64,000 nt of DNA from an uncultured delta proteobacterium (GCA_963794325.1 CAWCDG010000002.1:96001-160000); one strand, 5' to 3'. Counted from the first letter of the stretch, positions 1 through 64,000 are shown. The notes: generated by a model not told the origin, from the sequence alone. Program-made: numbers and translations.

Positions 1-180
1 GTCGTAGTCGTCAGTCACGGCGGCGTGATGCGAGCGGTGTGGGCGCACGTCACCGGCAAATGGGAAAACGCGCACGTGCCGCCGAACTGCGGCATCGTCG
101 TAATCGAGCATCATGGCGGCCGCTACCGCGAGCCCGAAGTTATATTCGGAGAAACTCCGGCAAGCGAAACCGGCGGCTAG
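1..180 (+). CDS. Histidine phosphatase (phosphoglycerate mutase) family protein, 3' part only
   Basis: Manual frame-1 translation VVVVSHGGVMRAVWAHVTGKWENAHVPPNCGIVVIE...ETGG*; the SHGG and PNCG motifs are typical of the family C-terminus; the start lies outside the window. Confidence 0.75.
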   Translation, partial: VVVVSHGGVMRAVWAHVTGKWENAHVPPNCGIVVIEHHGGRYREPEVIFGETPASETGG

Positions 181-238
181 TATTCAGTTAATTGAATGAC
201 ATCGCGATCGAAAAATCCCGTTCCACGGAACGGCGGCG
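117..238 (+). repeat. Direct repeat copy 1: 64-bp phosphatase 3' end (117-180) plus downstream segment shared with copy 2
   Basis: cggccgctaccgcgagcccgaagttatattcggagaaactccggcaagcgaaaccggcggctag|tattcagttaattgaatgacatcgc; recurs at 2141 and 3952. Confidence 0.95.
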
Positions 239-308
239 CTCGGCTCGAACAAAAATCCGGACGTATTTCTATTTCTGGCGATCCTCTCTCACCCTCAAAG
301 CCTTGTCG

Positions 309-1178
309 ATGACGAGTAACCGTAAGCGTGCGGTCGCCGCGGCGATGGGCGCTGCTGCAGCGCTTGGCCTGACAGTCGATGACGCGATCGTGCTCCAGGA
401 GTCGAACAAGCTCGCTGTGCGCCTGCTGCCGTGCGACGTTCTTGCTCGGGTCGCGGAGGAGCGCATCAAGGGCTGGGCGGAGTTCGAAGTCGAGCTTGCT
501 TTACGCCTCGCGGAAACCGGGAGTCCTGTAGCAGCGCTTGAGCCTCGGGTCGCGCCCGGCGCCTACGTGCGTGACGGCTTTGTGGTCACGCTGTGGACCT
601 ACTACGAACCTGTGCCGTCCCGAGAGTTCGCGTCAGCCGACTACGCGCACGCGCTCGAACGGCTGCATGACTGCATGCGGCAGATCGACTTCCCGACACC
701 GCACTTTACGGATCGAATCACCGACGCCCAACGGCTTATCGGAAGCCGCGACCAGACTCCAGAACTCGTTGACGCGGACCGTGAGCTTCTCAGCAACACG
801 TTACGAAGTCTGCGGCAGGCGATCAGCGCTCGCGGGCGCCCCGAACAACTCCTGCACGGCGAGCCACACCCGGGCAACGTGCTCAGGACGAAGAAGGGCC
901 TGCTGTTCATAGACCTCGAGACCTGTTGCCGCGGCCCCGTCGAGTTCGATCTCGCCTACGTGCCCGAAGAGGTGAGCGTGCTCTACCGGAGCACCGATCA
1001 ACAGCTGCTCCGCGAATGCCGGGTCCTGATGCTTGCGATGGTCGCAGCATGGCGCTGGGATCGAAACGACCAATTCCCCAACGGGCTACAAGCAGCGCGA
1101 GAATTCGTCAGCGAGCTCCGGGCGGCACTGTCGGGCGCACCCTTCTCGACGCACTTGCCGCGCTGGACTGACACCTGA
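309..1178 (+). CDS. Aminoglycoside phosphotransferase/kinase-like (APH) family protein
   Basis: HGEPHPGN and IDLE kinase motifs; ATG at 309 preferred to the ORF-track start inside the repeat. Confidence 0.8.
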   Translation: MTSNRKRAVAAAMGAAAALGLTVDDAIVLQESNKLAVRLLPCDVLARVAEERIKGWAEFEVELALRLAETGSPVAALEPRVAPGAYVRDGFVVTLWTYYEPVPSREFASADYAHALERLHDCMRQIDFPTPHFTDRITDAQRLIGSRDQTPELVDADRELLSNTLRSLRQAISARGRPEQLLHGEPHPGNVLRTKKGLLFIDLETCCRGPVEFDLAYVPEEVSVLYRSTDQQLLRECRVLMLAMVAAWRWDRNDQFPNGLQAAREFVSELRAALSGAPFSTHLPRWTDT

Positions 1179-1189
1179 ATCGCTGGTGG

Positions 1190-1523
1190 ACGCGAGTTCA
1201 CGTGTCTTTCGCACCTCCCCGAATGTTATCGATCCGCGCATCAGCACTGGGAGTTCCTCGGTGGCATTGTAGTAGGCGAGATTGAAGAAAAACTCAGCTC
1301 CGGCAACACAGGCGTCTGCGGCATCGCGCGCGAGAAGAAAGATCGAGTCGCTGAGTCCGTACCGTGCGTTCCAGACCCCACGCTGGAGGTATTTTGCCAG
1401 CGAATCCTCAGTCGATAGGATGTGTGCGACATCTGACAAGTGCCCAAGCGCGCGCCCAGCGCCTGGCTCGGTTGCCGCGATCGAGAATCCGAGAATGTCA
1501 GCATAGAAGACGGCCGTTTTCAT
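1190..1523 (-). pseudogene. Truncated class III nucleotide-cyclase-like protein
   Basis: FYADILGF, LSDSI and MRGSITFG motifs; the frame then runs into antisense APH sequence, so the C-terminus is missing. Confidence 0.5.
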
Positions 1524-1619
1524 CGTCTTGACCATTTTGGTCCAAAAGCACTAATATGGTCAATGTCTCGCAAACGAACGGGTGCACTGGCGAGAACGGA
1601 AAAGGCCATGGGCACAATT

Positions 1620-1862
1620 ATGAAACATGTGAGGCTCGCGGAAGCCAAAGCCAAGTTGTCGGAGCTGGTTGAGGAAGTCCGGCGCGAGAGGAATCCGATA
1701 GTTATCCAGAAGCGGGACACGCCGGCGGCTGTACTGGTCGAGCCGGAGCGCTTTCGCCATCTTCAAGAAAGTGAAGATCGCTTGATGGCGCTTCAGCTCC
1801 GCGAGGCGTTGAAGGGCAAGAAGTACCCTTTGCGCAAAGTGCTCGCTGAACTTGAAAAGTGA
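1620..1862 (+). CDS. Phd/YefM family antitoxin
   Basis: MKHVRLAEAKAKLSELVEEV...PIVIQKRDTPAAVLV; GTGA overlap with the toxin. Confidence 0.85.
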   Translation: MKHVRLAEAKAKLSELVEEVRRERNPIVIQKRDTPAAVLVEPERFRHLQESEDRLMALQLREALKGKKYPLRKVLAELEK

Positions 1863-2137
1863 CCTTCGATGTTGAGCTTTCCGAGCAAGCCAAAACATTG
1901 CTCGAAGAACTTCATCGGGACGATCGGAGAAGCTCTCGTGAATTGGCCTTACTCCTGCTGCGCCTTGAAAAAGATCCACGCCCGAATGGAAGTCGTGAGC
2001 TTGCAGTTCAGGCTGGCCCAGAGCGGAAGCGGTCGCTGGAAGAGAGGGTCTGGGACATAGCGAATTTCCGCATCCTGTACCGACTCAATGGCGCCAAGCG
2101 CCTGATCGAAGTCGGCGTTGTCAGGCGCGTCCGCTGA
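1859..2137 (+). CDS. RelE/ParE family toxin
   Basis: 92 aa, N-terminal FDVELSEQAK, DPRPNGS, C-terminal FRILYRL...IEVGVVR; coupled to the Phd antitoxin. Confidence 0.75.
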   Translation: MTFDVELSEQAKTLLEELHRDDRRSSRELALLLLRLEKDPRPNGSRELAVQAGPERKRSLEERVWDIANFRILYRLNGAKRLIEVGVVRRVR

Positions 2138-2140
2138 TGA

Positions 2141-2260
2141 CGGCCGCTACCGCGATCCCGAAGTTATATTCGGAGAAACCCCAGCGACCGAAACCGGCGG
2201 CTAGTATTCAGTTAATTGAATGACATCGCATCGAAAAATCCCGTGCTGACGAACGGCGGC
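2141..2260 (+). repeat. Direct repeat copy 2 of the phosphatase 3' end plus downstream segment
   Basis: 2141-2204 matches 117-180 at 59/64 nt by manual count; followed by the same tattcagttaattgaatgacatcgc...aaaaatcccg. Confidence 0.95.
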
Positions 2261-2402
2261 AGACCCTCGCTGAGAGAAAGCGGAGCATCGCTGCCCCGAT
2301 CGAGCCTTCTCAAGAAAAGAGTCGGCTGCGAGAACTCCTGTCGGCCGCGCCCGATCTTGGCGCCGATCGTAGTTCCATCCTCGTCTGGCTCGGGCTGAAA
2401 AC

Positions 2403-2906
2403 CTAGTTCGGACTCCATGCTCTCCGGCGAGCGAGCCATCTCGGCACATTGGCACAGTAAGCCTCGAATTGCGCACCAAACATCCCACGCAAGGTCGGTT
2501 CTTCGTACGCGATTACGACGACATGAGTGAACGCCCAGAAGAGAAGTGCCCAGACGAATACGCGCATATCTGCGAAGAAGATTGCCTCGCCTGAAAGAAT
2601 AACGAAAAGCGCGACATAGATCGGATTTCTCACATGCCGGTAGAAACCCGTAACGACCAGACGTGTCGGCGGCGCGATCGGGGCGGGCGTGCCAAGACCG
2701 TCCCATGCGAAACGTGCGAACGAACTGAGCAACGGATAGAGCCCGATCACTATCATCACCGCGCCGATCGAACGCGCGGACTGAGAATTGTTCAGCGCCG
2801 GATTCGTCTGCCACCGCGTGATCCACCACGGCACCAGTCCCACAACTGTTCCTGGCGCAATCACGAAAAAAAGCAGTGAACCCAATGAAGCCCAGACCCT
2901 GCGCAT
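2403..2906 (-). CDS. Isoprenylcysteine carboxylmethyltransferase/PEMT family membrane protein
   Basis: GLGTPAPIAPP, LVVTGFYRHVRNPIY, EEPTL...FGAQFEAYCANVPRW. Confidence 0.85.
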   Translation of the reverse strand: MRRVWASLGSLLFFVIAPGTVVGLVPWWITRWQTNPALNNSQSARSIGAVMIVIGLYPLLSSFARFAWDGLGTPAPIAPPTRLVVTGFYRHVRNPIYVALFVILSGEAIFFADMRVFVWALLFWAFTHVVVIAYEEPTLRGMFGAQFEAYCANVPRWLARRRAWSPN

Positions 2907-3090
2907 GAAATCGTCCTTCGAGGGCGCACGACATGCCTTGCCGCCGGCTGCTAGATCGTAGTCGATGTCGAATCCTCGTTCCAGCGATCCCCTCGACGCC
3001 GCCTTCGGCGACGAAACCGCCGCGACTGAGCCGCAGCGCGAGCCCGCCTATCTGTATCCGTCCTCTCGAACAAAAAGAGAGGAAAGAAAA

Positions 3091-3258
3091 ATGGAGAGGG
3101 ATGTAGATGTTCTAGCAGAAATGACGGGTGTACGAGAGTACGGCGACGGTGAGCCGGTGGAATTGGCTCGCCGCCAAGATAATGGCCGGTTGATCATCCG
3201 CGCGTACAATGAAGGCGGATACTGCACCACTGTGATTGATTTTCTAGATTTTGGTTGA
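3091..3258 (+). CDS. Small hypothetical protein (55 aa)
   Basis: ATG 3091 with upstream GAGAGGA RBS, within ORF 2965..3258. Confidence 0.45.
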   Translation: MERDVDVLAEMTGVREYGDGEPVELARRQDNGRLIIRAYNEGGYCTTVIDFLDFG

Positions 3259-3296
3259 GCGGCTCCGGCAGGTCCAAACAATGGAGTCCTGAAAAC

Positions 3297-3824
3297 ATGA
3301 AACACAGGGCGCATCGGCGAAAACGGCGGCAGCGGTGGCAGCGTAGTCAAATTGAGAGGCTGACCGATGAGATTAACAAATGCCTGAATGCGGAATTGTG
3401 GTATGCAGCCTTGGTGCTTGTCCTAATACTGCCGGATATTTGCGTATCCTTAGAACTGTCCAAGGGCAATACAAACGGAGACCTATACGAAAAGTGGTGC
3501 AAAAAATGGCTAGCGAATGAGTACGGATCACTTGCAAAAGACTTGTACTATCTTCGTTGCGGACTCGCACATGAGGCGAAATCTCAGCATCGGGCCATCA
3601 AATCCAAACGCATCTTTTTCACTTTGGGATCAAAGGACGCCCATATGCGGCAACACAAGGAAGCCTTCACTCTGGACTTGAATACGTTCGCCGGAGACAT
3701 GACCGATGCTGTTAAAGCGTGGTACGTAAAACAAGCACAGAATCAGAATGTCCAAAGGAATATTGGTGCGGTCATTCAATACTATCCTTCGTTGGACTTC
3801 CTCAATGTGCGTGCGATTGGATAA
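3297..3824 (+). CDS. Hypothetical helical protein with HEPN-like Rx4H motif
   Basis: AT-richer ORF; ALVLVLILPDIC...YYLRCGLAH; GGAG upstream of ATG 3297. Confidence 0.6.
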   Translation: MKHRAHRRKRRQRWQRSQIERLTDEINKCLNAELWYAALVLVLILPDICVSLELSKGNTNGDLYEKWCKKWLANEYGSLAKDLYYLRCGLAHEAKSQHRAIKSKRIFFTLGSKDAHMRQHKEAFTLDLNTFAGDMTDAVKAWYVKQAQNQNVQRNIGAVIQYYPSLDFLNVRAIG

Positions 3825-3825
3825 G

Positions 3826-3858
3826 CGAAAGGCCGAACCCTCGCGAGTCCGGCCTTTC
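3826..3858 (+). terminator. Hairpin downstream of the HEPN-like gene
   Basis: gaaaggccg...cggcctttc inverted repeat; a further T-tract follows near 3899. Confidence 0.4.
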
Positions 3859-3951
3859 TAGGTCAAGGTCAGGCCGCCTGTGGGCTAATTGCTCGGCCTT
3901 TTTTTCTTGTCAGCTTGATCGACTTTTTTCTTTCGGAACCGATCATCATAG

Positions 3952-4015
3952 CGGCCGCTACCGCGAGCCCGAAGTTGTATTCGGAGAAACTCCGGCTAGC
4001 GAATCCGGCGGCTAG
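3952..4015 (+). repeat. Direct repeat copy 3 of the phosphatase 3' end; its CTAG overlaps the recO stop
   Basis: 61/64 identical to 117-180 by manual count. Confidence 0.95.
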
Positions 4016-4797
4016 CCTTCAGACCGACCCGCGCCCGGCAGAACTGAATCGAGAAATTCCTGGCTCCGCAGCCGGCGATCTATGATCGAGCTGATGAAAC
4101 GCGCGAGCGCCAGAGCGCCGTCCGGACCCGCAGCTTCCGATCCCGGCGAGTCGCTCATCGGCAGCACACCGAGCCTTGCAAGAATTGCGGCACCTCTGCT
4201 CGACATCTTGATTGCGCCTTCCGCCAATGACGGCCGGCATTTCGCGCATACGATGCCGCCGCGCGACACGACGAAATACACTGTCGTGGTCGCGCCGTTG
4301 TCGCCGTTGATGGTCGCGCAGATTCGGCAGCGGGTGAACTCGAGTCCGAATCCTGCCCATCCCAGCAGACGCATTTCGAACGCCTGCCGCAGAGCCGCGT
4401 CCGCGAAGCGCGTGCTGAGCGCGCCGAGTCCTTCCGACAGCACTCGGTATGCCTCCGCCGCCTCGCTCTCCTCGGTCGTGAGCGCATCGGTGAGTTCGAG
4501 CATGTAGCTGCCGAGCGCAATCTTCGCGAGGTCGTCGTCGATCACATGCTGTGTCAGGTCGGCCGCTTCGGCGCGTGTGATAAACACCAACTGCCCGTGC
4601 GGTCTCCGGCGAAAGTGCAGGACCACGTGCGAGAACGGTTCGAGCTTGCGCTCGAAGCGATGCCGCGATGCTTTGGCGCCTTTCGCGATCCCGCTGAGCT
4701 TGCCGGCGTGGAGCGTCAGTAGCGTGACGATTCGATCCGACTCGGCGTAATCGCGCGCACGGAGCACGATCGCCGGGGTTGATTCTTCGATCGGCAT
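4012..4797 (-). CDS. recO: DNA repair protein RecO
   Basis: AIVLRARDYAESDRIVTLLT...GIAKGAKASRHRF...LEPF; CxxC...CxxC zinc finger. Confidence 0.95.
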   Translation of the reverse strand: MPIEESTPAIVLRARDYAESDRIVTLLTLHAGKLSGIAKGAKASRHRFERKLEPFSHVVLHFRRRPHGQLVFITRAEAADLTQHVIDDDLAKIALGSYMLELTDALTTEESEAAEAYRVLSEGLGALSTRFADAALRQAFEMRLLGWAGFGLEFTRCRICATINGDNGATTTVYFVVSRGGIVCAKCRPSLAEGAIKMSSRGAAILARLGVLPMSDSPGSEAAGPDGALALARFISSIIDRRLRSQEFLDSVLPGAGRSEG

Positions 4798-4800
4798 TTT

Positions 4801-5934
4801 CTAGTCGCCGACGCTTCTGCGGAACACAGCTTGCTGAATATCCTTGACCTCGACGCGCATCCGCTCGGCGTTGGCAATCGCGCGGCCCGACTCCGACGCT
4901 TCTTTCATCAACACGTCGAACCGCGCCGCGATATTCGCGAGCTTCGCATTCGCCTCGGTCAGCGCGCGCCGCCTGAGCTCCTCGCTCTCCCACGCACCCT
5001 CAGCGTATTCGCGCAGCTCGCGGCTCTCGAACACCAGCTCCTGGAGCTTGTCCTCGTATCCCCTGACGATTCGTCGCAGGGCCTCGACCACCTTGGGCCG
5101 CTCTTCAGGATCTTTCCACAGGACGTGCGCGAGGAACATCAGGTCGTCCTCAACGACCGCAGAGCGTCCCGCGACAATTGCGTGCGCGCGCAAAATGCCA
5201 AGCGAGTTTTTCCATCGCCGATCCGACACGACGATCTGCTCGCGCGCCAGCTCTCGGCGAATTTGCGCGATCGCCTCGAGAATCGCTCCAGGCACCGGGA
5301 CCGCCGCCACTGCCGTTCGCAGTTCATCGAGCTCCGCAAATTTCAGCGTGGTGCGCGCGCGCTCCGGACCGCCCGCCATCATGCGGATGAAGCCGTGCTC
5401 CTCGGTAATGTAGTCGGCCATGAAGCGCAGCATGAAGCGATCGTAAAGCGCGGTCAGCTCGTCCTCATCGGGCAGTTCGTTCGATGCGCCAAACATCGTG
5501 ATCAGCGGCACCGGGATGCGCTCGCGACCGTTGTGGAAAATCCGCTCGTTGATGATCGTCAACAGCGCGTTGAGGATCGACGAGTTCGCCTTGAAGATTT
5601 CGTCCAGGAACGCGATGTGCGCCTCGGGCAGCTTGTGCGTGGTGACGCGCCGGTAATCGTCTTCCTCGAGTCCCTTCAGGCTGACCGCGCCGAAGATTTC
5701 CTCCGGCGTGCTGAACTTCGTCAGCAGCCACTGAAAATAATTCGCCCCTTCGATTCGCCGGCACAGTTCGTCGGCCAGCATCGATTTCGCCGTTCCCGGC
5801 GGCCCGATTATCAGCACGTGATTCGCCGACAGCATCGCCACGATTGCGCCGTCGATCAAATCGATCCGTTCGAGGAACATCCGGTTCAGCTCCTCGCGGA
5901 TTCGCGCAAGTTTCGATAGTGCGGTGTCGGTCAT
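4801..5934 (-). CDS. MoxR/RavA-like AAA+ ATPase
   Basis: Walker A GPPGTAKS, Walker B AFLDEIFKANSSILNALLT, ASNELP, ALYDRF, SDRRW. Confidence 0.9.
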   Translation of the reverse strand: MTDTALSKLARIREELNRMFLERIDLIDGAIVAMLSANHVLIIGPPGTAKSMLADELCRRIEGANYFQWLLTKFSTPEEIFGAVSLKGLEEDDYRRVTTHKLPEAHIAFLDEIFKANSSILNALLTIINERIFHNGRERIPVPLITMFGASNELPDEDELTALYDRFMLRFMADYITEEHGFIRMMAGGPERARTTLKFAELDELRTAVAAVPVPGAILEAIAQIRRELAREQIVVSDRRWKNSLGILRAHAIVAGRSAVVEDDLMFLAHVLWKDPEERPKVVEALRRIVRGYEDKLQELVFESRELREYAEGAWESEELRRRALTEANAKLANIAARFDVLMKEASESGRAIANAERMRVEVKDIQQAVFRRSVGD

Positions 5935-6049
5935 TGTCTGTTCATCATGATTTTTACCAGACCGGAGACAAAGACTTAACCCCTTGCGGCTTGCCGCCGC
6001 GCCGCTGCTGGCGCTAGATCAGATAATTGTAAGCGGCAGGAGGATCGAA

Positions 6050-7246
6050 ATGGAAAAGGCGCTGAGCGGGGTCAAAGTTCTGGATATGACGCAGTTCGAG
6101 GCCGGCACCTCGTGCACCGAGATGCTCGCGTGGCTCGGCGCCGACGTCATCAAGGTCGAGTCGCCAAAGATGGGCGAGCAGGGGCGCTGGCTACTCACCG
6201 AAAAGCAGGGCGTCGATTCGTACTACTTCATTCTGCTCAACGCCAACAAACGCGGCATCACGCTCAACCTCAAGAGCGAGAAGGGCCGCGCGATGTTCAT
6301 CGACCTGGTCAAGCAAGTCGACATGCTCACGGAAAATTTCTCGCTCGGCACGCTCGAAAGCCTCGGCCTCGGCTACGATAAACTGCGCGAAATAAATCCG
6401 CGCCTCATCTACCTGACCATCAAGGGCTTCGGCACGCACGGCCCGTACAGCAAATACAAGAGCTTCGACATGATTGCGCAGGCGTCCGGCGGCGCGATGG
6501 CGCTCACCGGATTTCCCGGTTCACCACCGCTCAAGCCGGGACCGACCATCGGCGATACGGGCACCGGGATGCATGCGGCGGTCGGCGTGCTCGCCGCGTA
6601 CATTCAGCGCGAACGCACCGGCAAGGGACAGAAAGTCGAAGTCGCGATGCAGGAAGCGGTGTTGAATTTCGTGCGCGTCCCGATGATGGGCACCTACATC
6701 ACGCACAAGCCGACGCCGCGCACCGGCAACCGCGTCGGCGGCGGCGGTCCCGGCGACATCTACAGATGCGCGCCCGGCGGCGACAACGATTATTGCTACA
6801 TCCTGTGCACCTCGCCCGAGATGTTCGAGAGCCTGTGGAAAGTGATCGGCCGTCCCGAAGTCGCAAGCGAGGAACGTTTCGCGGGACGCAACCGCGCCAA
6901 GAACGTCGAACCGCTCACCGAGCTGATCACTGAATGGACCAGTCGGCACACCAAGTTCGAGGTGATGCGCATCCTCGGTGAGGCCGGCGTCCCGTGCGGC
7001 GCTGTGCTCGACAGCGTCGAGCTGTTGAACGATCCGCATCTCAAAGAGCGCGGCATGATCGTGACGATCCAACATCCGCAACGCGGCGAGTTCACGATGC
7101 CGGGATGTCCAGTGCGACTCGAGGATTCGCCGGTCGAAGTCACAGCCGCGCCGCTGCTCGGCCAGCACAATGCCGACGTCTATGGCGAGCTGCTCGGTCT
7201 CGGCGCCGGCCAGCTCGAAGACCTCAAGCGCGAAGGCATCATCTAG
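6050..7246 (+). CDS. CaiB/BaiF class III CoA-transferase (formyl-CoA transferase-like)
   Basis: ALSGVKVLDMTQFEAGTSCTEMLAWLGADVIKVE; APLLGQH; AGGAGG RBS. Confidence 0.92.
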   Translation: MEKALSGVKVLDMTQFEAGTSCTEMLAWLGADVIKVESPKMGEQGRWLLTEKQGVDSYYFILLNANKRGITLNLKSEKGRAMFIDLVKQVDMLTENFSLGTLESLGLGYDKLREINPRLIYLTIKGFGTHGPYSKYKSFDMIAQASGGAMALTGFPGSPPLKPGPTIGDTGTGMHAAVGVLAAYIQRERTGKGQKVEVAMQEAVLNFVRVPMMGTYITHKPTPRTGNRVGGGGPGDIYRCAPGGDNDYCYILCTSPEMFESLWKVIGRPEVASEERFAGRNRAKNVEPLTELITEWTSRHTKFEVMRILGEAGVPCGAVLDSVELLNDPHLKERGMIVTIQHPQRGEFTMPGCPVRLEDSPVEVTAAPLLGQHNADVYGELLGLGAGQLEDLKREGII

Positions 7247-7257
7247 ATGCGGCTCAC

Positions 7258-8838
7258 TTGATCGGACGCGGCGACCAGTTCGAAGCGATCGAGTACCTGC
7301 GCCGCGAGGGCGAGGGCATCCTCGCACGCTTCGCGCGGTCCAAGCGTGGCATCGCGTACGCCGACCTTCGTTTCGAAGTCGTCTTTAACCGCAGTGGCGC
7401 CGCCGTGAATGGTGAGCCGCGCGACGGCTCTGAGAGCGAGAATGCCGCGTATTGCGTCTCGGTTCACGTCGCCGATCGGGCCGGTCCTGTCGGTCATGGT
7501 CAGACCGGCGCGGAAATTGGCGCGCTCGCGGGACGTCCCGCGAAATTGATAGCCGAACTGCGGCGTGGCCTCACCGAGGCCTATGACCGTGCGCGATTCA
7601 GCGCCCGCAAGAAAGCCGAACTCCTCGCGCATCTTGGCGACGCCGCGAGCGGGCTGCTCGTCGCGCCAATTCCGAATCGGAAGAAAGTTCGCGACGATGT
7701 CGACGCCACCTTCCGCCGCGACCCGCGAACTCTGTCGACCGACGAGCTCAAAAAGATTTCGCTCGATGCGTCCCACGAAGTCGCCGCGCTCGGCGACGCG
7801 ATCGCCTACCAGGTCGTCGCTGCGATGACCGAGATGCGTCGCGAGATCTTCATCGACACCGCCGGCACTGTCGTCTCGCAGGCGTACGCGTTTTCGCAGG
7901 GCGACTGCTACGTAGTCGCGCAAATTGGCGACGGCCACCAGGAAAGCTACGACTCGATCGGCCAGCAGCGCGGACTCGAGTGCCTGAGCGACGGATGGCG
8001 CGGCGAGTTGATGCCGAATCCTTCTCTCGCGAAATTTTGCGTCGACCTCGCCACCGAGGCGCGCGAGCTGGCCGCTGCTCCGGTCCTCAAACCGCCCGAC
8101 GGCGAAGTCATCGTCGTCACCGACCCGCATTTCAATGCGCTCGTCTCGCACGAAGTCATCGGCCATCCATGCGAAGCCGACCGCGCGCTCAAGATGGAAG
8201 CAGCGTACGCCGGGCGCAGTTGGTTCCTGCGCTCGCTCGCCGACAACCAGTTGGGCAAACAGGTTGCATCGCCGCTGCTATCCGCATGCTCCGATCCCAG
8301 CCTCGACGGTTACGGCCATTATCGGTACGACCACGAAGGCACGCGTGGCCGGCGTGTGATGCACATCGAGCGCGGCATCTTCAGTGGCTTTCTGAATTCG
8401 CGCGCGACCGCAGCGTTGCTCGGCGCAGAGCCCAACGGCTCGGCGCGCGCCAGCGAAGGATGGCATGTGCCGCTGATCAGAATGTCCAACACGTTTTTTC
8501 TGCCCGGCGAGACTCCGCCCGAGAAGATCATCGCCGATGTCGTGCGCGGCTATTACGTCTGCGGCCATCAGATTCCGTCGATCTCCGAATCACGCGAAAA
8601 TTTTCGAATCTCGGCGCGTCGCGTTTACGAGATCGATCATGGACGAATCGGCCGCCTCTATCGATCAGGCAGCGTTATCGCCGACTCAAAGCGCTTCTTC
8701 ACCAACGTGGACGCGGTGGGTAACGATCTACGGCTCATCGCAATCCCCAACTGCGGCAAGGGCCAGCCGATGCAGGTCAAGCGGATGTCCAACGGCGGGC
8801 CGACGCTACGCTCGCGCGCGCGGCTGGCGGGCAACTGA
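7258..8838 (+). CDS. tldD: TldD family metalloprotease subunit
   Basis: HEVIGH, YDHEG, RMSNTFF and CGKGQP motifs; start uncertain (TTG 7258). Confidence 0.85.
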   Translation: MIGRGDQFEAIEYLRREGEGILARFARSKRGIAYADLRFEVVFNRSGAAVNGEPRDGSESENAAYCVSVHVADRAGPVGHGQTGAEIGALAGRPAKLIAELRRGLTEAYDRARFSARKKAELLAHLGDAASGLLVAPIPNRKKVRDDVDATFRRDPRTLSTDELKKISLDASHEVAALGDAIAYQVVAAMTEMRREIFIDTAGTVVSQAYAFSQGDCYVVAQIGDGHQESYDSIGQQRGLECLSDGWRGELMPNPSLAKFCVDLATEARELAAAPVLKPPDGEVIVVTDPHFNALVSHEVIGHPCEADRALKMEAAYAGRSWFLRSLADNQLGKQVASPLLSACSDPSLDGYGHYRYDHEGTRGRRVMHIERGIFSGFLNSRATAALLGAEPNGSARASEGWHVPLIRMSNTFFLPGETPPEKIIADVVRGYYVCGHQIPSISESRENFRISARRVYEIDHGRIGRLYRSGSVIADSKRFFTNVDAVGNDLRLIAIPNCGKGQPMQVKRMSNGGPTLRSRARLAGN

Positions 8839-10361
8839 TGCGATCGCTCGCGGAACTCAAGTCTTTTACCCGCGAGGCGGCGCGGATTCTCGCGCGCGAG
8901 GAGGACCTCGCGAGCTACGAGATTTATTGCGCCACTGCCGAGCACCGAATCGCGCGCCTTGCCTACACTTCGGACATTCCGAGCCGCGGCCTCGAAGAGT
9001 TCAAGTCGCTTCATGCCGACGGATTCCAATTGCGGATCGCGATGCGCCATAATCCGCACGAAGTGGGCGCCGCATTCGAAGCGGGAGATTTCACCAGCGA
9101 CTCTGTCCGCGACGCGCTCCGTCGCGCGCGCAGCGCCGCGGTCGTCGATCCGCATTTCGCTGGCTTCCCCGCTGCGCCACTCGAGCGAAAAGTTGCGTTC
9201 GCTGAAAAAAGCGATCTCGCGAGAGTGGGGGACAGCGCGATCGCCGCCGCTGCGTGGGACGTGCTCGACGGCGCGCTCGCTGCGTTCGCGAAACGTCCCG
9301 CGAACTATCGAATTGAGCACCCTGGCCTGATCATCGGCGGCGACGTATCGGTGATTCGCGATCGAATCGCGATCTTCAATTCGAATTTCGCTGAGGTCCG
9401 CACCGACGAAAGCGCGCACTTCAATGCGTCCGTCACGTCAATCGTCGAATCGCTCGACGCGAAGGGGACTGCCACTACGCTCGGCGATTCCACCGCTGCG
9501 ATGCGCCGCGACGCTCACGTCATCGGCCGCGACGCCGTCCGCCGCGCGCTCGCTCTCTCGCATGGCGCGCGGCCGGCCGCGGGAAAATTCCGCGTCGTGC
9601 TGGGACCGCAGCCGATCGCCGAGATTCTCAATTACATGGTGATGGGATCGCTCACCACAGGCGCGTTTCATGCCGCCAGTTCGGCCTATCAAGCAAAGTT
9701 CGGCACGCCTGTGATGGATTTGCGCCTGAGCCTCTCTGACGACCCGGCCTTCACCGCGGGTGCGATTCGCCGTCGAATCACTTGTGAAGGAATCCCCGCG
9801 CGCCGTGTTGAATTGATCCGCGACGGCAAGCTCGTCGGCTTGCTCTCGAATTTCTACGATACCCACCGCATGCTCACTGATGAGCATCGCGCCGAAAAGC
9901 TGGGCTCGAGCGCGCCCGCGAAGCTCGATTTCCCTCCGCTGAGCGGTTACCGCCTCGGCGAAGGTGGCGGACGACGCTTCGACGCGAGTCCGGGCTCGGC
10001 GGGAACCAACGTAGTGATGCGCGCGCGCGGCGGCCTCAACGACCGGGAGCTCGTACGCGCCGTCGGTGACGGAATCTACGTCGGCCGCATCTGGTACACC
10101 TATCCGATCAACGGCCAGCGTGCGGGAGATTTCACCTGCACCGTCACCGGCGACTCGTACCTCATTCGCGACGGCAAAATCGCCGAGCCGCTCGCCCCCA
10201 ACTGTTTGCGCATCAACGCGAACATCGCGCAGGTCTTCGAGCATCCTCTGGCAGTTGGATCGCGAGCGCGTCCCGCGACGGTGTGGGGCTCGCCCGAGGC
10301 CTACTACGTTCCTTCGATCGCCGCCGACTCGGTCGCGCTGGCGGAAGTCGCGCCAACTTAG
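8838..10361 (+). CDS. pmbA: PmbA/TldE family subunit
   Basis: Follows tldD with a stop/start overlap; EGIP...LIRDGKLVGLL, NGQRAGDFT; lacks HExxH. Confidence 0.75.
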   Translation: MRSLAELKSFTREAARILAREEDLASYEIYCATAEHRIARLAYTSDIPSRGLEEFKSLHADGFQLRIAMRHNPHEVGAAFEAGDFTSDSVRDALRRARSAAVVDPHFAGFPAAPLERKVAFAEKSDLARVGDSAIAAAAWDVLDGALAAFAKRPANYRIEHPGLIIGGDVSVIRDRIAIFNSNFAEVRTDESAHFNASVTSIVESLDAKGTATTLGDSTAAMRRDAHVIGRDAVRRALALSHGARPAAGKFRVVLGPQPIAEILNYMVMGSLTTGAFHAASSAYQAKFGTPVMDLRLSLSDDPAFTAGAIRRRITCEGIPARRVELIRDGKLVGLLSNFYDTHRMLTDEHRAEKLGSSAPAKLDFPPLSGYRLGEGGGRRFDASPGSAGTNVVMRARGGLNDRELVRAVGDGIYVGRIWYTYPINGQRAGDFTCTVTGDSYLIRDGKIAEPLAPNCLRINANIAQVFEHPLAVGSRARPATVWGSPEAYYVPSIAADSVALAEVAPT

Positions 10362-10366
10362 CTCGA

Positions 10367-11437
10367 CTACATCCGCTCGATTACGTCGCGCGAAATTTCG
10401 TCGACGCAATCGTTGTAACCGTCCATCGGCGGATTGATGAACACTTGCGACAGTCCGGCACGTTCCATTGCTCGCAGCCGTTCGACGATCTCCTCCTTCG
10501 GCCCGATCATAGTTGTCGCCGCGATCGTCTCGGGCGTCACGTACTTCTGTTCCAGCGGCGCGACGTACGTACAGTGCCCGATGTGCAGCTCTAGGTAACG
10601 CTCGGACGCCGGCGTCTTCATCTTCGCGACGTACTCCTCGTATGCCTTGTACACTTCGGCGACTGCCTCGGGCAGGTAACCGGCGCGCGCATATCCCGCC
10701 GCGATCGCATGGAAACTCGCCATTACCCAGTGCCCGGTCATCGCCTTCACGCGCGGCGAATCTAGTTTCTCACCGGGCCTCAATACGCAAATGTGAGTCA
10801 GCGATACGATCGGCATTTTCTCCGCACTGCGCCCGGCTTTCGACGCGCCGGCCTCGAGGCTTTTTCTCACTGCGCCGACTCGATCGGCGTCCGTGACTCC
10901 CGTCGTGATCGCGCCGTCGCCAAACTCGCCCGCAAGCGCCAAAGTCTTGGGGCCGTTGGCTGCCACGTACAGTGGAATCTTGTCGTCGAGGTTGATGAAG
11001 CGCCGATCGCGATGCAGGTACCTGATTTTCCGGCTGAGTCCCTCGGTGTTGTAAATCGCCTCGCCGTCACGCAGTAGATCGCGAATCACGCGCACCTGCT
11101 CGCGAAACTCCGCCTGCTTGACCGGCGGCAATCCCATCACGCGCCGCCCCGTATGCCCGGTGCCGAATCCGAGAATCACCCGTCCCGGCGCGAGCTGATT
11201 GATCGTCGCGATCGAATGCACCGTCACCGGGGGAATTCTGTTCGATGCAATCGCCACGCCCGTGCCGAGTTTGATCTTTTTCGTGTTCACGGCCGCCAGC
11301 GCCATGCAGGCGTAGGTATCGCCCCAAATCATGTGCGAGTCGGGAATCCAGGCGTGAGTGAAGCCGCGCTCCTCGGCGTACTTGACGTCGGTGATTGCGC
11401 GCTCCGGCTTGGTGAATATCAGAGTTCCAAAATCCAT
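10367..11437 (-). CDS. LLM class flavin/F420-dependent oxidoreductase
   Basis: AEERGFTHAWIPDSH, IKLGTGV, GRVILGFGTG, AANGPKTL. Confidence 0.9.
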   Translation of the reverse strand: MDFGTLIFTKPERAITDVKYAEERGFTHAWIPDSHMIWGDTYACMALAAVNTKKIKLGTGVAIASNRIPPVTVHSIATINQLAPGRVILGFGTGHTGRRVMGLPPVKQAEFREQVRVIRDLLRDGEAIYNTEGLSRKIRYLHRDRRFINLDDKIPLYVAANGPKTLALAGEFGDGAITTGVTDADRVGAVRKSLEAGASKAGRSAEKMPIVSLTHICVLRPGEKLDSPRVKAMTGHWVMASFHAIAAGYARAGYLPEAVAEVYKAYEEYVAKMKTPASERYLELHIGHCTYVAPLEQKYVTPETIAATTMIGPKEEIVERLRAMERAGLSQVFINPPMDGYNDCVDEISRDVIERM

Positions 11438-11501
11438 AAGTCAGCGCCCTCTCTTTGCGACGTGACTATAGCCGACCTTCACCGCCATTCGTCAAAGCAA
11501 T

Positions 11502-12296
11502 CTATGGCGCGACGCCGATCGCAGCGAACACTCGATGTATCACGGGCATCGGATCCTCGGGCCATCGCTCCGCCAGCATCGCGCGCAATTCGTCGTCGAA
11601 TGCCGCAACCGCCTCCGGCGCAAGGCTCGCGCCAACTCCCGCACTCGCGCGAATCCGCCCGCGCCACGCTTCATGCGTATAGATCGCGTCGATGTCGAAC
11701 GAGAACGTTTCGATACTTTTGAAACCCGCGACCGCTATGTCGCGCAGCCATTGGGGATGGATTCCCAAACCTCCGCCGAGCTTCCATTTCGGATTGTGTT
11801 TCTCGATCAGCTTTTCCGTCGCTTCGATCATATTGCCGGGCAGCGGAATCCAGTCGAAATGAGCGATCACCAACCTGCCGCCCGGTTTCAGCACGCGTCG
11901 CGCTTCCGCGGCTGCGCGAGGACGATCGAACCAATGCCAACATTGTCCAGCCGTCACGAGATCGAACTCCGCCGCGGGCAGCCCGGTTTCTTCTGCTGAC
12001 GCGTTGACGTATTGGACGACGACGCCCGCGTCACGATCCAGCTCGGCAGCTTGCTCCATCAGCGGCGCCGATCGATCGAAGCCGATAACTTCGCACCCGC
12101 GAAGCGCCAGCCCGCGCGCGATTGTGCCGGTGCCGGTTCCCAGGTCGAGCGCGCGCATTCCAGCTTTCAAAATTCCTGACGTAGCCAGCCGTTCGAAGAA
12201 TTCGTCGGGGAACCCCGCGCGATGACGTCCATAGTCGCTGGCCGTCTTCCCAAAATCCGCGCGCAACTCCTTAAACCGTACTTCCGCTGAGCTCAT
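11502..12296 (-). CDS. Class I SAM-dependent methyltransferase
   Basis: LDLGTGTG, FDLVTAGQCWHWFD, VLKPGG; start at MSSAEV. Confidence 0.9.
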   Translation of the reverse strand: MSSAEVRFKELRADFGKTASDYGRHRAGFPDEFFERLATSGILKAGMRALDLGTGTGTIARGLALRGCEVIGFDRSAPLMEQAAELDRDAGVVVQYVNASAEETGLPAAEFDLVTAGQCWHWFDRPRAAAEARRVLKPGGRLVIAHFDWIPLPGNMIEATEKLIEKHNPKWKLGGGLGIHPQWLRDIAVAGFKSIETFSFDIDAIYTHEAWRGRIRASAGVGASLAPEAVAAFDDELRAMLAERWPEDPMPVIHRVFAAIGVAP

Positions 12297-12401
12297 GCGC
12301 CTTACCTCTCTTGAACTTGACTGTATAGAACTGTCTCTATCTGGATGCAAGTTGACTCGACACCACTTGACGCGCCCCCCCGCGCGTGGCGTGATTCTCA
12401 T

Positions 12402-13733
12402 GTGGCCAGTCGCAATCCTGAGCGCGCCAATTCCGAACGCGCCGGCATGATGACCGCGAACGAGGCGGCCGATCAGCTTGGCGTAAAGCTTGGCACGCTC
12501 TACGCCTACGTCAGTCGCGGATGGCTGAAGAGTTATCGGCGCAAAGTTGGCCGCCAGGCTCTCTATCGACGCGCCGACATCGAAGCGCTGCGCGGAGTCG
12601 TTTCCAACGAGCGCGGACGTCGCGGACGAAGCCTGCCCGCCGCATCGACCTGGGTAACCGTCGCGCAACCCAAGAGCATCGACGACGGCGCGCCCGGCGT
12701 CATCGTAGCCGAGTCGGCGGTGAGCTCGATCAACGAAAGCAAGCTCGCTTATCGAGGCTATCCGATCGAGGAGATCGTCGCGCACGCGTCGTTCGAAGAA
12801 GTCTGTCTCCTGCTCTGGAGCGGCGAGCGTCCCGTCGCCGAAGAGATCGCCGCGCTGCGTGCCGAGATTCATGGAGCTCATATGCCGCCCTCGGTCGCCG
12901 ATGCGCTCGCCGCGGTTGGTGACGATGCGCCTCCGCTGTTGAGGCTGGCCGCCGTGATGCCGAGTCTTGCTGCGTGGGATCGCCGTCAGCCGCCGCGCAC
13001 TCGAATCGACCGCGCCAAGCTGATCATCAGCCAGCTCCCGCTCGCACTCGCGCAACCGCCCGCGCCAGGAAGTCCAGGAGGCCGCGGCATGGCCGGGCGC
13101 TTACTCGGATGGGTCCCCGGCTCGACGGCGTCCGAATGGGAAGTCGAGGCGCTCGACCGCGTTTTGATCGCATGCGCGGAGCACGAGCTCAACGCCTCGA
13201 CTTTCGCCGCGCGCGTGATCGCGAGCACCGGCGCCGACCTCTTCGCTTCCGTGCTCTCCGCGTTGTGTTCGCTGAGTGGACCGATTCACGGCGGTGCGTG
13301 CGATCGAATCGAGGCGATGTTCGCCGAGCTCGAATCCGGCGCGCGCGTCGATGAATGCCTCGCAGCTTTCACTCGTGACCATCGCCTGCCACCCGGCTTC
13401 GGTCATGCAATTTACCCCGACGGCGATCCGCGCGCCGCGCTGCTGCGGCAGGTCGCGCAGACGATCGCCAAGCATCGCGGCCGCCGCCTGTTTGAAACCG
13501 CGCAAAAAGTCGAGGGTGCCGTTTCCAAGCGTGATCGACTGCGCCCCAATCTCGATTTTTACCTCACCGTGTGCGTCCGCATGCTCGGCTTTCCGCGCTC
13601 GATGCCTGCCGCAATTTTCGCTATCGGCCGCGCCTCGGGATGGATCGCGCACGCCCTCGAGCAATACGCCGACAACCGGCTGATCCGCCCGCGTATGCGT
13701 TATCGCGGCGCTCCGCTGCGCCACTGGGAATAG
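12402..13733 (+). CDS. Citrate synthase family protein with N-terminal HTH domain
   Basis: TANEAADQLGVKLGTLYAYVSRG (HTH); AEHELNAS, GPIHGGA, GFGH, NLDF. Confidence 0.88.
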   Translation: MASRNPERANSERAGMMTANEAADQLGVKLGTLYAYVSRGWLKSYRRKVGRQALYRRADIEALRGVVSNERGRRGRSLPAASTWVTVAQPKSIDDGAPGVIVAESAVSSINESKLAYRGYPIEEIVAHASFEEVCLLLWSGERPVAEEIAALRAEIHGAHMPPSVADALAAVGDDAPPLLRLAAVMPSLAAWDRRQPPRTRIDRAKLIISQLPLALAQPPAPGSPGGRGMAGRLLGWVPGSTASEWEVEALDRVLIACAEHELNASTFAARVIASTGADLFASVLSALCSLSGPIHGGACDRIEAMFAELESGARVDECLAAFTRDHRLPPGFGHAIYPDGDPRAALLRQVAQTIAKHRGRRLFETAQKVEGAVSKRDRLRPNLDFYLTVCVRMLGFPRSMPAAIFAIGRASGWIAHALEQYADNRLIRPRMRYRGAPLRHWE

Positions 13734-13824
13734 CGTTCCCGTCCCGGTCCGCATTCGCCGCGCACATTGCTCTTTGACGCAGACCGGCGCGCCGTCGTAT
13801 TGAAGGTACTCAGAGGTTTCGCAA

Positions 13825-14851
13825 ATTAAAGCGATCGCAAAGACTCGTCCCGCTCCCGGCGCCGAACTGATCGACGCTCCCGTGCCGACGCCCGCCGAAT
13901 CGACCCTGCTCGTTCGCGTCGGTGCGTGCGGCGTATGCGGCTCCGACTTGCACATCGTCGATTGGGAACTCGGCGCCGAGCGGATGGTCGCGCGCCTCCC
14001 GGTCATTCTCGGTCACGAACCCGCGGGCGAAGTCGTCGAGGTCGGCGCACGCGTCACCAACTTCAAAGTAGGCGATCGAGTCGCGCTCGATCCGTTTGGG
14101 CATTGCGGGCGATGCGGTCCCTGCCGCGCCGGCCGCTTCCATCTTTGCTCGTCGCCCACCACGCTCTCCGGCGCATTCGCCGAGTTCACCGTCGCGCCCG
14201 TTCAAAACGCGCACCTCGTTCCTTCCACCATGAACATTGAGCAGGCTGCGCTGCTCGAGCCCTTCGGCACCGGCCTTCACGCCGTCGAACAGTCGTGTCT
14301 CAAGGCTGGCGACAGCGCAGTGGTCGAAGGTCCCGGCCCCATCGGCCTTAGCATCGCGCTGGCTGCCCGGGCCCTCGGCGTCACATCCATAGTGATGACC
14401 GGGCTGGCGGTCGACGCGGATCGGCTCGCCCTCGCGCGCACGATGGGCTTCAAAACCGTCTCGGCTGGCGATCGCGATTGGATCGAGCAGGTGCGCGCGA
14501 TGCTTCCTGCCGACGGTGCCGACGTTGTATTCGACGCGGCAGGGTGCGATCGATTCGCCGCGCGAGTTACTCCGCCGTGGCGGCCAGCTGGTCGAAGTCG
14601 GATGGCCCGCGCGCGATCTCAAATCAGCGGAGCTGCGCGCGCTTTTTTTTCACGGCGTGACGATTATCAACTCTCGCATCCGCACCCCGGAAACCTGGCG
14701 CCGCGCAATCGCGATGGTCTCGAGCGGCGCGGTCGATTTACTTCCGATGATCACCCATCGCTATTCCATCGCGCACGGCCTCGAAGCCTTCGACCTCCTG
14801 CGCGAGCGCCGCGGAGTAAAGGCACTGATTATCCCCTCGGTTAGTCAATGA
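13825..14851 (+). CDS. Zn-dependent alcohol/threonine dehydrogenase-like protein (ATT start; +1 frameshift near 14543)
   Basis: IKAIAKTRPAPG, CGSDLH, GHE, CGRCGPC, GPGPIG; C-terminus continues in ORF 14516..14851. Confidence 0.8.
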
Positions 14852-14881
14852 GTATAAGAACTTCGGAGCCTGACTATTCTT

Positions 14882-14920
14882 GTGTCATTCAGAGCGGAGT
14901 CTGCGCAGCGAAGAATCCCG
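14882..14920. repeat. GTCATT(C)AGAGC...GAAGAATC palindromic repeat
   Basis: Related copies near 21140, 25578 and 37086-37117 (reverse). Confidence 0.7.
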
Positions 14921-14967
14921 GCTCGAATTTGTGGATTAGCTAATCGAGTAGTATTTGGAGAATTACT

Positions 14968-16086
14968 ATGAAAGACGGATTCAAAATCGCCGATGTAGAT
15001 ACTCACTTGATGGAACCAGACTATGTATTCGAACGCTACATCGACGAGCGCTACAAGTCTGCCGCACCCAAAATAGGTATTGCGCCCGAGTCCGGGCGTC
15101 GCACTTTCCTGGTCGAAGGCGAACCTTTCACCCGCGAGAAAGGCAAATATCCGATGGCGGCGCCCGGCTTCCTCGACGCGGTTCGCAAAGCGATGAAACG
15201 TTTCGAGCGCGCTGCCAAGTTAGGCTTCAGCCCCGAGAGCCGCATCATGGACATGGACGAGCAGGGCGTCGACGTTCAAATTGTCTATCCCACCGCGGCC
15301 GGCCAGATGCTGGGTCGCGAATTCCGCGACCCGCAACTGCTCGCGGCGTGCTGCCGTGCCTACAACGATTGGAGCGCCGACTATTGCTCGAAGACCAGGG
15401 ATCGAGTGAAGTGGGCCGCCATTCTGCCCATGCAGGACGTAGGCGAATCGATCAAAGAAGCGAATCGCGCGGCAAAGAACGGCGCGATCAGCTTTTACGT
15501 GCGGCCTAACCCGGTCCGCGGCCGCGCGATCTTTCATGACGACTATCTTCCGCTGTGGGCTGAGGTCGAAAAACTCGGACACCCGATCTCCACCCACGAT
15601 TCCGGCTCCGCGTCGGTCGAGTCGTTCGGCGATCGCATGGACACTCACGTCACCGGCCACATCCTGTCGCATCCATTCGAGGCGATGGCCGCGATGGCGG
15701 GTCTTATCTGGTACGGCGTAATCGAAAAGTTCCCCAAGCTCCGGGTCGTCCAGGTCGAAGCCGACGGCGGATGGGTTCCCTACTGGCTACAGCGGATGGA
15801 ACAGCATTGGGATTTCAGCGGCAACTCGGAGCATGAGTATTTGCGCAAACGCCCGACTGAGTATTTCAAAAGTAACTTCTTCGTAGCCTTTCGCGGCGAC
15901 GAACCAACGATGAAAGCCGCTCTCGATATAGTCGGCGATAACAACTTCCTGTGGGACACTGACTATCCGCACCCCGACGGCACCTTCCCATGGGGCATCG
16001 ACGCGGTATTGAAACAATCGATTCCGCATTCGAGCAAAAAGAAGATCCTCTGGGACAATGCCACTCGTGCTTTCGGCTTCAACTGA
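14968..16086 (+). CDS. Amidohydrolase family protein (amidohydro_2)
   Basis: IADVDTHLMEP, MDEQGVD, WDTDYPHPD. Confidence 0.9.
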   Translation: MKDGFKIADVDTHLMEPDYVFERYIDERYKSAAPKIGIAPESGRRTFLVEGEPFTREKGKYPMAAPGFLDAVRKAMKRFERAAKLGFSPESRIMDMDEQGVDVQIVYPTAAGQMLGREFRDPQLLAACCRAYNDWSADYCSKTRDRVKWAAILPMQDVGESIKEANRAAKNGAISFYVRPNPVRGRAIFHDDYLPLWAEVEKLGHPISTHDSGSASVESFGDRMDTHVTGHILSHPFEAMAAMAGLIWYGVIEKFPKLRVVQVEADGGWVPYWLQRMEQHWDFSGNSEHEYLRKRPTEYFKSNFFVAFRGDEPTMKAALDIVGDNNFLWDTDYPHPDGTFPWGIDAVLKQSIPHSSKKKILWDNATRAFGFN

Positions 16087-16095
16087 GTAATCAAA

Positions 16096-17286
16096 GTGGA
16101 CTTCGAATACACCCCGGAACAGGAATCCTTCCGCCACAAGGTCCGCACGTGGATCGATGCGAACCTCCCGAAGGATCTCTGCGTCGACGATGCCCAGGAC
16201 GAACGCATCGCGCCCAATCGCGAGGTCTTCGAACGCCGCCGCGCCTGGCAAGCGAAACTCCACAGCGCCGGATACGCCGGCCTATCGTGGCCGAAAGAAT
16301 ACGGCGGCCACGCGGCGACCCTCATCGAGCAAGTCATCTGGGACGAGGAATATTCGCGCGCCCGCGCGCCGGTACTGCCCAACTACTTCGGGCTCGGCCT
16401 GTGTGGTCCGACTCTGATGAACTGGGGTACCGAGGCGCAGAAGAAAAAATTCCTGCCGCGAATCCTCGGCGCCGACGACATCTGGTGCCAGGGTTACTCG
16501 GAGCCGGGCGCCGGTTCCGACCTGGCCGGCCTCTCGACGCGCGCCGCCGACATGGGCGACTACTTTCTCGTCAACGGCCAGAAAGTCTGGACCTCGGGCG
16601 CGCAATACGCCGACTGGATGTTCATGCTCGCGCGCACTGACCCCGAAGCGCCCAAGCATCGCGGTATCAGCTACTTGCTGCTCGATATGAAAAGTTCGGG
16701 CATCACAGTCCGTCCGCTGGTCCTGATGAACGGTCACTCGCATTTCAACGAAGTCTTTTTCGACAATGTGCAGGTGCCCAAGGAAAACCTGGTCGGCCCG
16801 CTCAACGAAGGATGGAAAGTCGCGATGACGACGCTCAGCTATGAGCGCGCGTTCGCCGGCGGTGGCGGCCACGGCTCGCAGGTCCGCCGCCTCGCGGAAC
16901 TCGCGAAGATCGTCACGATCGACGGCAAGCCCGCGTGGGAGCAGGAGTGGGTGCGTCAACAGCTCGCGCAGTTCATGATCGAATGCGAGGCCGCGCGGTA
17001 CACGCGATTGCGCTCGCTCACGCGCCAGCTTCGAGGATTGCCGCCGGGACCCGAAGGCTCGATGCTCAAACTGTTCGGCTCCGAGCTCGGCGTGCGCATC
17101 GCGCGCTTCTCGACCGAACTGCTGGGCGCATATGGTCTGGTCGGCGAGCCGACTGGCGTAGTCGCCGATTCCCCGCGATGGCTCAACCGAGTGCTGAGCT
17201 CGCGCCAATACACAATCGCGGGCGGCACCAGCGAAATCCAACGCAACATAATCGGCGAGCGCACTCTAGGCTTACCGAAGGGCTGA
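16096..17286 (+). CDS. Acyl-CoA dehydrogenase
   Basis: WCQGYSEPGAGSDLA, NGQKVWTS, FNEVFFD, IAGGTSEIQRNIIGER. Confidence 0.93.
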   Translation: MDFEYTPEQESFRHKVRTWIDANLPKDLCVDDAQDERIAPNREVFERRRAWQAKLHSAGYAGLSWPKEYGGHAATLIEQVIWDEEYSRARAPVLPNYFGLGLCGPTLMNWGTEAQKKKFLPRILGADDIWCQGYSEPGAGSDLAGLSTRAADMGDYFLVNGQKVWTSGAQYADWMFMLARTDPEAPKHRGISYLLLDMKSSGITVRPLVLMNGHSHFNEVFFDNVQVPKENLVGPLNEGWKVAMTTLSYERAFAGGGGHGSQVRRLAELAKIVTIDGKPAWEQEWVRQQLAQFMIECEAARYTRLRSLTRQLRGLPPGPEGSMLKLFGSELGVRIARFSTELLGAYGLVGEPTGVVADSPRWLNRVLSSRQYTIAGGTSEIQRNIIGERTLGLPKG

Positions 17287-17314
17287 CACTCAAAGAGATC
17301 GGCGAGGTACTTAA

Positions 17315-17731
17315 TTGGAACTGGAACTGCTCTTCGAAATCACCGCCGCGATAGCGCCGCCAATTTTGATTCCCGATACGCCGGACGGAACTCGCGTCGT
17401 CGTGCACGTCACCGGCGGAAAATTCGAGGGCCCGCGCGTCAAGGGGACGGTGCTCGCGAGCGGCGCCGATTGGTTCCTGATTCGTCCCGACGGCAAGGTC
17501 GGAATTATCGATGTGCGCCTCGTGCTGAAGACCGACGACGGCGAGAATATCTACATGACCTACACCGGTCGCGCGAAGATAGGCCCGAGCGGTCCCCACG
17601 GCCTCGCAACAACGCCGGTCTTCGCGACCTCGACCAAGGGCAAGTATGCGTGGCTGAACGACGTACAGGCATTCGCGACCGGTGAACCGGTCGCCGGCGG
17701 CGTGACGTACAAAGTGTATATCCCGAAGTAG
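17315..17731 (+). CDS. DUF3237 domain protein
   Basis: GGKFEGPRVKGTVL..GADW, KTDDG..IY, KYAWLN. Confidence 0.85.
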   Translation: MELELLFEITAAIAPPILIPDTPDGTRVVVHVTGGKFEGPRVKGTVLASGADWFLIRPDGKVGIIDVRLVLKTDDGENIYMTYTGRAKIGPSGPHGLATTPVFATSTKGKYAWLNDVQAFATGEPVAGGVTYKVYIPK

Positions 17732-17734
17732 CCG

Positions 17735-19171
17735 CTAGCCGGCGAGTTTTGCGCGCAGGATTTCGTTGATTACTTTCGGGTTGGCTTTACCGCCCATCGC
17801 TTTCATTACCGCGCCGACGAAGAAGCCGAATAGTTTGTCGCGGCCTGCGCGATACTCGGCGACCTTCTCCGGTTCGGCGGCGAGTATTTTGTCGACGGCT
17901 GATGCGATCGCGCTTTCATCTGATACTTGCGCGAGGCCGAGTTCGGCGATTGTTGCCTGAGCGCCTTTGCCGGATTTCACCATCGCGGCGAAGGCGGTCT
18001 TTGCGGCGTTGAGACTTATCTTCTGCGCTTCGACCATCGTGAGCAGCGCGCCCACCTCCGGAGCTGGAGGTACGGCTTCGGCGAACGGCCGGTCGGAATC
18101 GCCGGCGACGCGCAGCACTTCGGTCATCACCCAGTTCGCGGCGCTCTTGCGATTCTTCAGTCCGGGCAGCGTGGCTTCGAAGTAGTCGGCGACGTCGCGG
18201 TCGGCGAGCAGTACGCCGGCTTCGTATTCCGTCAGGCCCTCGCGCACGTAGCGGGCTTTTCGGTCGGCCGGCAGCTCGGGCATGGATTGTCTCACCTGTT
18301 CTTCCGCTTCCGCAGGCACGATCAGCGGCGGGAGGTCGGGCTCGGGGAAGTAGCGATAGTCATTCGCATACTCTTTCGAGCGCATCGGACGCGTTTCCTT
18401 CCGCGCCGGGTCCCACAAATGAGTTTCCTGAGCGACTTTGCCGCCTGATTCGACAATAGCTACTTGGCGATTCACCTCATACTCAATTGCGTCTTCGACG
18501 AAGCGGAAGGAGTTGAGATTCTTAATCTCAGTTCGGACGCCATACTCAGTTGCACCGCGCTTGCGGATCGATACGTTGCAATCGCATCGGAAGCTGCCTT
18601 CTTCCATCTTGCCGTCGGACGCATCGACGTAGCGAAGGATCGCGCGCAGTTGGCGCAGGTACGCGCCCGCATCCTCTGCCGAGCGGAGATCCGGCTCGCT
18701 GACGATTTCGATGAGCGGCACGCCTGAGCGGTTGAAATCGACCAGGCTGGCGGTTTCGGCATGGATATTCTTGCCGGCGTCTTCCTCGATATGGATTCGC
18801 GTGAGCCTTATTCGGCGCGATTCTCCATTCTCAGTTGGCGGCAAGTCGATGTATCCGCCTTTGCAAATTGGGGTTTCGTACTGACTAATCTGATAGCCTT
18901 TCGGCAGGTCGGGATAGAAGTAACTTTTGCGGTCGAAAATAGAGTAGGGCGCTATAGTACAATGCGCTGCGAGACCGGTTCGAATAGCCAGTTCGACGAC
19001 GCGGCGATTGAGTACAGGCAGGACACCGGGCATCCCCATGCAGATCGGGCAGACGTTTTCGTTTGGGCCGGCGCCGAAGGTCGTCGAGCATCCGCAGAAC
19101 AGTTTCGATCGGGTCAAAAGATGGGTATGGACTTCGAGTCCGATTACCGCTTCGTATGCATCTCGATTCAT
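17735..19171 (-). CDS. gatB: Asp/Glu-tRNA amidotransferase subunit B
   Basis: VIGLEVH, YFYPDLPKGYQISQ, EEDAGK, YRYFPEPDL. Confidence 0.98.
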   Translation of the reverse strand: MNRDAYEAVIGLEVHTHLLTRSKLFCGCSTTFGAGPNENVCPICMGMPGVLPVLNRRVVELAIRTGLAAHCTIAPYSIFDRKSYFYPDLPKGYQISQYETPICKGGYIDLPPTENGESRRIRLTRIHIEEDAGKNIHAETASLVDFNRSGVPLIEIVSEPDLRSAEDAGAYLRQLRAILRYVDASDGKMEEGSFRCDCNVSIRKRGATEYGVRTEIKNLNSFRFVEDAIEYEVNRQVAIVESGGKVAQETHLWDPARKETRPMRSKEYANDYRYFPEPDLPPLIVPAEAEEQVRQSMPELPADRKARYVREGLTEYEAGVLLADRDVADYFEATLPGLKNRKSAANWVMTEVLRVAGDSDRPFAEAVPPAPEVGALLTMVEAQKISLNAAKTAFAAMVKSGKGAQATIAELGLAQVSDESAIASAVDKILAAEPEKVAEYRAGRDKLFGFFVGAVMKAMGGKANPKVINEILRAKLAG

Positions 19172-19186
19172 CAGATTCTCTGTCCG

Positions 19187-20647
19187 TTAGACCACGGGTG
19201 GCCGCGGCTTGAATGCGCCGGTGCGCTCGAAAGCGTCGCCGGCGCGGAGGATTGTTTCCTCGGCGAAGGGCGGCGCGATCAGTTGCATCCCGATTGGGAG
19301 GTTGTTCGCGTCGTGCCCGCACGGCATCGCCATCCCGGGCAAGCCGGCCAGGTTTACCGAGATGGTGAAGATGTCGGAAAGGTACATCGTGAGCGGATCG
19401 TTCATCTTCTCGCCGATTTTGAATGCGGTGGTCGGCGCGACCGGCGTCACGATCAGATCGCATTTCTCGAATGCGCGCTCGAAGTCCTTGCGGATGAGAG
19501 TGCGGACTTTTTGGGCCTTCAGGTAGTAGGCGTCATAGTAGCCGGCTGACAGCGCGAAGGTTCCGAGCATGATGCGGCGCTTTACCTCGGTGCCGAACCC
19601 TTTGGCCCGCGTCGATTCGTACAACGCGATATTGTCCTCGGCGTTTACGCGGAGGCCGTAGCGGATGCCGTCGTAGCGGGCGAGATTTGCGCTCGCCTCG
19701 GCGGTCGCGAGCAGGTAGTACGCGGCGATGGCGTAGCCGGTGTGCGGCAGTGAGATTTCGACGGTCGATGCGCCGAGCGATTCGTAGTTCTTGAGCGCGG
19801 AGCGGACCGACTTTTCGACCTCAGGTTGCATTCCCTCGACGAAGTATTCGCGCGGCACTCCGATTCGAAGACCTTTAACGTCTCCAGTCAGCGCATTTTC
19901 GTAGTCGGGGACCGGACGCGCCGAGCAGGTCGAGTCGCGAGTGTCCTTGCCAGCGAGAGTGCGCAGGAGAATCGCGGCGTCGCGCACCGACTTGGTGAAC
20001 GGGCCGACCTGGTCGAGCGACGACGCGAATGCGATAACGCCGAAGCGGCTGACGCGGCTGTAAGTCGGCTTGATTCCGACCACGCCGCAGAAACTGGCGG
20101 GCTCGCGGATCGAGCCGCCGGTGTCGGTGCCGAGCGACCCGAGGCATTCGTGGGCCGCGACCGCAGCCGCCGAGCCTCCCGATGAACCGCCGGAGACGCG
20201 CGCCGTGTCATGAGGATTGGCGGTCGCGCCGAACGCGGAATTTTCGGTCGAGGAGCCCATCGCGAATTCGTCCATGTTGGTCTTGCCGACGAAGATTGCG
20301 CCGTCCGCCCGCAGGCGTTCGATCACAGTCGCGTCGAAGGGCGGGACGAAATTTTCGAGGATTCGCGATGCGCAGGTCGTGCGAACGCCTTTGGTCGCGT
20401 AGATGTCCTTGATGCCGAGCGGAATCCCGCATAGCGCCGGTGCGTTGCCGGCCGCGAGCCGAGTGTCGGCGGCGCGTGCTTGTTCGAGCGCTTCTTTCTC
20501 CGTCACCGTCAGAAATGCATGAAGCTTGGGCTCGGCGGCGGCGATGCGATCGACGCAATCGCGAGTGAGCTGCGTCGCGGATATCTCGCGGGAGCGAAGT
20601 TTCGCCGACGCGTCGGCGATGGTGAGTTTGTTCAGTTCTGATGGCAT
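19187..20647 (-). CDS. gatA: Asp/Glu-tRNA amidotransferase subunit A
   Basis: [42 protein letters not shown]. Confidence 0.98.
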
Positions 20648-20661
20648 GCTGGAGAAAATTT

Positions 20662-20958
20662 CTATTCGATTATTTTCGGGACTTTGAAGTAGTTGCGATC
20701 ACGCGATGGCGCATTCGCGAGCATCGCCTCGGCGTTCGGACGGTTGGTCACTTCGTCGTCGCGCATCGGAGTGCCGGCCTCTCCGACCTGAGTTGTCGGC
20801 GCGACATTTTTGGTGTCGAGCTCGTTCAATTTGTCCACGTACGCAAGCATCTCGTCCATATCGGCGCGCAGGCGATTTTCGTCCTCGAGAGATAGTTCGA
20901 GACGCGCGAGAAGCGCGACGTGGCGCACCTGTTCGACGGTTATTTTTGATTCAGCCAT
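20662..20958 (-). CDS. gatC: Asp/Glu-tRNA amidotransferase subunit C
   Basis: [17 protein letters not shown]...NAP...YFKVPKIIE; upstream of gatA. Confidence 0.95.
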
Positions 20959-21011
20959 GGGCCTGCAGCGGGAATCGTAACATTCCGGGCGATCCATGTC
21001 AGGGTGGGGAA

Positions 21012-21487
21012 GGGAAATCACTTATTTAAAGTGAAACCCTTCGCGGGTTTCACGCTTCCGCGGCAGGGGTGACCCCTGCACCCAGTGATGAAGCGCAAAA
21101 TGGCGCGGACGCCATTTTGCTCGGCGGTTCTTTTTCTTGTGTCATTCAGAGCGAAGCGAAGAATCCCGGATCCTTCTTTGAGTGATCCTGATGGGCGGTT
21201 TGCGGCCTCCCAATACCTCGCCCGTTTACGGGAGAAAAGGCCGGCGGGCCGCCGGTAGGTGAGGGTGCTGCGATTCGAGCACAGTCCGTGCGGTCCGGTG
21301 CTGCGTTCAAAAGGAGCGCTGCGCGATTTTCAGAAACCGGAACCGGCTTCGCGCGCGCGAAGCTGTCCGGAGGCCAGAAGCCATTTCCTGCCGTCGCTAA
21401 TGCTCCCGTCGTGATGATGACACAAAAAAGTGAAACGGCGGGAGTCGTGATGATGCAAACAACCTAACCCCTAACCCCTTCCCATAG
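21012..21487 (+). repeat. ~475-bp composite repeat element, copy 1 (contains multi-hairpin core A at 21031-21087)
   Basis: Near-identical to 25451-25925; I saw only one indel. Confidence 0.95.
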
Positions 21488-21564
21488 GTGACTATGTTGG
21501 GAGTGACACTATGGCGTTGGCGCTACGTTGTGGATGACAGGTGGTTTTGATTTTGCTCACGAAA

Positions 21565-21993
21565 TTAGATGATAGTTGTAGGCGCTGTTGTTGATATAGA
21601 CAGGTCTCTAAACTTCGCATCAAATTGGTATGTACAGAGCACTCTCTCTTTGTTGCAGCGTTTTGTAACGAACGAATATATACAGAAGCCACTATTTCTG
21701 TTGAAGGCTGATGGGCATCCATCTACCGGATGGAAACGCACGCCGAGACTCACCGGCTTTGTGGTTCGCCCGTTCGGCGCAATCACCACAACATCTGGCG
21801 GATAGCCGCGTTTCGGCAGGGCTCTGCTCTCCGTAATCTGGCCGAATTGGAAGTTTGTTGTAGAGGCAGAAAGTCGTAGACACTTGGCTAACAGTTGCGG
21901 GCGATAGACATTGTTGATGAACGAAAAGTCGATGATGCACGATTCCGCGTTGGGAATGCAGTTTGGTGGCAAGCTATGAAACTTGAAATACAA
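21565..21993 (-). CDS. Hypothetical protein (AT-rich; may be the frameshifted continuation of 21974..22285)
   Basis: 142-aa ORF in low-GC DNA; no family recognised. Confidence 0.3.
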   Translation of the reverse strand: MYFKFHSLPPNCIPNAESCIIDFSFINNVYRPQLLAKCLRLSASTTNFQFGQITESRALPKRGYPPDVVVIAPNGRTTKPVSLGVRFHPVDGCPSAFNRNSGFCIYSFVTKRCNKERVLCTYQFDAKFRDLSISTTAPTTII

Positions 21994-22285
21994 AGAGAGA
22001 AACGGCGCACCAGCTTTTCGAGGTGATACACCAGCTTTCGTGGGCTTGATCCTGATTGTACTCGGCTGCCGTTTGGCGTGGCTTTGCAGTCGCTACGACC
22101 GATGGCGCGGCGTGCGTTGGCTGTTCTGTAGCTACGGAATGGTTATATGAGGGCTCGCCTTCACTCTTTTCGGCTATCACTGGTGGTGATTTTGGGGCGG
22201 CTTGGGCGCTTACGTTTTGTCCGACGTTTAGAAGTAATGCCGACGCTATCAGGATCAACGCGAACCAGGTGCTTGAGTGCTTCAT
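21974..22285 (-). CDS. Hypothetical secreted protein
   Basis: Signal peptide MKHSSTWFALILIASALLL...VSA followed by a P/A-rich linker. Confidence 0.45.
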   Translation of the reverse strand: MKHSSTWFALILIASALLLNVGQNVSAQAAPKSPPVIAEKSEGEPSYNHSVATEQPTHAAPSVVATAKPRQTAAEYNQDQAHESWCITSKSWCAVSLFVFQVS

Positions 22286-22419
22286 GGAACGTCAGCGGAT
22301 GGAGTAAGATGGGTTTCGCTTTTGGCATAGTACTACTCTTCGCGGGAACGGCAATCGGAATTGTCCGCCTCTATCCACAATCAGGTGACTGGCATTGTCT
22401 GCCTGAGGCTTCCGCCAGC

Positions 22420-22762
22420 GGCTGCTGGCCTCCGGACAGCTTAGCGCAAGCGAAGCCGGTTCCGGTTTCTGAAATGGCGCAGCGGTCATTCTGAACGCTG
22501 GGAACGAATTGCACGGACTCTGCTCGAATCGCAGAACCCTCACCTACCGGCGGCTGAGCCCGCCGGCCTCCTCTCGCGTAAAGCAACGGGCGAGGTAATT
22601 TCCCAGCCCCCATCCTCCCCAGAACCTGAGAGCGAAAGGTTGTCCTCAACATTTCGCGCTTCTCACTTTTCACTTTTTCACTGGGTGCAGGGGTCACCCC
22701 TGCCGAAGGAAGCGTGAAACCCACCGCGGGTTTCACATTTGATAAAGTGATTTCCCCTTCCC
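22420..22762 (-). repeat. Diverged inverted copy of the composite element
   Basis: Reverse complement has core A, then ccgccggtaggtgaggg..tgcgattcgagca and ttcagaaaccggaaccggcttcgc..agctgtccggaggccag, in the same order as copy 1. Confidence 0.9.
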
Positions 22763-22911
22763 ACCGTGCCATCTGATGGCGAAGGCGGCGGGGCAGGGCG
22801 ATGACGCAAATCACCTAACCTCTAACCCCTTCCCGAGCGGGAAGGGGAACCGGATTGAGGGAGTGATCCCTTTTCTCACTCCTCGCGGAAAGGGGGGCCG
22901 GATTGAAAGGC

Positions 22912-25020
22912 TTACTTTTGGCGGCTGGCGACGCCGAAGTAGTCACCGCCTTTGGCTTGGGCGTCGTCGGTGCCCCATTCGCGGGTGAGCTCAACTTTTT
23001 GCATTAGTGGGATGTGCTTTGAACAGTGGATGAATGCTTCGTCCACCGTGACCATGACCCAGCGTTCGAGGACTCCGGCCGGGCTGTTCATGATGGCTGG
23101 GTCGTGGAGCACGGTTTCTCCGGCCGGGTGATCTTTCATCTGGCGGAGGAACTCATCGTGCTCAACAATGTGCGCGATGCCGTTGACATGGAGGCCGATT
23201 CGGTCCTTGGTGAAATCGATGAACATGAGGCCGATATGCGGATTCTCGGAAATGTTGCCCATACTCGACATCACGCCGTTGCCGTGAAACTCGGGATAGG
23301 CGATGGTGCGATCATCGAGCACTTTGACAAAGTTGGGGTGGCCGGCGCGGAACGAGGCGTCGGTGTTCCTTTCGCATCAGCGGTTCCGACGAACATCATT
23401 TCCTGGCGGGCGATGAACGAGCGCATCGCGGAATTGAGATGATCGAGCACCTGATGCTTGTAGAAGGCGAGCGCCTGCAGGCTCTTGCCGAACTTGGCCT
23501 GCAACTCATGCTCGCCTTCCGAGCCGGGGAGCGGGCTCTCTTCCGCTCCGTCGGCGGCCTGACCGCCGCAGGCCCATGCGACGACTTCGCGCACCATCGA
23601 TTCGCAGGAACCGCAGGCCGAGCCGGCGCGGGTCGCCTCTCTAACGGCCTCGAAGGTGCGCAGCCCGCTATTGACGCAATCGATGAGCGCGCCCTTGTTG
23701 ACGCTCTGGCAGTTGCAGATTTGCGCATCGAGAGGGATCTGATCGATAGTAACCCGTTTGGGCGGACCTCCGCCGATATCGAAGAGCAGATTGATTCGCT
23801 CTTCGGGCAATGCCGCGTTGCTGTCGAAGGCATGCAGCAGGGCGGCGGCCTTGCTCACGTCGCCGAGCAGGATACCGCCGATCAATTGGTCGTCGCGGAT
23901 GATCAGCTTCTGGTAAGTCCCGCGCCGCGGTTCTGCGAACTGGACAACTTCGTCGCGCTCGATCGACGGGCTCAATCAGTCCCATCGAGGCCAGCTCGAC
24001 GCCCGCCACTTTGAGTCGAGTGGCGATCTTCGGGAGCCGTGGTAAAGCGGCCTTGGAATTGGCTCCGGTGATATGATCGGCGAGCACCTTGGCTTGCTCC
24101 CATATCGGGCGCAACGAGGCCGTAGGTCAGTCCGCGATGCTGGACGCATTCGCCGACTGCGTAAATGCGCGGATCGTCAACGGTGCGCATCTGGTTGTTG
24201 ACCACGATCGCGCGCTCGACGGTGAGGCCAGCATTGAGTGGCGATTTCGGCATTCGGCCTTGATACCGGTGGCGAAGACCACCAGATCGCATTCGAGGGT
24301 CTCGCCATTCTTGAACTGAAGTCCGCTGACGCGCTCGTCGCCGAGGACCGCGAGGGTGTCGGCGCCGAGATGAACGCGGATGCCCATTTTTCTCGACCAT
24401 CGAGCCGCAGGATGGCGCCGGCGGCAGGGTCGAGCTGTTGATTCATCAGATGGGTCGAGCGATGGATGACGTGGACTATCGAGGCCGAGACTGTGCAATC
24501 CCGTGCGCGCATTCGAGCCCGAGAAGACCGCCGCCGATCACCACCGCGCGCTTCTTCCCGGTGGCGTATTCGGCCATGCGGTGGCAATCGTCGAGCGAGC
24601 GAAACCCGAAGATGCCGGGCTTCATGCAGCCGTCGGCTCAACGTCAACCCCGGCAGCGGCGGAATGAAAGAGCGGCTGCCGGTCGCGATGATAAGCTGGT
24701 CGTACGGCTCTTCGCGAGCCGTCGGCGCCGATCACGCGGCGGGCGAAGCGCAAGATACGCGATGGCGCGAACGCCGGCGTGCAGGCGGATGGCATTTTGC
24801 TCGTACCATGCGAGCGGATTGAGAACGATTTCGCTCGGCCTGTCGCGATCCGTCGAGAACCGCGGAGAGCATGATGCGGTTGTAGTTGCCGAAAGGCTCG
24901 GCGCCGAACATCGCGATGTTGAACATGCTCGGCGCCGCCGCGCGCGAGAATCTCCTCGACGGTCCGCGCGCCCGCCATGCCGTTGCCGATGACGACCAGA
25001 TTGCGTTTGCCGCTCATCAT
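22912..25020 (-). pseudogene. NirB/NasB-like FAD/NAD(P)H oxidoreductase + BFD [2Fe-2S] + PNPOx-like FMN-binding domain; many frameshifts
   Basis: Fragments: LVVIGNGMAG, NYNRIMLS, IYAVGECVQH, ATRLKVAGV, ICNCQSV..AGSACGSC, PGSEGEHELQ, YPEFHGNGVMSSMGNISENPHIGL, EAFIHCSKHIP. Confidence 0.8.
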
Positions 25021-25366
25021 TCGAACTCCACGAAGCCGACGTCGATCATCACTTTGGCGGCGAGCCCTCGGGCGCCGCAATCATCAACTCGACGACGCTG
25101 CCGGGCAGGCAGTCATCGATGATCGCAAGCGGCACGTGAATCCCGCTTTTGGGACCGCACGGGAACAACCGGATCGATTTGCCGTCGCGCTGGAGCGCGA
25201 CGTAAAGAAATTCGGAGGTCGGGTTGCCGATTCGTCAATAGATGAATTGGGCGCGCTTGTCGGGCGGGACGGTATAGACCGCCTTGGGCTCGAGGCTAAC
25301 CGGTACTTCGAGCCCGCGGGCTTCGAACGCGAACATCCCAGTGAAGAATTTATGGGTCTCGTGCAT
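25017..25366 (-). pseudogene. Small conserved protein of the type found upstream of NirB-like flavoproteins; internal TGA and a 3' frameshift
   Basis: Manual translation MHETHKFFTGMFAFEARG...YTVPPDKRAQFIY*RIGN...RDGKSIRLFPCGPKSGIHVPLAI...DVGFVEFE; AAGGGG RBS; ATGA overlap with the downstream gene; absent from the ORF track. Confidence 0.65.
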
Positions 25367-25450
25367 CGATGCCCCTTTATTCGAGAATCTGAATCATCAA
25401 CAGCGATTCTCACATACGCCGGACGAACTTCGGTGGCAAGGTGAGAGCAG

Positions 25451-25925
25451 GGGAAATCACTTATTTAAAGTGAAACCCTTCGCGGGTTTCACGCTTCCGC
25501 GGCAGGGGTGACCCCTGCACCCAGTGAGAAGCGCAAAATGGCGCGGACGCCATTTTGCTCGGCGGTTCTTTTTCTTGTGTCATTCAGAGCGAAGCGAAGA
25601 ATCCCGGATCCTTCTTTGAGTGATCCTGATGGGCGGTTTGCGGCCTCCCAATACCTCGCCCGTTTACGGGAGAAAAGGCCGGCGGGCCGCCGGTAGGTGA
25701 GGGTGCTGCGATTCGAGCACAGTCCGTGCGGTCCGGTGCTGCGTTCAAAAGGAGCGCTGCGCGATTTTCAGAAACCGGAACCGGCTTCGCGCGCGCGAAG
25801 CTGTCCGGAGGCCAGAAGCCATTTCCTGCCGTCGCTAATGCTCCCGTCGTGATGATGACACAAAAAAGTGAAACGGCGGGAGTCGTGATGATGCAAACAA
25901 CCTAACCCCTAACCCCTTCCCATAG
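25451..25925 (+). repeat. ~475-bp composite repeat element, copy 2
   Basis: Direct repeat of 21012-21487. Confidence 0.95.
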
Positions 25926-26059
25926 TGGGAAGGGGAACCGGATTGATGGAGTAACCTCTTCCCGGGGAAGGGGACTGGATTAAGAAGGGCCTAGCCGCTT
26001 AAGGGTTAGCGCTTGCGGCCGCTGCGGTGGCCTTCTAGCCTCGCGATGATGGGGGCGCG

Positions 26060-26470
26060 TTGGATAAGATGAAGGCGCGCGATTTGATTGGGCGCGCGTC
26101 GGCGTGGATCGCGGAGTTGCGGGCGCGGCTTCCGTTGGGGCGGCGGGGGGAGAGAGCCGCGGAAAAGTATTTGCGGCGGTGTGGGTTTCGGATCGTCAAG
26201 CGGAATTTTCGGGCGGCGGGGGCGGAGATCGATATTGTTGCGATGGACGGCGAGACGCTGGTGTTTGTTGAGGTGAAGACGCGGCGGAGTCGTGATGCTG
26301 GGGCGCCGGAGGAAGCCGTCGATGAGCGCAAGCAGAAGCAGATACGGCGCGCGGCGGGGATTTTTGCGACGCGGTATCGCGCGGACGAGGTCACGATGCG
26401 CTTCGATGTAATCGCGGTTGACGCATCGGGCGAGCGGCTGGAGATTGAACTGCTGAGGAACGCATTCTGA
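26060..26470 (+). CDS. yraN: YraN (UPF0102) PD-(D/E)xK nuclease family protein
   Basis: LGRRGERAA, EIDIVA..LVFVEVKTR, RFDVIAV. Confidence 0.92.
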   Translation: MDKMKARDLIGRASAWIAELRARLPLGRRGERAAEKYLRRCGFRIVKRNFRAAGAEIDIVAMDGETLVFVEVKTRRSRDAGAPEEAVDERKQKQIRRAAGIFATRYRADEVTMRFDVIAVDASGERLEIELLRNAF

Positions 26471-26561
26471 GACAAAAGCGTGAAGCGGCTGGCGTCGTGA
26501 CGATGCAAACAACCTAACCCCTAACCCCTTCCCGAGCGGGAAGGGGGACCGGATAAAAAGG

Positions 26562-26743
26562 TGAATGCTGGATATCAAGCTGATTCGTGTTCTTGAAGAA
26601 CAGAGCCCTAACCCCTGGCCCCTTCCCCGGAGGGGAAGGGGATTTGAGGTAACGACACCGTCATGTCCTATCCCCCTCGCCCCCTTTCCCGCGGGAAGGG
26701 GGAACAGAAGGATTCTGAATGCTGGATATCAAGCTGATTCGTG
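26562..26743 (+). mobile_element. 126-bp palindrome cassette flanked by a 28-bp direct duplication of the serS start
   Basis: tgaatgctggatatcaagctgattcgtg at 26562-26589 and 26716-26743; a related cassette lies at ~56982-57180. Confidence 0.75.
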
Positions 26744-28038
26744 AACGGCCGGATTTCGTGAAGGGCGAGCTCGCTAAGAGAGGGGTCGATCCGGCGGAGG
26801 TTGATCGGCTGCTCGAGGCTGATCAGCGGCGGCGGAAGCTTCAGGGCGATGTTGATCAACTGCGCGCCGATCGGAAGAGGCGGGCGCGGGAAGTCGGCAA
26901 GTTGGCGCCTGAGGATCGTGCGGCCGAGATTGCGAAGATTCGCGCCGAGGAAGCGGATGAAGAGAAGCTCGCCAAGGGTGAGGCGATCGACGCCAGCAAT
27001 CCACTGCTTATCCTGGGGACCCAGCTTAACGAGGCGGAGAAAACGGTCGAGGAGTTGGCGCTGACGCTGCCTAACATTCCGCGGTCCTATGTTGTCGTGG
27101 GTAAGAGCGAGGCTGACAACCGGGTTATTAAGACTGAGGGGACGCCGATTGAGTTCACTTCGTTCAAGCCTCTCCCCCATTGGGAGCTTGGCGAGAAGCT
27201 TGGGATTATTGATTTCGATCGCGGGGTGAAACTGTCGGGGACTCGGTTCTATGTTCTGAGCGGAGCGGGAGCGCGGCTGCAGCGGGCGCTGATTAGCTGG
27301 ATGCTCGACGTCAAGATTCGAGAGCAGGGGTATCTGGAAATAATTCCGCCGCTGATGGTGAGTACTGAGACGGCGACCAGCACGGGGCATCTGCCGAAGA
27401 ACGCGGATACGATGTACCGCGACGCCGAAGACGATTTCTGGTTTATCCCGACGGCGGAGGTTCCGCTCACCAGTTTGCATCGTGAGGAGACGCTCGATGA
27501 AAGCAGTTTGCCGATCTACATGACCGCGTACACGCCCTGTTTCAGGCGCGAGAAGATGTCGGCGGGGCGCGATGTCAGAGGGATCAAGCGGGGGCATCAG
27601 TTTGACAAGGTCGAGATGGTCAAGCTGGTGCGTCCGGAAACGTCAGACGACGAATTTCATAAGATGGTGAATGATGCCGCGGAGATTTGCCGGCGGCTGA
27701 AGATTCCATATCGAGTCGTCGAGCTGTGCACCGCGGATCTGAGTTTCGCCAGCGCGGTTACTTATGATCTCGAAATGTGGGCGCCGGGGTGCGGCGAGTG
27801 GCTCGAAGTCAGCTCGGTTTCGAATTGCACGGACTTCCAGGCGCGTCGCGCGAAGATTCGTTTCAAGACGAAGGGTGGAAAGCCGGAACTGGTGCATACG
27901 CTGAATGGCTCGGGGCTGGCGCTGCCGCGCACGATGATCGCGGTGCTGGAGAATTATCAGAATGAAGATGGGAGTGTCACAATCCCCGAAGTTCTGCGGC
28001 CTTATATGGGCGGGGTGGAACGGATACACAAATCTTAA
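26719..28038 (+). CDS. serS: Serine--tRNA ligase
   Basis: MLDIKLIRE, IPTAEVPL, FRREK, HQFDKVE, EVSSVSNCTDFQARR, HTLNGSGLA. Confidence 0.98.
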   Translation: MLDIKLIRERPDFVKGELAKRGVDPAEVDRLLEADQRRRKLQGDVDQLRADRKRRAREVGKLAPEDRAAEIAKIRAEEADEEKLAKGEAIDASNPLLILGTQLNEAEKTVEELALTLPNIPRSYVVVGKSEADNRVIKTEGTPIEFTSFKPLPHWELGEKLGIIDFDRGVKLSGTRFYVLSGAGARLQRALISWMLDVKIREQGYLEIIPPLMVSTETATSTGHLPKNADTMYRDAEDDFWFIPTAEVPLTSLHREETLDESSLPIYMTAYTPCFRREKMSAGRDVRGIKRGHQFDKVEMVKLVRPETSDDEFHKMVNDAAEICRRLKIPYRVVELCTADLSFASAVTYDLEMWAPGCGEWLEVSSVSNCTDFQARRAKIRFKTKGGKPELVHTLNGSGLALPRTMIAVLENYQNEDGSVTIPEVLRPYMGGVERIHKS

Positions 28039-28364
28039 GTGAAACCCTTCGCGGGTTTCACGCTTCCGCGGCAGGGGTGACCCCTGCACCCAGTGTTAAG
28101 AAAATCGCGAAATGTTGAGGACAACCTTTAGCTCTTAGGGTCTGGGTGGAGGGTGCAGAGAATCACCGGCTGAAGCCGGTGCCACTTTGGGCAGTGATTT
28201 TGGTGGCACAGGCTTTAGCCTGTGATTTTCTGGTCCATGCAAATCCGGGAAAGAATCGCTCTGAATGTAGTACTGGGTGCAGGGGTCACCCCTGCCGCGG
28301 AAGCGTGAAACCCGCGAAGGGTTTCACATTTAATGAAGTGATTTCCCCTTCCTCACCCTGACAT
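28039..28364. repeat. Inverted pair of core A elements (28039-28095 +, 28272-28327 -) enclosing GTGG-type REPs
   Basis: gtgaaacccttcgcgggtttcac...cccagtg and its reverse complement; internal gtggcacaggctttagcctgtg. Confidence 0.9.
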
Positions 28365-28422
28365 CCGACAAAGGCCGGGGTTTCGCCTTAGATTCGCGGG
28401 TTCATCGCGATTTTTGGGCTAC

Positions 28423-28454
28423 GTAACATTCCCGCAACAATTGGTGCGTATGAT
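28423..28454 (+). promoter_or_regulatory. Possible Pho box-like direct repeat and -10 element upstream of pstC
   Basis: GTAACA (28423) and GCAACA (28434) at 11-bp period, then TATGAT at 28449. Confidence 0.35.
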
Positions 28455-28555
28455 TAGTGGCACGGACAGTTCGGCCATTGTGTATCGGCTGGCTTGATGT
28501 GAGTACGGGAAGAAATTTCGCGGGAAGAAATCGCTTGTCCGAATTAGAAGGTTCG

Positions 28556-29533
28556 ATGGCCGACAGTATTCCGACCGTCCGGCGCGAGCGCGCAGGGGCG
28601 CCGGTGCATGTTCGTCTGTTCGGCGATCGAATTTTCAACACGGCGACATTTATTCTTGCACTGGCGATTCTCGGCTTGCTGTTTGGACTGGCGATTGCGC
28701 TGATTGTCAGCAGCTTCCCCGCGATACGCGCCTTCGGGTTGCATTTTTTTGTCAGCACGGAATGGGATCCCGTCGCCGATCACTACGGCGCGCTGCCGTT
28801 TATTTATGGGACGTTCGTTTCATCGATGATCGCGCTCGCAATCGCGGTGCCGCTGAGCCTCGGCGTCGCGCTATGCCTCAGCGAGATGGCGCCCGACTGG
28901 TTGAGCCATCGGTTGGGATTCCTGGTCGACTTGCTGGCCGCGATTCCGAGCGTCGTTTACGGGCTGTGGGCGGTGTTCGTGATGGGTCCGTGGATTCGCG
29001 ATTACGTCGAGCCTCCGCTCGGGCATTATTTGGGCTGGCTGCCGTTTTTCCAAGGGCCGAAAGTCGCGGTCGGGATGCTGTCGGCGGGCGTAATTCTCGC
29101 GATTATGATCATTCCGTATATATCGTCGGTCTGCACCGACGTGTTTCGAGTCGTGCCGCATACGCAACGCGAGGCCGCACTCGCGCTGGGCGCGACCAAG
29201 TGGGAGATGGTCAAGACCGCGGTGATTCCGTACGGGATGACCGGCGTGATTGGCGCGATCATTTTGGGATTGGGGCGCGCGCTCGGCGAGACGATCGCGG
29301 TGGCGATGGTAATCGGCAACTCGGCCGATATATCCGTATCGCTGTTCAAGCCGGCGGCGACCCTGGCCAGCGTGATCGCCAATGAATTCGCGGAGGCCAC
29401 CTCTGACCTTTATGTTGCGGCGCTGATCGAGCTGGGACTGGTGCTGCTGATCCTCGGGATCGTCCTCAACGTCGTAGCGCGCGCGCTGGTGCTCGGTGTG
29501 CAGCGGCGACGCTACCAGGAGGTGGGCAAGTAG
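28556..29533 (+). CDS. pstC: Phosphate ABC transporter permease PstC
   Basis: LLAAIPSVVYGLW, EAALALGATKWE, LGRALGETIAV. Confidence 0.96.
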   Translation: MADSIPTVRRERAGAPVHVRLFGDRIFNTATFILALAILGLLFGLAIALIVSSFPAIRAFGLHFFVSTEWDPVADHYGALPFIYGTFVSSMIALAIAVPLSLGVALCLSEMAPDWLSHRLGFLVDLLAAIPSVVYGLWAVFVMGPWIRDYVEPPLGHYLGWLPFFQGPKVAVGMLSAGVILAIMIIPYISSVCTDVFRVVPHTQREAALALGATKWEMVKTAVIPYGMTGVIGAIILGLGRALGETIAVAMVIGNSADISVSLFKPAATLASVIANEFAEATSDLYVAALIELGLVLLILGIVLNVVARALVLGVQRRRYQEVGK

Positions 29534-30411
29534 TGGCGGCCGGCGTCCTCAGCGGTCTTCATGGCGAGAGCAGTTATCGCTATCGCAAATTCAAGAGCGA
29601 CGCGATGATGGCGGTCACGGTCGGCGCGACGATCGTGACGTTGATTCCGCTGTTTCTGGTGCTCGGATATTTGCTCACCAAAGGGTTCGCGAGTTTGAAC
29701 TGGGCGTTCTTTACGCATATGCCCGCGCCGGTCGGAGAAAAGGGCGGCGGCATGGCCAACGCGATCGTCGGCACGCTGGAAGTAGTTGGTATCGCGTGCC
29801 TGATTGGAGTGCCTATCGGGGTTGGCGCGGGACTTTACCTGGCGGCGAATCGCGCGAGTCAGTTTACGAATTGGGTGCGATTTTCGGCGGACGTGCTGAT
29901 GGGTGTGCCGTCGATCGTGGTCGGAATTTTCGCATACGCGGTGATCGTGCGTCCGTTCGGCGGATTCTCGACGCTGGCCGGCAGCGTCGCGCTGGCGGCG
30001 ATTATGATTCCGCTGGTCACGCGCACCACAGAAGAGATGGTGCTGCTGGTGCCGCCGGAGCTGCGCGAGGCGTCATTGGCGCTCGGCGTGCCGCATTGGC
30101 GCACGACATTGTCGGTGGTCGCGCGCACGGCGCTTTCGGGAATCACCACCGGCGTCATCCTGGCGGTCGCGCGAGTCTCGGGCGAGACGGCGCCGCTGCT
30201 GTTCACCGCGTTCGGCAATCGGTTCTGGTCCACCTCGCTGTTCCATCCGATAAATACCTTGACGGTGCAGGTTTACACTTATGCGATTTCGCCGTTTGCT
30301 GATTGGCAGCGGCAGGCGTGGGCGGGTGCGCTGGTGCTGACGGCGATAATTCTCGCGCTCGAATTGGGCGTGCGATGGGTGACGGGCGGGGCGGCGAAAG
30401 CGCCAAGGTAG
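29533..30411 (+). CDS. pstA: Phosphate ABC transporter permease PstA
   Basis: [40 protein letters not shown]. Confidence 0.96.
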
Positions 30412-30413
30412 CC

Positions 30414-31175
30414 ATGGCCGAAAAGCTGGTCGTCAAAAATCTCAACGCGTACTTCCACAAGAATCGCGCGCTCAAGGACGTCAGCCTGTCGTTCGAGCAG
30501 GATCGGATTGCGGCGATAATCGGGCCGTCGGGATGCGGCAAATCGACGCTGGTGCGATGTCTCAACCGGATGCATGAGGTGGTGCCCGGCGCGACTGCGA
30601 CCGGCGAAGTGCTGCTCGACGGGAATAACATTTACGATGACGACGTCGATCCGGTGCAGGTGCGCCGGCGGATCGGGATGGTGTTTCAGAAGCCGACGCC
30701 GTTTCCAACCATGTCGATCGAGGACAACGTCGCGGCGGGGCTGACGCTCAACGGGGTCGCGGTAAGCCGCGCCGAGCGCGACTCGATAATCGAGCGAAGT
30801 CTGCGCCAGGCGGCGCTGTGGGACGAGGTCAAGGATCGCTTGCGGCGACCGGGCGGCAGTTTGTCGGGTGGACAGCAGCAGCGCTTGTGCGTCGCGCGGG
30901 CGCTGGCGGTTCAGCCGGAGGTGCTGTTGATGGACGAGCCGTGCTCGGCGCTCGATCCGATTTCGACCGCGCGCATCGAAGAACTATTGCTCGAACTGAA
31001 GTCGGCGTACACTATCGTCATCGTGACGCACAACATGCAGCAAGCCGCGCGCTGCTCCGACATGACCGCCTTCATGTACACCGGCGACCTGGTCGAATAC
31101 GGCGAGACCAAGCAGATATTCACGAACCCCACCCGGCGCGAGACTGAGGACTATATCACCGGGCGATTCGGCTGA
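30414..31175 (+). CDS. pstB: Phosphate ABC transporter ATPase PstB
   Basis: [34 protein letters not shown]. Confidence 0.97.
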
Positions 31176-31191
31176 TATCGGGAAGTGTCAA

Positions 31192-31887
31192 ATGGATAAT
31201 ACACAGCCGCAGCATACGAACAGGCAGTACGAAGAGGATTTGCGCGGCCTGCGCGCCGGTCTGCTCAAGATGGGCGGGCTGGTCGAGCGGCAAATCGCGG
31301 AGGCGGTCGATGCGCTGGTGAATCGCGACAGCGACCATGCGCGCGAAGTAATCCAGCGCGACGAAGAAGTGAATCGGATGGACAACGATAACGACGAGCA
31401 GTGTATCCGGCTGCTCGCACTGCATCAGCCGACCGCCAGCGACCTGCGCTTTATCACGACGGGACTGAAAATCACCACTGACCTCGAACGAATCGGCGAC
31501 AACGCGGTCAATATCTGCGAGCGCACGCTGGAGCTGAACGAAGTGCCGCAACTGAAGCCCTACATCGACTTGCCGCGGATGGCGGAGATTGCGCAGTCGA
31601 TGGTCAAGGACAGTATCGACGCGTTCATGCGCGACGACACCGACCTGGCCGACCAGGTGATCGCGCGCGACGACGAAGTCGATTTGCTCAACTACCAGGT
31701 GTATCGCGAGCTGCTGAGCTACATGGCCGAGGATCCGCATACGATCGCGTCGGCGACGCGGCTGCTGTTCGTGTCGAAGTACCTCGAGCGGATCGCCGAT
31801 CACGCGACCAATATCGCGGAGATGGTGACGTTCATGGTCAAGGGCAAGATGATCCGTCACGTGGAAACCAAGAAGCGGGGAACCTGA
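31192..31887 (+). CDS. phoU: Phosphate signalling protein PhoU
   Basis: QPTASDLR, DLERIGD, YLERIADHATNIAE. Confidence 0.97.
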   Translation: MDNTQPQHTNRQYEEDLRGLRAGLLKMGGLVERQIAEAVDALVNRDSDHAREVIQRDEEVNRMDNDNDEQCIRLLALHQPTASDLRFITTGLKITTDLERIGDNAVNICERTLELNEVPQLKPYIDLPRMAEIAQSMVKDSIDAFMRDDTDLADQVIARDDEVDLLNYQVYRELLSYMAEDPHTIASATRLLFVSKYLERIADHATNIAEMVTFMVKGKMIRHVETKKRGT

Positions 31888-31912
31888 TTTATAAGGTGGA
31901 GGGGGAGCAGCG

Positions 31913-32677
31913 ATGAATCAAACCAGCCAGCAGGCGACAAACGCAATGTCGGAAGCGCAACGCGGACTTCGGTACCGCGTGCTGATCGTCGAGGACGACG
32001 CCGATATCCGCGAGCTGATCCGCTACAACCTCGCGCAGGAAGGCTTCGTCGTCGAGGAAGCAGTCGACGGCGTGCAGGCGCTCGACAAGGTCAAGCGGCG
32101 GGTGCCCGATCTGATGGTGCTCGACCTGATGCTGCCGGGGATGCCGGGCTTGCAGGTATGCCGCCAGATGCGCGCCGAGCGCGAAACGGCGCATCTGCCG
32201 ATTCTGATCGTGACGGCCAAGGGCACCGAGGTGGACAAGGTGCTGGGGCTGGAGATGGGCGCCGACGATTACGTCGTGAAGCCGTTCAGTCCGCGCGAGC
32301 TGGTGGCGCGCGTCAAGGCGTTGCTGCGTCGCGCGAATCCGCTCTCAGAGCCGGACTCCGGCGGCGGCGCGTACGAGAAGGGACGCCTGCGGATGGACTT
32401 CGGCACCTACCAGGTATTCGTCGAGGACGCGCGCAGAGAGCTTGCGCTACGGGAGTTCGAACTGCTGAAATTTTTTGTGCAACATCCGATGCGAGTCTAT
32501 ACGCGCGAACAACTGCTCGACATGGTGTGGGGGCGCGACACGTTCGTCGAACCGCGGACCGTCGACGTGCACGTGCGCCGCTTGCGCCAGCATATCGAGC
32601 GCGATGACGCCAATCCGGAATTGATCCTCACGGTGCGAAGCGTGGGCTATCGCTTCAACCCCGAAGCGCTTGGATAG
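31913..32677 (+). CDS. phoB: Response regulator PhoB (OmpR family)
   Basis: REC plus winged helix; GADDYVVKPFSPREL, RTVDVHVRRLR; operon context. Confidence 0.9.
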   Translation: MNQTSQQATNAMSEAQRGLRYRVLIVEDDADIRELIRYNLAQEGFVVEEAVDGVQALDKVKRRVPDLMVLDLMLPGMPGLQVCRQMRAERETAHLPILIVTAKGTEVDKVLGLEMGADDYVVKPFSPRELVARVKALLRRANPLSEPDSGGGAYEKGRLRMDFGTYQVFVEDARRELALREFELLKFFVQHPMRVYTREQLLDMVWGRDTFVEPRTVDVHVRRLRQHIERDDANPELILTVRSVGYRFNPEALG

Positions 32678-34073
32678 ATCGCCGACCGCCGGGTTGATCG
32701 CAGCGATAGGAATCGGTCTCGCACCGGCATCAATATTACTAGTAGTGCTAGCCGCCACCGGGGCCGCATCGCCGGTCTGGGTGGTGGTCGTGATCGTGCT
32801 CGGACTTGCGTTGGGCGCGATTCCCGCTCGCATTATCGGACGATCGCTGATGCGTCGTGCAGAAAGACTCGATGCGGTCGCGTCCGCGCTGCAAGAGAGG
32901 CGTCCGCCACCGCATCTGCTGCCCGAAGGAGACGATGCGATGGGCCGGGCGGAGCGCCATCTGCTGGACTCCGCCGACGCGATCGTCGCCGACGTGGACT
33001 CGCTCGCCGAGCAACGCGATGAGTTCGAGGCGATCCTGCGGAACATGGCTGAGGCGGTGGTCGTCACCGGTGCGCGCGGCGAGGTGATCCTGCTCAACGG
33101 CGCGGCGCGGCGTATCTTCGCTCTGGGAGCCGATACGGACTATCGCGATCGGCCGTTCGTCGAATTGTGCCGCGACCCGCGCCTGCAGGAATTCGCGGGG
33201 CGATCGATGCGATCCGCCGCCAACGAGGTCACTATCGCGGAGATCATGATCCAGAATCCGGCGCCACTCCACGTCAGCGCGAGCGCCGCGCAGATTCGCA
33301 CCTCGCGCGGCGCCGCATGGGTGTTCGTCTTTCACGACATCACGCAGCTCAAGTCGTACGAGACGCTGCGCGCGGACTTTATTTCGAATCTCACGCATGA
33401 GCTGCGCACCCCGCTGAGCGCGTTGTATGGGTATGCCGAGACGCTCATCCAGGGCGTGGACGATCGCGAGACGCAGACGCGGTTTCTCGGAATAATCGAG
33501 CGGCAGGCGCGACGGCTTGCGCGGTTGCTCGACGACCTAGTCTCGCTGTCGGATTTGGAGCGCGGGCTGACGCCATTGAAGATCGAACAGCTCGAGCCGT
33601 CGCGCGTCTTGTCAGAGGCGGCGGAACTGATGCAGGAGCAGGCAGGACGCCGCGGCCTGCGCCTGTCAGTAAACTGCCCGGACGGATTGCCGAAGGTAGC
33701 CGGCGATCGCGACCGGCTGCATCAGGTGATGCTCAACTTGATCGATAACGCGATCAAATACACGCCGCGCGAAGGGCGCGTCACAGTCGAGGCGCGCGAA
33801 GCGTCCGAGTCCAACGGAGCCGGCGCAAAGCCGGGCGTCGCGCTGGTGGTGGTGGATACCGGGGAGGGAATTCCGGCGGCGGATATCCCGCGGCTGACGG
33901 AGCGATTTTATCGCGTCGATCGCGCGCGCTCGCGCGAGCTGGGCGGCACGGGACTGGGGCTGGCGATCGTCAAGCATATCGTGCAGTTGCATCATGGGGC
34001 GCTGAGGATCGAGAGCAAGGTGCATGAGGGGACAACGGTGTCGGTGTGGATCCCGGCGGCCGCGCAGAGTTGA
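32670..34073 (+). CDS. phoR: Sensor histidine kinase PhoR
   Basis: TM, PAS, HELRTPL, NLIDNAIKY, ERFYRVDRARSRELGGTGLGLAIVKH. Confidence 0.92.
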   Translation: MDRSPTAGLIAAIGIGLAPASILLVVLAATGAASPVWVVVVIVLGLALGAIPARIIGRSLMRRAERLDAVASALQERRPPPHLLPEGDDAMGRAERHLLDSADAIVADVDSLAEQRDEFEAILRNMAEAVVVTGARGEVILLNGAARRIFALGADTDYRDRPFVELCRDPRLQEFAGRSMRSAANEVTIAEIMIQNPAPLHVSASAAQIRTSRGAAWVFVFHDITQLKSYETLRADFISNLTHELRTPLSALYGYAETLIQGVDDRETQTRFLGIIERQARRLARLLDDLVSLSDLERGLTPLKIEQLEPSRVLSEAAELMQEQAGRRGLRLSVNCPDGLPKVAGDRDRLHQVMLNLIDNAIKYTPREGRVTVEAREASESNGAGAKPGVALVVVDTGEGIPAADIPRLTERFYRVDRARSRELGGTGLGLAIVKHIVQLHHGALRIESKVHEGTTVSVWIPAAAQS

Positions 34074-34114
34074 ATCGAAGAAAGGAAAAAAAGATTAATC
34101 ACCTCCGCAGTGGG

Positions 34115-34200
34115 CGGCAGGGGTGACCTCCTTCGGCTTCGCTCAGGACAGGCTCTGCACCCAGTGTCCGGAAAACGAACAGGCGCTGCGCGCCTGTTCG
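34115..34200 (+). repeat. Partial core A element interrupted by a 24-bp mini-repeat
   Basis: cggcaggggtgacc[tccttcggcttcgctcaggacaggc]tctgcacccagtg. Confidence 0.75.
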
Positions 34201-34265
34201 AAAAAGTTCAAATGGCAGGACGAAAAGAGACTGGACATAGGTGCGGGAATTTTGTATGAAATAAC

Positions 34266-34353
34266 TACCTACAGTAGAAACTGGCTGGTTTGTACTTCTC
34301 CAGACCAGTCAGTTGCGGGCCAGCGGAACTTCTCCCGCTGGCCCGATTTTTTT
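34266..34353 (+). ncRNA. Candidate small RNA with twin hairpins, both with an (U/A)ACUUCUC loop
   Basis: Stem 34279-34292/34301-34314 (14 bp, 2 GU pairs), stem 34316-34326/34335-34345 (11 bp) plus T-tract; TGGACA-17-TATGAA upstream. Confidence 0.55.
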
Positions 34354-34413
34354 CGGTCAAAACCGAGCGGCTTGCTCGCGAGGCTGTGATGTGAAAATTT
34401 CTAGGGTTCGGAT

Positions 34414-34490
34414 GCGCCATTAGCTCAGTGGATTAGAGCGGATGACTACGGATCATCAGGTCGGGGGTTCAAGTCCCTCATGGCGCACCA
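34414..34490 (+). tRNA. tRNA-Arg(ACG)
   Basis: Acceptor GCGCCAT/ATGGCGC, anticodon arm GATGA-ctACGga-TCATC, GGTTCAAGTCC T-arm, encoded CCA. Confidence 0.97.
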
Positions 34491-34604
34491 AATTCCCCAT
34501 TGATTTCAAAGCTTCTGCGAATCGTGTGGCGACGCACCTGCGGATTATGAATGTCTTATGAATGAATTCGCGCAGGCCAAGAAAAGCCCGCGCGGTGTAC
34601 TCAT

Positions 34605-35267
34605 TCAAGATGCGCCACGTAATACAGCGAATGGAAATTGGATTAACCTGATCATCAGGTGCAATACCTGTTCCCATCTGCCGCCGTCGAGCTGCTCGGG
34701 GATAGTGATGGCACATTTGGCACCGCACACGGGGCAGGCGAAGGAAAGTGGGATAGTATTGTCGATCTTGAGGTCAACAACGAGCTTGCCGGACGTGATA
34801 TCCTCCTGCAAAGCGCCCTCATAGTGCGCTGTGATGGAGTCGCCCCACGGCCAGGTGCAGTGGTTGGAACCGAACGGATCAGTCGAGGTGCAGCCCCGAT
34901 CGAAGGTGAGTTCCCCAGTTGCATGCTGAATAGTGTTCACAGTGCGGTCGAAAGAAACACCGGTAAGATCGGCTTCCGCGTCGGTGGAGATTTTGAAAAT
35001 TACGCCACCGCTTTGGTCAGCGACCTGGACAGTACCCGTAACAGAGACTGCGGATAGTTCGCCGCTTTCGACAATGCCCAGGGGATTCATATCGGGGAGG
35101 GTGAAGTCTGTGAAGGTGGAGGGAACGATTGTAGCCGCGATCGGGCAAGCAGGCATGGCGAAGGTCAAGGTCTTGGTAATTTTGTCCTTGGGCGGTGCGC
35201 CATATATCGCCCCCGCCCACAGCAATGTAGCGCACAGTGCAACAAGCGTCAGGCTTCTTTTTCTCAT
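34605..35267 (-). CDS. Secreted Cys-containing beta-rich protein, possibly ML/NPC2-like
   Basis: Signal peptide MRKRSLTLVALCATLLWAGA; motifs MPACPI and CPVCGAKC. Confidence 0.6.
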   Translation of the reverse strand: MRKRSLTLVALCATLLWAGAIYGAPPKDKITKTLTFAMPACPIAATIVPSTFTDFTLPDMNPLGIVESGELSAVSVTGTVQVADQSGGVIFKISTDAEADLTGVSFDRTVNTIQHATGELTFDRGCTSTDPFGSNHCTWPWGDSITAHYEGALQEDITSGKLVVDLKIDNTIPLSFACPVCGAKCAITIPEQLDGGRWEQVLHLMIRLIQFPFAVLRGAS

Positions 35268-35433
35268 TATCTCTCCGCCCTTGGAATTCACGCGTGGATT
35301 TAGCCATGAACGATAGCACAGGCGTGAAGATTGTTAAAATGCAACGCTAAGGTCGGCGATATTGGGAGTTCTGGAGTCCTGTAATCTTTAGCCAGCAAAA
35401 GGTCCGCTTTGCCGGCCTCGGTCGCTGGCCAAG

Positions 35434-35469
35434 AAAAGCCCGCGCGGTTGATGTGCCCGCGCGGGCTTC
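35434..35469. terminator. Hairpin aagcccgcgcgg/ccgcgcgggctt; its left arm is duplicated at 34575-34596
   Basis: Perfect 12-bp inverted repeat. Confidence 0.5.
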
Positions 35470-35512
35470 ATCGGTGCGATCGAGGCCGAGCTAAGCAGCG
35501 GGCCGCCGCCAA

Positions 35513-35543
35513 GTCGGGGGTTCAAGTCCCTCATGGCGCACCA
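35513..35543 (+). repeat. tRNA-Arg 3'-end copy 2 (att-like)
   Basis: gtcgggggttcaagtccctcatggcgcacca, identical to the tRNA 3' end. Confidence 0.95.
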
Positions 35544-35833
35544 TTCTTTCTCCACAGACTTCGGAAATTGTCTCAGTCTGGGCTTGGTCCGGATCCTAAC
35601 CTCTCCTTGTCCGAGAGAGCTTTGCATAGCGCGGTTAGGCTTTCTTCCCCTCTCCCTGTTAGGGAGAGGATCAAGGTGAGGGTCCGATTACAGCGCGCCG
35701 TTTCGCGCGCGATTCAAGATTCTGCTCCTTGATTCTGTCCACCGAGGTTGCGCAAAGCTCTCTTGTCCGAGGTGAGCCGAAGAGTGAGTCGGACTATTTG
35801 TCGGTAATGCGGCGGTTTGCTAACTGAACGTCG

Positions 35834-36160
35834 ATGAACCCACGCCACGCCGCCGCTCTTGCGCTTGTGGGATGGTATCTGATGGTGCCGCCGAACAAGA
35901 GAGAAGATGCGCCGCTCAGTGAATGGACCATTTCGCGTTCTTATGATTCAGCAGAAGCGTGCCAATCTGCGCAGAACAAAAACAGAGATCAAGCCGCCGC
36001 GAAACAGAAGCAATACGACAGCATGACAGACCAGCAGCGACGTAATCTTGAACATAACCAACAGGCATTTGATCAAGAGACGAACGACAGAGATAACTTT
36101 GATGCGGCTTTTCAGTCAGCCTGTATCGCGAGCGACGATCCGCGACTCAAGGAAAAGTAG
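35834..36160 (+). CDS. Small hypothetical protein of the 'RHAAALALVGWYLMVPP...CIASDDPRLKEK' type
   Basis: 108-aa ORF, hydrophobic N-terminus, two Cys. Confidence 0.75.
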   Translation: MNPRHAAALALVGWYLMVPPNKREDAPLSEWTISRSYDSAEACQSAQNKNRDQAAAKQKQYDSMTDQQRRNLEHNQQAFDQETNDRDNFDAAFQSACIASDDPRLKEK

Positions 36161-36245
36161 GATGAGACCTTCACGGGATGCCGCGCTCGCGAGTTCTGAC
36201 GCTTTCTTTCGCGTATGGCTTAGATGAGATGGAGGTCAAAGAGCC

Positions 36246-36656
36246 TTGGGTGCGATAGTAACCGGAATACTCAGCGGCGTTCTCAGTAGCCTTCTCACCA
36301 TTTACCTGGCGCCGCGTGCGCGCCACGCCTTTTGGTCGCGAGAACGAATAACTGAACTAAGGCTCGCTACCTACGATAAGGTCAACGAGATCACCGCTGC
36401 TCTCTACGTGCGAGAACCCGCCGATTCGCGGCTTGTTCCGTTCGGAGTCGACGCTGACCTAAAGGAGCTACATACTTCCTTTATGACCGCACACAATGAG
36501 GTGAGGAATCGATTTTCCGAGACGGCTCTGCGCGCCTACGAGAAGCTCCAAGTCCTTGTCGAAGCGAACGGCATCGTCCGGGCGAACCGAACGTCCTATT
36601 CGGTAGCCAGAGATGCAGTCTTACGCCAGCTTCATAGCGAGTCGGTCGCCTTTTGA
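36246..36656 (+). CDS. Hypothetical protein with N-terminal TM anchor
   Basis: GGAGG RBS; AIVTGILSGVLSSLLTIYL followed by a helical domain. Confidence 0.6.
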   Translation: MGAIVTGILSGVLSSLLTIYLAPRARHAFWSRERITELRLATYDKVNEITAALYVREPADSRLVPFGVDADLKELHTSFMTAHNEVRNRFSETALRAYEKLQVLVEANGIVRANRTSYSVARDAVLRQLHSESVAF

Positions 36657-36769
36657 GCGGAACCGCGCGGTCACCTTCGGGGATCTCTGCCGCCCACCAC
36701 GCAATGCCCGTGCGCGTGAAACATGGCTTGCGCAACGAACTGGTGGTTACGGTCGGATACCGAGCGCTT

Positions 36770-37335
36770 ACGCTTCGCGAAAACGCCTTGAGAACATTGA
36801 CCGAAAGCGGCTGTGCGCAGCCGAAGTCATAAGCGGAATCTAACTACGGATCATCAGGTCGGGGGTTCAAGTCCCTCATGGCGCACCATCCTGTTTCGTT
36901 GAATTAAGATAAATCGGACTCGCCGTCTGATTCCCTCGCCCCACGTGGGGAGAGGGTTAGGGTCAGGGACATTTGTGCGGCGCGGATGTTTGTTGCTCCG
37001 TACATTCTCAATCCGGAATCCGAACGTGTTGTCCCTCACCCGCCACGCGAGGACGCGCGGCGGCCTCCCCCCTCGTGGGGGAGGCGAGATTCTTTGCCGC
37101 AGCGGTTCTGAATGACACGGAGACGCGTGTTGCTTGGATGCATCGGAATGTGCGGCGCAGGACAATTGCCGCACAGTTGTCCGCCGCCCTAACCCTCCTC
37201 CCATATGGAGGAGGGAACCGGATTGGTGCTCGACTGTGTGTGCGGGGTGGCGTAACGATCGAGCGACCGGAGGAGCATTCTCGAATGGCGGCTGTACTTG
37301 ATTTTTCGAAGGCTTATCGTGTTGACCATGGGCGA
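36770..37335 (+). repeat. Segmental repeat: tRNA 3' copy 3 (36843-36888), palindromes, ppk2 5' stub
   Basis: Colinear diverged match to 38583-39050. Confidence 0.9.
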
Positions 37336-37428
37336 GTAGCGCTCGTCCTCGCCGGCTCGGCTTGTGTTAGACGCGCCCGCGATATACACGGTGAGCATTC
37401 CGGTACGCATTCCGAGGAAGGAGCTTAC

Positions 37429-38431
37429 ATGCAGATGATTCGCGACCTCACTGGACGAGGTCGTCTTCTGACAGCGGTCATTGTGTTTCTAATGTTGATT
37501 TGCGGGACGCCGTCGCACGCATGGTGCGGAAGCGCGAACCTGTGGATTTCATTCAGCGGCACCGGCATCTATTCATACACATCAAAACGACTCAAGAAGA
37601 GCGGGATGCCGTCGCCAATTCATCTGAGCACGTTTAATTACGTTTCAGGACTTGCCTTCGACAAGTCCAATAACGTTTGGGTGGTTGTCGATAACAACGA
37701 GGTGGTGGAATTTACTGCCGCGCAACTCAAGAACCTGAAAAGCAATCCAAGCCCGACGCCCTCGGTGGTCATTACAGGTACGTCTACGTTCAAGAGTATC
37801 GATGGCTGCAACTTCGACCAGCACGGTAACCTCTGGGTGGTAGACGACTTCGGCCCCTCGATCGATCAGCTGTCCCAGGCACAGCTGGCTGCTGGCAGCG
37901 GAAATGTAACGCCCGCCATAGTCATCACATTCCGCTGATCTGGATGGCCCATCCTTTGTGACGTTCGACAAAGGCGGGAATGCGTGGGTAGATAGTTCGG
38001 GCAATGACAAGATAGCCGAATTCTCCGCCAGCCAACTGACGAGCGGCGGCAGCAAGCCGGCCAATGTAGTGCTGTCCGATGACGGCAGCGGTACCAGCCT
38101 TAACGAGCCAGGCGAGATCGCGTTCGACAAGAACGGCAACCTTTGGGTCCCAAGCTATGGCTCGAACACGGTCGTAAAGTATGCGAAGAGTCAACTGACC
38201 AGCTCCGGCAGCCCCGCTCCGACAGTGAAGTTGAGCAGCGCCATTTTTAACGGACCATGGGGCGCGGCATTCTCGAGCAAAGGCGGTCTGGCGATCGTGA
38301 ACTACAGCGACGGAACGATCGCCGCGTTCTCGTCCAAGCAATTGAAGGCAAGCGGCGCCCCTGTTCCAAAAGCCTCAGTGACGGGTAACGGTACCGACAG
38401 CTCCCAGATTGTCTTCGGGCCGGCTTCGTAG
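37429..38431 (+). CDS. Secreted NHL/SMP-30-like beta-propeller repeat protein (+1 frameshift near 37930)
   Basis: Signal peptide; repeated (G)LAFDKxGNLWV units across ORFs 36973..37938 and 37958..38431. Confidence 0.75.
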
Positions 38432-38582
38432 CGATACCGCGGGCCGGCACGTTCGCCAGGTTGAACTGAGCGCGCGGCACTGCCAAATCGTCATCAAGCG
38501 CGAGCGCGTCGGAACGAGCAGACGCTGTCGCTATGATCGAACTATGATCAAACGCTCGGCTGCTGGCGAATATTCAGGGCAT

Positions 38583-39050
38583 ACGCTTCGCGGAAAGTCT
38601 CGAAAATATTGACCGAAAGCAACCGAGAGCAAACGAAGTCATAGGCGGAATCTGATTACGGTCATCAGGTCGGCGGTTCAAGTCCCGCGTGGCGCACCAT
38701 TCCGTTTCGTTGAATTCAAGAACAAATGCGGCCTCGCCGTCTGATTCCCTCGGCCCAGGTGGGGAGAGGGTTAGGGTGAGGGACATCTCTGCGGCGCGGA
38801 TGTCCGTTGCGCCGCAGATTTGGAATTTTCGGAAATTTTGGTCCCTCACCCGCCGCGCGAGGACGCGCGGCGGCCTCTCCCCTCGACGGGCGAGGCAAGA
38901 TCCATTCGCCCTCCAAGGCTCGCGTTCGGATTGACCCAGTGGCTCGACTGTCGAATGCGGGGTGGTGTAACGATCGAGCGAACCGGAGGAGCATCTATCG
39001 ATGGCAGCTGTGTCTGATTTCTCGAAGCCGTACCGGGTTGACCATGGGCG
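38583..39050 (+). repeat. Segmental repeat: degenerate tRNA 3' copy 4 (~38654-38699), palindromes, ppk2 5' end
   Basis: ttacggtcatcaggtcggcggttcaagtcccgcgtggcgcacca with flanks shared with copy 3. Confidence 0.9.
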
Positions 39051-39195
39051 GAAGTTTCGGTTGAAGGATTTCGATCCTGGCGATACCAGCGGGGTCGAAT
39101 CGAAAAAGCATGGCGCAGAGGAATTGCCGCGCGGGATCGAGCGGCTGATCGAATTGCAGGACAAGCTCTACGCGCAGGAAGGCAATCATCACTGA
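39001..39195 (+). pseudogene. N-terminal fragment of a polyphosphate kinase 2 family protein
   Basis: YRVDHGRKFRLKDFDPGDT...LIELQDKLYAQ is typical of the PPK2 class III N-terminus; stops before Walker A. Confidence 0.75.
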
Positions 39196-39274
39196 CGCCG
39201 GCGCATCGGGCGCGGGCGAATCGCGCGAGTCGATTCCGTCGCTCGACCTGTTCGATTCATCGCGAGCGTGGAGG

Positions 39275-40408
39275 ATGGTCGCGGCCGCGTTCGTCGCGAT
39301 GTTCGCGGTGTACGGGGTCGCCTACAGCTTCGGCGCGTTCTTCAAGCCGATGGCGGCGGAATTCGGCGCGCGGCGCAGCGCGACCTCGGCGGTATTCTCA
39401 ATCACGGTGCTGGTGTGGTGCGTGCTCGGTCCTATCACCGGGCATCTCTCGGACCGCTTCGGCCCGCGAATCGTGGTGGCGACCGGCGCGATTGCGATGG
39501 GAATCGGTCTCGCGCTCACCTCGATGATCGATCGCATCTGGCTCGGCTACCTGACCTACGGACTCGGGGTCGGCGTCGGAGTGGCATGCGCGTATGTGCC
39601 GATGGTTGCGGTGGTCGGTGGATGGTTCATCCGGCGGCGCAACACCGCGCTCGGAATCGCAGTGGCGGGAATCGGATTCGGCACGGTATTTGGCGCGCCG
39701 ATCGCGGCCGCCTTGATCGCGCATCTCGGATGGCGCGCGACCTATGTTGTATTTGCGATTGCGACGGCCGCGATACTGCTGGGATGCGCTTGGATCGTCG
39801 AGCGGCCGCCCGTGCATGTGACGGTGTCGCGAGTCCAAATCCGCGACGTGCTTCGCAGTCCAGCCTTCGGCTTCCTGTATGCGTCGTCGGTGATGGTCTC
39901 GGTAGTGATCTTCGTGCCGTTCGTCTATCTGCCGTCGTTTGCGCATGATCGCGGCGCGAGCGAGTTCGCCAGCGCCGCGCTGGTCGGAGTGATTGGCGGC
40001 GCGAGCGTTGCGGGACGGATGGGTCTTGGCAGTCTCGCGGATCGGGCGGGCGTGGTGCGTCTATACCAGGGGAGCTTTCTGGTGCTCGCGCTCAGTTACG
40101 GTCTGTGGCTGTCGGCGGTTTCATATCCAATGATGCTTGCGTTCGCACTGGTGATGGGGGCGGGCTACGGCGGCTACGTCGCGCTCTCGCCGGCAGTGAT
40201 TGCGCATCTGTTCGGCACGCAGCGGATGGGCACGATGCTCGGCGCGCTGTACACGAGCGGCGGAATCGGCGCGATGATCGGTCCACCGATTGTGGGATTG
40301 ATTATCGATCGAACGGGCAGTTATCGCGCGGCGATCGCGTGCGCGTTCGCAGTCGCGATGGGGTCGTTCGCGCTGCTGATTCCGCTGTGTCGCTATGAGC
40401 GACAGTAG
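39275..40408 (+). CDS. MFS transporter (monocarboxylate/oxalate-formate antiporter-like)
   Basis: Multiple TMs, GHLSDRFGPR, WFIRRRNTALG. Confidence 0.9.
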   Translation: MVAAAFVAMFAVYGVAYSFGAFFKPMAAEFGARRSATSAVFSITVLVWCVLGPITGHLSDRFGPRIVVATGAIAMGIGLALTSMIDRIWLGYLTYGLGVGVGVACAYVPMVAVVGGWFIRRRNTALGIAVAGIGFGTVFGAPIAAALIAHLGWRATYVVFAIATAAILLGCAWIVERPPVHVTVSRVQIRDVLRSPAFGFLYASSVMVSVVIFVPFVYLPSFAHDRGASEFASAALVGVIGGASVAGRMGLGSLADRAGVVRLYQGSFLVLALSYGLWLSAVSYPMMLAFALVMGAGYGGYVALSPAVIAHLFGTQRMGTMLGALYTSGGIGAMIGPPIVGLIIDRTGSYRAAIACAFAVAMGSFALLIPLCRYERQ

Positions 40409-40474
40409 GACGGAATTTATTCCGTCGATCCTGATGTGGCGTGCTTTCCTTTGACGGAATAAATTCCGTCCTAC
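40405..40474. repeat. GTAG-type REP doublet (REPIN-like)
   Basis: gtaggacggaatttattccgtc...gacggaataaattccgtcctac; second copy at 44265. Confidence 0.85.
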
Positions 40475-40478
40475 TCGT

Positions 40479-41564
40479 TCAGTCGGAATCCTGATCGAAG
40501 GGATATTGATCAGTCTTGAATGACCATCGATATGTCTTTTCGCCGGAGGTGACTGAAACCGAGTACGACTTGCCGGCCTTTAGCGGTGCGCGTGGAATAA
40601 TAAGAGCGGCCGCGTAATGCTTGAGTCCAGACTGGGCAGCCTGCACTTGGGAAGGATCCGAGCTTCGGTAGCTGTCCGCGGTGACTGTGCATGTTTCGAG
40701 CGTTTGGCCGTCCGTCGTCAACGAAACATCGCTGATATTCGGGCTGAAGTCTCGGCCAAACGAGATCAGTATGATCGACCCTGTCGGTTTTTCGTAACTG
40801 GGGCAGGCAGAGAGCGGATTGGGAAATTCGCGCATGGTGAAACGCACGTGCTTCACCGTCGTGCCGTCAGAAGGATACTCGATTGGTGTGGGCAACAGGG
40901 CGCTCTCCTGCGCTTCGGTTCCAGCAGAGATGCTCGATTCTGTGAAGCGTTGATGTTGCGGGTAGCCGTTCGCCGCTTGAGCGGCGTTGCCCAACGACCA
41001 GCTCGAGCCGCGCCCGAAGCTGAGCACCGCGGCGCACCATCCGGCTTCGCAATAGCGGCCGAAGCCCGCCTCGCGCAATGTTGGATCGAGTATCGGCAAC
41101 GCGTGAAACGGCGCCAAGAGCCAGCCTTCGATTGATTCATCATCAGTGAGTTCCGAATGGCTCGGCGGGATGACGTCGCCAGTGCGGCCAGCGACTTGAC
41201 CAGTGGACGTATACCAGGGATTGCCCGGATCCTCGTCGTGCATTTTCGCGCCGAGTTCGAAGCGGGCGTGATTCTTCACAAGGTAGCGGGCATGCCTCGC
41301 ATCAGCGTCGCTCAGAAACTTGTTATCGACGATAGGCGTGAGACCCGCAGCTTTACGCGCTTCGTTGATCCGCGAGAGCCATTCCGGCCCCGCGTTCATT
41401 GCAGTGGACGATTCCTTCCCGGGCTCTGCGATGATCGGATGCTGCGCCGGCGGCGTCGATTGCACCGACTGAGAGCATGCCGCTGCGCAGAGTGCGAGCG
41501 CGGCTATCAGCATCGGCCTTGCGAAACCGGGAAACGCCGCAAGAACCGCAGTCCCTCGGCGCAT
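40479..41564 (-). CDS. CAP (SCP) domain lipoprotein
   Basis: Lipobox AAAC; INEARKAAGL, ARHARYL, WLLAPFHALPIL. Confidence 0.8.
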   Translation of the reverse strand: MRRGTAVLAAFPGFARPMLIAALALCAAACSQSVQSTPPAQHPIIAEPGKESSTAMNAGPEWLSRINEARKAAGLTPIVDNKFLSDADARHARYLVKNHARFELGAKMHDEDPGNPWYTSTGQVAGRTGDVIPPSHSELTDDESIEGWLLAPFHALPILDPTLREAGFGRYCEAGWCAAVLSFGRGSSWSLGNAAQAANGYPQHQRFTESSISAGTEAQESALLPTPIEYPSDGTTVKHVRFTMREFPNPLSACPSYEKPTGSIILISFGRDFSPNISDVSLTTDGQTLETCTVTADSYRSSDPSQVQAAQSGLKHYAAALIIPRAPLKAGKSYSVSVTSGEKTYRWSFKTDQYPFDQDSD

Positions 41565-42007
41565 CAGTTCTTGCAGAGTCCTTGCGAGCGCAGGTACATC
41601 ACGTCGGCATCCGTTAAAGGCGCGCCCTTAAGAGCCTGCGCAGAAACGACGGAACTATGCTCGGCATTGATACCGCAATTGACGGCAATCGGGGTGCCTC
41701 CGGGCGTCTGTGTGCTTGTATGTACCCATGAAGTACGAGCGCTGTTGCCTTCGCGCTCGCGGGGATCGACCGTTAGACCAGTATTTGACTCTACTACCGG
41801 TTGCTTGGCGATCTGTTCGCAAATCGGTTCCGCGTTGATCTCGCATCCCGATGCGCCCGCGGAACTTGAACCGCTGGGAGCTGAATTCGCGGTCGAAACA
41901 GACTGTGTGGCGCAGGCGGAAAAGACCCCCACGCCCGCGAGCAAAATGATCGCACCCAAGATCCAGGACCTCGGCGGCGCAGAAAAAACCAACAAAGGTG
42001 ATCGCAT
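41564..42007 (-). CDS. Hypothetical lipoprotein
   Basis: Lipobox FSAC; coupled to the CAP gene. Confidence 0.7.
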   Translation of the reverse strand: MRSPLLVFSAPPRSWILGAIILLAGVGVFSACATQSVSTANSAPSGSSSAGASGCEINAEPICEQIAKQPVVESNTGLTVDPREREGNSARTSWVHTSTQTPGGTPIAVNCGINAEHSSVVSAQALKGAPLTDADVMYLRSQGLCKN

Positions 42008-42206
42008 TTCCCCCCCCTCCTAAAATGACGAGCGTAAGGAACTTACCAATCCGCAAATTCGATTACAACAAAAGGTGGAATCAACAACACCTCTTTTTGA
42101 ATTGCGCTGCGGTCGCGAAACTTAGTTTGTGAATTCGGGAGGGGGTTGATACCGTCAGACGATACTCGCACGCGGCTTGGGGGCTTCGTGCTTAGGGGAC
42201 GATTCG

Positions 42207-42458
42207 ATGCGTAAGATCATCATGTCGGGACTGTTTGCGATCGCGGTGGCGGGTCTTGCGTATGCGGCTGACCGCGATCGTCACGCTGACTACAGCGATC
42301 CCAAAGCGCCAACTGCGGCGGCCTTATGCAAGGGCTTCTACGGCACTGACGACAACCTCACCGCCTGCAACGACTTCTGCGGCCAATACCGGACCGATAA
42401 CCAGGGTGCGACTTGCGAGTGCACCGACGGCAAGTGCCCGGCCGACGACCATCCGTAG
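42207..42458 (+). CDS. Small secreted six-cysteine protein
   Basis: Signal peptide ending AYA; C...CNDFC...CEC...C. Confidence 0.75.
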   Translation: MRKIIMSGLFAIAVAGLAYAADRDRHADYSDPKAPTAAALCKGFYGTDDNLTACNDFCGQYRTDNQGATCECTDGKCPADDHP

Positions 42459-42463
42459 ATCGT

Positions 42464-43237
42464 TCACGCGGCGTCGTGGAAGATGACGCCCATCGCATAG
42501 CGCACACCTGATTTGATCGTGCTGACGCCGTGACGCATATTCACGCGATGGAACCCTCGGGCGCCGGGCGCGGGGCGGTAGCGATTGGCGAAAATTATTC
42601 CCTCGCCACTATTGAGCGCGATTGCCTCGCCACGCGACTGTGCCCGCGGGCGCTGCTCGACGAGCAATAGCTCGCCGCCTTCGAAGTCGCGCCCACGCCG
42701 GCTCAGCGCACAGGTGAATTGAAGCGGGAACGCGACCTCGCCGTACAAATCCTGATGGAGGCAGTTGTAGCCGCCGCTCTCGTAGCGAAGGATCAGCGGC
42801 GTCGGCCGGGTCTGTCCATGGGCGGCGCACACTTCCAGAAATTCGGCGAGGGTCGGTGGATATGAATCGGGCGAGCGCATCCGACTGGTCCATCGATTAG
42901 CCGCGGGCACGAGCTTGCGATATATCGAGGCGCGCAATTCGTCGACCAGCGGCGGCATCGGGCGCGCGAAATACTTGTACTCGCCGACGCCGTAGCTATG
43001 ACGCTCCATCACGACGCGGCTGCGAAAGCGATCGCGATCCGGATAAAGCGCAATCAGGTCCGCGCATTCGGCGGCGCGCAAAATGGAGCCCGTGAGCGCA
43101 TAGCCTTGCGCGTCGAGGTCGCGATCGATGCGCTCCCAATCGAGCGCCGCGATGCGATCGCCGATGGGCAGCACAGTCTTACGCGGCGTTGGCGCGGATG
43201 AACGCTCCAATTTTATCGATCGCCTGCTGACCTTCAT
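42464..43237 (-). CDS. 2OG-Fe(II) oxygenase (DUF2086)
   Basis: GEYKYF, YNCLHQDLYGE, EQRPRAQSR, RHGVS, IFHDA; start may be GTG 43174. Confidence 0.9.
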   Translation of the reverse strand: MKVSRRSIKLERSSAPTPRKTVLPIGDRIAALDWERIDRDLDAQGYALTGSILRAAECADLIALYPDRDRFRSRVVMERHSYGVGEYKYFARPMPPLVDELRASIYRKLVPAANRWTSRMRSPDSYPPTLAEFLEVCAAHGQTRPTPLILRYESGGYNCLHQDLYGEVAFPLQFTCALSRRGRDFEGGELLLVEQRPRAQSRGEAIALNSGEGIIFANRYRPAPGARGFHRVNMRHGVSTIKSGVRYAMGVIFHDAA

Positions 43238-44069
43238 CGAGCATCGGCGCGAAAACCTGGAAGACGTGAATCATGTTCTCCCACGGCTCGAGCGTGACCT
43301 TCACGCCCGCCTTGCGCGCGCGCTCGGCGATTCGGGTCGAGTCGTCGAGCAGAGTTTCGGCGGTCCCAACCTGGATCAGCAGCGGCGGCAATCCCGCGAG
43401 GTCGGCATAGAGGGGAGCGGCGAGCGGACTGCGCGCGTCCTGACCGGCGAGGTAGTGAGTCGCCATCTCGAGCAGCGCTTCCTTCTGCACCATCGGGTCA
43501 ACCGACGACTTCGACTTCATCGAATCGCCGAGGCCCTCGAGGTCGACCCACGGCGACAGGCATACGCCAGCGCCTGGAGTGGCGAGTTTCGCATCGCGAA
43601 TCGCAACCAGTGTCGCCACTGTGAGGCCGCCGCCTGCCGAGTCGCCCGCGACCGAGATGCGGGAAGCTTTGAGTCCTTGCGCGAGCATCCAGCGATACGC
43701 CGCGACGCTATCCTCGACCGCGGCGGGAAACGGATGTTCCGGTGCGAGACGGTAATCGATTACCAGCACGCGGGCTTTAGCCGCGCGCGAGATTCGTGAC
43801 GCGAGATCGCGATGCGTATTGATCGAGCCGATCACATAGCCGCCGCCATGCAGGTAGAGCACCGCGCATCCCGCGTCGGCGCCGGGCGCAGTCACCCATT
43901 CGGACTTGACGCCGCCCGCATTCACCGGTTCGCATTTGACGTCGGCGGCGAGAGGAAACACGTTTGTCATCTGCTCGAAGTTGGCGCGCGTCTCCTGGAC
44001 CGTCGGACGACCCGCGATCGGTTGCGCCTTGAGCATCTGGATTATCTGCTGGAGTTGCTGTTGCGACAT
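43179..44069 (-). CDS. HSL-family esterase/lactone hydrolase
   Basis: HGGG, DYRLAPEHPFPAA, GDSAGG. Confidence 0.93.
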   Translation of the reverse strand: MSQQQLQQIIQMLKAQPIAGRPTVQETRANFEQMTNVFPLAADVKCEPVNAGGVKSEWVTAPGADAGCAVLYLHGGGYVIGSINTHRDLASRISRAAKARVLVIDYRLAPEHPFPAAVEDSVAAYRWMLAQGLKASRISVAGDSAGGGLTVATLVAIRDAKLATPGAGVCLSPWVDLEGLGDSMKSKSSVDPMVQKEALLEMATHYLAGQDARSPLAAPLYADLAGLPPLLIQVGTAETLLDDSTRIAERARKAGVKVTLEPWENMIHVFQVFAPMLDEGQQAIDKIGAFIRANAA

Positions 44070-44140
44070 CGATTTAACCTCTTCGGAATGGGCTTCCCGA
44101 ATATATAGCGCTGCCTCAGGCAAAATACACTTGATTTTAA

Positions 44141-44230
44141 GTGAACCCTCCGCGGGTTTCACGCTTCCGCGGCAGGGGTGACCCCTGCACCCAGTATTAA
44201 TCGCAAAACGGCGAGGACGCCATTTCGCTC
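44141..44230 (+). repeat. Core A multi-hairpin element
   Basis: gtgaaccctccgcgggtttcacgcttccgcggcaggggtgacccctgcacccagt plus third hairpin. Confidence 0.9.
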
Positions 44231-44264
44231 TCGGGGGCGGGGGCGGAGGGAGCAGAGAATGACA

Positions 44265-44335
44265 GTAGGACGGAATTTATTCCGTCAAAGGAAAAAGCGC
44301 CACACAATGGATCGACGGAATAAATTCCGTCCTAC
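44265..44335. repeat. GTAG-type REP doublet, inverted relative to 40405
   Basis: Same arms; spacer resembles the reverse complement of the 40405 spacer. Confidence 0.85.
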
Positions 44336-44347
44336 TGAGGAGATGTG

Positions 44348-45370
44348 CTAGTGCGCGAATTCCACCATCACCTTGGCCTGGGTGCCGGGACGTTTGAGGG
44401 CGGTGAACATGTCGGGGACCTGTTCGAGGTTGATGACGTCGGTGATCATCGGGGTCGCGTCGATGGCGCCGGACGCGAGTGCGTCGATGGTCGCCTGGAA
44501 TTCGCCGCGCGTGTAGGCGAGCGCGAAATTGATTTGCACTTCTTTCATCACGCAGCTCAGTGGGTAGATGCTGTCGGATTCCATGCACACGCCGATCACG
44601 ACGACCTGGCCGTGCCTTCCGACCATCCCGATCGCGGCGCCGAGCGTGGATTTGACGCCGATACATTCGAAGACGACGTCGGGCGGGCGGCCGGTGATCG
44701 ATCTCACAGCGTCGGCAGGATCGCCCTCCGTCGGATTCACGACTGCGCTGGCGCCGAGTTTCATCGCAAGCTCGGTGCGCCCCGGCGCGAGTTCCGACAC
44801 GACGACTGCGCTCGCACCCTTGGCCTTGGCCCAAATCAAGGTGGATAGGCCGATCGGCCCCGCGCCCATCACGACAACGCCCATGCCCGGTTCGATCGAG
44901 GCGTGATTTACGCCGTGGAGCCCGACTGAGAGCGGCTCGACGAGCGCGCCCGCGCGTGAGCTGACGTTGGCCGGAAGAGCGAGCAGGCTCGCGGCGCTGC
45001 ATGCGACGAACTCCGCATACGCTCCGGGGAGTTGGCCGAGGCCGAGGCTGAGCTGCTTCGAACAATGCATCGAGTCGTCGCTACGGCACCATGTGCAGAT
45101 GCCGCAAGAAGTGCGAGGCAGCGACGTGACGCGATCGCCGAGCCGGTAACCATCGACGCCGGCGCCCACTGAAAAAATCTCGCCGCAGAATTCGTGGCCC
45201 ATCACGGTGTCCGTCGCCATCCCGAGTCCGTACTGGACGGCATGCAAGTCGGAGCCGCAGATTCCGCAATCGTGAACTTTAAGGATGACTTCGCCGACGC
45301 CGGCGATTGGATCGGGCACGTCGATAACGGCCATCTCGTCTCTCTTTTTGAACACTGCAGCTCTCATCAC
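44348..45370 (-). CDS. Zn-dependent alcohol dehydrogenase family protein
   Basis: CGICGSDLH, GHE, CGICTWC, GAGPIG. Confidence 0.92.
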   Translation of the reverse strand: MMRAAVFKKRDEMAVIDVPDPIAGVGEVILKVHDCGICGSDLHAVQYGLGMATDTVMGHEFCGEIFSVGAGVDGYRLGDRVTSLPRTSCGICTWCRSDDSMHCSKQLSLGLGQLPGAYAEFVACSAASLLALPANVSSRAGALVEPLSVGLHGVNHASIEPGMGVVVMGAGPIGLSTLIWAKAKGASAVVVSELAPGRTELAMKLGASAVVNPTEGDPADAVRSITGRPPDVVFECIGVKSTLGAAIGMVGRHGQVVVIGVCMESDSIYPLSCVMKEVQINFALAYTRGEFQATIDALASGAIDATPMITDVINLEQVPDMFTALKRPGTQAKVMVEFAH

Positions 45371-45397
45371 TCCCCTCCAAATCCGGGACGCGCGTAC

Positions 45398-45781
45398 TTA
45401 TTTCTGCTGTATCAATTCGATCTTGTAGCCGTTGGGATCCTCGATGAAGGCGATGGAGGTGGTGCCATGCTTCATCGGGCCGGGCTCGCGCACAACCTTG
45501 ACGCCCTTTTGTTTGAGGTCGGCGCAGGTCTGGTAGATGTCGGCGACGCCGAGCGCGATGTGTCCGTAGGCGGTGCCGACCTCGTACTTCGAAGTGCCCC
45601 AATTCCAGGTGAGTTCGAGGACCGAGGTTTCCCTCTCGTCGCCGTAGCCGACGAAGGCGAGGGTGAACTCGCCACCGGGGAAGTCGTTCTTGCGCAGCAG
45701 TTTCATCCCGAGTTTGTCGCAGTAGAACTTGAGCGATTCGTCGAGGTTGTTGACGCGGAGCATCGTGTGCAGCAGGCGCAT
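45398..45781 (-). CDS. gloA: Lactoylglutathione lyase (glyoxalase I)
   Basis: [41 protein letters not shown]. Confidence 0.95.
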
Positions 45782-45785
45782 GCGG

Positions 45786-46079
45786 TCACTCCTTTGGCTT
45801 GATGCCGGTGCGAGCGCGCTTGGCGTCGATGGCCTTGGTGAGCTCGCCTTTGATTTCGGCAAAGATGTCCTCGGTCGGCGCGATTCCGACGGCCTTCATG
45901 CGATCGACCAGTTCGTAGCGCTCGAGCGCGAGGATGGTTTTGGCTTCATGTTCATGCATTCGTTTGAGGCGCACGAGTTCGAGGATCGCGAGCTCGCGGA
46001 CGCGGCCGGCGAAGACGGACTCGGTGAGTTTGGCGTCGAAGATGTCGTCCGGGAGGTCGAGTTTGAGATTCACAATCAT
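45786..46079 (-). CDS. UPF0175-like small protein
   Basis: LDLP...RELAILEL...[22 protein letters not shown] pattern. Confidence 0.55.
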
Positions 46080-46130
46080 CTGATGTCCGACTTTCCGCAA
46101 TCGGGAAAGTATTGTCAAACGCGGTGGGAA

Positions 46131-46330
46131 GGGTGGAAGGGGAAATCACTTCATTAAATGTGAAACCCGCAGTGGGTTTCACGCTTCCTTCGGCAGGGGT
46201 GACCCCTGCACCCAGTGAAGGAAAAACAAGGATGCGGGACTTCGTCCCTGTAAGAAGGGTTAGGGCGGAGCTTCTCCACGCGATTGTTCCCCTTCCCTCG
46301 AGGGAAGCGGTTAGGGGTTAGGTTCTTCGC
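46131..46330 (+). repeat. Core A element (46160-46217) plus CCCTTCCC/GGGAAG palindromes
   Basis: Similar layout at 49975-50175. Confidence 0.9.
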
Positions 46331-46350
46331 GCTTGCGCGCGATTCCGAAC

Positions 46351-47061
46351 TCACAGATAAGAAAATGCGGCGGCGAATTTTGGTTTACCGCCGGATTCCA
46401 GAACGTCGCCGTGGGTGACGATTACTCGATCGAAGTCCCATTCGAGAATCGTCGCGACGGATTCGCGCGCGGCTTTACCGTCGCGAATTATCAGACGAAC
46501 CAGGCGATGAGGCCCGAAGCGGCCGCGGCCGCCGACGATTGTGTAGAACATCCATGCGTCTTTGAAATCGTCAGGCACGTTGAAGACCAGATCGGTGAAA
46601 ATCGCGGTGCGGCTCGGCCGGTGAAAGAAGACCACCTCATTCAGACCGGTCGCACCCTTAAATAGATGCTGATCGAGCTCGCCGGCCCATTCAGCTTGAG
46701 GATCGTCGCCGAGGGTCGCGTCGAGTTTCAGATCGGGCCGCGCGCCGAAGCGTGCTCTGAAATCCTTGATATCGCCGACCAGGCCGGGCGGTCCGTACAG
46801 CTTCGCAGCGGGCCAGGTCTTGATGTAGTCACCGACGAACAGGTGATGCGCGCGCGACGGCGCCACTACTGCGCGAACCTCGCCGAGCGCATCGAGTGAC
46901 CGCTTCGTTTCATATTCGAGTTTGGTCGGCGAATGGAGGAACAGGCCGCCGCTGGCGAGCTTGATTACCGTCATCCGCGTGCCGATTTTTGCAAAGCCGG
47001 TGTTGAAGTCCGGTTGGTCGACGATCCACAGATTGGCGGCGAGATTTTTCGGCTGTGGCAT
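46351..47061 (-). CDS. DUF4336 domain protein
   Basis: TRMTVIKL..GLFLHSP, EVVFFHRPSRT, WDFDRVIVTHG. Confidence 0.88.
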   Translation of the reverse strand: MPQPKNLAANLWIVDQPDFNTGFAKIGTRMTVIKLASGGLFLHSPTKLEYETKRSLDALGEVRAVVAPSRAHHLFVGDYIKTWPAAKLYGPPGLVGDIKDFRARFGARPDLKLDATLGDDPQAEWAGELDQHLFKGATGLNEVVFFHRPSRTAIFTDLVFNVPDDFKDAWMFYTIVGGRGRFGPHRLVRLIIRDGKAARESVATILEWDFDRVIVTHGDVLESGGKPKFAAAFSYL

Positions 47062-47132
47062 GCGTATTGATTTAACGCGACAGGAAGGGATGCACCAGCC
47101 GATTCTTTAGCCAGCGGAGGCCGCATTAATAA

Positions 47133-47383
47133 CCTCCCCTTGTCCGAGGGGAGAGCCTGCCCTGAGCGAAGCCGAAGGGTCGGCGCGCGCCGAAGGAGTG
47201 CGCCGGGCGGGGTGCAACGCCAGGCGTCACAGAAAGCCCTGTTGTGCTGCTGTCGAGCTGCGAACGCGTTTCTCTGCATCGAGATTAAACGAGTCGGGGT
47301 TGGTGGGCTGTCGCACGTTGCACCTCTCCCGGCGCACCGCTTTTCAAGCGGCTTTCGCCGACCTCTCCTCGGACAAGGAGAGG
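47133..47383. repeat. Inverted pair of CCTCTCCTTGTCCGAGGAGAGG palindromes; left arm carries the 24-bp mini-repeat (47155-47178)
   Basis: Left arm matches the reverse complement of 47356-47383 once the insert is removed. Confidence 0.75.
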
Positions 47384-47503
47384 TGGGATCTCAGAGGCCT
47401 TTGCACAGTGCTGGGGTTATGTTTTAAGTTCATGCCGCAGCGGTCGGTGGGGTGATCGTCATAGCCGGTACAGGCGCTCGAGCCGTGCCAGGAGAGATGC
47501 GCG

Positions 47504-48694
47504 ATGGATTTCAATTTTAATCCCGAAGATGATGCGTTCCGGATGGAGTTTCGTGCGTGGCTCGACGCCAACAAGCAATTCGCGCCGCATATGGGCGAAA
47601 CCACGATCGGGATGGCCGAAGGTCGCGGCGAATTCGATCAGCAAAAGCGCTGGGCGAAGAAAATGGCCGAGGGACGCTGGCTCGCGCCGAGCTGGCCTGA
47701 GAAGTACGGCGGACGCGGCGCGGGAATTTTGCAGAATATCGTCTATGGCGAGGAGCTCGCGCGCGCGGGCGTCTCGGCGCCGATGATCGGGATGGGTATC
47801 AGCCTGTTCGGGCCGACCCTGTTGCATTGGGGGAACGAGGAGCAGAAGCAGCGGTTTATTCCGCCGATCATGAAGGCGGAGGAGATCTGGTGCCAGGGGT
47901 ATTCAGAGCCGGGATCGGGATCGGACCTGGCTTCATTGCAGACCCGCGCAGTCGAGGACGGCGACTACTTCGTCGTCAACGGGCAGAAAGTGTGGACCTC
48001 GATCGCGCAGCACGCCGACTGGATTTTCTTGCTGGTAAGAACCGATCCCGACGCGCCGAAGCATAAAGGGATCAGCTATCTGATGGTCGATATGCATAGC
48101 CCGGGCGTGACGGTGCGTCCGCTGGTGCAGATCACCGGCAACAAGGGATTCAACGAAGTTTTTTTCGAAGACGTGCGGGTGCCGAAGAAAAATCTGGTCG
48201 GCGAGAAAAATTCGGGCTGGCAGGTCGCGATCACCACGCTGATGTTCGAGCGCTCGGGCGGCGGCGGCGATCGCGGCGGGATGTCGCAAGTTCGCGAGCT
48301 GGCGTCGCTCGCCAAATCATTGCAGCGCAATGGCGCGACGGCGTGGGACGACGGCAGCGTGCGGCAGAAAATCGCGGAGTTCGCCTGCGAGGCGATGGCC
48401 CTGCGCTACACCGGGTATCGGCAGCTCACGCGGCGGCTCAAGGGGATACCGCCGGGGCCTGAGGGCTCGATGATGAAGCTATGCGGCACCGAGTTGAACA
48501 TGCGGATTCAATTGTTCGCGATGGAACTGCTCGGGCCTTACAGCCAGATCGAGTACAAGGCGCCGTTCGCGATCGACAAGGGTAAGTGGTCGTTCCGGAT
48601 GCTCGCGGCGCGCGGCGGCACGATTGCGGCGGGCAGCAATCAGATACAACATAATATTATCGGCGAGCGCGTGCTCGGACTTCCCAAGGGCTAA
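47504..48694 (+). CDS. Acyl-CoA dehydrogenase
   Basis: WCQGYSEPGSGSDLASL, FNEVFFEDV, NIIGERVLGLPKG. Confidence 0.93.
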   Translation: MDFNFNPEDDAFRMEFRAWLDANKQFAPHMGETTIGMAEGRGEFDQQKRWAKKMAEGRWLAPSWPEKYGGRGAGILQNIVYGEELARAGVSAPMIGMGISLFGPTLLHWGNEEQKQRFIPPIMKAEEIWCQGYSEPGSGSDLASLQTRAVEDGDYFVVNGQKVWTSIAQHADWIFLLVRTDPDAPKHKGISYLMVDMHSPGVTVRPLVQITGNKGFNEVFFEDVRVPKKNLVGEKNSGWQVAITTLMFERSGGGGDRGGMSQVRELASLAKSLQRNGATAWDDGSVRQKIAEFACEAMALRYTGYRQLTRRLKGIPPGPEGSMMKLCGTELNMRIQLFAMELLGPYSQIEYKAPFAIDKGKWSFRMLAARGGTIAAGSNQIQHNIIGERVLGLPKG

Positions 48695-48788
48695 GGCGCT
48701 GATGATCTGGTTCATGCAAATCCGGGAAAGAATCACAGGCTGAAGCCTGTGCCACAGATTCGCGAGTAACGGGAGAAGTATTCATTCG

Positions 48789-49970
48789 ATGGATTTTAAC
48801 TATACGCCGGAAGACCAGGCATTTCGGACCGAAGTGCGCGCGTGGCTCGAAGCCAACAGGAAATTTGCACCGCCGCCGAGCAATATCATGGCCGACGAGG
48901 GCGCGGGCGACTGGGAGGCGCGCGTCAACTGGCACAAGAAGTTGAACGAAGGCGGCTGGGTCGCCGTCAATTGGCCCAAGGAATACGGTGGACGCGGCGC
49001 CACCGTCATGCAGCGCCTGATCTATCGCGAAGAGCTCGGCCGGCTCGGGCTCAACGAGCCGATGATCGGAATGGGAATCAGCCTGCTGGGGCCTACGCTG
49101 ATGCATTGGGGGACCGAGGAGCAGAAGAAAAATCATATTCCGAAAATTTTGAAGGGCGAGGAAGTCTGGTGCCAGGGATACTCGGAGCCGGGATCAGGCT
49201 CGGACCTCGCGTCAGTGCAGACTCGCGCGATCGATGACGGCGACGACTTCGTCGTCAACGGACAGAAAGTCTGGACCTCGATGGCGCAGCATGCCGATAT
49301 GATCTTCGCGCTGGTGCGCACCGATCCCGACGCGCCCAAGCATAAGGGAATCAGCTACCTGTTAATCGACATGCACAACCCCGGCGTCACGGTGCGCCCG
49401 CTGGTGCAGATGACCGGCGGCAAGGGCTTCAACGAAGTTTTCTTCGAGGACGTGCGCGTGCCGAAGAAAAATATCGTCGGCGAGCGCAATAACGGCTGGC
49501 AGGTCGCGATGACCACCCTGATGTTCGAGCGCGGCAGCGGTGGCGGCGAAGGCTATCTCGGCGAAGTGCATGAGCTGGCGCGGCTCGCCAAGCGAATCCC
49601 GCGCAACGGCAGCAACGCGTGGGACGATTCGAGCGTGCGCCAGAAGGTCGCCGAATTCGCGGCCGAGGCGCTCGCGCTTCGATACACCGGCTATCGGCAA
49701 TTGACGCGTCAGTTGAAGGGGATGCCGCCGGGGCCGGAAGGCTCGATGATGAAACTGTGCGGCACCGAGCTCGGCCTCAAGATTGCGCTGTATGCGATGG
49801 AGCTGCTGGGGCCGTACAGCCAGCTGGAATTCAACGCGCCGTTCGCGCCCGACAAGGGCAAGTGGTCGTTCAGGATGCTCGCGGCGCGCGGCCCGACAAT
49901 CTACGCGGGGACGAATCAGATCCAGCACAACATTATAGGCGAGCGGGTGCTGGGACTGCCGAAGGGCTAG
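48789..49970 (+). CDS. Acyl-CoA dehydrogenase (tandem paralog)
   Basis: Same motifs; closely similar to 47504..48694. Confidence 0.93.
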   Translation: MDFNYTPEDQAFRTEVRAWLEANRKFAPPPSNIMADEGAGDWEARVNWHKKLNEGGWVAVNWPKEYGGRGATVMQRLIYREELGRLGLNEPMIGMGISLLGPTLMHWGTEEQKKNHIPKILKGEEVWCQGYSEPGSGSDLASVQTRAIDDGDDFVVNGQKVWTSMAQHADMIFALVRTDPDAPKHKGISYLLIDMHNPGVTVRPLVQMTGGKGFNEVFFEDVRVPKKNIVGERNNGWQVAMTTLMFERGSGGGEGYLGEVHELARLAKRIPRNGSNAWDDSSVRQKVAEFAAEALALRYTGYRQLTRQLKGMPPGPEGSMMKLCGTELGLKIALYAMELLGPYSQLEFNAPFAPDKGKWSFRMLAARGPTIYAGTNQIQHNIIGERVLGLPKG

Positions 49971-49974
49971 GGCG

Positions 49975-50175
49975 CGGGAAGGGGAGATCACTTTATTTAA
50001 TGTGAAACCCTTCGCGGGTTTCACGCTTCCGCGGCAGGGGTGACCCCTGCACCCAGTGAAATCGCAAAATGGCGCGGACGCCATTTTGCTCTCAAGGGCG
50101 AGGGGAGAGAACGCCGATCCCTCCTCGCGATTGTTCCCCTTCCCTCGAGGGAAGGGGTTAGGGGTTAGGTTCTTC
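49975..50175 (+). repeat. Core A element (50002-50058), third hairpin and palindrome
   Basis: gtgaaacccttcgcgggtttcac...gcaaaatggcgcggacgccattttgc. Confidence 0.9.
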
Positions 50176-50291
50176 GAGCGTGCGCGCGATTCCGGATCTG
50201 CCCCGCGCCGCGCAGTTATCCACAATGTTACGCGCGGTTGTCTTTACTGTTACAGCGTTTCGTGGCAGTCTCCCGCGAACGCGCAATTTGT

Positions 50292-51029
50292 ATGCTGCTG
50301 CAACTCACCGCTTCCGCTTATTTTGACTTCCTGCAACAATTCGCTTCGCTCGCTCGCGACCCGATCGGCTACGGCGTCGGAATCCCGCGCGGCGACGGCC
50401 GGCCAATCCTGCTGATTCCGGGATTCACTGCCGGCGACTGGTCGCTGGGCACGCTCGCGCGATGGCTCGGGCGGATCGGATACAAGCCGTACCTGTCGGG
50501 AATCGATCTCAACGTAGGATGTCCGCGGCGCAAGGTGGAACTGGTGGGATGGCGCGCCGAGAAGATCGCACGCGAGACCGGCGAGCGCGTGACGATCATC
50601 GGGCACAGCCTCGGCGGCGTGCTGGGACGCGCAATCGCCGCGTCGAATCCGGCGATCGTGCGCGAGGTGGTTGCGCTGGGATCGCCGATTCGCAACGGAT
50701 GGACCGGAGTACACGATCAAGTCCGTCCCGCGATGCAGGCGATTCAGACATTCTGGCAGACGTTTTCCAGCGCGCCTGAAAACTGCGGGACGATGGAGTG
50801 CTCGTGCGGTATCGCCGAGGCAGTGTTCGCGCCGACCCCTCCACGGGGCCGCTTCAGCTCAATCTACACTCGCCGCGACGAGATCGTGCAGTGGGAAGCG
50901 TGCATCGACGATAAAGGCGACAACTACGAAGTGTCGGGATTGCATGTGAGCTTGATCGTCAATCGCGAGGTCTATCGAATCCTCGGCGCGATCCTCGCGG
51001 GCGCCGCAGTCGAGCAAGCCGCCGCTTGA
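50292..51029 (+). CDS. Alpha/beta hydrolase (lipase-like)
   Basis: ILLIPGF, GHSLGG, LGSP. Confidence 0.85.
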   Translation: MLLQLTASAYFDFLQQFASLARDPIGYGVGIPRGDGRPILLIPGFTAGDWSLGTLARWLGRIGYKPYLSGIDLNVGCPRRKVELVGWRAEKIARETGERVTIIGHSLGGVLGRAIAASNPAIVREVVALGSPIRNGWTGVHDQVRPAMQAIQTFWQTFSSAPENCGTMECSCGIAEAVFAPTPPRGRFSSIYTRRDEIVQWEACIDDKGDNYEVSGLHVSLIVNREVYRILGAILAGAAVEQAAA

Positions 51030-51089
51030 ACCTTTCCCGCCTGTAGTTAGAATCCATCTGTAGTATTCGACCGAAGAGGAGACTCCGAC

Positions 51090-51917
51090 GTGGCAGCATT
51101 TCGCGGTTTTGCCGAGAGCAGGGACGGGCTCAAGCTTCGCTACGAGATTCGAGGGGAGGGCGAGCCCGTCGCCTTAATCATGGGATTCAGCGGCTCGAGC
51201 CGGGGATGGGGTGAGTCGTTCCTCAAGCTGATGGAGCAGCGGTTCAAGATTTTCGTTATCGACAATCGCGGCACCGGCGAGAGCGACAGGGCCAACGCCG
51301 AGTTTACGCTCGGTGACCTGGCGGCGGATATCGCGGCGGTGCTGGATCATGCGAAGACGCGGCGCGCGCATATTTTTGGAATCTCGATGGGCGGGATGAT
51401 CGTGCAGGAATTCGCACTCGCGTATCCGCAGCGCACGCGCGGGCTGGTGCTCGGATGCACCAACTGCGGATCGAGTCATTCGATCCAGGCGGACCCGGCA
51501 GCGCTGGCCAAGCTGATACCCGCGCCCGGCATGGATCCAATCGAAGCGGCGCGGGGCGCATTTTCGGTGGCCTGTGGAAAGGCGTTTCTGAATTCGCAGG
51601 CGGGGCAGGCGATTCTCAATCAGGCGATCGCGGAGATGGGCAATTACCCAGTCACGCCGATGGATACATTGATGCGGCAGGGACAGGCAGTCACCAGGTT
51701 CGACAGTTTCGCGCGGCTTGGACAAATCAAGTCGCCGACACTAATTGTTCATGGGGACGATGATGCGATCGTGCCGTATCCGAACGCGGAAGTTCTTCAC
51801 GGCGCGATCGCGGGTTCGAAAATGCATACGCTCAAGTCCGCGGGGCACATGTTTTTCTGGGAAGTGCCGGACGAAACCGTGCGCGTCGCGGGAGATTTTC
51901 TGGCTGCGGTGAAGTAA
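51090..51917 (+). CDS. Alpha/beta fold hydrolase
   Basis: DNRGTGES, GISMGG, HGDDD, GHMFFWE. Confidence 0.9.
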   Translation: MAAFRGFAESRDGLKLRYEIRGEGEPVALIMGFSGSSRGWGESFLKLMEQRFKIFVIDNRGTGESDRANAEFTLGDLAADIAAVLDHAKTRRAHIFGISMGGMIVQEFALAYPQRTRGLVLGCTNCGSSHSIQADPAALAKLIPAPGMDPIEAARGAFSVACGKAFLNSQAGQAILNQAIAEMGNYPVTPMDTLMRQGQAVTRFDSFARLGQIKSPTLIVHGDDDAIVPYPNAEVLHGAIAGSKMHTLKSAGHMFFWEVPDETVRVAGDFLAAVK

Positions 51918-51934
51918 CCGCGGGGAGGCCTCAC

Positions 51935-52756
51935 ATGGCGAACTACGAAACCGTCATTTACGAAAAGGTCGAGGACAAGATCTATCGACTCACCCTGAAC
52001 CGCCCTGAAAAACTCAACGCGCTGTCGCAGAAGCTGCTCAAGGAACTCGATTCGGTGATGGACGAATACGAATCGAATGCCGAGGCGAGCGTGCTGATAA
52101 TCCGCGGCGCCGGGCGCGCGTTCTCGGCAGGCTACGATTTGCAGGGCACGCAGCATCCGGGGTCAACATTCACCGTCACCAACGATCGGATCGGCCTGCA
52201 GAAGACGATCGAGCGATGGCAGCGGCTGTGGGCGATTAACAAACCGACCATCGCGCAGGTGCATGGCTACTGCCTGGCGGGCGGCACCGAGTTCGTCGGC
52301 CATTGCGATATCGTGTTCGCCAGCGAGGATGCGCAATTTGGGCATCCGGCAGGCCGTTCCTTGGGGATACTGCCGACGATGTCGATGTGGCCAGTCCTGA
52401 TGGGTCCGCGCAAAACGAAAGAATATTTTTTCACCGGCGACTATATGTCGGCGAAAGAAGCGCTCGAATGGCATCTGGTGAATCGGGTTTTCCCGAAGGA
52501 CAAGCTCGAGGAAGAGACGATGAACTATGCGCGGCGGGTCGCGATGGTGCCGGCGGAGCTGCTGATGCTGCACAAGGCCGCGGTGAATCGGTATCTGGAT
52601 ATTATCGGGATTCGCGCGGCGGAGCAGTCGTCGGCGGACATCGACGTGATCGCGCATCAGACCGACACGGTGAAGAACTGGATGAAGGCGAGCCGCGAGA
52701 AAGGTCTCAAGGGCGCGTTGACCGACCGCGATCGTCCGTTCGCGAAGAAAGCATAG
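51935..52756 (+). CDS. Enoyl-CoA hydratase/isomerase family protein
   Basis: LNRPEKLNAL, AFSAGYDL, KPTIAQVHGYCLAGG. Confidence 0.92.
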   Translation: MANYETVIYEKVEDKIYRLTLNRPEKLNALSQKLLKELDSVMDEYESNAEASVLIIRGAGRAFSAGYDLQGTQHPGSTFTVTNDRIGLQKTIERWQRLWAINKPTIAQVHGYCLAGGTEFVGHCDIVFASEDAQFGHPAGRSLGILPTMSMWPVLMGPRKTKEYFFTGDYMSAKEALEWHLVNRVFPKDKLEEETMNYARRVAMVPAELLMLHKAAVNRYLDIIGIRAAEQSSADIDVIAHQTDTVKNWMKASREKGLKGALTDRDRPFAKKA

Positions 52757-52804
52757 CTACATCATCTTGGTAAGGAACCAGGCAAGCAGGAGAGCAAGGG
52801 GACA

Positions 52805-53557
52805 ATGATCAAACGTGCATTGATGGGGGCAGTTGCGTTCCTGGTAGTCGCGTGTAATTCCGGACCGTCGCAAACCCCTGATAACAGCGTCGGCGGCGCC
52901 AACGTAGTCTCGTCGAAGCAAACTCCTATGGCGAAGGAGACGACGAGTCTTTCTCTGGATTGGGGCACGAAGGCGCAAGCGGGCCAGCTCGCGATCGCCG
53001 ACGTACTTAGCTACAGCGGAAAGACACCGACCATCACCGCGCCGGCCGGTTGGCAAATGATTCGCGACGATTCTAGCAAGACGACGCGACAGTCCTTGTA
53101 TTGGCATGCAATCGCGGCGAATGAGCCGAGCTCGGCGACCTGGACGTTCAGCGAACCGGTAGATGCGCAAGGCGCGGTCGTGCTGCTCGACAATGTCGCC
53201 GCAACCGGGCCGGTGGACATGTCCAGCGGCAATAGCGGCGAAGGCGGTTTGATGACGGCCAGATCCGTCGTGACTACCAGCGACGGAGCTCTCATCCTCG
53301 CTTTCAACGCCACCGATTTCGGACGCGACCCTCGTAGCGCGTGCAAAACTTGTGACGGGCTTAATCCACCGCTGCCGGCCGACGTGACCGTGGTCCTGAA
53401 TCACGAGAACACCGCGCTCGAATATTGGATACTGGCTAACTACCAGAGTCAGATGGGGGCCACTGACGATCAAAGCAGTAACATTCCACAGGTCTTCAGG
53501 TGGGTCTCGGCGCAAGTGGCGATAAAACGCGGCGCCCAGACTTCTCCAACGCCGTAA
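52805..53557 (+). CDS. Hypothetical lipoprotein (beta-rich surface domain)
   Basis: Lipobox VVAC; TAPAGW motif. Confidence 0.7.
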   Translation: MIKRALMGAVAFLVVACNSGPSQTPDNSVGGANVVSSKQTPMAKETTSLSLDWGTKAQAGQLAIADVLSYSGKTPTITAPAGWQMIRDDSSKTTRQSLYWHAIAANEPSSATWTFSEPVDAQGAVVLLDNVAATGPVDMSSGNSGEGGLMTARSVVTTSDGALILAFNATDFGRDPRSACKTCDGLNPPLPADVTVVLNHENTALEYWILANYQSQMGATDDQSSNIPQVFRWVSAQVAIKRGAQTSPTP

Positions 53558-53652
53558 TTTGTCGATCGAAAACGATACGGCGCGCTTAGGGGGAGTCACA
53601 CCAACGAAGCGATCCGAGATGAAGCGGACCGATTCGAGCGCGAGCCGCCGCC

Positions 53653-55500
53653 GTGAATAGCGCTGCGAGCGACGAAGCTCGACGCATCTTCCGTCTGGGC
53701 CGGCGAGAGTTCGTGTGGCTCATAGCCGGATCGCTGGCATTCGCGGCGGTGTTCTTTTACCCGGTCCTATGCGATGTCATCTATCTTGGGCCCGGCTTGC
53801 ATGATTGGCTGCTCGCGACACCGCATTTCAGTAACCTGACGCAGCTTCCCAACAACAACGACGCCGATCTGTTCGACCAGCTTCGCTGGGTGCCGTACTA
53901 CACACTTACGCATTTTCACCAGTGGCCGTTCTGGAATCCCTACAAATGCGGCGGGCTGTCGATGCTCGGCAATCCGGAATCGGCCATCGTCACTCCGTTT
54001 CTGCTGATATACCTCGCCGGCGGCCTGCTGGCGGGAATCTTCCTTGAAATTTATCTGCATATCGCGATTGCGTTCGCCGGTGGCTATGTGCTCGGGCGCG
54101 AGCTTGGGCTGGGCACTGTCGCATGCATCGTGTTGGCGGGAATGTTTCCTTCGAGCTCGTGGCTGCCGCTGCATATCGCGTTCGGTCATCTGAATTTTCT
54201 TTCGGCTGCGTATCTGCCGTGGATAATCGCGATGCTGTTTGCGGCTTGCCGGTTAGGGCAAGCATTTCCGGCAGCTATCGGCGGTCTGTTCTGCGCGCTG
54301 ACCCTGACCGAGGGCAACTACGCGTTCCCTTTCGCGGCATTACTGGTTGCGGTCGTCGCGACGACTCTCGCGGTGACCCGGCTTAGCGTGCGGCCGATGT
54401 TAATGGCGGCGATAATCGCGGTATTCGCGGTCACGCTTTCCGCCCTCAAATTAGTACCTGTCGAAGAGATGCTGAAGCTTCATCCGAGGGACTTCGGCGC
54501 CTCGTGGCTTACATGGACGGGAGCGATGACCTCGCTCTTCTCACGAAACCAGAGCGCTTACGCTCCGAGTCCTAGCGTATGGTACATGGTCGAGTATGGG
54601 GGCTATCTAGGTGCACCGTTTATAGCATTTGCACTCATCGGGATGGTTTCCTCGCCGCGGCGTGCTTTGCCTTTCGCAATTGGAGCGGCGGTCTTCTTTG
54701 AATTGTTCATGGGTGACACCGGGCCGCATGCGCTGGTCACCTACCTTCGTTTGCTGCCTTTGGGAAGCAACATTGGAATCTGCGGCCGCTGGGTGATTCC
54801 GCTGGTGTTCTGCGTCGGCGTACTTGCGGCGCTTGGCGCGCAATTCCTATGCGACCATTGGGGGCGATGGGGTCCGCGAGCCGCGGTCGTGATATTGACC
54901 ATCGGACTGGTCGATGCGTGGGTAGTAGGATCGCCCAACTACCGTTATCTCTTTCACTATCACTTCGATCGTCCGCCATCTTCCGGAACGTTCCGTCAGT
55001 ACTGGGTGGAAACTCCGATTACTACGACCTATATATCCCAGGCGAACATGGGTTCGGTAAACTGTCAGGGCTTCGGCTATAACGTACCCGCCAACCCCAT
55101 GCTGTTTGGGTACAACCAGCCTGGATATCAGGGTGAATATTTCCTTACAGGTAAAGGCACAATCTACCAGACTCAATGGACACCGAACCGTTTGTCGTTC
55201 GAGGTATCCGTGCCGTCGCCGACTATGCTGATAGTCAATCAGAACTTCGATATCGATTGGCGAGTGGCTTCGGGAAACGGCACGATGACCTCGGACCACG
55301 GGCGTCTCGCAATCGAGATCCCCGCGGGTCATCAGCAACTGACGATATTTTACAGGCCTCAGCACATGCTACTGGCGTTGTTGATGACCTTGGGCGGCCT
55401 GATTGCATTCATCCTCGTATGGTGGAGCGAACGTTCGCCTGCAATGCGCGGTTCAGTAGTAACCGAACAAGACGATAGCCCGCGCGCCTCGGTGCAGTGA
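53653..55500 (+). CDS. Polytopic membrane protein, YfhO-like putative GT-C glycosyltransferase
   Basis: WPFWNPYKCGG..LGNP, many TMs, PNRLSFEV..NQNFD..W periplasmic domain, final TM. Confidence 0.7.
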   Translation: MNSAASDEARRIFRLGRREFVWLIAGSLAFAAVFFYPVLCDVIYLGPGLHDWLLATPHFSNLTQLPNNNDADLFDQLRWVPYYTLTHFHQWPFWNPYKCGGLSMLGNPESAIVTPFLLIYLAGGLLAGIFLEIYLHIAIAFAGGYVLGRELGLGTVACIVLAGMFPSSSWLPLHIAFGHLNFLSAAYLPWIIAMLFAACRLGQAFPAAIGGLFCALTLTEGNYAFPFAALLVAVVATTLAVTRLSVRPMLMAAIIAVFAVTLSALKLVPVEEMLKLHPRDFGASWLTWTGAMTSLFSRNQSAYAPSPSVWYMVEYGGYLGAPFIAFALIGMVSSPRRALPFAIGAAVFFELFMGDTGPHALVTYLRLLPLGSNIGICGRWVIPLVFCVGVLAALGAQFLCDHWGRWGPRAAVVILTIGLVDAWVVGSPNYRYLFHYHFDRPPSSGTFRQYWVETPITTTYISQANMGSVNCQGFGYNVPANPMLFGYNQPGYQGEYFLTGKGTIYQTQWTPNRLSFEVSVPSPTMLIVNQNFDIDWRVASGNGTMTSDHGRLAIEIPAGHQQLTIFYRPQHMLLALLMTLGGLIAFILVWWSERSPAMRGSVVTEQDDSPRASVQ

Positions 55501-55574
55501 TCAATCTAAAGATGGTCAGGTCGCAGGTTCGGAATCGCCAAGGCTACGGAGAGCTAGCGTCAGTGCGAGTCTGA

Positions 55575-56960
55575 ATGGGATTCAAAATCGAAATTGCCGG
55601 AAGACAAATCAGACTGACCGAGTGGTGGTTGGTTGGTCTGGGATCGGTACTTTTCGCCCTTATATTTTCCTATCGCATGCTCGGACATCTCAGGACCCCG
55701 GGTCTCGCGTGGGACTGGAATGCAAATCTCGAAATGGCTTGGGCCGCATGGTACAGCGTGGTCCGGCTTCATAAGTTCCCGTTGTGGCAACCGTGGATAT
55801 GTGGAGGATACCCGATCCTGGCGCACCCGGAATCGCGCGTCCTTACTCCGTTCTTCCTGCTGACCCTGATCTTCGGCCCCGTCGTAGGACTGCACGTTGA
55901 AGTCATTGCTCACATCGCCATAGGCTGCGCCGGAGCGTACGTTCTTGCCAGGACGTTGGGCATGTCTCCGGTCGGGAGCATTGCTTGTGCGGGGACCTTT
56001 ATGGGTAGCTCCTGGTACTACCTGCACATGGCCGTGGGCCACGTAGTGTACCTGGGCTATGTGTACGCGCCATGGATTGTGGCGCTGTTTTACCTGACCT
56101 CGGGCCTGACTAAAGGCGCTAGCCCAAGGCTCAATGTTATCATGATGCTATGGGCGGCAGCCTTACTGGCTTTGGTATTTTTTGAAGGGGGTACAGTTTA
56201 CCCGCTGCCGCACATCTTCCTGGTGCTCAGTGTTCTCGCGGTATTCCTGGCGGTTCAACACCTGAGCTTTCGACCGCTTATCGCTTTGCTGGGTATCGCG
56301 ATCCTGACCGTGATTATTTCACTACCCAAGCTGATTCCCATGCTGCTTACGATAAACGCCTCAAGACCGTGGCCGCATAATGAGCTGAACCCGCTAAGTC
56401 TGATGGTGCAATTCCTTTTTTCGCGCGATCAAATGGTGGAGCGTGTTCCGATCACTCCGTGGGGATTCTGGGAATACGGCGCATACATCTGCCCTATATT
56501 CGCGGCGTTCGCTGTTGTTGGCGTGCTGTCGAACTTCCGACGTGGGTGGCTGTGGCTGATCCTATCAGGCCTGCTATTTATCACTGCTATGGGAGACGTG
56601 GGCTTTGCAATGGGACACCTGGGAGAATACACCCCCTGGGTCCAGCTCCATCGCTTGCCGCTATGGTCCGAGATGCGACTGCCCAGCCGATTCCTCATTA
56701 TGTTTACGTTCTGTATCGGCGTTCTGGCTGGATTCGGCGCCGACTGGTTGAGCAGCTTCAAGCCGGCCTTGGTGAAGACGGCGGTGATCCTTCTGATTGG
56801 CGCGGCGCTGATCGACAGCTGGCTGGTTGGTCCGCCAAACTTCCATTGGGTTCAGGAATACGCCGCCCCACCCGGAGAGTTAAACGCAACTGTATTTAGT
56901 TTGACCGACAACAATATCCCTTGCGATCAAATTAATCGGAGAGCATCTAGTTCACACTAG
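55575..56960 (+). CDS. Paralogous YfhO-like membrane protein, C-terminally truncated
   Basis: FPLWQPWICGG..LAHP, EYGAY, RLPSRF; similarity to the paralog is lost near 56870. Confidence 0.65.
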   Translation: MGFKIEIAGRQIRLTEWWLVGLGSVLFALIFSYRMLGHLRTPGLAWDWNANLEMAWAAWYSVVRLHKFPLWQPWICGGYPILAHPESRVLTPFFLLTLIFGPVVGLHVEVIAHIAIGCAGAYVLARTLGMSPVGSIACAGTFMGSSWYYLHMAVGHVVYLGYVYAPWIVALFYLTSGLTKGASPRLNVIMMLWAAALLALVFFEGGTVYPLPHIFLVLSVLAVFLAVQHLSFRPLIALLGIAILTVIISLPKLIPMLLTINASRPWPHNELNPLSLMVQFLFSRDQMVERVPITPWGFWEYGAYICPIFAAFAVVGVLSNFRRGWLWLILSGLLFITAMGDVGFAMGHLGEYTPWVQLHRLPLWSEMRLPSRFLIMFTFCIGVLAGFGADWLSSFKPALVKTAVILLIGAALIDSWLVGPPNFHWVQEYAAPPGELNATVFSLTDNNIPCDQINRRASSSH

Positions 56961-56981
56961 TGTGATGTCGCGCAAATCACT

Positions 56982-57180
56982 TTAAGAACAGAGCCCTAAC
57001 CCCTGGCCCCTTCCCCAGGATGGGGAAGGGGATTTGAGGGGTACCGATTCCTTCACGTCCTATCCCCCTCACCCCCTTTTCAGGGTGGAAAGGGGGGAAC
57101 AGAATCAGAAAATTCACGGGAGTGTGATCATGTCCTATCCCCGTCGCCTCTTTTCCCGCGGGAAAGCGGGAAAAGAAATC
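56982..57180 (+). repeat. Palindrome cassette related to 26590-26715
   Basis: aagaacagagccctaacccctggccccttcccc...ggggaaggggatttgagg...gtcctatccccctc shared. Confidence 0.85.
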
Positions 57181-57182
57181 AA

Positions 57183-58778
57183 CTAGAGGTGGACGGCGTC
57201 GCCGGTGCGATACATGTTGTAGTCGGGCTTTCTGACCAGACCCAGGTTGAGACGCGCGATCGCCTTGAATCTCTCTATGCTGAACAGGCGTCCGCGAGTG
57301 GCCTTCCGAATAACTTCCCAGTAATCCTTTGTAAGCGGATCCTTCAGAAGGTTTTGGCCCTGCTCTATGCTGTCTTGATAGCCCGCTGGTATCTGCCGCT
57401 CGAAATGTCCTATGCGCCAGTTGGGGTTTTCAATTGCGGGTAACCGTGCGAGGAGAGGATCGGTCAAAGCGCAGGGATCGATTATATGAACCTTAGGCGG
57501 GTTCCCCATGCCGGCGGCACCCAACCAACCACACTCGAGCTGGATGCTTACAGACATCGGGCGAGGGCTCCAGTCTGGCTGCAACACACTGTCTGCTGTT
57601 TGGCGTCTCACGTTCAAAAGTCCGCGATCAGGAAACATGAAGCCGCGTTCATCAGTGATCCCGTTCGCTGGAATTGAATGATCGGAATAAGACTGGCCGC
57701 TGAGTATCGTGGAATGAATAGAAACTGTTCCTAGAACCGCCACCACCGCGGCAATAGTCGCGAGCGCGACGCCGGTCAGCTCGGTGCGTGCGACGATCAC
57801 ACACGATGCCAAAAGCGTAACGGTAAGGAAACGGCCACTCATAAAGTCGCCGCCAATGCTGACCACATACATCAGGTAAAGGATGATTCCGGCGGCGATC
57901 GCCTTTTGCGCCACGCTTTGACGTAAGGCCAGCATTGTACCAAGTGCGGTGAAGGTCAGAGTGATGGGATCTCTCGACATCGAGTCGAAGAGATAGACAA
58001 AACCTTGCCGTATCGATTCCCCAGCCGGAATTCCGGTGCCGAGCTTCGCATAGGCAGTGTTGGGAAAAGGTGCTCCATAGTAAAAGATGCTGAACAATGT
58101 CCAAACCAATACCGGCATGGCCGCCATCAGGATCAGTCGCCCGGTAGTCCGGAAATCTTCATGCGAGTGCCAAAGGATCAGCAGACAAAATGGAGCAACC
58201 AGGAGCACCAGGTCGGGCCGACATAGATAGGTCGAACTCAATATGGTCAGGCTGAGAGTAGCGAGCCGTCGGTTGCGGGTTTCCAGATATCTGAATCCGA
58301 CCAGCAAACCGCAAATTAAAACAAAGTGTGACAAAGGGCTCTCGAGGCCGGAGGTCGAAAAGTCGACATAAGCCTTGGACAACAGAAGTGCGGTGCCAGC
58401 GAGCATCCCGGACCAGAAGTTGATCGCAATCCGCGAGATCAGAAGCCACAGAGCGCCTAGCGACAGGACGATCGACAGAATATAGGTGGCGGCGAAAATG
58501 TTTCTGAAGATCGGAGTGGTAGCTGCGATGAGCACAAACCACAGAGGGTGGGTAAAGGCCTGGACCCTTTCGTCTGCATTGAAGGTCGGGCCGTAGCCGT
58601 GAAGGAAGTTCATCACGCATCGGAGCGTGATTTCGGCGTCATCAGACATCCACGCAGTCCTGACCAGCACAGCCAGTGTCATTGCGAGGAGCGCGACGTG
58701 GATCGCGGTCTTGTCCAGTTTCCCACCAACCCCCCAAGCGGCATCCGGGGAATTGAGCTTTTCAATTGATGGTTCCAC
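57183..58778 (-). CDS. GT-C membrane glycosyltransferase (arabinofuranosyltransferase AftB-like)
   Basis: SDDAEITLR..N..GYGPTFN..ERVQAFTHPLW, TSGLE, RPD, PFPNTAYAK, GGDFMSGRF, RIGH. Confidence 0.75.
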   Translation of the reverse strand: MEPSIEKLNSPDAAWGVGGKLDKTAIHVALLAMTLAVLVRTAWMSDDAEITLRCVMNFLHGYGPTFNADERVQAFTHPLWFVLIAATTPIFRNIFAATYILSIVLSLGALWLLISRIAINFWSGMLAGTALLLSKAYVDFSTSGLESPLSHFVLICGLLVGFRYLETRNRRLATLSLTILSSTYLCRPDLVLLVAPFCLLILWHSHEDFRTTGRLILMAAMPVLVWTLFSIFYYGAPFPNTAYAKLGTGIPAGESIRQGFVYLFDSMSRDPITLTFTALGTMLALRQSVAQKAIAAGIILYLMYVVSIGGDFMSGRFLTVTLLASCVIVARTELTGVALATIAAVVAVLGTVSIHSTILSGQSYSDHSIPANGITDERGFMFPDRGLLNVRRQTADSVLQPDWSPRPMSVSIQLECGWLGAAGMGNPPKVHIIDPCALTDPLLARLPAIENPNWRIGHFERQIPAGYQDSIEQGQNLLKDPLTKDYWEVIRKATRGRLFSIERFKAIARLNLGLVRKPDYNMYRTGDAVHL

Positions 58779-58969
58779 GATTTGGAAGCTTATCCAGTGG
58801 GGCGCGACTCTTGAACTTTCATTCTCTCACGAGAGGAAAGCCCGAATTTGCGCTGCTGATTGCTTAAGTGAAATAGACCAGACAGTCAACGACGGGGTTC
58901 GGCAGGGGCCGCGCGGAGTCCTTAGCTCGCGACGGATGTGATATTTGTTCGTGGTCGAAATTGCGACCT

Positions 58970-59632
58970 ATGGCATCAGGGGAGAATAGCGGCGCGGACC
59001 GCAGGGTGTTGACGCGGGACCTTGTGCTCGCGTCGATCGTTGGATTTATGACGGGGGCGCTGGCGATTCCGGTTGTGATCAACCTCGCGATCGGCGCGAC
59101 CGTCAGGATCCCGCTGATGTACTTGCCGGTAGTGGGCGCCGCGCTGTTCGTATTGGCGCTGCTGGCGGCGAGTTTGATTGCCAGCCGGGTGCCCTCGTTG
59201 TTCGAATTTTCGAAATTCGCGGTGGTCGGAGTTTTGAATTCCGGCGTCGATTTCGGAATCCTGAATTTCCTGATGTTGATGACCGCCGTGTCGTCGGGCG
59301 CCGGCTTTCTCGCGTTCAAATCGATCTCGGTGACGCTGGGAGTGGCCAACAGCTATCTATGGAATAAGTACTGGACCTTCAATACGTCGAGTTCCGCGGA
59401 CGCGCGTCGCGAGTTCGTCGCCTTCATGGTAGTGACGTTGATAGCGGTCGGAGTCAACGTGGCGGGCGCCGACGTGATCGTAAACGTGATCGGCGCGCCG
59501 GCCGGATTCAGCCTCAAACTGTGGGCAAACATCGGGGCGATTTCCGGCGCGGGATTGACGCTGTTCACGAATTTCTTTGGCTATAAGTTTTTCGTATTCA
59601 GAAAACCTGCTGTGATTGCATTAGAATCCTGA
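58970..59632 (+). CDS. GtrA family flippase-like protein
   Basis: KFAVVGVLNSGVDFGILN, NSYLWNKYWTF, NFFGYKFFVF. Confidence 0.9.
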   Translation: MASGENSGADRRVLTRDLVLASIVGFMTGALAIPVVINLAIGATVRIPLMYLPVVGAALFVLALLAASLIASRVPSLFEFSKFAVVGVLNSGVDFGILNFLMLMTAVSSGAGFLAFKSISVTLGVANSYLWNKYWTFNTSSSADARREFVAFMVVTLIAVGVNVAGADVIVNVIGAPAGFSLKLWANIGAISGAGLTLFTNFFGYKFFVFRKPAVIALES

Positions 59633-59773
59633 ATCCGCTTTTTGCTTCCGACGCGCAATTTCAACACCTGACTAGCCAAAAGCCTCTTACGCTGGCAGAC
59701 TCAATCCGGCAAGCTAGAGGTGCCCCGCGCCGGGGCGGTAGCCGGAGACGAAGTTGCGCGAAATGGATTTTCA

Positions 59774-60403
59774 ATGCATCGGATAGCCGACCCCACACAT
59801 ATCGAGGCCGTGCTCTCCGCGTGGGGCTATCTCGGCATCTTCGTCGCCGTGTTCGTCGGCAACCTCGGCATCCCGGTGCCAGAGGAAACCGTGATGCTCG
59901 CCGCGGGATTCCTCGCGGGACAGGCGATTCTCGATCTGCGGCTCGTCTATTTGGTCGTGATCGTCAGCGCGGTCGTCGGCGACTGCTGCGGCTACCTCAT
60001 CGGGCGAACCGGCGGGCAGCGCGTGCTGATGTGGTTGGCGACAACCTTTCCGTTCATGCGCACGCGCTACGAACGGCTCCAGCTTTTCTTTCAGACTCAC
60101 GGCAGCAAAGCAGTCTTCATGGCGCGATTTATCACCGGCGTGCGATTCATGGCGGGGCCGATGGCGGGTGCGTGCGGGATGCCGTTTCTGCAGTTCCTCG
60201 GATGGAACGTACTTGGCGCGATAGTGTGGTGCTCGCTGGTGGTGACCGTCGGTTACCTGGTCGGCGACGAATTGTATCCTGCGCTGGCGATGGCGCATCA
60301 GATTTCGCGATGGATCGGCGTGGCCGGCTTGGTACTGTTGTCACTGATCCTGATCTATTGGTGGAGGGACCGCCGTCCTGCAGTGTCGAGGCCTCAACCG
60401 TAG
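59774..60403 (+). CDS. DedA family membrane protein
   Basis: GIPVPEET, GDCCGYLIGR, ARFITGVR. Confidence 0.9.
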   Translation: MHRIADPTHIEAVLSAWGYLGIFVAVFVGNLGIPVPEETVMLAAGFLAGQAILDLRLVYLVVIVSAVVGDCCGYLIGRTGGQRVLMWLATTFPFMRTRYERLQLFFQTHGSKAVFMARFITGVRFMAGPMAGACGMPFLQFLGWNVLGAIVWCSLVVTVGYLVGDELYPALAMAHQISRWIGVAGLVLLSLILIYWWRDRRPAVSRPQP

Positions 60404-60428
60404 TCGCGGTCGCTCCTGCGTCGCCGTC

Positions 60429-61110
60429 GTGGGGCTGGTGCTCGCACTTACTGGATGCAAGCCAGGCACGCGTCTCAACGTGCACTATCTTCCGGACTTC
60501 GTGCCGGGATCCCAGAATATTTTTCGTCCCGCGAAAATTGCGGTGACTCCAACCGCGGGAAGTATCGGCGCGGGCGAGTACCCGGTCGGCGCGATTTATA
60601 CTGCGGACGGCACCAAGCAGACGCCACTGGCGGTTGTCGATGCGGGCCGCGTATTCAACAACGCCTTGATCAAAGGTTTGACGGATGCCGGGCTGGTGCC
60701 CGTGCCGCTCGATTCGAGTCCGGACGACGGCAAACCGCCGGAGGGATCGGATTTCATCCTCAATTCCGAGATCGAACAGCTCGAAGTGAACAAGCGATTC
60801 GGCGCGAACCAGACGATACACGGCCAGTACTTCACGATGAGCGCGGTTAGTGCGCGCGAAGTTCGAGCTCAGGAATCGCGACGGCCAGGTGATTTACTCC
60901 GGCGAGATCAGCGGGATCGAGAACGAACCGCCAAATCCGGTAGGCGCCGAGGTTTTTCTGCCACTCGAGACGGAGCCCGTCGAGTCCTTGTCGGTGGCAC
61001 TCTCGCGCGCCGTCGGCCAGCTGATGCTCCAGCCGGATTTTCGTGCCGCACTGCCGATGCGAGCGGCGGTGACGACTCCCGCATCGACGCCGCCAGCGTC
61101 GCATTCCTGA
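60429..61110 (+). CDS. Hypothetical lipoprotein (+1 frameshift near 60848)
   Basis: Lipobox LTGC; continues in ORF 60850..61110. Confidence 0.55.
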
Positions 61111-61196
61111 AAAGTCCGCAGCGTAGGCGCGATTGGCAGTAATTGTGGCTGCTTAACCATTGCTGCCAACATGGTTGCGCGCGATAATTCGCCGCA

Positions 61197-62213
61197 ATGA
61201 AGATCATTGGCAGATTCCCGAAGATGCGCACGCGGCGAATCGTGATGGTCGCGTTTCCGGACGCGCAGATCATCGATATCACCGGCCCGCTCGAAGTGTT
61301 CGGGCGCGCCGCGCGATTGCTGAGCGATGAACGCGGCTGGCGCGTGCCGGCATACACGGTCGAAATTGCGGCAACGAAGGCGGGCCCGTTCGCAACTTCG
61401 TCCGGGATTCGGCTGATTGCGGATCGCTCGATAGGCGAAGTGCGCGGGCCGATCGACACGCTGCTGGTCGCCGGTGGTCGCGGAACCACCGATGCGATTC
61501 GCGATCGCGGGTTGATCGAATGGCTCCGGCGGAGCATCGGTCGCACCCGCCGCCTATGCTCGGTCTGCACGGGAGCATTCCTGATCGCGGAGGCCGGTCT
61601 GCTCGACGGACTTCGCGCGACGACCCATTGGCGGCAATGCGAGCAGCTCGCGACGCGCTATCCGGCCGTCACAGTCGAGACCGATCCGATATTCGTGCGC
61701 GCGGGAAAAATATTCACGTCGGCGGGCGTTACCGCGGGAATTGATCTGGCGCTGGCGTTGCTCGAGGACGATCACGGCCGCGACGTTGCGCTGGCGGTGG
61801 CGCGCGAGTTGGTCATGTTCCTACGGCGTCCGGGCGGGCAGTCGCAGTTTTCCGTGCAGCTCAGCGCGCAGCAGGCGGATCGCGAGCCTATCCGCGATTT
61901 GCAGCGATGGATTGCAGACCATCTTGGCGCCGAACTGTCGGTTGAAGCGCTGGCGCGGCGTACTGCGATGAGCCCGCGCAACTTCGCCCGTGTGTTCACG
62001 CGCGAAGTCGGAGTGACGCCCGGAGAATTCGTCGAGAACCTGCGCGTCGAAGCGGCGCGACGAAGACTCGAGGAATCGAGCGAAGGCGTCGATTCGATTG
62101 CATCAAAGTGCGGCTTCGGCACGCGCGAGTCGATGCGCCGCGCGTTCATCCGCACACTGCACGTGCCGCCGAGCGCATATCGAAACCGATTTCAACAAAA
62201 ACTCAGCGCCTGA
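61197..62213 (+). CDS. GlxA family AraC transcriptional regulator
   Basis: SVCTGAF, ATTHW, TSAGVTAGID, RRPGGQSQFS, AraC HTH. Confidence 0.93.
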   Translation: MKIIGRFPKMRTRRIVMVAFPDAQIIDITGPLEVFGRAARLLSDERGWRVPAYTVEIAATKAGPFATSSGIRLIADRSIGEVRGPIDTLLVAGGRGTTDAIRDRGLIEWLRRSIGRTRRLCSVCTGAFLIAEAGLLDGLRATTHWRQCEQLATRYPAVTVETDPIFVRAGKIFTSAGVTAGIDLALALLEDDHGRDVALAVARELVMFLRRPGGQSQFSVQLSAQQADREPIRDLQRWIADHLGAELSVEALARRTAMSPRNFARVFTREVGVTPGEFVENLRVEAARRRLEESSEGVDSIASKCGFGTRESMRRAFIRTLHVPPSAYRNRFQQKLSA

Positions 62214-62230
62214 CGAAAAAGGAGAACGCC

Positions 62231-62875
62231 ATGCGAATTGCCTTTCTGATTTTCGACGAGCTGACCACGCTCGATGCGATCGGACCGTTCGAAGTGCTGT
62301 GCCGAATTCCGGGCGCCGAGGTGATGTTCGTCGGCGAGACCGCGGGTATCAAGCGCGCCGATCCGAAATCGCTCGGCATCGTCGCGGACTATTCAATCGC
62401 CGACGTGACCAGCGCGGACATACTGGTATTGCCAGGAGGACGCGGCGAAGCGCAGGTGCGCGAAAAACCGCACATGCTCGAGTGGGTGCGACAAATCGAC
62501 GCGACTACGCAATGGACGACGTCGGTCTGCACGGGAGCGCTGGTGCTTGGCGCGGCCGGCCTGCTCAAAGGACGGCCCGCGACGACGCATTGGGCGCGAC
62601 TCGAGAAGTTGCGCGAGTTCGGCGCGGAGCCGCGTTCACAGCGCGTCGTCGAGGACGGAAAAATGATTACAGCGGCCGGAGTATCCGCGGGAATCGACAT
62701 GGCGCTGCATCTGGTCCGTCGCGTCGCAGGCGATACGATCGCGCAGGCGATCCAGGTGGGCATCGAATACGATCCGCAGCCGCCCTTCGACGGAAACGCG
62801 GGCCGCGCGCCCGCGCACGTGATGGAGGTTTTGCGCCCGCGGTATCAGCGGCCAGCGGTGAAAACCGCTACTTAA
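62231..62875 (+). CDS. DJ-1/PfpI family protein (isonitrile hydratase-like)
   Basis: LDAIGP, TSVCTG, AAGVSAGID, EYDPQPPF. Confidence 0.9.
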   Translation: MRIAFLIFDELTTLDAIGPFEVLCRIPGAEVMFVGETAGIKRADPKSLGIVADYSIADVTSADILVLPGGRGEAQVREKPHMLEWVRQIDATTQWTTSVCTGALVLGAAGLLKGRPATTHWARLEKLREFGAEPRSQRVVEDGKMITAAGVSAGIDMALHLVRRVAGDTIAQAIQVGIEYDPQPPFDGNAGRAPAHVMEVLRPRYQRPAVKTAT

Positions 62876-62880
62876 TTAAT

Positions 62881-63065
62881 GTGAAACCCGCGGTGGGTTT
62901 CACGCTTCCTTCGGCAGGGGTGACCCCTGCACCCAGTGAGAATCGCGAAATGTTGAGGACAACCTTTCGCTCTCAGGGGATTGATTTTGGTGGCACAGGC
63001 TTTAGCCTGTGATTTTCTGGTCCATGCATATCCAGGGAAGAATCACAGGCTGAAGCCTGTGCCAC
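62881..63065 (+). repeat. Core A element followed by a complete GTGG-type REP doublet (62990-63065)
   Basis: gtggcacaggctttagcctgtg...cacaggctgaagcctgtgccac; half copies near 28160-28255 and 48708-48755. Confidence 0.9.
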
Positions 63066-63222
63066 GTGTGGATCGGAGAGCCGCGGGCGGGGCCGCCCGC
63101 GCCACAAAATTCAACCGCCGCTAAATCCCTGAAAATGGCGCGAGCCGCAGTGCCCGCTGCACCCAACGTCTATGGCGGTTCGAGTCGAGGCGGACTAGTT
63201 ACAATGTCGGAGGCCGCTGCCG

Positions 63223-64000
63223 ATGACAGAGCATTTCACAAACCGCATCGACGTTCATTTTCATTATCTGAGCCCAACGTATCGCGAGCAGATGATCGAC
63301 GCGGTCGGCGGTTCGCCGGATGGGTTTGCGGCGCCGCAATGGAGCGTCGAGACCACGCTCGCGATGATGGATCGGATGAACATCGCGACCGGGATGTTAT
63401 CGGTGTCTTCTCCCGGAGTGCATTTCGGCAACGATGCGAAGGCGCGCGTGCTCGCTCGATCGGTCAACGAGTTTGCGGCGCGTACGATGGGAGAGCATCG
63501 CGGCCGCTTTGGCGGCTTCGCGAGCCTGCCGCTTCCTGACGTTGATGGTGCGCTCGAAGAGATCGCCTATGCGCTGGATACGCTCAAGCTCGACGGCATC
63601 GTCATGCTGACCAACTTCAATGGCGTGTACCTCGGCGACAAGCGGCTCGATCCGGTGTTCGATGAACTCAACCGGCGCGGCGCGGTCGTCTTCATTCATC
63701 CGACCTCGCCGATATGCTGGCAGCAGAGCGCACTCGGATATCCGCGCCCGATGATCGAGTTCACCTTCGACAGCACGCGGGCGGTGGTCAATCTGATTTT
63801 CAGTGGCACGACGACGCACTGTCCAAAAGTTCGTTTCATCGTGCCGCACGCGGGCGGCACTCTACCGTTCCTGGCGCGTCGAATCGGGATGTTCGGCAGG
63901 GGTGTGGCCGGTGGCACTCCGGTCCCCGCGGAAGAGCATCTGCGCAAGATGTATTACGATCTCGCAGGCTCGCCCGGCTCGAACGCAATCGGGCCGCTAC
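63223..64000 (+). CDS. Amidohydrolase family decarboxylase-like protein, 3' end beyond the window
   Basis: Manual translation MTEHFTNRIDVHFHY...LSVSSPGV...VFIHP...PHAGG; GGAGG RBS. Confidence 0.88.
   Translation, partial: MTEHFTNRIDVHFHYLSPTYREQMIDAVGGSPDGFAAPQWSVETTLAMMDRMNIATGMLSVSSPGVHFGNDAKARVLARSVNEFAARTMGEHRGRFGGFASLPLPDVDGALEEIAYALDTLKLDGIVMLTNFNGVYLGDKRLDPVFDELNRRGAVVFIHPTSPICWQQSALGYPRPMIEFTFDSTRAVVNLIFSGTTTHCPKVRFIVPHAGGTLPFLARRIGMFGRGVAGGTPVPAEEHLRKMYYDLAGSPGSNAIGPL

Follow-up and report, generated by a model that had tools for sequence, protein, structure and literature searches.

An integron is recognised by an IntI-type tyrosine recombinase beside its array and a CALIN by attC sites between its cassettes, and in both the cassettes are mostly co-oriented and promoterless. 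Stacked units of another kind are the CIMEs. According to the accessible portion of PMC5704250, CIMEs and tandem accretion at the 3' end of a target gene occur in the ICESt1/ICESt3 family at fda of Streptococcus thermophilus, where integrase-less units lie between direct repeats containing the end of a protein gene, stack in tandem with an internal att-like copy, and leave the gene intact through the proximal copy. Foreign DNA can also be placed beside a homologous anchor through joints of a few bases of microhomology, as in HFIR and one-sided-homology insertion. In the available parts of PMC3240628, duplications were present in 56 of the 60 clones recovered with a one-sided-homology plasmid in Escherichia coli, single crossover had duplicated 109-950 bp of the homologous locus in the 14 clones that were sequenced, and HFIR joints typically had 3-10 bp of microhomology. 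Lastly, the H47 island of E. coli is small and integrase-less, carries long imperfect direct repeats that are hybrid after recombination, and recombines by host factors without homologous recombination (PMC3191183, as far as its accessible text goes).

The locus described here opens a 64,000-nt window (the whole stretch of DNA analysed) from the genome of an uncultured delta proteobacterium, here G000 (10 contigs, 4.45 Mb). Its histidine phosphatase gene starts upstream of the window at G000:C2:95577 and ends in it (1..180, plus strand), with His_Phos_1 matches in two frames; the assembly has a net +1 frameshift near C2:95810, and the gene of relatives is uninterrupted. A repeat search and alignment showed that the 3' end of the phosphatase gene is present in three direct copies, all on the plus strand and 2024 and 1811 nt apart from start to start. 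Tail copy 1 (103..187) is the live end, consisting of the last 78 nt of the gene with its TAG stop at 178-180 plus 7 nt. Copy 2 (2137..2211) is an orphan without a gene body, and copy 3 (3938..4022), also an orphan, keeps the native position against the convergent recO gene (4012..4797, minus strand; RecO_N and RecO_C). The interval thus reads tail 1, APH and Phd/ParE-like modules, tail 2, a methyltransferase unit, tail 3, recO. As stated in the initial annotation, copy 3 and the recO stop overlap by CTAG, which the ORF coordinates bear out (3719..4015, plus, and 4012..4797, minus). That annotation had given the repeat as the last 64 bp of the gene in three copies. The copy number is right, and the repeat is longer: it extends 7 nt beyond the stop, up to the complement of the recO stop of relatives. 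Copies 1 and 3 have about 85 nt in common (103-187 and 3938-4022), and copies 1 and 2 about 125 nt at 90% identity (113-237 and 2137-2260). Over 117-180, copy 1 is separated by 5 differences from copy 2 and by 3 from copy 3, and the alignment reproduces the E/D, S/T, I/V and T/S changes as originally described. When 113-260 was compared with the whole 4.45-Mb assembly, only the three tail sites matched (E values of 1.4e-72, 1.8e-42 and 1.0e-24); the remaining matches had E>0.5.

The DNA between the tails was initially taken for two cassettes of about 2 kb. There are indeed two units, but they are composite, made up of three or more separate modules, and their genes lie on both strands. Module M1 (186..1192, plus strand) consists of an APH-family kinase gene (ATG at 309, stop at 1178; Pfam APH, 6.5e-16) with its own upstream region (186-340), and is delimited by homology to relatives that ends sharply at 186 and at 1190-1192, with 94-98% identity. 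A 9-nt filler (1193..1201) joins it to module M2 (1202..2135), which holds a small minus-strand ORF (start at 1535) whose natural end is cut off at the M1/M2 joint, a Phd antitoxin gene (1620-1862, plus strand; Pfam, 1.6e-15) and a weakly ParE/RelE-like ORF (1859-2137, plus strand). M2 is 94% identical to G007:C1:3593878-3594810, with homology stopping at the toxin stop codon; no direct repeats were found to flank it in G007. Tail 2 runs into a second copy of the initial 51 nt of the APH upstream region (2210..2260, plus strand), and the joint falls where it does in copy 1. Unit B follows (2261..3937), as characterised by ORF calls, Pfam, NCBIfam and GC3. It carries a PEMT/ICMT-type methyltransferase gene (2403-2906, minus strand; Pfam, 7.8e-11), a 97-aa ORF (2965-3258, plus strand), an ORF of 175-189 aa from a family without assignment (3255/3297-3824, plus strand) and terminator-like hairpins (3881-3899). 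Its GC3 is 0.55-0.64 as compared to 0.71-0.85 in core genes. Rfam gave 0 matches within 1-4300. The names first given to APH, Phd, ICMT, recO and the phosphatase are backed by Pfam. The ORF labelled RelE has a weak ParE match (E 0.052, below cut-off), and the labels "cyclase stub" and "HEPN-like" find no support in Pfam, NCBIfam or PDB sequences; for the former, the sole hint is a weak lead from the Atlas to families of cyclase-like proteins.

In relatives this site is empty. As the initial annotation had proposed, the phosphatase and recO genes directly face each other in 29/29 genus loci that were read (28/28 without the unpublished G024). Among 46 other genus genomes, exactly one tail copy was present in 37 and none in 9 (E<=0.001), so that more than one copy, as counted by that annotation's suggested comparison, occurs only in G000. 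The same count shows no element at the tail of any of the 46, integrase-bearing ones included, and a recombinase next to the tail in relatives, which that annotation had proposed to look for, was not encountered there.

The APH module is found in 14 other species, where it occupies other loci and is 94-98% identical, whereas recO and moxR of the same species are 79-92% identical. The module is thus more similar than the core genes, and is mobile within the genus. Both units had been noted to begin with the same segment of about 55 bp. This segment is present in both, but it is the upstream region of the APH gene and not an arm-type site, because in 12/12 other Binataceae loci it continues leftwards into a conserved 70-nt segment that is missing from G000. 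These loci come from a 17-mer scan of genome contigs that yielded 51 loci, 13 of them in Binataceae-type MAGs (one of which, L072, is a chance match); the other 38 are chance matches in unrelated taxa. A promoter pattern seen by eye in the 70-nt segment was not called by a consensus scan, and we make no promoter claim. The joint between tail and upstream region, TTCAG|TTAATTG, cuts the APH upstream region, and its partners have only AG (2 nt) in common. The joint is identical in copies 1 and 2 although they are ~10% divergent on both sides of it.

Comparable islets exist at other sites. In G033, an APH module 97.8% identical to that of G000 lies in the tail of msrA, a site that is empty in G000, and is flanked by a 171-nt duplication of this tail. 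The cut through the APH upstream region falls elsewhere than in G000 and coincides with a 5-nt microhomology (CGATC). Between the two msrA tails, 15 codons differ, with 14 of the 15 changes at third positions; as all 15 codons differ synonymously, the tails are alleles and not a decayed in-situ duplication. Further duplications of 41-258 nt, some with intergenic DNA, occur in G000 and its relatives: an FRG gene is flanked by 41 nt of the APH 5' end, and others measure 48, 95, 195 and 258 nt, one of which encloses a HigBA pair. G000 also has two tRNA-end islets with perfect 44-46-nt repeats, one of them with an integrase relic (E 2.9e-4, below cut-off). In G062, a 40-nt repeat bounds the islet that holds the APH module, next to a tRNA-Leu gene. 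In G018 the module is 2.6 kb from an integrase gene and an HTH_17 gene, with no direct repeats around it within 15 kb. Most short repeat pairs in G000 are dispersed REP-like hairpins unrelated to the tail array.

The locus had been described as an integron-like growing array lacking both a recombinase and attC sites. The latter part is borne out. Searches of the whole assembly with PF00589 and PF00239 gave no match on the window; G000 (85% complete) has two Xer-sized tyrosine recombinases and one broken integrase (PF00589 matches at C4:603410, C5:307840 and C3:5157-5689, none on contig C2) and no serine recombinase. No integration or transfer genes were found among the larger ORFs of the array by Pfam, NCBIfam and the genome-wide recombinase searches, and a crude R''...R' scan with the consensus RYYYAAC...GTTRRRY gave 0 attC matches in 1-4300 against a shuffle mean of 0.4. 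The integron-like character is not borne out. The array does resemble integron arrays and CALINs as a row of small accessory units at one site, a toxin-antitoxin pair included, to which new units possibly are added beside a fixed point. However, copies of coding sequence separate its units, its genes are in mixed orientation on composite units, and neither IntI nor attC-like sites were seen in the searches described above. With HFIR and single-crossover insertion the array shares foreign DNA beside a homologous anchor and duplications of the homologous locus flanking the insert; a few bases of microhomology are seen at the tail/upstream-region joint and at its G033 counterpart. Yet PMC3240628, in its available parts, deals with laboratory events using plasmids or transforming DNA, whereas the present array is a natural one, in which shorter tails (68-85 nt) were stacked two times. 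Classical HFIR moreover usually deletes recipient DNA, whereas the array shows duplication. The likeness to H47 is structural only, and the accessible text of PMC3191183 does not describe its repeats as a gene tail in a tandem array. The tail array resembles the trace left by repeated imports of genes through ordinary recombination, rather than a new integron-like machine.

We propose that the phosphatase/recO interval grew by homology-driven, integrase-free accretion along an HFIR-like or single-crossover route, a reading to which we assign a probability of about 0.5. It builds on the observed anatomy, the empty sites, the mobility of the modules, the cut joint with its microhomology, the G033 parallel, the varied duplications, the few recombinases and their absence from the array, the presence of Ku, ComEC and DprA in G000, the E. 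coli precedent and a rearranged natural variant described below; how the DNA entered, which enzymes acted (RecA, end joining) and in what order the events took place we infer as follows. The donor would have been a close relative already carrying foreign genes just behind its phosphatase gene. Either a long homologous anchor in that gene was used and the far end was joined illegitimately inside the recipient tail (HFIR-like, with an overlapping anchor), or a circularised fragment may have entered through a single crossover of Campbell type in the ~70-85-nt tail. Both routes would place the donor tail and the new genes beside the gene and displace the former live tail downstream as an orphan, and two rounds of import would yield the present order; a double crossover with its right arm in a tail copy would be equivalent. 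That each cassette brought a donor allele of the gene end, as initially suggested, is plausible, given that the tails are 7-9% apart and the adjoining APH module only 2-6% from the copies of other species, and given the msrA parallel; in both cases the flanking duplication appears to consist of donor and recipient alleles. Of the two mechanisms then offered, the recombinase-free one based on short homology fits better than site-specific integration in trans.

Several observations weigh against this homology-driven reading. A joint made once should be younger than the ~10% divergence between copies 1 and 2, and recurrent formation of the joint at one point would suggest site specificity instead. 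RecA acts poorly on substrates such as these tails, with 68-85 nt and 7-9% mismatch, which counts against the single-crossover variant and less against the anchored one. The phosphatase tails themselves show no significant bias to third positions (6/12 changes, P=0.18); an FtsX-type tail pair (C3:79373/80877) was rejected as codon-position evidence for its doubtful frame, but is still counted in the pooled P-value. A donor allele in single-cassette form was not found in the genus genomes or in two metagenome scans, which used the tail/left-segment joint and a lineage-specific tail core, gave 0 and 0 matches and so revealed no additional occupied sites either. Finally, integrase-made islets exist in G000, and an integrase could be encoded in the 15% of the genome outside the assembly. 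The main rival, which we regard as possible but rather unlikely, is CIME-type accretion of decayed or satellite integrative elements with the phosphatase tail as att site, served in trans by a tyrosine integrase of a related full-length element that is now gone. The order of parts is precisely attL - unit - attI - unit - attR at a protein-gene 3' end, with three tail copies bounding two units, no integration or transfer genes of their own, and an element-side copy that restores the gene, as the accessible portion of PMC5704250 describes. The shared joint of both units is what related elements of one family would have, the tRNA-end islets and the G018 and G062 contexts place integrases or tRNA genes near such islets, and H47 exemplifies an integrase-less island with long imperfect repeats that trans factors can mobilise without the help of homologous recombination (available text of PMC3191183). 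On the other hand, no integrase-bearing element was met at the tail in the 46 genus genomes or the two metagenome scans, which are a limited set, and the array lacks any relic of integration or transfer genes. Its units are composites of 1.7-2 kb, its "arm" is a gene upstream region that is contiguous with other sequence in all 12 loci and is cut at microhomology, the APH module enters the msrA tail via a different cut point, and duplications at other sites vary in length and are partly intergenic.

Two further explanations seem very improbable. Staggered cuts or replication slippage during one or two insertions could have duplicated the tail in situ, with subsequent decay, and the three tails of G000 are indeed each other's closest relatives among 32 compared; moreover, Ku is encoded in G000. 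However, the tails are further apart than the adjoining APH module is from that of G033 (about 2%), their differences coincide with states polymorphic among relatives, the inner ends of copies 2 and 3 differ, and decay cannot give the wholly synonymous changes of G033. The other explanation, an artefact in which two strain haplotypes with different cassettes were concatenated, is just as hard to credit. It was assessed with Logan contigs of four soil runs, where absent cover proves nothing. The junction at copy 2 (about 2100-2300) has no independent contig confirmation, X1 and X2 leave 1297-2160 without cover while X1 does cover 2161-2304, possibly as a B-only allele, and the phosphatase frameshift could mark consensus errors. 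In an X2 contig, the sequence jumps from 1200, in the filler between M1 and M2, to 2342, with 2 nt of filler and not one base in common, so that the middle tail copy is absent. This join is an illegitimate event in the same array, which thus changes also by illegitimate events inside units, and not only unit by unit. Against an artefact, independent short-read contigs confirm the junctions of tail 1, upstream region and APH (131-356) and of unit B, tail 3 and recO (3658-4080) with 0-3 mismatches (1 in the X1 contig across the latter), a false join in an assembly of so few contigs would need an overlap of only 68-150 nt, and analogous duplications occur in other assemblies. No circular, back-joining joint was listed among the contigs of the four runs, which lose rare forms. 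Empty-site joints in X1 and X4 differ in sequence and are probably those of other strains or species.

The arrival of accessory islets without a recombinase, which are common in uncultured bacteria, is rarely documented. The present locus offers a worked example, with a site that is cleanly empty in dozens of relatives, a row of three allelic tails and a natural array variant, while the same APH module enters three different duplication-flanked sites in three species. Should an integrase be found instead, the locus would extend known biology in an ordinary way, as a case of tandem CIME accretion on the tail of a protein gene in a new phylum-level lineage. More tentatively, and with some doubt, we suggest that Binataceae may have a general recombinase-independent tail-swap route by which modules of 1-2 kb hop between unrelated gene ends and across species. 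Each hop would then install a donor allele of the gene end and leave the old end as an orphan, and rows of orphan tails would be a readable fossil record of imports, with the newest unit beside the gene. If the homology-driven reading is true, genes flow in this soil lineage without dedicated mobile-element machinery, and orphan gene tails could be mined to date and order gene imports.

The 3' end of the His_Phos_1 phosphatase gene was found by repeat search and alignment as three direct repeats within the first 4 kb of the window (tail 1 at 103-187, tail 2 at 2137-2211 and tail 3 at 3938-4022). A query covering positions 113-260 returned meaningful E-values at these three positions only when compared with the whole assembly (G000; 4.45 Mb in 10 contigs), in which the window spans C2:96001-160000. 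The initial annotation had described three copies of a 64-bp gene end. The triplication stands, while the repeat proved to be longer: tails 1 and 3 have ~85 nt in common (103-187 versus 3938-4022). This shared stretch comprises the final 78 nt of coding sequence and the stop, followed by 7 nt; in relatives, these 7 nt extend as far as the complement of the recO stop. Tails 1 and 2 are similar over ~125 nt (90% identity) because both run on into the same foreign segment. The recO gene of G000 extends two residues beyond that of most relatives (4012-4022), so that its stop and that of the phosphatase overlap in a CTAG; a few bases lie between the stops in relatives. The phosphatase gene itself (G000:C2:95577-96180, including window 1-180) is intact in relatives and has in G000 a net gain of one base near C2:95810, in a locally diverged patch, that splits it into two frames. 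The gene may be a true pseudogene, or the consensus may be wrong at this point.

Among 46 genomes of other species of the genus, the phosphatase gene end directly abuts recO in all 29 whose recO locus was retrieved (28 of 28 without the unpublished genome G024). A genus-wide search with a 78-nt tail query returned three copies in G000 and exactly one in 37 genomes, G024 included; nine genomes had no copy at E≤0.001, and none of the 46 had more than one. The earlier proposal that the empty site is phosphatase→←recO therefore holds, and the array is private to the G000 lineage among the genomes compared.

Each unit of the array is a composite of mobile modules. Module M1 (window 186-1192) comprises the APH gene plus 123 nt upstream, and its homology ends sharply. 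Matches to it of 880 nt or more, at 90-98% identity, were found at different loci in 15 other genomes of the genus, among them G024, and G012 has an additional partial copy. Across the 14 species in which both could be measured M1 is 94-98% identical, as against 79-92% for recO and moxR; lower values were obtained for the partial copy of G012 (92.4%) and for G024 (90.3%). That M1 is more similar than recO and moxR points to recent transfer between species. Module M2 (window 1202-2135) encompasses Phd, a ParE-like ORF and a small ORF on the minus strand. It matches part of the genome of another relative, G007, at 94% identity, and homology there stops exactly at the toxin stop. For unit B, the methyltransferase unit (2261-3937), no close relative was found in the genus, and its GC3 is below that of core genes. 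Of the gene labels initially assigned, APH, Phd, PEMT/ICMT, recO and phosphatase agree with Pfam. The supposed RelE gene is a weak ParE match below the cut-off, and neither the "cyclase stub" nor the "HEPN-like" gene has support in Pfam, NCBIfam or PDB sequences; in Atlas, the first of these has a weak lead to cyclase families and the second has none.

Both units were correctly noted to share the same starting segment, which can now be identified. Wherever the segment genuinely occurs in other Binataceae genomes (12 of 12 cases), it follows a conserved stretch of 70 nt, which is absent from G000. In view of this continuity, the segment belongs to the APH gene as its upstream region and is cut in G000 at TTCAG|TTAATTG, where AG are the only bases that the native and foreign partners have in common. 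A parallel insertion was observed in the relative G033, where the APH module (97.8% identical) lies at the tail of the msrA gene (Pfam PMSR), a site that is empty in G000. Here, the APH upstream region is cut 19 nt further left than in G000, at a 5-nt microhomology, and 171 nt of the msrA tail are duplicated around the insert. G033 alone in the genus has two full copies of this tail. They differ in 15 codons, all synonymously, with 14 of the 15 changes at third positions; both tails have therefore evolved as working gene ends and are donor and recipient alleles.

The searches agree with the reported lack of a recombinase and of attC. In the assembly (85% completeness), two tyrosine recombinase genes of about the size of Xer were found, along with an integrase that is broken, but no serine recombinase; none of the recombinase genes found in it lies near the array. 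A crude pattern scan for attC gave no match, nor did Rfam. Ku, ComEC and DprA are present in G000, the latter two being little informative as most control genomes also have them. Most of the 27 repeat pairs inspected, out of those listed in a self-comparison of G000, are dispersed REP-like hairpins. Two intergenic hairpin families (~40 nt and 60-80 nt; for example G000:C4:1422582-1422620 and C6:14684-14726) occur at many loci and are the source of most short repeat pairs. The same self-comparison displayed dense direct and inverted repeats of 50-330 nt between genes at window ~20996-28368 and ~34445-50194.

Two islets of 2.1-2.4 kb each lie between repeats of a tRNA 3' end that are perfect over 44-46 nt. 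At tRNA-Arg(ACG) (34414-34490) the last 46 nt recur perfectly at 36843-36888, and the 2.4-kb islet (34414-36888) holds four small ORFs without a Pfam family and no integrase. At tRNA-Lys(TTT) (G000:C2:290869-293107) the last 44 nt recur perfectly 2.1 kb downstream. The islet contains a gene of the glyoxalase family and an integrase relic, a 108-aa ORF that matches only the C-terminal part of the phage integrase family (E 2.9e-4, below the cut-off). In addition, duplications of local sequence (48, 95, 195 and 258 nt) flank inserts of one or two genes. The 258-nt duplication (95.7% identical) runs from the tail of one gene across the spacer into the start of the next, and it flanks a HigB toxin/HTH_3 pair between two methyltransferase genes (G000:C4:644671-646208). 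In three relatives (G006, locus L060 17283-19321; G034:C4; G066:C27) an inserted FRG-domain gene (Pfam 1.3e-20) separates the APH gene from its upstream region. At this insert 41 nt of the APH 5' end are duplicated, and the downstream copy has ACG for ATG. Recombinase-less inserts with flanking duplications are thus common in this lineage, with no fixed repeat length or target.

Independent data on the array came only from Logan contigs of soil metagenome runs, aligned to the window. With 0-3 mismatches, these confirm the tail 1/APH junction (131-356) and the unit B/tail 3/recO junction (3658-4080), though not that of tail 2; an assembly artefact is regarded as very improbable. In run X2, a contig of 518 nt connects position 1200 to 2342 with TG in between (1 and 0 mismatches); this array variant lacks module M2, tail 2 and the second copy of the upstream segment. 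Runs X1 and X4 contain empty-site joints with other letters, which probably derive from other strains or species. Duplication of the tails in situ is regarded as just as improbable as an assembly artefact. As initially described, the copies differ by 3-5 nt, the changes being E/D, S/T, I/V, T/S or silent, and re-alignment places the tails 7-9% apart, a larger distance than separates the adjoining APH module from that of other species. Relatives, too, are polymorphic for several of the states in which the tails vary. The nearest relatives of each G000 tail are the other two (32 tails compared), so any donors would be very close kin. Third positions account for 6 of 12 changes (P=0.18), a sample too small for judgement.

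Cut points that vary by host and lie at microhomology, allelic tails and the lack of recombinases together argue against a dedicated site-specific system and for homology-driven import, to which we assign a probability of about 0.5. Homologous pairing could take place at a long anchor within the target gene while the far end joins illegitimately inside the recipient tail, or a circularised tail-bearing fragment could integrate via a single crossover. For E. coli and DNA with one-sided homology, PMC3240628 describes mostly single-crossover duplications of 109-950 bp, and joints with 3-10 bp of microhomology for homology-facilitated illegitimate recombination. Repeated imports would stack units and leave each formerly live tail as an orphan, which would account for the old tail/upstream-region joint after tail 2. 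The main difficulty for homology-driven import is that tails 1 and 2 have an identical joint, yet are ~10% different around it. This is easier to understand if related cis-mobilizable elements, each carrying the joint in its att region, accreted through an integrase acting in trans, as in the model outlined in PMC5704250; trans-acting factors similar to those described for the H47 island (PMC3191183) could then be involved. We consider such accretion possible but doubtful.

The array has close analogues in the literature. What the present case adds is a tandem array with three alleles and a structural variant of it that occurs in nature; in addition, one module was followed across species to three sites flanked by duplications.
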